A stretch of DNA of 64,000 nt from Mizuhopecten yessoensis. Its lineage: Eukaryota. Below the pieces are notes generated by a model that saw only the letters and a list, made by a program, of their open reading frames with translations, was not told the origin of the DNA and did not search any database. The stretch lies in contig NW_018405641.1 in NCBI RefSeq assembly GCF_002113885.1, positions 363,434 through 427,433 of the forward strand. Reading direction: 5' to 3'. Of the stretch, positions 1-64,000 are shown in pieces; the first letter of the stretch is position 1, and the number at the start of each line of letters is the position of its first letter. The position numbers and the translations under genes are program-made.

Positions 1-12089: not shown

Positions 12090-13535
12090 ACTCAAATGTA
12101 CATGTTTGTGTACTTCATTGTACATACTTGTGTACTCCAATGTATATGCTTGTGTACTTCATTGTACATGATTGTGTACTCCATTGAACATACTTGTGTA
12201 CTCCATTGTACATGCTTGTGTACTCAAATGTTAATGTTTGTGTTCTCCATTGTACATGCTTGTGTACTCAAATGTTCATGCTTGTGTACTCCATTGTACA
12301 TGTTTGTGTACTCCATTGTACATGCTTGTGTACTCGAGTGTATATGCTTGTGTACTCCAGTGTACATGCTTGTGTGCTCCATTGTACATGCTTGTGTACT
12401 CAAATGTTCATGCTTGTGTACTCCACTGTACATGTTTGTGTACTCCAATGTACATTCTCGTGTACTTCATTGTACATGCTTGTGTACTCCATTGTACATG
12501 CTTGTGTACTTCATTGTACATGCTCGTGTACTCCAATGTACATGCTTGTGAACTTCATTGTACATGCTTGTGTACTCCATTGTACATGCTTGTGTACTCC
12601 ATTGTACATGCTTGTGTACTCCAATGTACATTCTCGTGTACTCCAATGTACATGCTTGTGCACTCCAATGTACATGATTGTGTACTCCATTGTACATGCT
12701 TGTGTACTCCAATGTACATGATTGTGTACTACAATGTACATGCTTGTGTACTCCCATGTAAATGCTTGTGTACTCCAATGTACATGCTTGTGCACTCCAA
12801 TGTACATGCTTGTGTACTTCATTGTACATGCTTGTGTACTCCAATGTATATTCTCGTGTACTCCATTGTACATGCTTGTGTACTACATTGTACATGTTTG
12901 TGTACTCCAATGTACATTCTCGTGTACTTCATTGTACATGCTTGTGCACTCCAATGTACATGCTTGTGTACTCCATTGTACATACTTGTGTACTCCAATG
13001 TACATTCTCGTGTACTCCATTGTACATGCTTGTGCACTCCAATGTACATGTTTGTGTACTTCATTGTACATGCTCGTGTACTCCATTGTACATGCTTGTG
13101 TACTCCAATGTACATTCTCGTGTACTCCAATGTACATGCTTGTGCACTCCAATGTACATGCTTGTGTACTCCATTGTACATGCTTGTTTACTCGATTGTA
13201 CATGATTGTGCACTCCAATGTACATGCTTGTGTACTCCATTGTACATTTTTGTGTACTCCATTGAACATGTTTGTGAACTCCATTGTACATGCGTGTTTA
13301 CTCGATTGTACATGATTGTGTACTCCATTGTACATGCTTGTGTACTCCATTGTACATGTTTGTGTACTCCATTGAACATGCTTGTTTACTCCATTGTACA
13401 TGCTTGTGTACTCCATTGTACAAGCTTGTGTTCTCCATTGTACATGCTTGTGTACTCCATTGTACATGTTTGTGTACTCCATTGAACATGCTTGTTTACT
13501 CCATTGTACAAGCTTGTGTACTCCATTGTACATGC
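12090..13535. repeat. 22-bp satellite (TGTGTACTCCATTGTACATGCT), ~65 copies
   Basis: Unit read directly; 22-aa periodic ORFs in multiple frames on both strands. Confidence 0.95.
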
Positions 13536-15294
13536 TTATTCACTGGAGTTCACTTTTCCTAACTCTGGTGTACTAAATTACCTAGTTAAGTTTGTTCCCT
13601 TCTGTACCTGGTGACAAAACGCGAATGTATCATTGTAGATAAAAAATCACTTTTATGTTAACTGAAGAGTACTGACTATAACGACTGAAATAATGTCAGT
13701 TTTCATGGATTTTAAATGGTCAAACCATACACGTCATTTTAAGCCAAATCCATATTAACCTAACAGACCGTATACAATTTATCCATTTGTATTGAAAATA
13801 AATAAAACTTTGTATTAAATAATAGAAAATTCGTGCTCAATTTTATTTTTTGTTATTTTGTGTAAGATTTTTTTTTTGTGTAAAGTGTACAATAACAAGC
13901 ATCAAAACAACACAAAGACAGCGCTTACGAATTAAAAAACAAGAAAGTAAAAGAACATCAAATCAAAGCAGCAGCAAATAACTCTGAAATGTATAACTGT
14001 TTTTGTTAAAAGAGAAAATTTCGTTAAAAATAAAGAAATAACGTAAACATGAATGTTCCAGAATATCGACCCGGCGATAAGACTATAACGCTTAATTTCC
14101 TATCATAGCCGGGTATATAACGACATCTAACATCTACCTTAATCTCGATGACGTTGTAAACACTAACCCGCCTGTTAGATAACGTACTCTAAAATAAGTA
14201 GAAAACTCGATAACGTCCTGAAAACTAGTCTGCCTGCTAGATACATTTTCGAACATAAACTGAAGACCAAAACACACAGAAACCTGATAAAGAAAAGAGA
14301 AAAAATGGCATTGATCACTGCTACACATAAGGGTACCCTTATAACGGAGATGATAGACGATAATCGGTACCGGTCAACTCTACCCCTGTCAACGCTAAGT
14401 GGTCAAAGTTGACGCAGTCAGAGATCACAGTAATTAAGTATACCAAAACCAAATGACGTCAAAATGACGTAACAACAAGATAGCACCACTGTTGTTGAGG
14501 AAAACGCTGATTAAAATGCCGTTGTGATGACCAACTTTATACACGTAATTACCGACCCCCAAGTGACATACATTGTACGCATTAATGCCATTTACACAAA
14601 TAAAGCAAAGTTCAACAGGATAACATAGAAATCCTATACAAATTATAAACGAATTACAAATGCCTTAAACATTCTGACGAAGACACATCTTCAAAATGCA
14701 AGAGCTCCACTCTTGTAACACATTTTTTGTCAACATCCTTGAAATATAATTTACGAAATCGGGGTCTCGCAAGTCGCTGTTGAGTTGCTTTCAGTTGAAA
14801 AGAAGACCAAACATCGAGCTGATACATACAAATCTAGAGGAGCTTCTTCCGAACAGCCGCAAGACGAAGACATCAACGACAGATGCTCGTGTGGTTGACA
14901 TGGTGAACAGTTTCCATAGCAGACATTGTTGCTCTTTATAAACAGGTTACAGAGCTATGGTAGCGCTATCCAGTAACGTACGGTGGCCATGGGTGATATT
15001 TTTGTACAATGAATAACCCCTCNAAGCTCTATGCTGAAGAACTGCTGAAACAGTAGCGTACGGTGGCCATGGGTGATATTTTTGTACGATGAATAACCCC
15101 TGTAATATTACATGTATCAAAATTTAAAAAAAAANGATACGATATGTATCCGAATTTAAACAAAATAAAAACACTAAAATTGGCATCAAAATTATCAAAG
15201 TTGACTATGTGTGGGCTTCATAATTTTTCAAGAAAAACCTTACACTTGGTTTGAGACTACAATACACAACAAAAGCTGGCTATTTATGAAGTCT

Positions 15295-18200
15295 ATTTTT
15301 GTACTCAGCACATGTGTAAATTTCGTAAAAATTCCATCGGATTGACCTATGATAAAACGTTGTTCTACCAAGTTGATGTTATTCAATTTAAGACAGGTGT
15401 TTTAAGAAAAAATACTCTTTCTGGGGGATCAGGTTTGGTTTAAAATCATGTTTGGTTTTATTTGGCGATTTTCGATGTTGTTACCATGGTTTTCACAAGT
15501 CAGATATCTGGTGAAACTCTTCTTGATAAAAAGTAGTTTATAAATATACATATATATTGTACTACTCTATATAATGATGAACATTATACTACTCTATAAG
15601 GGAGGAAAGCTCTCGATGTCGAAATGTCGACCCCACCTAATAATCAAAAACAACATTTCTAGTTGAATATGGGAAAATGGTTAGTACCGTTGGAAATATG
15701 GATAACTCCTATATGCACGTAAAATGTGTTCACCTTCCGCGAACATGAACTCTGTTTCCTCCAAAAACACACGCCATTTCATAGTTTCAAAGTTTTTCGC
15801 AGATCTCTGTGGCTGTATTTAAGGGCATCCCCTTACTGGTCATAGTTTTGTTATGTTATAATTTTACAAAACCTGAACTATGTAGATAAGAAAGACAATA
15901 TATCATGCAAAACATGTGCCCGTATCTAGGGCACGTACATGTACGTACGTGTACGTGTACTGATGAGAATGTATACAAAAAGAGAGTGCTAATATGATAC
16001 CAAATTGTTTCTATAGCTATTACAAACGGTTTTTCTGATTGGAGTGCAAGATCATATTGTACGAATAAAAAACCGTTTGCTCCTTAACACTTAACCTCCT
16101 GTTTATTATCATTTGAGGTTACAGAAAATATTTGTCCCGGCTTTATTTTGATGATTTACAGGGTTTATTAACTAATAGTAACATTTGTATGGATTAACCC
16201 ATAATTACTGTACGTACACATCGTGATTTTGTGCACTAATTAAATACTCCTGTGACTTTGTGTGATCAGTCGCTGAACAGAGACGAGCGTTCCAATCTTC
16301 AGTGCACACAAAAGATTAAGTCCATATTGTTTCATTACTATTTTAAGATATGATATATTTCATGCTTAAAAGTAATTCATGTATTTTTCAAATGTTACTC
16401 AAATGTACAATGAAGAAATAAAAATATCCCTATGGTTCCAATATGTTGAGGCTATGCCTATAACGCTATGTCAAGACCATCATAAGAAAGCGTGGAACAA
16501 TTGATGGGTGAACATAATTAATCAAGTGTGTATTATGGACTCATGCAAGTTTGACCGTTGTATCATGAAACGTTACATTTTGTGAACAGAATGATCGTTT
16601 CATCATTACTATTTTATTGGACATTGATCCCACCCAATGATTGCTTTCCGTCTGATACTCCGACACGTGTAGGGATACACTCCCCGTACGTTAAAAGCCT
16701 CATGTTCAACTCTATTAAAGGCAGAAAAGCGAAAAAGAAAGCAGTGAAATGTTTAGCTAACTGAGGACTATCACCATATAATCACCATAATATGCCGCTA
16801 CTCTGAACGTAACTTTGGACCCGAATGATATAACGATAAGAAAAAATGAGGATATTTATATCTATTTTATGTCGTTTATGTGCTATTGAACAAGCATTCA
16901 CGACATTTCATGTAATGGTTTTGTTATTTTTTAAATGAATATCACTCCGCCTACTGCTTTTGTGGCATGCTATCTACCGTCTCGTACACACATGTGTAAG
17001 CTGACTACCTACGTGTGTTAACAACGTCTGTGTGACCTACATAATCACCGAGCGGTATTATCGATCGCCAGACTCAAGTTAAGTTTGAATACACCTTCCG
17101 GGTAACAGTCCATGGGTTTGACAGCACCGAAGTTTTCCTGATTTAAGAAATATTTACCGAGTACTGCGTCCCTGTCATAAACCAGCAGGTAATATACTAC
17201 ATAACTTTATCTTTGTAATATTTTGAACAACACATAGTCTAATTTCTTGTTAACACACTTCTCTATACTTACGCCCTATTAGAATAACCTGAAACGAAAG
17301 TGCAAACAAAATTACAGTTTTAAGTGGTTTTCCTCAATATGTAAAGATAATGTTTGTTTTGCATTAATTACTAACACCCTTTATATACCATTTCAATATC
17401 AAAAGCAACATAGTTTATCATTAAAAACAATATTTTTGATTGTACTTTCGTTTTCCGTACGTGTACAAACTGATGACGTAGACACTTACATATAATTAAG
17501 TTACGCATACGTGTATTAATGGAAGGAACATTCCTTAATTTTAATGCGCTTGATGATTTTCTTTAAAAAATAATTTGAAAGACACTTAAACATATAGTCA
17601 AGTCCATTTTTAAAGTTCTGTGTAATGATAGAGACATTTGATAAACAAATAATATACTTTGGGTCAACAGGTCAACGATATATATATAATCACAGCTATG
17701 TACAGCTGTGCTAGTATATGGCGATGTTTGTGCTATGGAGATACACAACAAAACAGACGATGGCAGCTGTGAAATATAATATTTTTACAAATATATTTCA
17801 TTTAAAAAATTCACATTTAAATTAAATTAGTAAGCTTAATTCTGACAGAAACTTGGTCCACCGTGCAAACAAACATGCACACATAAATAGATGATCCTAG
17901 CCACACTTTCTCTGTGTAAAATGTGTTCCATTAATGCTGGGGAAAATATAAGGTTAATTATGTTTTCTATCTATATTTGGTGATATCTCCGCATTGTTCG
18001 ACTAGAACATCGAAGTTGATTTTAATTTCGAACAGGACCTCGATGTATCTGTGCTATTGTTAATGGCGTAATCATTGCATGGGTCCATACTCGCCATCGA
18101 TATTTGAAAATTAACATCAAAACGAGTTTAGTCTTTATCAAACACTGTCAGAAGCAGTGGAACCATTTAAGAAAAGAAGGTCTGGATTGGAAACCACAAA

Positions 18201-21200
18201 CTTAGTATCTGAAATACAACGAAGCATCGTCAAGCGCATATTTTATGTTTTTAAACAGTATTTACAAATAACAAAAGAAATGCGGAGATACTCCGAATTT
18301 ACATTTATCTAATGCAAACAATTCACCTGTTGTAATTGTATTTGATACACATGTGAGTATAACATCTCTGCATTGGAGACTTACATTTTAGTGAGCGTGG
18401 AGGTGGTGGTTCGGGTACATGTAGCTATGGAAAACCGGTACGATATACTTTATGAAAAATCCGTTATGTGAAATGCTTCATGCGTGTTACTAAATTCGTG
18501 GTAATACATAGTGCTTCATGCGTCATGTTGTGTGCGGAAACATCACAGGATGTATCAATTAGGACATATACCTCTATTACACGTTCATACATCGAATAAG
18601 GCATACGTCCGTTGAAGCTACTTGGAAAAGTTAGATTGTTCAAATATGTTCAAATAACTGCGTTTTAAGAGACAGTTATAAATATACATGTATTATTAAA
18701 AATAATGACCACTTTTCAGTAATTGAACACGAGAAGTCAACGTAGTTATATATATAAGAAATCTCAGTATGCTTTATCTAAAAAATAGTCTGTGTGTTAT
18801 TGGCATATATTTACATTCTTGATGTTGGTTCTGTACATGAATTTACCAACTGAAAACAACTGCCATTAGACCATGATTGAGAAGAGTTATCTTCCCTTCT
18901 CCGAGATAAAGTAGTTGCGAGAAATAATAATATCTTCTGAGGAGTGCGTTGATAGGTCTATCAGCTACTGCTATTCTTTGCCGCAATGTACTGGGACAAA
19001 AATCCATTCAATCCCTTTATGTCCCAGTACCTATATACACATCTGCGTGTCTGTTTATACCTGTAAATAATTCAAATTGTTGAAATAATCTATGCTCCCT
19101 TACATATATGTTTAAATTAACGGTTTATCAAAATCTCTCTTTTTGATTATGTTGTTGTACAATAAGAAATATAAAAAAAAAAGAACTTCCGCCTGATCCT
19201 CTCTTTTATTTTTAATCTAATCAAGTCCCAGGAAGATGAATATTTGTAGACTCAGTCCAAATATCACCTTATGTTTTAGTTCCATATCAAATAAACTTTC
19301 CATAAATGTAAATAAATGGAATGTTTCCCTGAATTTAGTCTCAAAAGAAAAATATGGACTTTATCTTCTTTTAAACATTCGACTTTAGTCCAAGACTGTT
19401 TCGTGACAAAGAGGTTTGATATCATATGTTGTCCTGATTCTTTTTTTCTACTTATTCCATATTCTGATACTATATTTATAGTCGGGTCATATCAGTCTGT
19501 TTAGGCCCTATTGGTATCGCCTTGTTTGTGTCATACATATTTAATCAACCTCAAACTAGTCTGATCTAACTCCATTGGTGATGGTTGACTCCATATATGT
19601 GATGTTGTCTCCGTGTTTTATTAAGGCCACAAGTTTCATTCGATTCTTATGATCAGTTCTTACTCTATACATATTTGTATTTTAATATGATCCACTTTTT
19701 CATGTTGGTCTCATTTGTTTACGTCTGTCTTTATCCATAAGGTCAATAGTGATACCAAATATTTTACTGTTTATGTCTATGCTAGTCTATCGGATCTGAT
19801 AAGATATAAATATATTTGTTTTATTAAAAATAGTAAAATTCAGAGATATGTTCAAAATTGCCACAATTGGTAACACTGTCGTGATTAGATAAATGAAAAG
19901 AAAAAAATCTGTACGTGCGAAATTTTATAGATTTCGAGAATCCTTAGCCTACTACAATGTACTTTGTTTTGCAAGAAAGGCTGTTCATGCAAATTACAAT
20001 AAACAGAAGTCTCTTTCTTAATCTGTGTGAATTTGAAAACAAATTTCACCGTAGATATGCCTTGCTGTTACAGACGACAACTGTCATTTGTCTATCACCT
20101 GTATATATTATGACATCATAACTCTGATCTGGCCCTTAAGCCTTATTTATTATCCAGGTCTACTCAAATACCATTGATTGTGCCTGATCCAACATGTCTT
20201 TTCTAGTTGTCACAATAATATCATCTTATACTCAATCTCATTACTATGCACTAGGCTTATCTGCATCTTAGCAGCCTCCGATATTTCATAAAAATATGAA
20301 ACAATTCGGTAGATTTGTAACAATATACGTGCCTAACTAATCTGTTTTATTAAGTTTTCATGAAGTATAATGCAAAAGGCATTAAATCTTAGTCGTGATG
20401 ATAATTGATATTTCATTTCATATCATCAGAAATGTCAGGCAAAAATAAAGCCAACACTACTACCAAGAAAACTGCACCTGCAGCTCCACACTGTCAGTCA
20501 CCAGCTCTTAAGAGAAATCAACACAAAGAAACAAAGTCTGATTTAGTGGTAGAAGGTACCGCATCACAGCCTACTACAAAAGGAGAGCAGCATAAGAAAA
20601 CGACAGCTGATCAAGCAAAGGCCAATTCAGTGATTTCAGTTACCCAATGCCAGCCTTCTACGGCGGACGCCAGGACAGAAGGTTCACCACAACCGCCTAG
20701 CCAACCTAATGATGGCACCAACAAAAAGGAACCTGATCATGCAAAGACTGAGCCGGACACAAAGCCTATAAAAACAGAACATACCGATGTTCGAACACCT
20801 ACTGATAAGGCACCTTCTGAGGTAGAGAAAGCGAAGAAATCTCACAATCCTGAAATTAGGGTGACAAGTGACAGCCAGCTCAATCCAAAAGATTTGGACT
20901 TGGGTAAAACTATCACTGGTGTAATGGATGCTCTCGGCTTGCTAGACAATAACGAAGATGCGATGAAAGAGTATCAGGCATTGTTGAAACAACAGAGGAA
21001 TTTGGAAGAACAAATATCATCCGAGGTATGATACAGATGGCAAGGATATAAAGGAATTATTTTTATATATAATGACATATCAAAGAAAACAGAGTCTTAA
21101 TATTGACACCGAAATAATGTAAAGTACAAAGACGCATCCTTTCTTATAAAATACATAGATCTGTAATTTTTGTAAACGGATAACCGTCTTATGAATGGTT

Positions 21201-22447
21201 ATTAAAAACATAATTTTATTATCAGCATTTTAAGATTATTTTAGTTTCAATTTCATTAACTTCCGTTGCATATCACAAAATTATGAATAAAGTTATTGTT
21301 ATTCCTGTCATTCAGGAAAACGACAATAGAGAGGTAAAATACCAAAGGTTGTTAGACGAAAACATTGACTCATTTAGTGAACTGTTTTTACTTTACAGAA
21401 GAGGAAATCATGGCAGGAAAACAACGACATGATGATGGAAGAATGTGACAAGATCGGACAGGCGGAATTGTCAGGGTCGTTGTATAATTCTCTTTTGCAA
21501 TTAAAAAAAAAACATCCCCAGCAATCCACTAATGCATTAAAAGAATTTGCATTCAGAAAACAATTGGTGGAACATCTTCAGGTGAGATTTGCACTAAAAT
21601 CCGATATACGCGAGTACTTATAAATATAAATCCACACAAAAAAGATACTTTAGTTACTTTGATATCAAAGTTGAATGACTAAAGTAACGCAATGTAATAG
21701 TTGATATTACTGAGGAATGTATGACTTATGTTACTGCAGCAGGCATATCTATACCAAATATCACAATAAAATAACTATTCTCGTTTATACATGTAGTAAC
21801 ACATATATTACAATTACATCATAACATATATTCTTTCTTACTTTCTTATAGTAGCAGAAATCTAGCATAACATATAACCTCATTTATAGAAAAGGAAGGT
21901 ACATTGTACATGTAAACATAACAATGTATACCTTTTCTTATACTAACAGACGTGTAACAGTAACAGAATAGATCAATTGAAACATATATATTCTCTCGTG
22001 AAATATCTGACATAAAGCAATAGTTATGTATCCATCCTCATTGTTGGTAGTTGATAAGCGACAATAACATTATATAGCTATGTTTAGTGGATCACACAAA
22101 ACAATAAGATTATACATTTCCATCCATAGAAGCAGACATGTAACTAACATATACTAATTTAAAGGAAAGTTACAGATTTATTTATTTTCTTTATTTTCTA
22201 TTTTTACCCCTTTTTTTTAATTCTTACAAAACGTATGACTTTGTTTATGTTTTGTTATGTGAAGGCACATTGAAGATATTTCGCGTAAATATCTTAATAT
22301 ACATAAAGGATCTTACGTAAGTTTCCATTTCATATGAGATATATGAAATGAAAACGAGTGTAGGATTCTTTTTATCACATAATCAAGATTTGTGGCATTA
22401 ATCGTGTAAAACCACAATTTTCATGCAACCTTGAAATGTAAAAAAAA
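15295..22447 (+). repeat. Copy A of a 7,153-bp direct duplication (offset 7,259 bp)
   Basis: All five ORFs recur identically at +7259 (16558/23817, 17563/24822, 19316/26575, 20405/27664, 21429/28688). Ends at N22448. Confidence 0.95.
20432..21581 (+). pseudogene. 5' three coding exons of the MIEAP-domain gene (partial copy 2; likely an assembly duplicate of 27691-28840)
   Basis: Exons 20432-21025, 21316-21333 and 21399-21581 are identical in translation to copy 3. No downstream exons before N22448. Confidence 0.7.
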
Positions 22448-22553
22448 NCAGCACTTAAATTGGCATATACATGATGAAGTTGACTATGTGGGCTTCACAT
22501 TCAAAAAATAAAAGAATCAAATTTGGTTTGAGACTACGTTTTTGGCCATTTAN

Positions 22554-25500
22554 ATTTTTGTACTCAGCACATGTGTAAATTTCGTAAAAATTCCATCGGA
22601 TTGACCTATGATAAAACGTTGTTCTACCAAGTTGATGTTATTCAATTTAAGACAGGTGTTTTAAGAAAAAATACTCTTTCTGGGGGATCAGGTTTGGTTT
22701 AAAATCATGTTTGGTTTTATTTGGCGATTTTCGATGTTGTTACCATGGTTTTCACAAGTCAGATATCTGGTGAAACTCTTCTTGATAAAAAGTAGTTTAT
22801 AAATATACATATATATTGTACTACTCTATATAATGATGAACATTATACTACTCTATAAGGGAGGAAAGCTCTCGATGTCGAAATGTCGACCCCACCTAAT
22901 AATCAAAAACAACATTTCTAGTTGAATATGGGAAAATGGTTAGTACCGTTGGAAATATGGATAACTCCTATATGCACGTAAAATGTGTTCACCTTCCGCG
23001 AACATGAACTCTGTTTCCTCCAAAAACACACGCCATTTCATAGTTTCAAAGTTTTTCGCAGATCTCTGTGGCTGTATTTAAGGGCATCCCCTTACTGGTC
23101 ATAGTTTTGTTATGTTATAATTTTACAAAACCTGAACTATGTAGATAAGAAAGACAATATATCATGCAAAACATGTGCCCGTATCTAGGGCACGTACATG
23201 TACGTACGTGTACGTGTACTGATGAGAATGTATACAAAAAGAGAGTGCTAATATGATACCAAATTGTTTCTATAGCTATTACAAACGGTTTTTCTGATTG
23301 GAGTGCAAGATCATATTGTACGAATAAAAAACCGTTTGCTCCTTAACACTTAACCTCCTGTTTATTATCATTTGAGGTTACAGAAAATATTTGTCCCGGC
23401 TTTATTTTGATGATTTACAGGGTTTATTAACTAATAGTAACATTTGTATGGATTAACCCATAATTACTGTACGTACACATCGTGATTTTGTGCACTAATT
23501 AAATACTCCTGTGACTTTGTGTGATCAGTCGCTGAACAGAGACGAGCGTTCCAATCTTCAGTGCACACAAAAGATTAAGTCCATATTGTTTCATTACTAT
23601 TTTAAGATATGATATATTTCATGCTTAAAAGTAATTCATGTATTTTTCAAATGTTACTCAAATGTACAATGAAGAAATAAAAATATCCCTATGGTTCCAA
23701 TATGTTGAGGCTATGCCTATAACGCTATGTCAAGACCATCATAAGAAAGCGTGGAACAATTGATGGGTGAACATAATTAATCAAGTGTGTATTATGGACT
23801 CATGCAAGTTTGACCGTTGTATCATGAAACGTTACATTTTGTGAACAGAATGATCGTTTCATCATTACTATTTTATTGGACATTGATCCCACCCAATGAT
23901 TGCTTTCCGTCTGATACTCCGACACGTGTAGGGATACACTCCCCGTACGTTAAAAGCCTCATGTTCAACTCTATTAAAGGCAGAAAAGCGAAAAAGAAAG
24001 CAGTGAAATGTTTAGCTAACTGAGGACTATCACCATATAATCACCATAATATGCCGCTACTCTGAACGTAACTTTGGACCCGAATGATATAACGATAAGA
24101 AAAAATGAGGATATTTATATCTATTTTATGTCGTTTATGTGCTATTGAACAAGCATTCACGACATTTCATGTAATGGTTTTGTTATTTTTTAAATGAATA
24201 TCACTCCGCCTACTGCTTTTGTGGCATGCTATCTACCGTCTCGTACACACATGTGTAAGCTGACTACCTACGTGTGTTAACAACGTCTGTGTGACCTACA
24301 TAATCACCGAGCGGTATTATCGATCGCCAGACTCAAGTTAAGTTTGAATACACCTTCCGGGTAACAGTCCATGGGTTTGACAGCACCGAAGTTTTCCTGA
24401 TTTAAGAAATATTTACCGAGTACTGCGTCCCTGTCATAAACCAGCAGGTAATATACTACATAACTTTATCTTTGTAATATTTTGAACAACACATAGTCTA
24501 ATTTCTTGTTAACACACTTCTCTATACTTACGCCCTATTAGAATAACCTGAAACGAAAGTGCAAACAAAATTACAGTTTTAAGTGGTTTTCCTCAATATG
24601 TAAAGATAATGTTTGTTTTGCATTAATTACTAACACCCTTTATATACCATTTCAATATCAAAAGCAACATAGTTTATCATTAAAAACAATATTTTTGATT
24701 GTACTTTCGTTTTCCGTACGTGTACAAACTGATGACGTAGACACTTACATATAATTAAGTTACGCATACGTGTATTAATGGAAGGAACATTCCTTAATTT
24801 TAATGCGCTTGATGATTTTCTTTAAAAAATAATTTGAAAGACACTTAAACATATAGTCAAGTCCATTTTTAAAGTTCTGTGTAATGATAGAGACATTTGA
24901 TAAACAAATAATATACTTTGGGTCAACAGGTCAACGATATATATATAATCACAGCTATGTACAGCTGTGCTAGTATATGGCGATGTTTGTGCTATGGAGA
25001 TACACAACAAAACAGACGATGGCAGCTGTGAAATATAATATTTTTACAAATATATTTCATTTAAAAAATTCACATTTAAATTAAATTAGTAAGCTTAATT
25101 CTGACAGAAACTTGGTCCACCGTGCAAACAAACATGCACACATAAATAGATGATCCTAGCCACACTTTCTCTGTGTAAAATGTGTTCCATTAATGCTGGG
25201 GAAAATATAAGGTTAATTATGTTTTCTATCTATATTTGGTGATATCTCCGCATTGTTCGACTAGAACATCGAAGTTGATTTTAATTTCGAACAGGACCTC
25301 GATGTATCTGTGCTATTGTTAATGGCGTAATCATTGCATGGGTCCATACTCGCCATCGATATTTGAAAATTAACATCAAAACGAGTTTAGTCTTTATCAA
25401 ACACTGTCAGAAGCAGTGGAACCATTTAAGAAAAGAAGGTCTGGATTGGAAACCACAAACTTAGTATCTGAAATACAACGAAGCATCGTCAAGCGCATAT

Positions 25501-28500
25501 TTTATGTTTTTAAACAGTATTTACAAATAACAAAAGAAATGCGGAGATACTCCGAATTTACATTTATCTAATGCAAACAATTCACCTGTTGTAATTGTAT
25601 TTGATACACATGTGAGTATAACATCTCTGCATTGGAGACTTACATTTTAGTGAGCGTGGAGGTGGTGGTTCGGGTACATGTAGCTATGGAAAACCGGTAC
25701 GATATACTTTATGAAAAATCCGTTATGTGAAATGCTTCATGCGTGTTACTAAATTCGTGGTAATACATAGTGCTTCATGCGTCATGTTGTGTGCGGAAAC
25801 ATCACAGGATGTATCAATTAGGACATATACCTCTATTACACGTTCATACATCGAATAAGGCATACGTCCGTTGAAGCTACTTGGAAAAGTTAGATTGTTC
25901 AAATATGTTCAAATAACTGCGTTTTAAGAGACAGTTATAAATATACATGTATTATTAAAAATAATGACCACTTTTCAGTAATTGAACACGAGAAGTCAAC
26001 GTAGTTATATATATAAGAAATCTCAGTATGCTTTATCTAAAAAATAGTCTGTGTGTTATTGGCATATATTTACATTCTTGATGTTGGTTCTGTACATGAA
26101 TTTACCAACTGAAAACAACTGCCATTAGACCATGATTGAGAAGAGTTATCTTCCCTTCTCCGAGATAAAGTAGTTGCGAGAAATAATAATATCTTCTGAG
26201 GAGTGCGTTGATAGGTCTATCAGCTACTGCTATTCTTTGCCGCAATGTACTGGGACAAAAATCCATTCAATCCCTTTATGTCCCAGTACCTATATACACA
26301 TCTGCGTGTCTGTTTATACCTGTAAATAATTCAAATTGTTGAAATAATCTATGCTCCCTTACATATATGTTTAAATTAACGGTTTATCAAAATCTCTCTT
26401 TTTGATTATGTTGTTGTACAATAAGAAATATAAAAAAAAAAGAACTTCCGCCTGATCCTCTCTTTTATTTTTAATCTAATCAAGTCCCAGGAAGATGAAT
26501 ATTTGTAGACTCAGTCCAAATATCACCTTATGTTTTAGTTCCATATCAAATAAACTTTCCATAAATGTAAATAAATGGAATGTTTCCCTGAATTTAGTCT
26601 CAAAAGAAAAATATGGACTTTATCTTCTTTTAAACATTCGACTTTAGTCCAAGACTGTTTCGTGACAAAGAGGTTTGATATCATATGTTGTCCTGATTCT
26701 TTTTTTCTACTTATTCCATATTCTGATACTATATTTATAGTCGGGTCATATCAGTCTGTTTAGGCCCTATTGGTATCGCCTTGTTTGTGTCATACATATT
26801 TAATCAACCTCAAACTAGTCTGATCTAACTCCATTGGTGATGGTTGACTCCATATATGTGATGTTGTCTCCGTGTTTTATTAAGGCCACAAGTTTCATTC
26901 GATTCTTATGATCAGTTCTTACTCTATACATATTTGTATTTTAATATGATCCACTTTTTCATGTTGGTCTCATTTGTTTACGTCTGTCTTTATCCATAAG
27001 GTCAATAGTGATACCAAATATTTTACTGTTTATGTCTATGCTAGTCTATCGGATCTGATAAGATATAAATATATTTGTTTTATTAAAAATAGTAAAATTC
27101 AGAGATATGTTCAAAATTGCCACAATTGGTAACACTGTCGTGATTAGATAAATGAAAAGAAAAAAATCTGTACGTGCGAAATTTTATAGATTTCGAGAAT
27201 CCTTAGCCTACTACAATGTACTTTGTTTTGCAAGAAAGGCTGTTCATGCAAATTACAATAAACAGAAGTCTCTTTCTTAATCTGTGTGAATTTGAAAACA
27301 AATTTCACCGTAGATATGCCTTGCTGTTACAGACGACAACTGTCATTTGTCTATCACCTGTATATATTATGACATCATAACTCTGATCTGGCCCTTAAGC
27401 CTTATTTATTATCCAGGTCTACTCAAATACCATTGATTGTGCCTGATCCAACATGTCTTTTCTAGTTGTCACAATAATATCATCTTATACTCAATCTCAT
27501 TACTATGCACTAGGCTTATCTGCATCTTAGCAGCCTCCGATATTTCATAAAAATATGAAACAATTCGGTAGATTTGTAACAATATACGTGCCTAACTAAT
27601 CTGTTTTATTAAGTTTTCATGAAGTATAATGCAAAAGGCATTAAATCTTAGTCGTGATGATAATTGATATTTCATTTCATATCATCAGAAATGTCAGGCA
27701 AAAATAAAGCCAACACTACTACCAAGAAAACTGCACCTGCAGCTCCACACTGTCAGTCACCAGCTCTTAAGAGAAATCAACACAAAGAAACAAAGTCTGA
27801 TTTAGTGGTAGAAGGTACCGCATCACAGCCTACTACAAAAGGAGAGCAGCATAAGAAAACGACAGCTGATCAAGCAAAGGCCAATTCAGTGATTTCAGTT
27901 ACCCAATGCCAGCCTTCTACGGCGGACGCCAGGACAGAAGGTTCACCACAACCGCCTAGCCAACCTAATGATGGCACCAACAAAAAGGAACCTGATCATG
28001 CAAAGACTGAGCCGGACACAAAGCCTATAAAAACAGAACATACCGATGTTCGAACACCTACTGATAAGGCACCTTCTGAGGTAGAGAAAGCGAAGAAATC
28101 TCACAATCCTGAAATTAGGGTGACAAGTGACAGCCAGCTCAATCCAAAAGATTTGGACTTGGGTAAAACTATCACTGGTGTAATGGATGCTCTCGGCTTG
28201 CTAGACAATAACGAAGATGCGATGAAAGAGTATCAGGCATTGTTGAAACAACAGAGGAATTTGGAAGAACAAATATCATCCGAGGTATGATACAGATGGC
28301 AAGGATATAAAGGAATTATTTTTATATATAATGACATATCAAAGAAAACAGAGTCTTAATATTGACACCGAAATAATGTAAAGTACAAAGACGCATCCTT
28401 TCTTATAAAATACATAGATCTGTAATTTTTGTAAACGGATAACCGTCTTATGAATGGTTATTAAAAACATAATTTTATTATCAGCATTTTAAGATTATTT

Positions 28501-29706
28501 TAGTTTCAATTTCATTAACTTCCGTTGCATATCACAAAATTATGAATAAAGTTATTGTTATTCCTGTCATTCAGGAAAACGACAATAGAGAGGTAAAATA
28601 CCAAAGGTTGTTAGACGAAAACATTGACTCATTTAGTGAACTGTTTTTACTTTACAGAAGAGGAAATCATGGCAGGAAAACAACGACATGATGATGGAAG
28701 AATGTGACAAGATCGGACAGGCGGAATTGTCAGGGTCGTTGTATAATTCTCTTTTGCAATTAAAAAAAAAACATCCCCAGCAATCCACTAATGCATTAAA
28801 AGAATTTGCATTCAGAAAACAATTGGTGGAACATCTTCAGGTGAGATTTGCACTAAAATCCGATATACGCGAGTACTTATAAATATAAATCCACACAAAA
28901 AAGATACTTTAGTTACTTTGATATCAAAGTTGAATGACTAAAGTAACGCAATGTAATAGTTGATATTACTGAGGAATGTATGACTTATGTTACTGCAGCA
29001 GGCATATCTATACCAAATATCACAATAAAATAACTATTCTCGTTTATACATGTAGTAACACATATATTACAATTACATCATAACATATATTCTTTCTTAC
29101 TTTCTTATAGTAGCAGAAATCTAGCATAACATATAACCTCATTTATAGAAAAGGAAGGTACATTGTACATGTAAACATAACAATGTATACCTTTTCTTAT
29201 ACTAACAGACGTGTAACAGTAACAGAATAGATCAATTGAAACATATATATTCTCTCGTGAAATATCTGACATAAAGCAATAGTTATGTATCCATCCTCAT
29301 TGTTGGTAGTTGATAAGCGACAATAACATTATATAGCTATGTTTAGTGGATCACACAAAACAATAAGATTATACATTTCCATCCATAGAAGCAGACATGT
29401 AACTAACATATACTAATTTAAAGGAAAGTTACAGATTTATTTATTTTCTTTATTTTCTATTTTTACCCCTTTTTTTTAATTCTTACAAAACGTATGACTT
29501 TGTTTATGTTTTGTTATGTGAAGGCACATTGAAGATATTTCGCGTAAATATCTTAATATACATAAAGGATCTTACGTAAGTTTCCATTTCATATGAGATA
29601 TATGAAATGAAAACGAGTGTAGGATTCTTTTTATCACATAATCAAGATTTGTGGCATTAATCGTGTAAAACCACAATTTTCATGCAACCTTGAAATGTAA
29701 AAAAAA
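22554..29706 (+). repeat. Copy B of the 7,153-bp direct duplication
   Basis: Begins right after N22553 and continues seamlessly into the rest of the intact gene. Confidence 0.95.
24703..24715 (-). promoter_or_regulatory. Candidate ISRE/IRF element GGAAAACGAAAGT (duplicate at 17444-17456)
   Basis: Exact GAAANNGAAAGT match. A second IRF-like site (GAAACGAAAGT) lies at 24550-24560 and a TGACGT half-CRE about 20 bp downstream. All follow a candidate non-coding first-exon donor (CAG|GTAATA, ~24447). Motif match only. Confidence 0.3.
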
Positions 29707-32616
29707 AAAGCTGCCATTTTGACTCCAGTGTGTAGGTCTGTGAAGTCATTTTCTTGGTCCTATGCGTGACGTCACAATTGAGACAATTGAAACTCACAAC
29801 CAATCACAGGGCTGATAGGTCATACATGGGTTAATACGCAAAGAAATATGGCATGGTATATTCACTAGATAACACAGTACAATATGTGATAAACTTACTT
29901 ATACTTAAATAAATAGAGTTCTGTGTTACCGGAGCAACGACCGGGAGGACACGTGACACATGTTGATGTAGGAAAACAATCAGCGAATCCAGCAGAAAAG
30001 AAAGACAATCCTCAAAAACAGCTGCACGACGGGAACGGAAAAACAAAGGAAGTAAAACAAGATGATAGTGAGCCAACACCAACTGAATTGGACCAGGCCA
30101 AAAGAGGAGAGCATCGGAGAGATCCAGACAGATTCAGAGTGATAATACCTGACGGATACCAGCTAGTTAAATCCGAAGATTACGAACACATGCAGTACGA
30201 TCTTGTGAATCAAAGAGAAAGCATTGAAGAGCTTACAAGCAGGTAAGTACACTGTGTTACTTTGATGACTAGAATATTTATATTGAATTACACTGTTTAA
30301 ATAAAGAATATTTATTTTCTTGATAATGTGATTCAATGAAGTTAGGCTGGTGGTCAAGTGAATTGAAAGTTAGATTTTGAGATAATCATGTTTAGTGGAA
30401 AGTGATCCAAGCACATGATTTGTATAGCATATACATTTCAGTACATGATATTAATGTAATGAGCAACAACTGTTAATTTTCAATTCCAAAATAAATGAAT
30501 ATTTTGAAAGTTGTTTGTCATATCGCTTTTAATATCTCAAACTAAAACAAAACAAAAAGCAGCATATCATTCATTCCTGAAATATTTGTCTCATCTACTT
30601 GTTTAGGTTAAGTGCCATCGCTAGTAGCAAGCTAAAGGAGGGTAACCCTAACATTGCTGACCTGAGTGACAAGAACCGGCCGACCAAGCTCGGGGAACAC
30701 TTTGCCGCCATGTACGATGACCAATGGTCAGAGGCCTTCGAGGAGATGGGTAAGGGTAAAAAAAAAGCTGCAAGCGAGGAGGAGGACGAGGAAGAAGAGA
30801 TGAAACAAATTGATAAGTTGTTGGATGTTGTCAAGGTAGGTGTGATTTCATCTTAGTATAACTCTTAAAGTATGAATAAACACCATATTATTAATTATAA
30901 ACCAGAATGATTTTATTTAGATAAGTACGACAACTTTTCCCCAAATACCGAATAAAGCTTTGTTTGTTTTAGGAGTCGTATCGGTTTTGTGGAACAGAGG
31001 CTGACAAACAGCTACAAAAAATTGCCATGGGTATGAAAGATGCAGTTTCTCTACAACAAACGGCAGAACAAGTTGCTGCAATAGACTCCAAACTGGAACA
31101 ATCAACTGAATTAAAACAGAAACAAGACACTAAAAAAATGTCAGGAGTAGATATTAAATCTGGAACTGAAAGTACAGATACAGCAAGTGGTCAATCTAAA
31201 CCAAAGATTGGATCAGACGGCGGTCAGCCTGGACAAAAACCTGGAGCAGCTGGTGGTCAGTCTGAACAAAAACCTGGATCAGTCGGCGGTCGGCCTGGAC
31301 AAAAACCTGGAGCATCTGGTTGTCAGTCTGAACAAAAATCTGGAGCAGCTGGTGGTCAGTCTGAACAAAAATCTGGAGTAGCCGCTGGTCTATCTGGGGG
31401 AAAAAGTTCTACATTAGCAGGATCACTAAATACAGCAAAGCCTGCTACCCCGCCTGTTGGAGAAAAGGTACGATTATATGTACAATATGTATCCGTTCCA
31501 AACAAATTATGTATAAACCGTATGAAATGATATAATTGCTGAAATTGTTTATGTATAACTTGGTTAAATGCGCTTTATATCTCATTCAGACGGGCTCTGA
31601 TAATGAAGTTTTATTGCAGAAGGGAGAAACGGCAGAAGCTAGGGGGAAGTCTCCTATGTCAGAGACTTGGCAAATAGCCTTGAGGTGCGCACGCAGCTTC
31701 CGGAAAGAAACAGCCTTGACCGCCGTTACAGAGATCAAACAAGTAAAGTATATTCACGTATAGCTGAAGTATTTCTTGTGCATTGTACTACGATTCACGA
31801 TTGTCTTACTTATGGTAGAGTCCTATCATTCTATGTCGTTTCTTCAGCAAAGACATATTTAATTTTTTCGTCATTTTCGTAGCGTCGAGTAGCTTGCCTA
31901 TTTACTATAGCAAAGACTAACATATAAAATATCTGAACCTCCACGGAAGTTCGATCCCTGCGACCATTCATTATACAGCGGGGAACAATTCAAACTGTTG
32001 TCATTTCTTTAAAAAGCTCAGCAACCTACAATTGCCTTTGAATGATATCAGAGGAAATAGCTTAGAGTTAACAGGGAAAAGCTGCCCAGAGGCAACACAT
32101 TTGAAACGTAGTTAGATTATCTACCTGATGAATGTCAGGAATAGTAGTATTCCTTTAAACGCTAGGTTACGAGTTACTAAATACCACTATACATTTTACA
32201 ATTTCTTTGAAAGTTCAGAATCAGCAAATTATTTATATTAATTTATCATACAAAAAGGCTGATGAGGACAAAATATTTTGCTGCTTCAGCTTTTCAAAGA
32301 CCAATACATCAAAAAAATGAAGTTGGACACATCAGCGACACTGCCGGACGCTATGATGAAATACATTGACCGCTGTGTGGAGCTGATGTGGCTTATGGCT
32401 GTACAGGACCCTCCCATGGAGATCAAATGGGCTGACCATGGTGAAAGAAGTGATACTAATTACTTCAAGTTCTACCAGTCAAAGGGTAAAATGGTGAGGC
32501 AATGTGTGTGGCCGGCCGTGTTTTTGAGTGCTCATGGTGGTATTGTCAGCAAGGGCTATATCATGGGAATGACCCCTCCTCCACCAGAACAAGCGCAGAA
32601 AAAGAAAGCAAAGTAG
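27691..32616 (+). CDS. MIEAP/SPATA18 (mitochondria-eating protein) C-terminal-domain protein, ~774 aa, 8 coding exons
   Basis: Exons 27691-28284, 28575-28592, 28658-28840, 29917-30242, 30607-30835, 30973-31467, 31590-31742 and 32290-32616 join through GT/AG introns into a 2325-nt open frame. Family motifs RLS...NPNIADLSDKNRPTKLGEHF..MYDDQWSEAF and YIDRCVELMWLMAVQDPPM...VWPAVFL...GIVSKG. A family member, not necessarily the SPATA18 ortholog. Confidence 0.88.
29563..29893. mobile_element. Old MITE-like intronic element shared with copy 1 (~3190-3370)
   Basis: Inverted motifs TTTATCACATA (~29630) and TATGTGATAAA (~29883); block GTGACGTCACAATTGAGACAATTGAAAC..CCAAT.ACAGGGCT is present in both paralogs. 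Confidence 0.35.
31186..31416 (+). repeat. Coding 33-bp minisatellite (11-aa GGQ[P/S][G/E]QK[P/S]Gxx), ~7 units
   Basis: Read directly inside exon 30973-31467. Confidence 0.9.
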
Positions 32617-34679
32617 AGTTGCTTTGATTTCACAAATAGACTTATCTGTGAAGTAATTAACGAATCAATCACTAAGGAAATCCTATGAGGTACCTGATGA
32701 CTACAACGCAATTGTACTAGTGGAGTTGAAAAATGACAGATGTATGATATAACAAGTCGAACGTAACTATTAAAACGATTTGAAATCAGAATTTTAAAAC
32801 AGTTGTCCCAGACATTTATTACAGATGTTATACACATACATTCCTCAATCATGTGTATATCGTGGTAAACAGTTGTACATTGTATGTTAGAGCTTATAAA
32901 AGAGTGTTATCATATGTTCATTGGTCCTACCATGGAATGACTGTGTGAATCGGAGAAAGCATATATATCTTGATTTGCCATATAATTGGATGATGTCTTT
33001 TTTGTTTATTGATTTTGTTGTTTTATATTTTTTAAATTACAAATACAAGTTATTTTTGTGTCATATTTCGTTCTTCGTTTCGCGGCGTGAAAGATGACGT
33101 TGTTTAATATTAACAAATTAACATATTACAAATCCCAAAAAAACGAAATTTTAGATATAAAACAGGTAAAATTTCGGAAAACTGGGAGTAGGAAGAAAAT
33201 CCGGATAAAAACAGTACATTAATAAATAAGTAAATCAACTAACAAAATATCAATTAATTATGGCGATGATAAAGATGGAAGATCATTAATTGATTTGATA
33301 GGTTGTTAATGTACAATGTATGTCGATATATATAGTATTGTAAATTAAAATATACTAAATGAGTGTCTCCTATAAGTATAAATCTGTATCTATGGTCTGT
33401 AAATATTGAATGAATGTTGCATATTGATTGAAAGCCCTCTTAGTTGAGGACATTTTGTTGTAACAATCAATAAAAGTATGTATGCTTAATTAAATATAAA
33501 ACATGATATTCCTAAAACGGAAATACGTCTTTATTATATAGAAATTGTACCGGAAGAGCGAGTATACTCTTCAATACATTAATCCGATTCCTATGCAACG
33601 ACTCTTCCTGAAGAGAAATCCTTAAGTGGACAACAAAATAAAACTGTTGTAATTGTACTATTCGACGTGTCTGTGATGTTACAATAGTTTTGTTATTGAT
33701 CGCTTTTGGAGTAACTGATGACGCTATTAGTGAAATTGAATAGATAGGCATATGTATGATGTAATCTATTGACCGTAAATAATGAAACAGATTTGAAATC
33801 AAAACATTCAAACAACTGTCCAAGTCTTTTTCATGCTGTGAAATAACTGTTCGATTTCGAGTTAACAAATGCCATATGTTTGAGAGAAGCATTGAAGACA
33901 GCACAGTTTGTTATTATAGAGTGTCAGCCAGCACGTTTATATCCAAAAGATTAAGTTTCTATATATTTGGATAGAATTCTTGAAATGAAATACTACTTTA
34001 TGATATAGAGTCGAATAATCGAGTACACTCATTAATGGATAGCCGAGATTAAATGTAATGGTCGCAAAACATAAGTTGCTCCATTTTTACTTCATCATGA
34101 CAGACCACAAGCCATGTATCTAATACATTAATTCGATAGAGTGAAATATTTGAGATTGAAATTTTAAATAGTTTACATTTTTTCCGTTTTTCATTTTTGT
34201 ATGATCTTCGTATATATCTGTTTTTTAGTCCAATTAGCCGTGCATCTTGATAGTTAAGTTTGTTTGAATATTTTCGCTGATATATTATCAAATTAGTTTC
34301 GATATTCTCTTAACAATTAAAACGAATTAGTAGTGACTGCGATATTGTGATATATTTTCATAACCAGGAGTTGTTAAAATATACTTTTATTTATTGAATA
34401 CTTGATGATCGCCGTTTAATTCAACTCTGATACACATATTAAAGGAATTGGTGTGTAACGAAAGAAAAGCAATATGAAATAAATGTATTCAATTAATAAC
34501 AGATGTTGTTATATTATTTGTTGGCGACTTCATGATAACTTTGTTGAAGTTAAAGACAATAGAAGGTTAAGAATACAACCTAACAGTATCAAAGAGATTT
34601 CCTTTTCCTTTGAAGTCAGTGACATTGACATTGAGTTATTTGATATTTAGAAATCGAGTTCTGAGAATAAATAAAAATG

Positions 34680-35300
34680 TTAACCTATAACCTAATCTCC
34701 ATATAACGAGGTATCCATACCAATAATCAAATGTCCATATGTCGACTATAACCTATAACCAGACCTGAATATATCGACATAGCCGTTATGTTGAGATATA
34801 GAAACATATAACCAAATTTCACATGTTACACATTTCATAAACTGACTTTCATATACTGAGGAATACATGCATATATATCCTTGTAACCAAGCTTCTTAAT
34901 GTCGAGAAATATATATCTACAACAAAACCTCGTTATATATAGTTATACATACAAATATACACAAAAGAAAACTATGTTTTGTCAGGTTAGAATCTCGTTA
35001 TATAGAGGTATATATACCATACACGTAATCAAACCTCGATATGCCGAGGTGAAAATACAAATATACCTATGACCAAACTAATTTATGTACGGTTAGAACC
35101 TTGTTATATGGAGATATACATATTATACATATTATGTCGGGATATAACCTAGATATATAGAGGTATCCATAAAATTCATGTAATCAAACCTCATTATGAC
35201 GAGGTAGACATACAAATGTACCTTGAACCAAACTATGTCTTGTCGGATAGAACCTCTTTATGTAAAGGTATACATACTTTAAATGTAATAAATCCTACTT
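34680..35300. repeat. Degenerate tandem repeat with a semi-palindromic ACCTCGTTATATAGAGGT core
   Basis: Recurrent ACCAAACCTCGTTATAT.GAGGTATACATA variants; unit length irregular. Confidence 0.55.
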
Positions 35301-36924
35301 ATTGCAGAATATACATATTTTTTACATAAGAAAAGGAAGGGAAAATAATTGAACCAAGCATTGTACATGAAACATCGTATTCAATGACAGCTTGTAAACA
35401 AGGATTTTGTGTATGAAAAATTCACATTTCATAACAACGTATACAAGTTTTATTTATTTAACGAGACGTTTTGCTAGAGAAATACAATCAACGGAGACAA
35501 TGTCACAAACTGATGAAATTAACCAGACTTTGACATTGAGAAATATAGACAGGCCAAATGACCTTGTATTATATCAATCTATATATCATCATCTATTATA
35601 TTCTACGATTTGAATATACAGCTTAACTACCCATTTTAAAAATACAGATATTTACACATTGTATATATAGGTCTCATAAGTAATAATTACATATATATAA
35701 CGATAGTATGATCCAATATTGACACTGGATACGACAAAAACAGTTTGTTGGAAACGCGTTACTAAAAACGATATATAAACAAAAACTAGTAACGACAGTG
35801 CAGACAAAAGCATTTGTTAAATACTGAAGTCAATCTGACCCTCTTTTAGTATTTAACATTTATGTGGTCTCCAACTAATACTTTTGACAGATCGCAACGC
35901 AGCTAGTTTTGCTTCTTGTAATTGCTAATCATAAACCAACAAAAACATTGTTTCCAATTGTTTGTCATTTTTTTTTATTAAAATGACGGAGTTGAAATGA
36001 TATAACATATATACAACAAGAAACGTGAATAGTGATTAATAACTCACAATTCACCAAAAGGTGGAGCATAACAACAGCCACACGACCTGGTGCATCTAGA
36101 CGTGTCAATTACGAATAGATACAATCGCCGCATACCCTTGTAATGCAATCCATTCAGTGTATTATACATGTACACTCTAAAACTGATCATAAAATCACGC
36201 CTATCTAGAATTCCAGGTAAGCGATAAGTCGCTTCCGAGAAAAGCACCATAGAAATAAACAACTCGGTTCTCGGCTACGATATACAAAATTGTACACATG
36301 TGCACATATGCCTGTCTTATACACGGTGGACAAATACCAGCATGTGGAATAGCGCTACAACGTAAAGAAGGTAGGCAAACCTTGACACATCGACTACCGG
36401 TAAATATAACTTTTAAGTACAAAAAGAGGTTGCTTTCATATTAAATGTATAATACTTATAGTGTGTATATAGAGTATATCTGTGTAGGGTGTGTTTAGAT
36501 ATTAGTTCTACCGAATAAGCATTTGTTAGTGCAACACCAGGAAGTAAAATAATATTGGTAAGTATATACATAGAGGCTCTCAAGGGATAACCGTAATGTA
36601 TGATGGGAAATTTAAAAAAAATGATAAATTCCATTTCCTATTTTTTTTTATATAGATTAGTTTGGACTTGATTATGTATTCCAAAATAAGTGCTTCTTTG
36701 GTAGTATTGATATGTGGATTGATCAATTAAACAAATTAGGCTTTGAAGATACCAATTTCAATATTTTTGATTTCGATGAAGAACGTTTAATGCATTTTTC
36801 AGTTACTTTCAATGTCTGTATCTGGTGAACGATTGATCGGGCTGGTAGAATGTCAAAGTCTGAAGTGTATGTAGGAACTCTGATTCGAACATTTGATTAC
36901 AGGACGGAGTTTTAACTTACATAA

Positions 36925-39900
36925 ATGGATACCAGCGTGTCAAGTGGGTTTCGAGACCTGAACGACTTTCTTCAAAAACTTAACTCCGGATCTTACTTGC
37001 AATCTGACTTTAGTAAACCAAAATGTCAAACAATTAAAGAATGTCTTCTAATGCTTGAATCACACGTGGGTAAAGAGCACATTGATGTAAGTATTTCAAA
37101 TATATTAAAAAAGCGTAAATGATTTTCAGAAACATTGGATTAGATTTCTATTATCAAACTCTACATACTTTTCAAAATATCTTCTCCTTTTAAATGCATA
37201 TTATTCCTTCCGATTTTTTTTTTTAATTAAGATTCAATAAAATGTCTGATGTAATGACGTTTTCTTTACAGATCAAAATCACGAAAAATAGACTTTGCAC
37301 GTGAAATAGAAATACCTTACATGCTACGCTGTTCCAAACTGTAACCCTCTGTTACATGGATCTATGTTACTGCGCTTTATGTCAAGTAAAACGCCTTCGT
37401 TAAATTTGAGGTGATATAATGCATAATAAACATATCATGATTGAACTTATAACTCGGAATTATTGCGGAATTTTTTTTTTCTCATTTTTTTTTATACTGG
37501 TACATATACTATATATTCAACTTCAATGCGAGCACTTATTTGTATTATTTCTGAATTCAAACAGCTTGTGGTATCGAATGAAAAAAGCTGTATTTGAATG
37601 AAAATATACATATCAAATATAGCAACACTTGAATACTTATAAGAACATTGATTCTTTGTCTATTTCTTCTCGGAACACACAACAGATACTCATATAGAGA
37701 ACAGTTATGCCGTATACGTATAGTATAGGTGAAAGTGGTGTGTTTATTTTTAAAGGTATCTGCCATTCGAAGTATTTTACATTCTGCCGAAAGAGGGAAT
37801 GCTCAAGGCCTGGATTCCACTGCCGTAAGCAGAGCACTGGAGGAATACAGACAACTTGCTTCTCTCTTACAAAACCAGGTCAATTTTATATTTTCGAAAA
37901 GCGTTATTTTTATACCAACATGGCCGAAATGTTTCATTTCTGAAAAATGTAGCAAACCTATACCGCATTCGGTAGACACGTCATGTTCATGAATGAAAAA
38001 ACCTGAAATGGCTTTGATTGTTTGGTGTTATGATGGTATGATGCACATTTATTGGATACTTTGATAATAAGTATTCAAAGAGAAAAATAACCATGGTCAT
38101 TGTCACTATTCGCTGTTATATATCAAACCTCTGCTTTGTTATTTTTTTCTCATATAAGTAAAACATTACAAGTAGTTAAGTCGAGTAAGATAAAGATGAC
38201 AAGAAACCTCCATTCTGCAGGATTGACAATAAACTATCTACCGACAGAAGTATAGAAACCTGTCGTCAAAGTTGACTATAAACAATGCTGTTCAGAAAAA
38301 TATTTTAACTTAATATAGATACTTGTATTGAGAAGGAACAATTTTATTCCAGTGGTTTTGAATTAGATAATATGGATTTCGACTTATACACTAAGGAACA
38401 ATTTCATTCCAGTGGTTATGAATAGGATTTTAGTGGGGTGGTTCATGCGATATTTCATCTAAAGGGTTTGAATTGCAATGATGCAATTGATGTCTTGAAT
38501 TCTTCGATAGATTTAGGTCTTGACATTTAGGATAGTATGTGACAAGTCGAGATAGGCAGTGTTTTAATGTTCTTTAAATAGCATGTCAATTTGGTATAGC
38601 CAAAAGTATCAACTAACTACAGACTCTCACGTGAGGACATTCTGTTAGCTAAATACGTCAACATTTATTTCTTGGAATAGCTTGACATTTGACTATAAAT
38701 TGTGTACCAAAGATAACAGTTTAACGTAACAACTTTATATATATTTACGATTGGCTTTGACTTGTCACCTATCCAATCGAAACTAGGGTAGTTTACCAAT
38801 CTTTCTCAAGGAAATTATCATGTTATTGACATAAACCTTATGTTACTGCAGTCTACTCACTAATATGCCTCGTTTTAGGTTTCGTGAGTCAGCAATATAA
38901 CTCGATAACTACATACATGATTCATTGTATAATACAATTAAACCATACATATATATGCTTATGAGTATCTATTCTTTTCTAAGGAACATGATCACCACAA
39001 CAGCAAAGAATCTTCTCATTATGAAAGTCACCAGGACCAAGAAACATTGTCTAGATATGGCAACAGTAAACGACAACGAGAAATACCAAAAGTTGCATCT
39101 ACATCTGAACATAAAGGACACTACCCAACGGAGTCTTCTACTTACAGAGGAAAACATGAACAGGACAGGAACAAGGCAGATATGGAAAGAGAGATACAAG
39201 AGTTAAGAACGAGGTAGGGAGGGTTACTTTTATTTCAGTAGGGTGAGGATAATGTTCAAACGTTAATTCTAACTCGCGGTAAGCGATTTACTAGTGTGAC
39301 AACTTAACGTTTCGCTACTTATATGCAAACGTTTTTTTCTGTGTATCAACAGATCTTTTGGTTGCCTCGTCCATTACTTTTTTTTAAATAAAACATTGAT
39401 TTCGTGTTTGTTTTCATAAACTAACCAAAATATTCTGTTATTTGATACAATAAATAGGTAACAGAAAAAATGTCATTTTTTTATCTTTTAAGTTCGATAT
39501 ATGAAATAACTATTATTGTATTGGCCTATTATGACTAAGTGCATTTAAATGTTTATTCGGTAGACTCAGTAGTGTGGTCGGTGCCAAGCTGACGGCTGGT
39601 AATACTTCTTTGGCAGACCTAAGCGACCCCAACAGACCTACAAGTATTGCCGAGCAACATCGTGAACTGTACAACGATGTCTGGGCGAACGCTCTCGAGG
39701 AGCTAACATTAAAAGACAGAAATACAGAAAAGAAGGCTGTGCTGGAACTTGGCAACATCCTCAAGGTACGAATGCATTATACCTGATATAATAGACCAGC
39801 ACAATTCAAAGTTATTTTTAACTTGATCTTTACCTTTTGTCGATGTTACCGTTAATATGATTTCTTTGCATTGTATAGACACCTAGCGATAAATAGACAC

Positions 39901-42286
39901 ATTTCCAAAATTGCTGTACGTCTTCATATGTTTCGATTTTTTTTAGACATAGATAAACATATTATTTTACTGTTAGTACTGATGATTTGTCCTAAATGGG
40001 CGAAAATAATCGAGCGTAGTACTGTTTACTTGACCTGTTGCATCGGCTCACTAGACATTTTAAAATAGGCGATTCCTTTCTCTGTACTCTTGTGATTATT
40101 TTAGGTAAAAAGGTGGTTAACTCCTTGGTGGTGGTGGTGACGGGGGTGGGGAGGTTTCATACAAACCCTCGAGGTTGGCCGCGCCCTTGTAACTGGAGAT
40201 AGTGGATGTCATATATCATCTGTTGTTACTAAGAATACCGAACGTTATAAAGATTTTCTGGGCACCTTTCCCTTATTACTGTATCCCTCCATCAGCTTCA
40301 GACCAATGTAGACATGGATTAACACCGATAATTTCTAAATGGTCAAAATGGTGCAGAGCAAATTTTTGTTTACCTCGCTTGTCTCTTTGTAACGACTCAC
40401 TTAGATTGTTTCCTTTTTAAATAGGTGCTTCCTTTTCTGTATCTCTAGTCATGTCTTTGTCACCTTCTTTACGACAAATAAGTGTGATAAATGCAAAAAT
40501 GGCCATATGGAGCTGTAAATCGTTAACTTGACTTATTATTATCATTTTTTATTATTTGAAGCAAATGCTGCAAATATAACCAATACATAGGTTGGTCAGA
40601 GAACTGATAATATTTAGAGGATATCATAAGAATCGACATTTTTCTGTTTGAATCTGTACATATGTTTTTGTTTTATTCTTTCAGAAAACATATGAAATTA
40701 CAAAGCAGCTTTCAAAAGAGTCTGCAAAGAGCATGGTAGAGGCAATTATGGCAAGTTTACATAATATTGGAGTTCCACAAAGTACACAGGTAAATATATA
40801 CAGTATGTCAACATTATACATCATCAGTATCAATTTTGGTAGGGCTTTACAGGTATGGATATTTAGAATATAATCAACAATTATGTGTTTTCCCTCTGAA
40901 GATTCCTATTTTTCCATATTGGAATAAGCAATATTTCAAAGGCTAATTTGAATATAAAATTAATATTTAGTTCTGATCAAATTTCACCAAATTCTGATAG
41001 TTATTCACGGTGAAAAAATATGTAATTCTTCAATAATATTCATCAGTTTAGAAATATGTAATATCAAAGTTTTACTTTATACACACACAATGTACGTATT
41101 TAAGGTGTCGCAACGTTTCAAGGCCGACTGGTCGGTCTCTTTGACACGCTATGACTGAGTGAGCGATCTTCAGTCATATATACTATAAAAAATTACCTCC
41201 TCGTTACAATCCTTATCTCCTTCTGTTATCGTCTTATATCTACTATTTTAATGTGTTTTCGATTTGTGTTGACGCTATGCTATACTTACATATAACTACA
41301 TGTTACTATAACAGTATACACACGATAACAGAGCTTGGTATATTTTAGCTTAGTGGACATGCGGCCGACAGTGCGGGGACTCTGTTGGCTCATGTCCATG
41401 CGATCAGAAGGGAGAACGTGGAAATGTCCATACCCCAAATCAAACAGGTAAATTCACCAACGGTACAGACATTAAACTTATTGAACGTTTCTAATTATCT
41501 CTTTCTTCCTGGACACATTTGGGACAATACTTAAAGCATATATTACAAGACAAAAAAATATTATCAGAAATTTATATTTACAGCCAACAGCTTAGTCTTG
41601 ACAAACGTGAACAGTGTACATAATTACAATATCAATCATAAAAATCATACATAAGTTCATCTGAAATTCAATTTATTCTCGGTTTTACGAAAATATTTGT
41701 TTAACGAGGATCTTGCTTTTTTAATCAAACAACTGGAATTACTTGGAAAAATGTTTCCCCTGGCTTTTGCCCTTGAACATGTCTTTTTAACGTCTCCATT
41801 TTCACTTACTGTCTATTGTCTTCTATTCAACCTTCAATGGTATGACGTCATATCGATTGTCTTAAATATGACGTCATAATGGGTGTAATTACATGACGAA
41901 ATACAAAAAAACACGTTAGTTCTGTGATGAAAAACTTTATAAGAACTTTATTTCAATATCGACCTTTCAGAAAGTTACATATTTCGATTATTTCGTATAC
42001 ATTTTTTCAGGAATGCTGCAAGGAGATGAAGACCCTAGACAAAAGGTCACAGCCATGCGTCTATCAGTATGCGACACAGTGTGCCCGCCTCACGTGGCTG
42101 ATGAACATTCAGGATCCTCCTCTTGTCCTAAAGTGGGCGAAAGAGGGGGAGCCCTTCCAGTCCCAGTACTTCAGCGAATATACATCGAGGGGCACTACAG
42201 TGGACTTCACCGCGTGGCCAGCCCTTTTAATCCAGGAAAATGGTGCAATACTAGCAAAAGGGATTGCTCAACCAAAGAGGAAATAA
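36925..42286 (+). CDS. Divergent MIEAP/SPATA18-domain paralog, ~398 aa, 7 coding exons
   Basis: Exons 36925-37086, 37756-37878, 38984-39213, 39564-39765, 40685-40789, 41349-41447 and 42011-42286 give a 1197-nt open frame. Motifs RLSSVVGAKLTAGNTSLADLSDPNRPTSIAEQHRELYNDVW and YATQCARLTWLMNIQDPPL...AWPALLIQENGAILAKG. The first two exons are less certain. Confidence 0.85.
41029..41167 (-). mobile_element. Second copy of the Penelope-like terminal fragment
   Basis: Homologous to 10347-10481. Confidence 0.4.
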
Positions 42287-42966
42287 CTTCATATGAGTGA
42301 TAAGGATTGTCAGCAAACCTAACGAGATGAGATCCGTTCGATAAATAAGATGTTGCTTTTCAGACATTTAGTTCAGGACACATATACAGTAAACAGTAGT
42401 ACGTGACAGCACTTAGCCAAGAACAGACTATATATATATATATATATTAGATTGCTAGTCATTTGCATCTGCAGTTTTTTTCACTCCGTCCACAACATAT
42501 AGGTGCGTGTAATATTAACATTTTATATGCTATATTAGAAGAGAGAATTACCATGGCTTTACGCAAGAAATAATATAAAGCATCGTTCCTAAGTCATACA
42601 AGTATTCCCTGAATCCACGGTAACTAGACTATGAGGATTATATTAGAGGGAAGTAGATTATAAAGGAGAAACACGAAACACTTAGTCAAAGACAAGTTTT
42701 GCTGTATGTTCCCTCGTGTCTCTGGCATGAGGATTTAATATCCAAGGTATTTGTTTTACGATAAACGAGATAATAATGGTTTTGAACACGGTTTGTAAAA
42801 ACCAAGAGATAAACAGAATTAATACAGTAGCAAAACAAATAATTTCCGCAAATAGACAATAAAGTTATTTATAAAAGGAATCTTATCAGCTTTCAATCTC
42901 TTTATATTCTGTAGTCAAGGTATCGAGATAAAATTTGCAGGATTCAAATTTCATTTCGAAATCCCA

Positions 42967-44420
42967 TTATTCTCGGTGGTAAGTGATGAGGTATTCCGGG
43001 TAGCATTGCTCTGCAGCATATACGACGAACTCTCGGAAGAGCCAGTTCCCATCCCCCACGACAGAGTCGAAGTGTCCGTGACCGCAGGTGCATTTGTCCT
43101 TAAGGCACGTGGTACTTCGACAGGGTGGTCGGCGGTACTTCGTAGGGTTTGGGTCCTTACACACGAACATGTTGCCCAGCAACATGCGTACGAGCAGCAT
43201 TGTCTTTGAGCCGGGCGATCTTTGCTGTTTATGATCTGCAACAGGTGATATAAAGGTGTAACAGGGATTTAGAGATTAACGAGTTATTCTTGCCTTGAAA
43301 AGCATTATATCATATTATAGTTAGCTTTAAAATTAAGACTGTTCAGTATCATAATTTGATGTACAAATCTGTTCAGTTAAGACACTCAATGTCATAAGAT
43401 CCGAAAAACATGTGAAAACGAAGATATATGTCGTCTTTTATAAAACATAGAAGACAAGACTAAAACTTAGTACACAACCTACGATATCATATATTTTTGA
43501 TATTCTTATAAGCATGTATCAACCTTACTTGTAAGGAAACTTGGTAGGTCAATGTTAGGTCCCATGTGTGTTCGTCTTAACTTAGTAAACCTATTCAAAC
43601 CTATCGCGATTGCTGTCTCTCTCGATAACACGGGTTAAATAAGTCGCACATGGTTCGATTAAGATATGTCAGACTAAGGTAAAAGAGGTATCGTCCTTAC
43701 CAGCGTATTGGTCCGCCTTTGTTGATGTTTCAGCACCATATATCCCCATTCCAAACATGGCCTTCTCATCGCTCATCCTACAATCTAATCCCTGTTGAAT
43801 TACGGTCTGTACGATTTCCGGCTTTGTTCCATGGAACAGGTAGTGTTCGTTGATCTCCGGAAATATATCATCATAAAGTATGGCCCCATTTGTAGGTGAC
43901 GTATCGATTGCCCCTTTGGTTTGCACACGGATGTTTTCGAGTGATCTTAGAGCTGTTGCCCCCTCTTCCGCCAACATTCTGAACTGCTCCTGACGTTTTG
44001 TTGCATATCTATTGTACACGTCAATATTCTCAATGCGCTCAACCTTGTCTACTTTTATCCGTTTGTGTCTGAGATTGACCGCGTCCCGTCCCTGTCCAAC
44101 CAGCTTATTGTCCCACGTGGTTTGTACCAGACTCTCGATCGCCTTCTTGGTGGAGGCGTCTACGGGAACTACTGACCATCGCTTTACTGCCCTGCTGTTC
44201 TTTGACAGGACCGTCAGGGGAGTGTTTGCTTTGAACTTGGTCCAATACGGAGGACTGATTGGACTGTCGTGTGCCAGTTTGAACCAGCTTGATGGAGAAC
44301 ACCGCAGAGGCTTTCTAATCTTAGATGAATCTCCACTTGATAGCATACTTGTCAGATGCTTTGCGGTTTTTGACACCTGTGTTTTCTCTCCCTTTAGTAC
44401 AACATGTTTTCCAGATTGGT
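42967..44420 (-). other. PARP catalytic domain (last two exons), H-Y-E triad
   Basis: LFHGT (H), GIYGA (Y) and REFVVY (E) across the intron 43236-43700. Confidence 0.92.
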
Positions 44421-47400
44421 CTGAAATTTTAAAAAATACAGGTAAACGACATCAATTATTTTGTCGAGTTAGTTTAAACCATACCATGAAAGTCTCATTA
44501 GATTTCTTTCATATACGTTATGAGCACATGTTATTGGACTTTAAGATACACTTTATTGAAGTTTACTGTTCTTTCTTTTTTTACTAAACACTACACATAA
44601 GTTGAAAATTTGCTTTGTACCATTCAAACCCATACACAACTTACCAAACTCCATCTTCATGGGGGTCTTTGTATGTTCCTCAGCTATATTATACAGTTTT
44701 GTTTTGGTCCGTATAGATATGCTAGTGGGTATTTTCACATTATTGGTACTCAGGAATTCAGCTTTCATAGCGCCAGTAAGCTCTTTTTTAAGTCTGTTCA
44801 CCTTCCGACTGCCGCATGCCGACAGCTCTATCGAACACCCAACCGTCTCTTTTGAGGCACGTGACTGACTAGTAGCTGTTTTAGTTTTGTGCGTTCCCTT
44901 ATCTATTTCAAAAAACAAGACATATTGGAATAGAGTGTAACGTTAGTTGTATTATAATAGATGGTTATAAAAGAGAGTAGAATTTACAAGTTAGATAAAC
45001 ATCATCTAAGGATCCCCGTACCACTGCCAAAACGGTAACTTTTTTGGGGCATAATTTAGCTTTGATAAATAATAATGTGTCCTGTTTCAACTTTGCTTGT
45101 TATATCCAAACGGAAGTTAATGGGAGGTTAGTCTAAACAGGAAAAATCACAATGCAGTGGGACATTGATCTTTAAAACTGTATTACCGTTATCGAGGTGT
45201 AGGACACTATAACAAATATTAGTGGGACATGGATCTTTAAAACTGTATAACCGTTATCGAGGTGTAGAACACTATAGCAAATATCAGTGGGACATGGATC
45301 TTTAATGCTGTATTACCGTTATCGAGAGGTGTAGAACACTATAGCAAATATCAGTGGGACGTGGATCTTTAATGCTGTATTACCGTTATCGAGGTGTATA
45401 TCACTATAACAAATATCAGTGGGACAGGGATCTTTAATGCTGTATTACCGTTATCGAGAGGTGTAGAACACTATAACAAATATCAGTGGGACAGGGATCT
45501 TTAATGCTGTATTACCGTTATCGAGGTGTAGAACATTATAACAAATATCAGTGGGACGGGGATTTTTAATACTGTATTACCGTTATCGAAGTGTAGAACA
45601 CTATAACTAATATCAGTGGGACAGGGATCTTTAATGCTGTATTACCGTTATCGAAGTGTAGAACACTATAACTAATATCGGTGGGACAGGGATCTTTAAT
45701 GCTGTATTACTGTTATCGAGGTGTAGAACACTATAACAAATATCAGTGGGACAGGGATCTTTAAGGCTGTATTACCGTTATCTAAGTGTAGAACACTATA
45801 ACTAATATCAGTGGGACAGGGATCTTTAATGCTGTATTACTGTTATCGAGGTGTAGAACACTATAACAAATATCAGTGGGACAGGGATCTTTAAAACTGT
45901 ATTACCGTTATCGAGGTGTAGAACACTATAACAAATATCAGAACTGTCGAAATATTATCCATTTAGACGTAGAACGAGTATCAGCACTTCACTTTAGTGG
46001 ACTATATCATAATAGATAAAACGATAGTATCTTACGCAATTCTTTGGCTAACTCGTCATAGGTCTTGTCATCGAACGCCACGATCGTCACTTCCTGTAAA
46101 TTCATGAAATTCCTTAAAAGCTTACATCATCTTTTCTTGTATCCTCCGAACTTTTACAGATATTGAATACTTATAGTAGGAAGCTGGTAGAATTATAACT
46201 CTACTTTTTTACGCTGAAGATATTAGCAATAATTACGAGAACGAGAATATTTCCCTTACTGCAACATCAAATAGCTGATAAAATACATGTACATTATATT
46301 CTATCAAGGAATAACAGCCACAAGGAAGAAACCTGCTAAAAAGGGGCGTTAAACACACTAAATAAATACACAAACAACACCCCTTTTAACCAGAAACTTT
46401 TCTCGCATTAAGACACATAAAAAGTTACATCCGACTTAACGATCGGCTAAAGAGATCGAAAACATTAAATAAGAACTTCACATAGCGAAGTTCGATGGTG
46501 ATAGTCGGAGAGGTCAGTGTTCACTGTATTGTCATGTCAAATTTCAGAAACAATCACTTTATTGCAATGTAAAATTTCAGAAACAATCACTGTATTGCAA
46601 TGTAAAATTTCAGAAACAATCACTGTATTGTAATGTCAAATTTCAGAAATAATCACTGTATTGTAATGTCAAATTTCAAAAATAATCACTGTATTGCAAT
46701 GTCAAATTTCAGAAACAATCACTGTATTGTAATGTAAAATTTCAGAAACAATCATTGTATTGTAATGTCAAATTTCAGAAACAATCACTGTATTGTAATG
46801 TCAAATTTCAGAAACAGTCACTGTATTGTAATGTAAAATTTCAGAAACAATCACTATATTGCAATGTAAAATTTCAGAAACAATCACTGTATTGCAATGT
46901 CAAATTTCAGAAACAATCACTGTATTGTAATGTCAAATTTCAGAAATAATCACTGTATTGTAATGCAAATTTCAGAAATAATCACTGTATTGTAATGTCA
47001 AATTTCAGAAACAATCACTGTATTGCAATGTCAAATTTAAGAAACAATCACTGTATTGTAATGTCAAATTTCAGAAATAATCACTGTATTGTAATGTCAA
47101 ATTTCAGAAACAATCACTGTATTGCAATGTCAAATTTCAGAAACAATCACTGTATTGTAATGTCAAATTTCAGAAATAATCACTTTATTGCAATGTCAAA
47201 TTTCAGAAACAATCACTGTATTGTAATGTAAAATTTCAGAAGCAATCACTGTATTGTTATGTCAAGTTTCAGAAATAATCACTGTATTGTAATGCCAAAT
47301 ATCAGAAACAATCACTGTATTGTAATGTCGAATTTCAGAAATAATCACTGTATTGTAATGTCAAATTTCAGAAATAATCACTGTATTGTAATGTCAAATT

Positions 47401-50400
47401 TCAGAAATAATCACTGTATTGTAATGTCAAATTTCAGAAACAATCACTGTATTGTAATGTCAAATTTCAGAAACAATCACTGTATTGTAATGTCAAATTT
47501 CAGAAACAATCACTGTATTGTAATGTCAAATTTCAGAAACAATCACTGTATTGTAATGTCAAATTTCAGAAACAATCACTATATTGCAATGTAAAATTTC
47601 AGAAAAAATCACTGTATTGTAATGTCAAATTTCAGAAACAATCACTGTATTGTAATGTCAAATTTCAGAAACAATCACTGTATTGTAATGTCAAATTTCA
47701 GAAACAATCACTGTATTGTAATGTCAAATTTCAGAAACAATCACTGTATTGTAATGTCAAATTTCAGAAACAATCACTGTATTGTAATGCCAAATTTAAG
47801 AAACAATCACTGTATTCTAATGTCAAATTTCAGAAGTAATCACTGTATTGTAATGCCAAATTTCAGAAACAATCACTGTATTGTAATGTCGAATTTCAGA
47901 AATAATCACTGTATTGTAATGTCAAATTTCAGAAACAATCACTGTATTGTAATGTCAAATTTCAGAAATAATCACTGTATTTTAATTTTAAAATTCAGAA
48001 ACAATCACTGTATTTCAATGACCATTATCAGAACTTCTCGTTGTATTACAATGTCTAATTTCAGAAATTATCATTGTATTACAATGTCTAATTTCAAAAG
48101 TTATCATTGTATTACAATGCCCAATTTAAGAAACAATCACTATATTACAATGTTCAATTTCAAAACTCATATTTAAACAGTGTATAACAATGTCCAATTT
48201 CGGAACTTATCTTTGTTTTACAATGTCCTATTACAGAACAAATCAATGTATAAATGTGTCCGATTTCAGAACTGCAACAAACTTACAAACAAAGAAACTC
48301 AAATGTCTATCAGATTGGTGTGACCTAAACTCACCTTTGTATTGATGGTTCTGTAAAATATATGTCAATGTAGTGACCAAGACCAACAAACAAAATATAT
48401 CAAACTATCGGCCAGGGATCATGCATTTGAATTGTCATTTTTATTGGAACAGTCTGAGCAAAAGATTGAAAGTTTTAACTCTTGGTTGTAACATTGTATA
48501 TTGCCCAGTTTTCGGCACGGGGTTGTCAAATATATGATATTATGACATAATGTTTATAACTCCGGAAGTCCCCCTGAACATACACGGAAATTATTGAAAG
48601 TTCATCGCGTGGGTTGGACTAAAATCAACCAACGAATACAGTAACTTGACCTTTACCTCTGGTTAATATGAATCAGTGTACTAGTCATGGTAATACTGAT
48701 CAACCAAAACATATCATCAACGTAAAAAATAAAGTGTTGATCGGTACAGTATGATGGGGTTGGAAACCTAAATGCTATCCCAATAGCATTCATATGAACA
48801 TAAGGTCCATACAATATTTCCGTACATAAATTATATCAAAGTGATATCTAATTTTGTACGCATACGCTTGAAATGCGTTCCCAAATACATTCATAATATA
48901 TTCGCTACCATTCCGTAGTATTTGGGTTAGTGTTTTGGAATTCAAAACAAATTTGAGAATATCTGTTGGAAAACTTAGTTGTTCACCATCAGACACGTGT
49001 CGACACATACCTTAAGGGGTTTTTTCGAGCTTTTTAAGACCTTGACCGTGGTGTCCATGGTTATGGCGATAGCCGAGTGGAGGGGATACTGAAGCATTTT
49101 ACCACAACCCATCACTGGTAGGACAATCGTTCCAAAACCAAGGTCAGCTGCCTTTTTGAATACTGATTCCAAGATGATAGTAAATTTCTGAAAATATATA
49201 TTAAATACTTTGAATAAAAACAGAATCTTTGGTGAAATATTCTACAAAATCATCTGAAAGATGTAGTAAGATAGAGCATTGGTTAGCGCACTCGCCTTTT
49301 ACTACTTTTACCACTGTTTTATTCCCAGATGATAAACATTTTGGGGTCACTTGCTCGACCAAGTGGGCTTCCTCCAACATATCCCCTACACGCTACCCAC
49401 TGGACTAACAAGAGTGATAAATACAAGTTGATAAGCTTCTGTAACCGGGCTAATACGAAGTCTTTAAAGAGTGCGGTGAATCGGATTCCCCACCATGAGA
49501 TGTGTATACAAACTTCGAGCACATGACCTGTTTTGTCAGTGATTGTCACCAAACTTTTGTGAAATCCCACCCTCGGCTTGCGACGTGGTTTGATTTATTT
49601 TTTTCAATAAGATTTTTGGGATGAGATAGGGGAATCTCAACCAGGAGACGATTCTTAAGTTGTCAAGCACAAGGCTTGCCAAGTCTTTGGCAACTTCATA
49701 ATCTTTCCCCGAGGGTTGAGATACCATAGTCTCGTCTCCAGTGGGTGAAAGATTATTGTTATTTTACCATGTTCATACTATCATTAACGCAATACAACGT
49801 TGACTTTTCAAGCTCAATGCATTTTGATGTGGCGTTTATGCATTGTTGACGTGACGTTGTACAATTGTTTTAATAGGGAAATCCCCGTCTCAGGCACCTG
49901 TCCAGATTAAGAGAAAGCATAATCTCGCTTAGGTACAGGTTATTGATTTTGTTAGACAATCCAATATCGATAGGCAGATATACAGAGAGCAATGTCGGCT
50001 AGTTAGTTAACTTCTCATTCAATGCAGCCAAAACAAAATTACAGAATAGGGACGGCCAATAAACAATTTTACTAATTTTGTTTTGTTTTTGTGTTGAAAA
50101 GGTGAAAGCGTCCTAACAAATTGTCCATTCGAAGAAAAGGCTTGTTCAGCACGTTCAGCGAATGCTTACATTATGAACAAAACCAGCAGTAAAAGACAAA
50201 CCACTGCATTTCCGTGAACTCTATTGCAGAATAAATCGTGCAAGATCATTCCAAACTAGAAATCAAAGTCCTATGAGTTGTATTACCTTCCCGAATGTCT
50301 ATTGAAACAAATTCTTGCAGTTTCTTTTAGCTACGTCATTCACAAACAAGTCATTATTTTAAGTCAAAGATTCCATTGTCTCCTGAGAATGAAATCTAAT

Positions 50401-53400
50401 ACTAAAACAATACCTAAAAATAGACTGAAATGGACCATGAGGAATAACTCGGGGAATCACATCTACAGTTCAATCTAAGAACTTTGAGAAAATTGTGTCT
50501 CCGCTGATGGAGGTCCATCTCCATGTATGTAGTCTCCATGACTACCGCAAACGACCGATCCCAAAGGGACATTTGACTAAGGCGCTTCTATAATGACACG
50601 GCTGCCTGAAGTGGAGAGCGGTGCTTGGACTTGCCCACTTGATTTTACGTTATTGACCGTTGCCTAGGTTCAAACGTCCGATGCATTATGCAAAATAGTG
50701 AAAGGCGACAGCGTTTACCCATAATTCGCAATTAAGGTTAACGCACAGACAAGCAGTTCAACTAATAACAATGACAGAAAAATTCGGAATCAATTTATAA
50801 GCATGCAAACAAATTTCAATATTACACATGGGCCTTTCCGTAACCTAGCCAAACGGAATACATAACTGAGAAGCCATAACCTGATCGGACAGAAGACAAG
50901 ACTAAAGCGCTATACCTGGTCAGAAGACGAGTTCTGTCGCTGTGGCAGTACCATGGTGATGAGGTGTTTACATGACAACTTTCCCCCGTCACATCCAATA
51001 GTCCCGTTACCATCATACACTAGCATGGCGGTCTGGTATGCCTGTAAAACACAAATACCGCTCAACTGTCCGTAAATTAAAAATAACTTGAGTGGACATC
51101 AAGTGTTATCTATCTATATATGTAAATGCAATGATGCGTCTTTGACAAATATGTTATCTCACAAAATATTGAAACATCAATTTGGTAACGAATTAGGTGA
51201 ATGGGTCGGGATCCCTTAACATTACCTGTGTGAGTTCGTCGCCACCTCTCTTGGCGTATGCCTTGGATATCAAACCTGTCTGTAGCTCCAGGCTGTCTCC
51301 TACAACGTTCACCAAAACGTCCGCCTGACAACATACAGTGTGCATAACTGTACAAGTGGTAGATCATATGTGTATATGTTAAAAGTAGGATACAGATGAG
51401 ATATCTAAAACATATGGTTCACAAGACAAATTCTATATTTCGCATTTTATAAAAAAATAAATATGAAATACACTCATTTCGGGATAATTTTGAACTGAAA
51501 CAAGAGCTAAGATGAAGTCAATTACTCAATTCTCAACACCTAAACCATTTATATAGCAATGCGTCTCGGGGTTAAACTGGGTTTTTTCTGTGTTTTATAA
51601 TATACCATCAAACAATTTAATATTCAGAAGAAAAAAAACCAAGGATACATTATGTACACCTTTGAGGTATTGTCAAAAATGTACTTGTATGCTCACATCC
51701 ATTTAGACACAATATATTCTGAAACAGAAGTTACAATGAATTACCTGAAAAAAAATTGGTATCAAAAATGAACAAAGGAAAAAATTCTGTGAACAGTGGA
51801 ATATGAAACTTGAAATCAATCTCCCCGATATTTGTAAGTTAAAACGTTTACTGGACGGAAGTGCACATTTTGCTCCAGACAGACTTTGATATCGAAACAA
51901 CGGGCCATAATTCTATATAAATTTGGATATGAGATCCTACCTAAGTCATCAACACTCAGACCTCCCAGGATAAACAGGTATAGCAATGATGAACTAAGGT
52001 GAAATAAATGTGGAGTTGTGCCCCCCAACAAACTTTTGTATCAAATTTTGAAAAAAAAGGAGCATAACTCTATCTAAAGTTGGACGTACGTAGACACATC
52101 GACATTCTGACTTAACAACATATATAAGTTAGTTAATGTAGGTGAAACGATTCAGCTATACTTTGTTCCTGCATTCACCTCTGTGTGTTTTACGTTCATC
52201 ATTATCCGCGGAGAAGACCCCGGATGTAAACGTTATGATTGGGGCGAATCAAAACAGAAAATCTTGAAAATTTACTGTGTAGTGGTTAACCCGAACAAAT
52301 GGTTATGTTTTTATATCAAGTATTTGCCTAATAATGAAGCCTATGAGAATCTAAACACCTGGTATGATACCAACCTACCTTTTCAAGAGAAACGTCCCCT
52401 TTCTTGACGGTCAGTTTGGTGCCACTTATGTTAATGGTGTCTGACCGATCGACTGGGCGTGCACGTGAATGTCTAATAGGGCGATCCTGATCTATGCAAA
52501 TGGTAGTAATGTTTCCAAGCCCAGGTTCCAAGGAAAATAATGGAAACATCATCCCCAGCGTATGGGAGACGTCGCGCGTAGGTTTTCTGTCTGTGCTGCT
52601 AAAATTACACAATATTATACAATACATATACGTGTATGCTCAGTTGTAAAGGTGATGTTGTTTATTTAACAAACAAAATGCATCATGCATTTGTGTGTGG
52701 TTACTTAATGTATATAGAAAAAGATAAATAAGTCATTTCATATACAAAGAAAACTACCTAATTTTTCATACACAGATAGCTAACTCATTTTATATACATA
52801 CATAACTAGCTTATTTTATATACACAGATAACTAACTAATTTTTTATACACTGATAACTAACTCATTTTATATACATACATAACTAGCTTATTTTATATA
52901 CACAGATAACTAACTAATTTTTTATACACTGATAACTTACTCATTTTATATACACAGATAACTAACTCATTTTATATACACTGATAACTTACTCATTTTA
53001 TATACACAAGTATTTCTATGAATGTCACTATCAATAATACCAGGATAATTGGAAACATACCTGACCTTTAACCTATCGTGTAAAGTGTGAACACCTACCC
53101 GGAAGTGGTATCCGACGTGGCGTGGGTTCGTATTGGTTTAATAGCTTTCTTTTTAAACTTGACGTCGATTTCACAGTCATTATCTTTTCGAAATTTGTCC
53201 AAAAATTGTTTACCAATAGAAGATTCCAGACACACTGATACCATCTTCTTCTCTTCGTCTAAAATGGGAATAAAATATCTTACTTCATATAAACATCATG
53301 TCACATCAATATCTACCCTGACTACAGCTTGTATTAGTTATAATAGAATAAATCGTTTACTTCCTTGGGGGAGAAATCAACACATCTCGACTCTTGGGTG

Positions 53401-56400
53401 AGACACTTCAATTGTCAAACATTTAGAAACATGTTGACAATTTTCTTAATCTGTCCCCTAAAGTCTGGCTGAATAATTGAACCGCCGGATTGGTGGTGGC
53501 TAGACTGTGGTACATGCAGCTTATTAGTGGCTAGACTGTTGAAAACACGGAATGTTGGTAGCTGAACTATTGAACACACAGCTTCACTGTGGCTGGACTA
53601 TGGAACACAAGGGGTATTTGCTGCTGGACTATGGAACACACAGCTTCACTGTAACTGGACTATATGTAACACACTGGACTATGGAACACGAGGTGTATTT
53701 GCTGCTGGACTATGAAACACGAGGTGTATTTGCTGCTGGACTATGGAACACGAGGTGTATTTGCTAATGGACTATGGAACACGAGGTGTATTTGCTGCTG
53801 GACTATGGAACACAAGGCTTCTTGGTGGCTGGACTATGGAACACGAGGTGTATTTGCTGCTGGACTATGAAACACGAGGTGTATTTGCTGCTGGACTATG
53901 GAACACAAGGCTCCTTGGTGGCTGGACTATGGAACACGAGGTGTATTTGCTGCTGGGCTATGAAACACGAGGTGTATTTGCTGCTGGACTATGGAACACG
54001 AGGTGTATTTGCTGCTGGACTATGGAACACAAGGCTCATTGGTGGCTGGACTGTGGAACACACAGCTTCACTGTAACTGGACTATATGTAACACACTGGA
54101 CTATGGAACACGAGGTGTATTTGCTGCTGGACTATGGAACTCGAGGTGTATTTGCTGCTGGACTATGGAGCACGAGGTGTATTTGCTGCTGGACTATGAA
54201 ACACGAGGTGTATTTGCTGCTGGACTTTAGAGCACGAGGCTCATTGGTGGCTGGACTGTGGGACACGAGGTGTATTTGCTGCTGGACTACGGAACACGAG
54301 GTGTATTTGCTGCTGGACCATGGAACACGAGGTGTATTTGCTGCTGAACTTTAGAACACGAGGCTCATTGGTGGCTGGACTGTGGGACACGAGGTGTATT
54401 TGCTGCTGGACTAAGGAACACGAGGTGTATTTGCTGCTGGACCATGGAACACGAGGTGTATTTGCTGCTGGACTATGGAACACGAGGTGTATTTGCTGCT
54501 GGACTTTAGAACACGAGGCTCATTGGTGGCTGGACTGTGGAACACGAGGTGTATTTGCTGCTGGACTATTGAACACGAGGTGTATTTGCTGCTGGACTAT
54601 GGAACACGAGGTGTATTTGCTGCTGTACTGTGGAACACACATCTTCACTGTAGCTGGACTATGTAGCACACTTGACTATGGGACACGAGGTATACTTGTG
54701 ATTGAACTGCCTATGGAACACACTGCTAATTGGTGGCTGGACAGTAGAACACACAACGTCTTGGTGGCTGGACTTTGGACAACACAGCTCATTGGTGGCT
54801 GAACTGAAAAACCAATGGCACATCTGTGGCATGACTATGGACCACGTGGCGTATTTGTGGTTGGACTATGGAACACATGGCTTAATGGTGGCTTGACTGT
54901 GGAACACATAACTTAATGTTGGCTTGACTGTGGAACAAACAGCTTAACCGTGGCAGAAATGTGGGACACGCGGCACATTTTTGGCTGGATTGTGGAACAT
55001 GAATAAACGGTGGCGGAACTGTCGAATACACGGCTTTATGGTGGCTAAAATGTGGAACATACGGCTGATTGGTGGCTAGACTGTGGAACAAACAGCTTAT
55101 TGATGGAAGAGCTGTTGACCACACGGCATATTTGTGGCTGGACTGTGGAACACATAGCTTATTGTTGGCTAAACTGTGGAACACACAGATCATTGGTGGT
55201 TTGGCTATAGAAAACGAGGCGTATTTGTGGCGCTTGACTATCGAACACAAGGCTTATTGGTTGCTGGACTGTGTTCTGCTAATTAATGGTGGCTTGACTG
55301 TGGATCACAGAGATTAATTGCTGTTGGACTGTGAAACACACGGCTTTTTGATGTCTTGAGTATTGAACATACGGCATATCTGTATGACTGTGAAGCACAC
55401 GGAATGGTGGATGTACTGTGGAACATACAGATCATTGATGGTTGGACTGTGGAACACACGGATTTTTGGTGACTTGACTGAGGGACACACCGATTATTTT
55501 AGGCAGTGTTGTGGGACAAACCGAATGATTTTGTCTGGGAAAATTTAAAAGGGGGTAATTTGGGCACTGGATAGTGAAACAAATCTGGCCGATTAATGGA
55601 ACAACCGGATTAGTTGAACAAACGGATTGTTGGTGACTAAACTGTTGGAAAGAACGGTTGATTGAAGAGTAGGGAAAAACGGATAAGTAGTAGCTTGATA
55701 GTTTGATATTTAGTGCGAAGTTACCGACGATATGTTGGAAATATGGTGACGAAATTGACACGGTATATAACATGGATCCGTTAGTCTTGGATGGGTTGAT
55801 TTTCCTCGGCATCTTTATTGGTCCATTCGTGCTGAAGGTCATTGTTAAGATAGGTCGGGTAGCACTCATACTGTCTTGTTAGGGCCTTCTGACTTCCTCT
55901 GGTTATCCCCTACCTTCCTGTTGTCACATCCGATGTTGACTTACAGGTGTTGTCTCTTTGTTTAACATTGATGAACTGGCAGAAAACGTTCCCTCCTTAG
56001 CTGTCGTCTGCGGCTGACTAGTGTAAAGCATATTGGAAATGAAATAGTACTTGCTGGGTTTCCCTTCAATAAGCTTCTTCACCTCAGCCCTGGCGGTCTT
56101 GACGATATTCCAGTCTTTCTTTGTCTGTGTTTTCCTTGCTTCAGATTTTTTCCCGTTGTTTCACATTGATCAGTCTTCGGTTTCTTTAGTGATCAATGGT
56201 ATATTCCATTTACTGATGATATTTTTAATCGTTACGTGTATTTTCTATCACTGGGCCGCGGTGGCCGAGTGATTGAGACGTCTGACCGTCTACGACCACT
56301 AGCCCTCCACTACTGGGTCGAAGGTTAGAGGCCTACGTGCGGAATACGCCAAGTACTGTCCGCAGGTCGCTGACTTTTCTCTGGTCCCACAGGCTTTCCT

Positions 56401-59399
56401 CCACCACCAAACCTGGCATTTCCTTAAATGACTAGAGCTATAGATAAGACTCAAAACACAAACGACCCAAATTCCCTTTTAGTGTAGACGAAAATACAAC
56501 CCGAATATTGTAAATACATGTACACTTCTGACCTTCAAATCTGTCACCAATTGATATTATAATCCAAGAGTGGTTTGTTTTATAAGTTTCTTCATTTGGA
56601 CATATTTTTGAATAAAGTAAGTTAGCATTTACTCAAATAATTCAAATATCAGAAAAGTGGAATATCAGTGTCTCAAATCAAATGTCGATAACGCCACGGT
56701 TGGATGGCTTTATCATCGGATATAAAAAATAAAAAATAAATTACAACAAAACTTTTCCAAATAATTGACTCATCCTATGTTTTCCATTCTGAGGAGCATT
56801 TTAACTTACCGTCGTCACAGATTGATGATGTTTTGATTTTAGTTGTTTCCTTCTCGCCTTCAGTTGGATCGTCATCCTCCGCCACGTCGGGATACCTTCT
56901 GGAATCTGTCGAGTTTACTCCGTCTTCTTCGAAGTCACCTTTCCAGGCTCCGTCATCAAAGCCCGGATGGGGAATACGCGGGGAATAATGCCGATCATCT
57001 CGTCGTCCGTCCCCTGGGACATCATAACGTTCAGGTCGCCGTCTGTCTCCCGGGGAGTGATAGCGATAATCTCGTTTTCCGTCCCCCGGGGGAAGATAAT
57101 AATCACCTCGTCCTCCGTCCCCCGGGAAATGATAGTTATCATCGTGGCCGCCACGTCTGACCTCCGGGGAACGGCAGCGTTCAAAATCACATCGTCCGTC
57201 ATCATCTTCCGGGGAATATGAACGATCTCTTTGGCTGTGCCGATGTGACCATTGGGTAGGTTCCGTATCAGGATATGGAGTACCCGGATACATGGTAGTT
57301 TCACGTGATGGTTGTACTGGATTTCGGGGGTCACTGGTACCCAGTAATTCCGTGAGCGTATCATGGAAACAGGGGAAGTATGGTTGAAAGTATACAGACT
57401 GACCGGAGATCGTATGTGTCCGGGAAAACACCTGACGTAACACTGAAACAAATAGAAACATTGCTGTGAAATACAGAATCGTTGTTTACACAACTGAGGT
57501 ATACGCCTAAGGTCTTCATGTATGGTTCATGTATACAATTGTGGCAGATTTTAATTGTACATAGGATAAAGGTCGCCTTCGAGCTTAGAGCTAGAGGGAA
57601 TTTCCCTTTAGCTCAGTGGTAGAGCGTCCGACTATTAACCTGGAGATCGAGGGTTCGATCCCCGGTGGAAGCACACTATTCTCTTGCCTGTTACAAATGG
57701 AGGATTGGTCGAGTGGTTAATACTCCGACCTTCTAAGCAGGCGGCCGGGGTTCGATCCCAAAGGTCGCGGTACGCATGGAATATTAGAGAAAGTGTTTTT
57801 CTTCTGCCCACACAACTCCAACAACCCGGGTGGGGTATAAAATGGTCTGGGTGGGTGTTACGGTATATGTGCTGTAGCATTCAAGTGAGGTGGCACTATA
57901 ATTGATACCATTGGAAGCACGGTTCAACTACAAAAAGAACACAATACATCTCCACAGCCATACACTCATAGGGAGATATAAGCCAGGTGGCGTAGGACTA
58001 GTAGTTAGCGCCTGATAAGGCAGCTCCTGCGAATTCCTCAATATTGTATTGATTAATATATATGCTAATTGTATTGACTGTATCAAATTGTATATCTATG
58101 TACTGTAAAGCGCATTAGGGTAGCTTATGTTAGCTAGATAGGGCGCTATGTCAAATGTTGTATATCATTATTTATTAAATGGTGTCCGTGGCCCTCCCTG
58201 TATTGACAGGGAGTTAGATCCTGGGTTGTGGTTTTCTAGGGCGAACATATTTAAAAAGGGGGGAGTAGTGTGGCAGATTTTAATTGTACATAGAATTAAG
58301 GTCGCCTTCTAGCTTCGAGCTAGAGGGGAATTTCCCTTTAGCTTAGTGGTAGAGCGTCCGACTAGGAACCTGGAATTCGAGGGTTCGCTCCCCAGTGGAA
58401 GCACATGTACACCATGCTCTTTTCTGAAGTAGTACATTTTTTTTCACCTTTTGATTACATTGTAACCTGAACCAAACATGTATGTATACATAAATAAGTG
58501 TGCTGAATGTGACTTCATTAATATCGAATGACAAATGTTCGGAAGACTTTATCATCAAATGCTTGTTTTGTGTTTAATACGTAGGTCTCCAGCCACTCTC
58601 AAAATAACCTTCTTTAGGAATTGCAAAGATATCACCAATTGAAACAAGGCAAGATTTATGAAAAGACAGACAGACAGCCATACCAGGACATTCAATTATA
58701 GGTATATTATATATATGTAATTTTTTTTTAGATTTGCATTAAATCTCCTAAGTGTGAACCTACAAGATAGTGTATCACAACAAGGATATGGTGGATCTAT
58801 GACGGTTATGTAGATAATTGTTTCGGTATAAAGCCCCTATAGTATTTTAAATAGCATTGTACGCAACCAACATGTTGCATTCAATTAGATCCTGAATAAT
58901 TTTTAGCTTGTCTTAATCAAATGGGTCTTCTGATACCTTTCTCCGTGTTCCTCACTCTCACTATCAGCAGAACGCCCTCTTGGTAGGGCGCTTCCTGATA
59001 CTCTTCCGGTCCGATCCCAGACTTCCGGTTCTTAATGTAGGCGTTCAGTTGTTTCGAGTCAAAATCGTACCTATTGATTACAACTAACCCAAGGGGGCGG
59101 GGTTCGATCTCAAATACGAACACGTCCGGTGCTCTTTCCATCAACTCCTCTTGGCATTGTTGGATATCTGAAACATTAGAATGGTACATGTTCTAAAGGT
59201 CTCCAAACAGTTAACTGCTGCTGCTGTAGTAGCATGACCTTTGTAACATTTTTGTCCCACCTTACATAGTATCATATGCAGAAATTTTATAATATATATA
59301 TGAAAATAAAACATAAATGTGAAACTCACCCTGGTTTTGTTTATACGAACCTAACTCGGAAAGGGCTCGGACAGCACACTGTGGTGGCTTTATGTGAAC
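42967..59399 (-). CDS. PARP14/PARP10-like multidomain ADP-ribosyltransferase (RRM-like, low-complexity region, macrodomain, KH-like, PARP catalytic), >=~1000 aa, 5' end not defined
   Basis: Phase-compatible exons 59330-59399 (tentative), 58937-59167, 56810-57442, 53099-53258, 52379-52598, 51226-51324, 50916-51041, 49011-49187, 46036-46093, 44645-44902, 43701-44420 and 42967-43235 total 3021 nt. PARP motifs VERIEN, NEHYLFHGT, MFGMGIYGA..STKADQY and FREFVVY...QCYPEYLITY. Confidence 0.88.
45155..45941. repeat. 65-bp tandem repeat, ~12 copies (intronic)
   Basis: Unit ATCAGTGGGACAGGGATCTTTAATGCTGTATTACCGTTATCGAGGTGTAGAACACTATAACAAAT. Confidence 0.95.
46036..52440 (-). other. Single macrodomain split over five exons
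   Basis: LTVKKGDVSLEK|ADVLVNVVGDSLELQTGLISKAYAKRGGDELTQ|...GGKLSCKHLITMV...|...TIVLPVMGCGKMLQYP...PLK|EVTIVAFDDKTYDEL. Confidence 0.85.
46521..48270. repeat. 33-bp satellite (TCACTGTATTGTAATGTCAAATTTCAGAAACAA), ~50 copies, decaying at the right end (intronic)
   Basis: Unit read directly; 11-aa periodic ORFs. Confidence 0.95.
52735..53010. repeat. AT-rich ~26-bp tandem repeat (AACTCATTTTATATACACAGATAACT)
   Basis: About 10 imperfect copies. Confidence 0.8.
53485..55650. repeat. 31-bp satellite (GGACTATGGAACACGAGGTGTATTTGCTGCT), homogeneous core 53680-54630 with diverged flanks
   Basis: Unit read directly; 31-aa periodic ORFs. Confidence 0.93.
55650..56150 (-). mobile_element. Degraded LINE ORF2 fragment (region upstream of RT)
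   Basis: KKDWNIVKTARAEVKKLIEGKPSKYY and RKINPSKTNG resemble the W..YK.ARN.V...I..AK..Y and L..L...KA.GPD motifs of CR1/L2-group ORF2; broken by stops and frameshifts. Confidence 0.4.
56253..56462 (+). mobile_element. tRNA-derived SINE with a V/Meta-type central domain
   Basis: GGGCCGCGGTGGCCGAGTG A-box head, degenerate B-box, TTTTCTCTGG...GCTTTCCTCCACCA core and an A/C-rich tail. Confidence 0.7.
57540..58405 (+). mobile_element. Miniature non-autonomous LTR retroelement (TRIM) with a tRNA-like Pol III promoter inside each LTR
   Basis: LTR1 57540-57695 (TGTGGCAG...TGTTACA); LTR2 58269-~58405 (3'-truncated); PBS-like AA-TGGTGTCCGTGG at 58180; PPT AAAAAGGGGGGAGTAG abutting LTR2; A-box TAGCTCAGTGG at 57609 and B-box GGTTCGATCC at 57652. 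Confidence 0.85.
57701..58176 (+). mobile_element. tRNA-derived SINE with an L2-like tail, inserted into the TRIM primer-binding site
   Basis: A-box TGGTCGAGTGG, B-box GGTTCGATCCC, 3' stem-loop TGTAAAGCGC...GCGCTAT plus a TATT-rich tail; TSD AAATGG at 57695-57700 and 58177-58182. Confidence 0.75.
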
Positions 59400-60046
59400 C
59401 TAAATCTAGAAGAAAAGCTTTCAAATCTTACTCTTGTTGAGTTTACCTGTAGTCTGGCATTTAGGAAGTACCTCCGGGTGATATGAAGGTAAGTCTAGAC
59501 GACTTGTTTATGTAGCCGGATTAAAATGACACAATGGTACTGTATGTACATGTATGTGTATAGTATATGGCTCGGTATCACACAAAGAACATTTATTATC
59601 CTAGTAGTAGGGAAAGATGAGAAATTTCGGGGAAACAAATCGTCATATTTCCTTACAACAAGGGCAACTAATGTCAGGTTACACTAAAATATAACCAAAA
59701 TAAAAAGAGTAAACATGTATTGTTGTCCAACACACATTGGGTGCTTAAGATCTTCAAAAGAAGTTCCGATTGAGGGCGAGATTCTCGACAAGGAAAAGCG
59801 ATCATTCTAATAGATAATCGAGTACATGGAGAGATACAATGTTTTATCCACTGGCTGTTGTGTATTTTGTAATCATGTAACACTTACACAGATGAGTTAT
59901 TTATAACAAGAGACCAAGGGCGGCCACGTAGTTCTCTGGGCATATGACTGAAGTGCTCGAAACTGCTGAATCCTGTTGTCAGGTCCCGGGAAAAAGAGAC
60001 CTTGCATCAATTCTGTTATACAATTAAACAATGACATACATTTTTC

Positions 60047-60318
60047 AAAACTAGACATGTGCCTGTAAGACACGGATGCCCTGCTCACTGTTTGACCATA
60101 AATGCAATGCCAAGGTCAAAGGTCAAGGTCACCAAAACGCCATGCAATCTGCAGCACTCAGGAGCGCGCATGAGCATTTTAAATTGCGTGGCCGTAGCTG
60201 CAGTACTTTGTTCATAAATGACCTAAACGCAAAAGACGGACGGACGGACGGACGGACTGATGGACAATGGTAACGATATACATGTATGTCCCGCACCACC
60301 TTGTGTTGGGGCATAAAC
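60047..60318 (+). mobile_element. Short Helentron/Helitron-like non-autonomous element
   Basis: AACTAGA start, GGTCAAAGGTCAAGGTCAC motif, (GACG)n microsatellite and a 3' hairpin ending GGGGCATAAA; same modules as 2220-3165. Confidence 0.6.
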
Positions 60319-61079
60319 AAACCCTTTGCCTAGCATTAACACATCGTAAACTTCAAAAAGGTACTCTAGCGCGATGACTGGTGACTATTTCAACATGCAA
60401 ACTTAAGGAACATGTGGAACTAACTTCACTGGCTCTAGTCTCTAGAATATGGAATTAATGGGAAAAAAACTCTAATAATTTAGATATTTCAATACAGGGC
60501 GTATGCCGAGACAATATTTGTATTAGGGCTGTATGTAATATGGATTTAATATTTTATTAGTTACAGACAAATATATGTCAAACGATTCAACCTGCCGTTG
60601 CATTTTGTTATCAAATACAGGAACTACTTGTACATCTTCAACTGATACTGTTTACATAATAACACACCCCNACATCATTTCTTTTAAACTCACACCTTCG
60701 TGTCTCTATCTGTACAACTACAGATATTAGTAGTGTACATGTACGTAGTTACCATGGGATTTTCCCCAGCAGCCCCACAAGCTGTTAATCAATCGCCCAT
60801 ACAATCGGCCTAAATCTTAACTCACTTTCCATCAATGATTATATCACAAATAACTTACTGCATGGACTACATCTAATATATGCATAAATCTTCTCCAATG
60901 CACTATCCATCTATCAATACGAATCAGTCGCAAACGCTCGATGATTATATCACAAACAACTTATTACGTGGACTTCATGTAAATACATATGTATGTGCAT
61001 GTTTTCCCATCGGATCATATTTATATGACTCACGTATATACACACATATGGGCGGCCGTTTTAGGATAAAATACATAAA

Positions 61080-61937
61080 CTACTTAAGTGTAACTTGAAA
61101 GATTTACACTCAAGTGAAAAAAACTGGACATAATGGCCAAAAAATCACATATTGGCAAACACTTTTTCACTTAAGTATAAAAAAACCCACATAATGCAAA
61201 AAATCCTTTTTTGTCATTATGTAGTAATCTTTTTACATTATGTACCTTTGCACTCAAGTACAAAAGATTTCCTCTTATCCCTCTTGTCACAATGGATGGT
61301 TCCGTTTACCGATGTATTGCGCATGCCCCTGATGTCAAAATGGCGGCGGAGGTTGAGGTGATTCCGGTAGACTTTGACTTTTTCGCGAATGTTACTGCGA
61401 TTATCATTGGAATTGTCATGTAGGACAATTTGCACAGGCTTTAAAAGGCGAACATGTTGCGTGGGTTAACGACGGAAATACGTTGGATGACAGCGTATTA
61501 ATTGGCAAACTACACGAGGGCCACGCTGACGGACACATAATGGAAATAAATCTTTTGCACCTTAGTGAACAAAGCACATAATGGAAAAAAATCTTTTGAA
61601 CTTAGGTGAAAAAAACACATAATGGAAATAAATATTTTGAACTTAAGTGAAAAAAACACATAATGGAAATAAATCTTTCACACTTAAGTGGAAAAAAACC
61701 CACCTAATGTAAATAATCTTTTTCACTTAAGGTTTGATTGGTCGATACGAACTTGTTAGAACACAGCTCATTTGTCGACCAATTATTTAGCTTCATGTTG
61801 GAACATTCGAAACTGACCTTGGTGGGTGATTTTCTTGTGGAAACCTCTCTGTGCTTTTTGCACTTAAGTGCAAATAATTTGTTTACACGTATGTTTAAAA
61901 AGTACATAATGGCCATTTGGGTTTTTTGCACGTAAAT
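61080..61937. mobile_element. MITE-like DNA-transposon remnant with ~40-bp internal repeats (CACATAATGG...CACTTAAGTG)
   Basis: Repeated CACATAATGGAAATAAATCTTTT(G)CACTTAAGTGAAAAAA units in both arms, some inverted; termini imprecise. Confidence 0.5.
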
Positions 61938-61959
61938 AGTTTATGTATTTTATCGCCTT

Positions 61960-63138
61960 TACCATTAGTGGAAAGACTGTGTAAACTATGTGATAGTCAG
62001 GAAATAGAAGATGAAAGACACTTCCTCATGAAATGTCCACAATATGATGATATTAGGTTTGAACTTTTTTCCGTGGCCACAGGAAAAAATCCAGACTTCG
62101 CAATGTTAGACGGGGAACAGAAATTCATCACCATAATGAACTGTAATAGTATCCAGACTCAGCTTTCTTCTTGTTTATTGAAACAATATAATTGTAATAG
62201 GCGCAAAGCACATATAGTGCAGTGATATTATCTATTTCATGCAGTACCGTGATTTCATCTAATTGAATAATATCTATAGTGCATCATTAGAAACTACTAT
62301 TTAACTTGATAATCATGTAATCTAAAAAAAATGTTTTCTTTCTATTATTATTAATATCAATTTCAAATGTTAATAGTCATGGGACACTTGAAGATGTTCT
62401 CATTATAGAATGTCTTGTACAGGTTATTGATATTCAGGAAAAAGGTGGTGAAAGACACTTCCTCGTGAAATGTCCACAATATGATGATATTAGATTAGAA
62501 CTTTTTTTCCATGGTCATGGGGAAAAATCCAGACTTCACATTGTTAGACGAGGAACAGAAATTCATCGCCATAATGTACTGTAATAGCATCCAGACTCAG
62601 CTTTCAACTTGTTTATTACAGTAGACGCAAAGCACATATAGTGCAGTGATATCATCTATTTCATACAGTACAGTGATATCAACTAGGTGAATAGTATCTA
62701 TAGTGCACCATTAGAAACTACTAATTAACTTGATAATCATGTAATCTAAAAGCATTTGTTTTCTTTCTATCATTATTAATATCAATTTTAAATTTCATTA
62801 GTAATGGGATACTTGGAGATGTTCTCATTATAGGATGTCTGGCACAGGTTATTGATATTTTATCATGAAACCACATGTCCATCATCCTGAAATACTAAAA
62901 GTTTTTCCTTGTTAATGTTTTATAGATGGAACACAAAGGTTATATCTTCTCATGAGTATTTTAGATGAATCTGTTTTACTTTTTCGATGAAATGGTATGT
63001 ATCATGTGTTTTAATAGTGTCTCGTAGGTCAGCATTTGGCCGGATATACTAATTCCTACTCAATGGTTTTTATATTGTATTTATTTTACTGTGAATTAAT
63101 ATGTGACACTTTAATAAAATTATTTTATTATTATTATT
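61960..63138 (+). mobile_element. LINE 3' end with CCHC knuckle and an internal ~430-bp tandem duplication
   Basis: ERLCKLCDSQEIEDERHFLMKCPQYDDIR; 62013-62434 is repeated at 62450-62860; ends in AATAAA plus (TTA)n. Confidence 0.8.
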
Positions 63139-63328
63139 AAAAAAAGGGGAGGGGGGGAGGGTAGTGTGGCATGTTTTAATTATACAAGCTTCGAGCTACA
63201 CATCCCTTTAGCTCAGTGGTAGACCTAGAGCGTCCGACAAGGAACCTGGAGACCGAGGTTTCGATAAGGAACCTGGAGATCGAGGTTTCGATCCTCGATG
63301 GGAGCACACTATTCACTTTCCTGTTACA
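63139..63328 (+). mobile_element. PPT plus 3' LTR of a second tRNA-containing TRIM copy
   Basis: AAAAAAGGGGAGGGGGGGAGGGTAG|TGTGGC...TAGCTCAGTGGTAGA...(duplicated B-box segment)...CTGTTACA, homologous to 57540-57695. Confidence 0.8.
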
Positions 63329-63669
63329 CATTTATTGAAATGTTTCAAAAATTAAGTTTATCATACTTATTACATGTAAATAACGTATTGATTATCCTCT
63401 TATATAGTAAGGAAGTAATGATCTTGTAATTATGGGGTCTGCATTAGTTCAGTAAGACGTAATCTACCTGTGGTACAGCTGTTTTCTTGAGATAAGACAG
63501 GACGCAGTACTTTGCGCGTTATAAATGTGATGGTACAAGATACCGTAAAGTGACTGTTTTATAAGTATTTTACATTTGTATGCAAAGAAGTATAACTATA
63601 ACTAAATAAAAGTAAGTATTGGAAACTGTCTTCTCCGACTCGACTAAAGCTAAATCACTTCTGAAAAAG

Positions 63670-63950
63670 AGACCCACACCTTGCGGGACTTTCATGCGAA
63701 ACAATGAAGATGAAATGATCAAAATACAGTCAACAACAACGAGTTGAGCCTAAACATTCAATGGGACTAGAACGGGATTCGAACCCTAAACTTTAGATTG
63801 ATATACTATCGCTTTAAGCTTTTTGATTGTTTTAAAGTGAAAAAAAACCTGACCAATCGCTTGACTGATGTACCTAGCCTTTCAAGATTACAGAGGAGCG
63901 ACACCTAACTCCAAAGTCAGTCAATTGTACCGTTACGGTGCTGAGCAATT
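63670..63950 (-). repeat. Degenerate tRNA-derived repeat fragment
   Basis: B-box GGGTTCGAATCCC on the - strand (~63773-63786); no intact cloverleaf. Confidence 0.3.
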
Positions 63951-64000
63951 ATTTTGATCTACATCAAAAGATCAATCTAATTTAACTGTATCATCCACCA

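What the first reader, a model, noticed from the sequence alone, without database searches (positions are those of the whole stretch)
42967..44420. Macro-PARP architecture with an H-Y-E, tankyrase-like catalytic domain
Seen: LFHGT, MFGMGIYGAETSTKADQY and FREFVVY. Known: vertebrate macro-PARPs PARP14/15 have H-Y-L and are mono-ADP-ribosyltransferases; the Glu is typical of PARP1/2 and tankyrases (GMFGAGIYFAENSSKSNQY), though not sufficient for polymer synthesis. I see no WWE domain before the catalytic domain. Inference: a lineage-specific chimera with an ADP-ribose reader plus a potentially poly-ADP-ribosylating writer, likely mis-annotated as plain PARP14.
Basis: partly seen in the sequence, partly recalled or inferred. 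Interest (0 to 1): 0.7.

Follow-up and report, generated by a model that had tools for sequence, protein, structure and literature searches.

The report
Scallop macro-PARP keeping the catalytic glutamate
The stretch holds the last two coding exons of a real scallop gene for a PARP14-like protein (RNA-binding modules, one macro domain, ADP-ribosyltransferase domain). Its enzyme domain, unlike vertebrate PARP14/15, keeps the full His-Tyr-Glu triad, and the gene belongs to a large, apparently undescribed family found across molluscs, brachiopods and annelids.

Summary
Window 42967-44420 (minus strand) is the last two coding exons of Mizuhopecten yessoensis LOC110449500. Its 1058-aa RefSeq product (P0009) matches the window exactly in 11 exons. 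It carries a Macro domain (residues 506-606) and a PARP domain (850-1055) with triad H926/Y957/E1038.

The Glu aligns with the tankyrase catalytic Glu. It is invariant in all 79 relatives that have a complete catalytic domain.

No WWE domain is found in any of 36 full-length relatives. The module in front of the catalytic domain is KH-like, on weak evidence.

Tankyrase is the best solved match (profile 94 bits; Z 22.2, rmsd 1.8 A). PARP12 (84.5 bits) and PARP15 (Z 21.3) are close behind. A catalytic-domain tree cannot say whether the family sits with tankyrase or with the Glu-less clade 3.

The non-catalytic parts are PARP14-specific: RRM_PARP14 and KH_PARP14 domains, and a macro domain closest to PARP14's macro domains. 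Retention of an ancestral Glu in a PARP14-like lineage is therefore more economical than a chimera.

The family is not scallop-specific. It spans bivalves, gastropods, Lingula, Owenia and Helobdella, with at least 5 copies in this genome. It also carries a conserved Cys3-His/Cys cluster.

Whether it makes mono- or poly-ADP-ribose is untested. The scan noted a different H-Y-E PARP elsewhere in this genome.

The parts
42967..43235 (-). Terminal coding exon (residues 970-1058 plus stop). It holds the beta-strand MLLVRMLLG, the Cys/His cluster, FDSVVG, the catalytic Glu in FREFVVY, and the YPEYLITY tail.
   Evidence: exact match to P0009. Pfam PARP. Aligned to the tankyrase C-terminus.
43030..43032 (-). 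Codon GAG for E1038, the third residue of the H-Y-E triad.
   Evidence: sequence. E in 79 of 79 complete relatives; invariant R-E-F; aligned with the tankyrase catalytic Glu (AEYVIY).
43072..43122 (-). Putative zinc knuckle C1008-x4-C1013-x4-C1018-x-C-x-H-x-H, in the loop between RRPP and FDSV.
   Evidence: three Cys plus a following His or Cys in 77 of 79 aligned relatives. The loop is modelled at pLDDT 94-96. Metal binding is inferred, not shown.
43701..44420 (-). Penultimate coding exon (residues 730-969). It holds the end of the KH-like module, the PPYW start of the catalytic domain, H926 (43833-43831), the donor loop, Y957 (43740-43738) and the STKADQY motif.
   Evidence: The same exon border (ADQY.|G) is seen in 8 genomic fragments of relatives.
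44646..44900 (-). Exon for residues 645-729: a linker and most of the KH-like module that precedes the catalytic domain.
   Evidence: AF2 model of residues 655-770 has pLDDT 83. The best Foldseek rows are KH type I domains, weakly (E 7e-3).
46037..52594 (-). Five exons (52594-52379, 51324-51226, 51044-50916, 49190-49011, 46093-46037) that encode residues 419-643, including the single macro domain.
   Evidence: mapping. Pfam Macro at residues 506-606, 26.3 bits; best solved relatives are PARP14 macro domains (57.8 bits).
53098..59168 (-). Upstream exons (59168-58938, 57443-56811, 53259-53098) for residues 77-418: an RRM-like N-terminal part, a long Asp/Arg/Gly/Pro-rich low-complexity linker, and a small domain before the macro domain.
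   Evidence: RRM_PARP14_3 is found in 21 of 36 relatives but scores below threshold in P0009 itself.

Best explanation
The stretch is the 3' end of scallop gene LOC110449500 on the minus strand. The gene has at least 12 exons, spans more than 16 kb and runs off the window's right edge.

The 1058-aa product is built like PARP14.

It belongs to a much-duplicated family found across Lophotrochozoa. The ART domain of this family never lost the ancestral His-Tyr-Glu triad. It also keeps a donor loop of the same length as tankyrase's (MFGxGIY) and the S-x-K-x-x-x-Y motif. It has gained a Cys3-His/Cys cluster, probably a zinc knuckle, next to the acceptor side.

Most likely mechanism (inferred):
- H926 and Y957 hold NAD+.
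- E1038 does the Glu-dependent transfer chemistry, as in PARP1 and tankyrase. Vertebrate PARP14/15 instead use substrate-assisted catalysis.
- The macro domain binds ADP-ribose on the enzyme's own or neighbouring products.
- The RRM and KH modules direct the enzyme to RNA or RNP targets, plausibly in stress or antiviral responses.

Shown here: the gene structure, the domains, the triad placement, its conservation and the phyletic spread. The product length (mono versus oligo/poly) is open.
For: Gene model: the exons reproduce P0009 exactly.

Domains: Macro plus PARP in P0009. Among 36 relatives, PARP 36, Macro 32, RRM_PARP14_3 21, KH_PARP14_x several, WWE 0.

Macro domain: closest to the PARP14 macro domains in PDB entries 3vfq and 4abk.

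Triad: 77 H-Y-E and 2 Y-Y-E among 79 complete relatives. R-E-F, Y957 and K964 are invariant.

Solved structures: profile against PDB gives TNKS2 94 bits, TNKS1 89, PARP12 84.5, PARP15 71, PARP14 60, PARP1 49. The AF2 model has pLDDT 94. TNKS1 gives Z 22.2, rmsd 1.8 A over 190 residues; PARP15 gives Z 21.3, rmsd 2.8 A.

Phylogeny: the family is monophyletic (88/92) and lies outside the strongly supported (100/99) scallop Glu-less clade.

Cys cluster: present in 77 of 79.

One mRNA in relatives: intron-free contigs from three sequencing runs carry a 733-aa Macro+PARP ORF, and another carries a 1472-aa RRM+Macro+PARP ORF. Genomic fragments of related genes break at the ADQY exon border.

Distribution: molluscs, Lingula, Owenia, Helobdella.

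Copy number: at least 5 copies in this genome, one of them a tandem neighbour.
Against: There is no biochemical data. H-Y-E is not sufficient for polymer synthesis: by general knowledge, PARP3 and PARP4 are H-Y-E mono-transferases.

Continuity of its transcript therefore rests on the RefSeq model and on relatives.

The macro domain scores only just above Pfam's cut-off, and its first phosphate loop is not the GGG type, so ADP-ribose binding is not certain.

The KH assignment is weak (E 7e-3).

The catalytic-domain tree uses only 140 columns and scallop paralogues as references. It does not resolve the deep position.
Confidence: 0.75

Rival explanations
1. Domain-swap chimera. An ancestral PARP14-like gene in Lophotrochozoa replaced its Glu-less ART domain with one from the tankyrase lineage or another H-Y-E lineage.
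For: Tankyrase is the best solved match by sequence profile and by rmsd. The donor loop has the same length and the MFGxGIY motif. The AU test does not reject family plus tankyrase as one clade (p 0.495). The same genome also holds classical Glu-less PARP14-like genes.
Against: PARP12 and PARP15 score nearly as well. Tankyrase's own zinc motif between QY and the next strand is absent (gap in the alignment). The PPYW / ERIEN N-terminal part of the ART domain and the YPEYLIT tail are also shared with clade-3 PARPs. Family plus clade 3 is not rejected either (p 0.18). Protist kinase-PARP fusions share FREFVVY, which suggests an old H-Y-E type and not a recent tankyrase donation.
Confidence: 0.15
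2. It is a strict mono-ADP-ribosyltransferase despite H-Y-E, like PARP3 and PARP4. It is then functionally an ordinary PARP14-like enzyme.
For: The architecture is PARP14-like. The macro domain resembles PARP14's macro domains, which a review describes as readers of mono-ADP-ribosylated protein (PMC13224862).
Against: The Glu, the preceding Arg and the Lys of STKADQY are invariant over a family that spans phyla. The scallop's Glu-less paralogues have lost the Glu and that Lys. This argues for selection on Glu-dependent chemistry. It does not settle chain length.
Confidence: 0.45
3. Gene-model artefact. The macro exons and the PARP exons belong to two adjacent genes that the annotation pipeline fused.
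For: No RNA reads could be laid on this locus. The introns are long and full of repeats.
Against: All three RefSeq isoforms join them. Macro plus PARP occurs in 32 of 36 relatives from independent annotations. It also occurs in intron-free, cDNA-like contigs from several runs. Exon phases fit, and the reading frame runs on upstream of the PARP exon acceptor into the KH-like exon.
Confidence: 0.04

Closest known systems
Vertebrate PARP14 / PARP15 (clade 3 macro-PARPs)
   Same: The order of modules is the same: RRM, KH, macro, ART. Pfam's PARP14-specific RRM and KH families hit relatives. The macro domain is closest to PARP14's macro domains. The ART domain has the PxxW start and the YPEYLIT tail. 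The model superposes on PARP15 at Z 21.3. The family is prone to tandem duplication, as reported for PARP14-like genes (PMC4245714).
   Different: The triad is H-Y-E, not H-Y-L. There is one macro domain instead of three or two. There is no WWE domain. The Lys of the S-x-K motif is retained. There is an extra Cys3-His/Cys cluster. The ART domain falls outside the scallop's own Glu-less clade-3 group in the tree.
Tankyrase 1/2 catalytic domain (clade 4)
   Same: It is the best solved match: profile 94 and 89 bits, Z 22.2, rmsd 1.8 A, 29% identity. It shares H-Y-E, a donor loop of the same length with MFGxGIY, SxKxxQY, a short segment between the HSV/DSV strand and the Glu strand, and the E[YF]V[IV]Y..Q.YPEYLITY tail.
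   Different: No ankyrin repeats or SAM domain were found. Tankyrase's CHCC zinc motif after QY is missing, and a different Cys cluster sits in another loop. A sister relation is neither supported nor rejected.
Protist kinase-PARP and helicase-PARP fusions (unnamed; P0252-P0258, P0256, P0277-P0281)
   Same: They are 30-35% identical in the ART domain. They share FREFVVY, KSDQY, YPEYLIEY and partly RRPP(C).
   Different: The partner domains are entirely different (protein kinase, ankyrin, helicase). They have no macro domain. In the tree they group weakly with the scallop's Glu-less clade, not with the family.

Membership tests
PARP / ARTD catalytic domain (Pfam PF00644) | Profile match above the curated cut-off | tested here: met
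   68.4 bits against a cut-off of 26.7 on P0009. Each of the two exons also matches on its own.
PARP / ARTD catalytic domain (Pfam PF00644) | ART fold with His, Tyr and Glu at the NAD+ site | tested here: met
   AF2 model with pLDDT 94. Z 22.2 and rmsd 1.8 A to TNKS1. H926, Y957 and E1038 align to the tankyrase triad.
Macro-PARP (PARP14-like, clade 3B/3C) | [quoted passage not shown] | tested here: met
   Macro at residues 506-606 and PARP at 850-1055 in P0009. Found in 32 of 36 relatives. cDNA-like contigs in relatives carry both.
Macro-PARP (PARP14-like, clade 3B/3C) | PARP14-type RRM and KH modules | tested here: met
   RRM_PARP14_3 in 21 of 36 relatives, RRM_PARP14_1 in 5, KH_PARP14_8/3/2 in 4, 3 and 2. 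In P0009 itself there is only a weak KH-like fold.
Macro-PARP (PARP14-like, clade 3B/3C) | WWE domain between the macro domains and the ART domain (as in human PARP14) | tested here: not met
   No WWE hit in any of 36 members at E <= 0.01. The module in that position folds as alpha/beta and is KH-like.
Macro-PARP (PARP14-like, clade 3B/3C) | Glu of the triad replaced by an aliphatic residue. Citarelli et al. 2010 report the Glu as lost in all animal clade-3 proteins they sampled. | tested here: not met
   E1038 is present and invariant in the family. Literature statement: PMC2964712.
Macro-PARP (PARP14-like, clade 3B/3C) | Catalytic domain groups with clade 3 in a phylogeny | tested here: inconclusive
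   The family lies outside the scallop Glu-less clade (100/99). Holding them together costs only 3.3 lnL (p-AU 0.18).
Tankyrase (clade 4) | [quoted passage not shown] | tested here: not met
   No ankyrin or SAM hit in P0009 or in 36 relatives.
Tankyrase (clade 4) | Cys-His-Cys-Cys zinc motif between the SxKxxQY motif and the next strand | tested here: not met
   The profile alignment shows a gap in the family opposite the tankyrase GCPVHKDRSCYICH segment.
Tankyrase (clade 4) | Catalytic domain is sister to tankyrase | tested here: inconclusive
   Unresolved three-way split. AU p 0.495 for family plus tankyrase.
Poly(ADP-ribose)-forming PARPs (functional class) | Synthesis of ADP-ribose chains | not testable with these tools
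   This needs an enzyme assay. Sequence shows only that the Glu required for elongation in PARP1 is present.

The most novel reading that the evidence does not exclude
Lophotrochozoans keep an otherwise unrecognised, ancestral-type macro-PARP. It would be a Glu-dependent, possibly oligo- or poly-ADP-ribose-forming enzyme fused to a PARP14-type ADP-ribose reader and RNA-binding modules, with a new zinc knuckle beside the acceptor site. That would mean macro-PARPs were originally H-Y-E enzymes. The mono-transferase chemistry of vertebrate antiviral PARPs would then be a later loss.
Probability: 0.25. Interest if true: 0.75.

Novelty: new variant of a known kind. Interest (0 to 1): 0.55.

Why it matters
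Published surveys treat animal macro-PARPs (clade 3) as enzymes that have lost the catalytic Glu and therefore act as mono-transferases. Citarelli et al. 2010 found the Glu in only one clade-3 protein, from Tetrahymena. A 2026 PARP14 review does not mention H-Y-E variants. No paper in the searchable library pairs 'PARP14-like' with a retained H-Y-E.

A large, conserved family with PARP14 architecture and an intact triad gives three things:
- a natural test of what the Glu does in this scaffold;
- a handle on when and how antiviral PARPs switched chemistry;
- a correction to automatic names such as 'mono-ADP-ribosyltransferase PARP14-like', which are applied to many members.

For mollusc biology, it is a multi-copy, tandemly duplicating gene family of the kind often tied to innate immunity.

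Tried and rejected
Pfam on single macro exons gave nothing useful, because the exons are too short. The domain became visible only on the full protein.

The word-index protein search with the exon returned only single-exon genomic fragments. The exhaustive search was therefore needed.

The spliced model was never typed or sent to a search tool. The identical database protein P0009 was used by id instead.

For the tree, exons of the scallop's own tankyrase, PARP1/2/3-like and Glu-less PARP genes were joined inside a script only. The exon junctions there are approximate.

Foldseek and VIA-align cannot separate tankyrase from PARP15 (Z within 1). AU tests could not decide the deep placement.

The KH-like module has no PDB match at E <= 0.001.

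The coordinates of the model are not readable in scripts. The geometry of the Cys cluster therefore could not be measured.

Pseudogene reading rejected: open frames, canonical splice sites and invariant catalytic residues.

Full report
WHAT IS THERE. The window is eukaryotic, with about 35% G+C. It is G000:C2314:363434-427433 of a 988-Mb assembly in 82,659 contigs. On the minus strand, an exon runs from 44420 to 43701. Its acceptor is tttcag|AC and its donor is GCTG|gtaagg, phase 1. A terminal exon runs from 43235 to 42970 and is followed by TAA. The first of these exons encodes HYLFHGT and MFGMGIYGAETSTKADQYA. The terminal exon encodes MLLVRMLLG, a Cys/His-rich loop, FDSVVG, FREFVVY and YPEYLITYHRE. 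Both exons hit Pfam PARP.

GENE AND PRODUCT. An exhaustive protein search gave 1162 hits at E <= 1e-3. The top hit, P0009 (1058 aa), is 100% identical to the exon. P0009 is XP_021352075.1, 'uncharacterized protein LOC110449500 isoform X2 [Mizuhopecten yessoensis]'. UniProt names isoform X1 'Poly [ADP-ribose] polymerase'.

Residues 77-1058 map without a mismatch to 11 minus-strand exons between 59168 and 42970. Residues 1-76 are not in the window. Pfam finds Macro at residues 506-606 (26.3 bits, cut-off 22) and PARP at 850-1055 (68.4 bits). The joined exon model was not sent to any tool. The stored protein, which is identical to it, was used by id.

THE TRIAD. In P0009 the triad is H926, Y957 and E1038. 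HMM alignments put the Glu of FREFVVY on the Glu of tankyrase AEYVIY. This holds for the single exon and for a 79-sequence family profile.

An AlphaFold2 model of residues 765-1058 has pLDDT 94 and pTM 0.92. It superposes on tankyrase 1 with Z 22.2 and rmsd 1.8 A over 190 residues. It superposes on PARP15 with Z 21.3 and rmsd 2.8 A over 195 residues (Foldseek ranking).

Among 79 relatives with a complete domain, 77 are H-Y-E and 2 are Y-Y-E. R1037-E1038-F1039, Y957 and K964 are invariant.

HOW TANKYRASE-LIKE IS IT. The family profile scores against solved structures are:
- TNKS2 94 bits
- TNKS1 89 bits
- PARP12 84.5 bits
- PARP15 71 bits
- PARP14 60 bits
- PARP1 49 bits

The donor loop between the His and Tyr motifs has the same length as the scallop tankyrase's and shares MFGxGIY. 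The S-x-K motif is kept, while the scallop's Glu-less PARPs have lost that Lys. However, tankyrase's own CHCC zinc motif is absent, and no ankyrin or SAM domains are found.

I built a tree of 52 catalytic cores over 140 columns under LG+C20. It included the scallop's own tankyrase, PARP1/2/3-like genes, classical PARP14-like genes (H-Y-M type) and single-exon Glu-less PARPs. These were taken from the genome, and their exons were joined only inside the script, with approximate junctions.

The family is monophyletic (88/92). The scallop Glu-less PARPs form a 100/99 clade on a long branch. Tankyrase, the family, and the group of Glu-less clade plus protist kinase-PARPs form an unresolved three-way split. 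AU tests reject neither family plus tankyrase (p 0.495) nor family plus Glu-less clade (p 0.18). 'Tankyrase-like' is thus a fair description of the sequence. It is not evidence of tankyrase descent.

THE REST OF THE PROTEIN IS PARP14-LIKE. Domain counts among 36 full-length relatives are:
- PARP 36
- Macro 32
- RRM_PARP14_3 21
- RRM_PARP14_1 5
- KH_PARP14_8 4, KH_PARP14_3 3, KH_PARP14_2 2
- WWE 0

The macro domain's best solved relatives are PARP14 macro domains (3vfq 57.8 bits, 4abk 41 bits). Its first loop (ELQTGLISKA) resembles the non-GGG loops in the two best-scoring alignments.

The 116 residues before the ART domain fold as beta-alpha-beta-alpha-beta-beta-alpha at pLDDT 83. The best, though weak, Foldseek rows for this module are KH type I domains. 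The simplest history is a PARP14-like lineage that kept the ancestral Glu, not a chimera.

DISTRIBUTION. Named relatives come from:
- bivalves: Pecten, Argopecten, Ylistrum, Pinctada, Crassostrea/Magallana, Saccostrea, Ostrea, Mercenaria, Ruditapes, Mya, Dreissena, Mytilus, Sinanodonta, Potamilus, Solemya, Tegillarca
- gastropods: Biomphalaria, Bulinus, Physella, Lymnaea, Haliotis, Littorina, Babylonia, Nucella, Lottia, Elysia, Plakobranchus
- the brachiopod Lingula
- the annelids Owenia and Helobdella

No deuterostome, ecdysozoan or cnidarian member appeared, within the limits of these searches. The nearest outside sequences are protist kinase-, ankyrin- or helicase-PARP fusions that share FREFVVY.

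The scallop genome has at least five copies. One, LOC110449485, lies about 15-20 kb beyond the window on the same strand. Many members are automatically named 'protein mono-ADP-ribosyltransferase PARP14-like' or 'PARP15-like'.

ONE TRANSCRIPT? The indirect evidence is as follows. All three RefSeq isoforms join the macro and PARP exons. In relatives, intron-free contigs from three sequencing runs carry a 733-aa Macro+PARP ORF. Another carries a 1472-aa RRM+Macro+PARP ORF. Genomic fragments of related genes stop at the ADQY exon border, so those intron-free contigs look like spliced mRNA.

A FAMILY-SPECIFIC CLUSTER. Between RRPP and FDSV lies C-x(2,4)-C-x4-C followed by a His or Cys within a few residues. 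It is present in 77 of 79 aligned relatives and is modelled with pLDDT 94-96. I read it as a zinc knuckle in a different loop from tankyrase's zinc site. This is inference only.

LITERATURE. Citarelli et al. [quoted passage not shown] They found it retained in only one, a Tetrahymena protein (PMC2964712). Perina et al. 2014 describe frequent PARP14-like duplications in invertebrates but say nothing about their triad (PMC4245714). A 2026 PARP14 review has no mention of H-Y-E or invertebrate variants (PMC13224862). Searches pairing PARP14-like, macro or bivalve terms with the triad found no description of this family. That is absence from the held library, not proof of novelty.

VERDICT. It is a real, conserved, multi-copy, Lophotrochozoa-wide variant of the macro-PARP kind, with an intact H-Y-E triad. 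Whether it forms polymers is open.

Noticed in passing
window 32278-32616 (+) and 41924-42286 (+); also 20405-21031 / 27664-28290 (+) and 3398-3697 / 29923-30246 (+): Two terminal exons carry the MIEAP (mitochondria-eating protein, PF16026) domain (E 4e-13 and 8e-14). Upstream ORFs are duplicated, two of them 100% identical over 208 aa. This looks like a tandemly duplicated MIEAP-like gene. The last copy ends tail-to-tail about 680 bp from the PARP gene's stop codon.
   Followed up: partly
G000:C2314:441647-447053 (minus strand; about 15-20 kb beyond the window's right end): A paralogous H-Y-E macro-PARP gene (LOC110449485, P0203, 1330 aa, partial) lies in tandem with this one. It is 39% identical in the His/Tyr exon and 58% in the Glu exon.
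   Followed up: partly
own genome: C2765:76645-76752, C2765:168285-168392, C5564:1691-1798, C5569:814820-816198, C2114:75420-77520: These are classical Glu-less PARP14-like genes (WHGT, GVYFA, P[KS]M[FY]IIF..AYPEYLITF, so H-Y-M type). They coexist with the H-Y-E family in the same genome.
   Followed up: partly
P0252-P0258, P0256, P0277-P0281 (unnamed protist transcripts, including Hanusia phi): These are fusions of protein kinase, ankyrin or helicase domains with an H-Y-E PARP domain. They share FREFVVY, KSDQY and YPEYLIEY with the mollusc family. They may represent an old, undescribed PARP subtype.
   Followed up: partly
window ~45100-45900, 46750-48180, 53740-55500 (introns of the PARP gene) and 12000-13560: Long tandem repeats give periodic ORFs in several frames, for example a 33-nt unit read as NFRNNHCIVMS at 46.7-48.2 kb.
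   Followed up: no
P0182 (Pecten maximus, 1421 aa), P0189 and P0263 (Saccostrea, 1675-1683 aa): In these annotated proteins the family's catalytic domain sits in the middle of the protein (for example residues 426-716 of 1421). They are either fused tandem genes or proteins with two ART domains.
   Followed up: no
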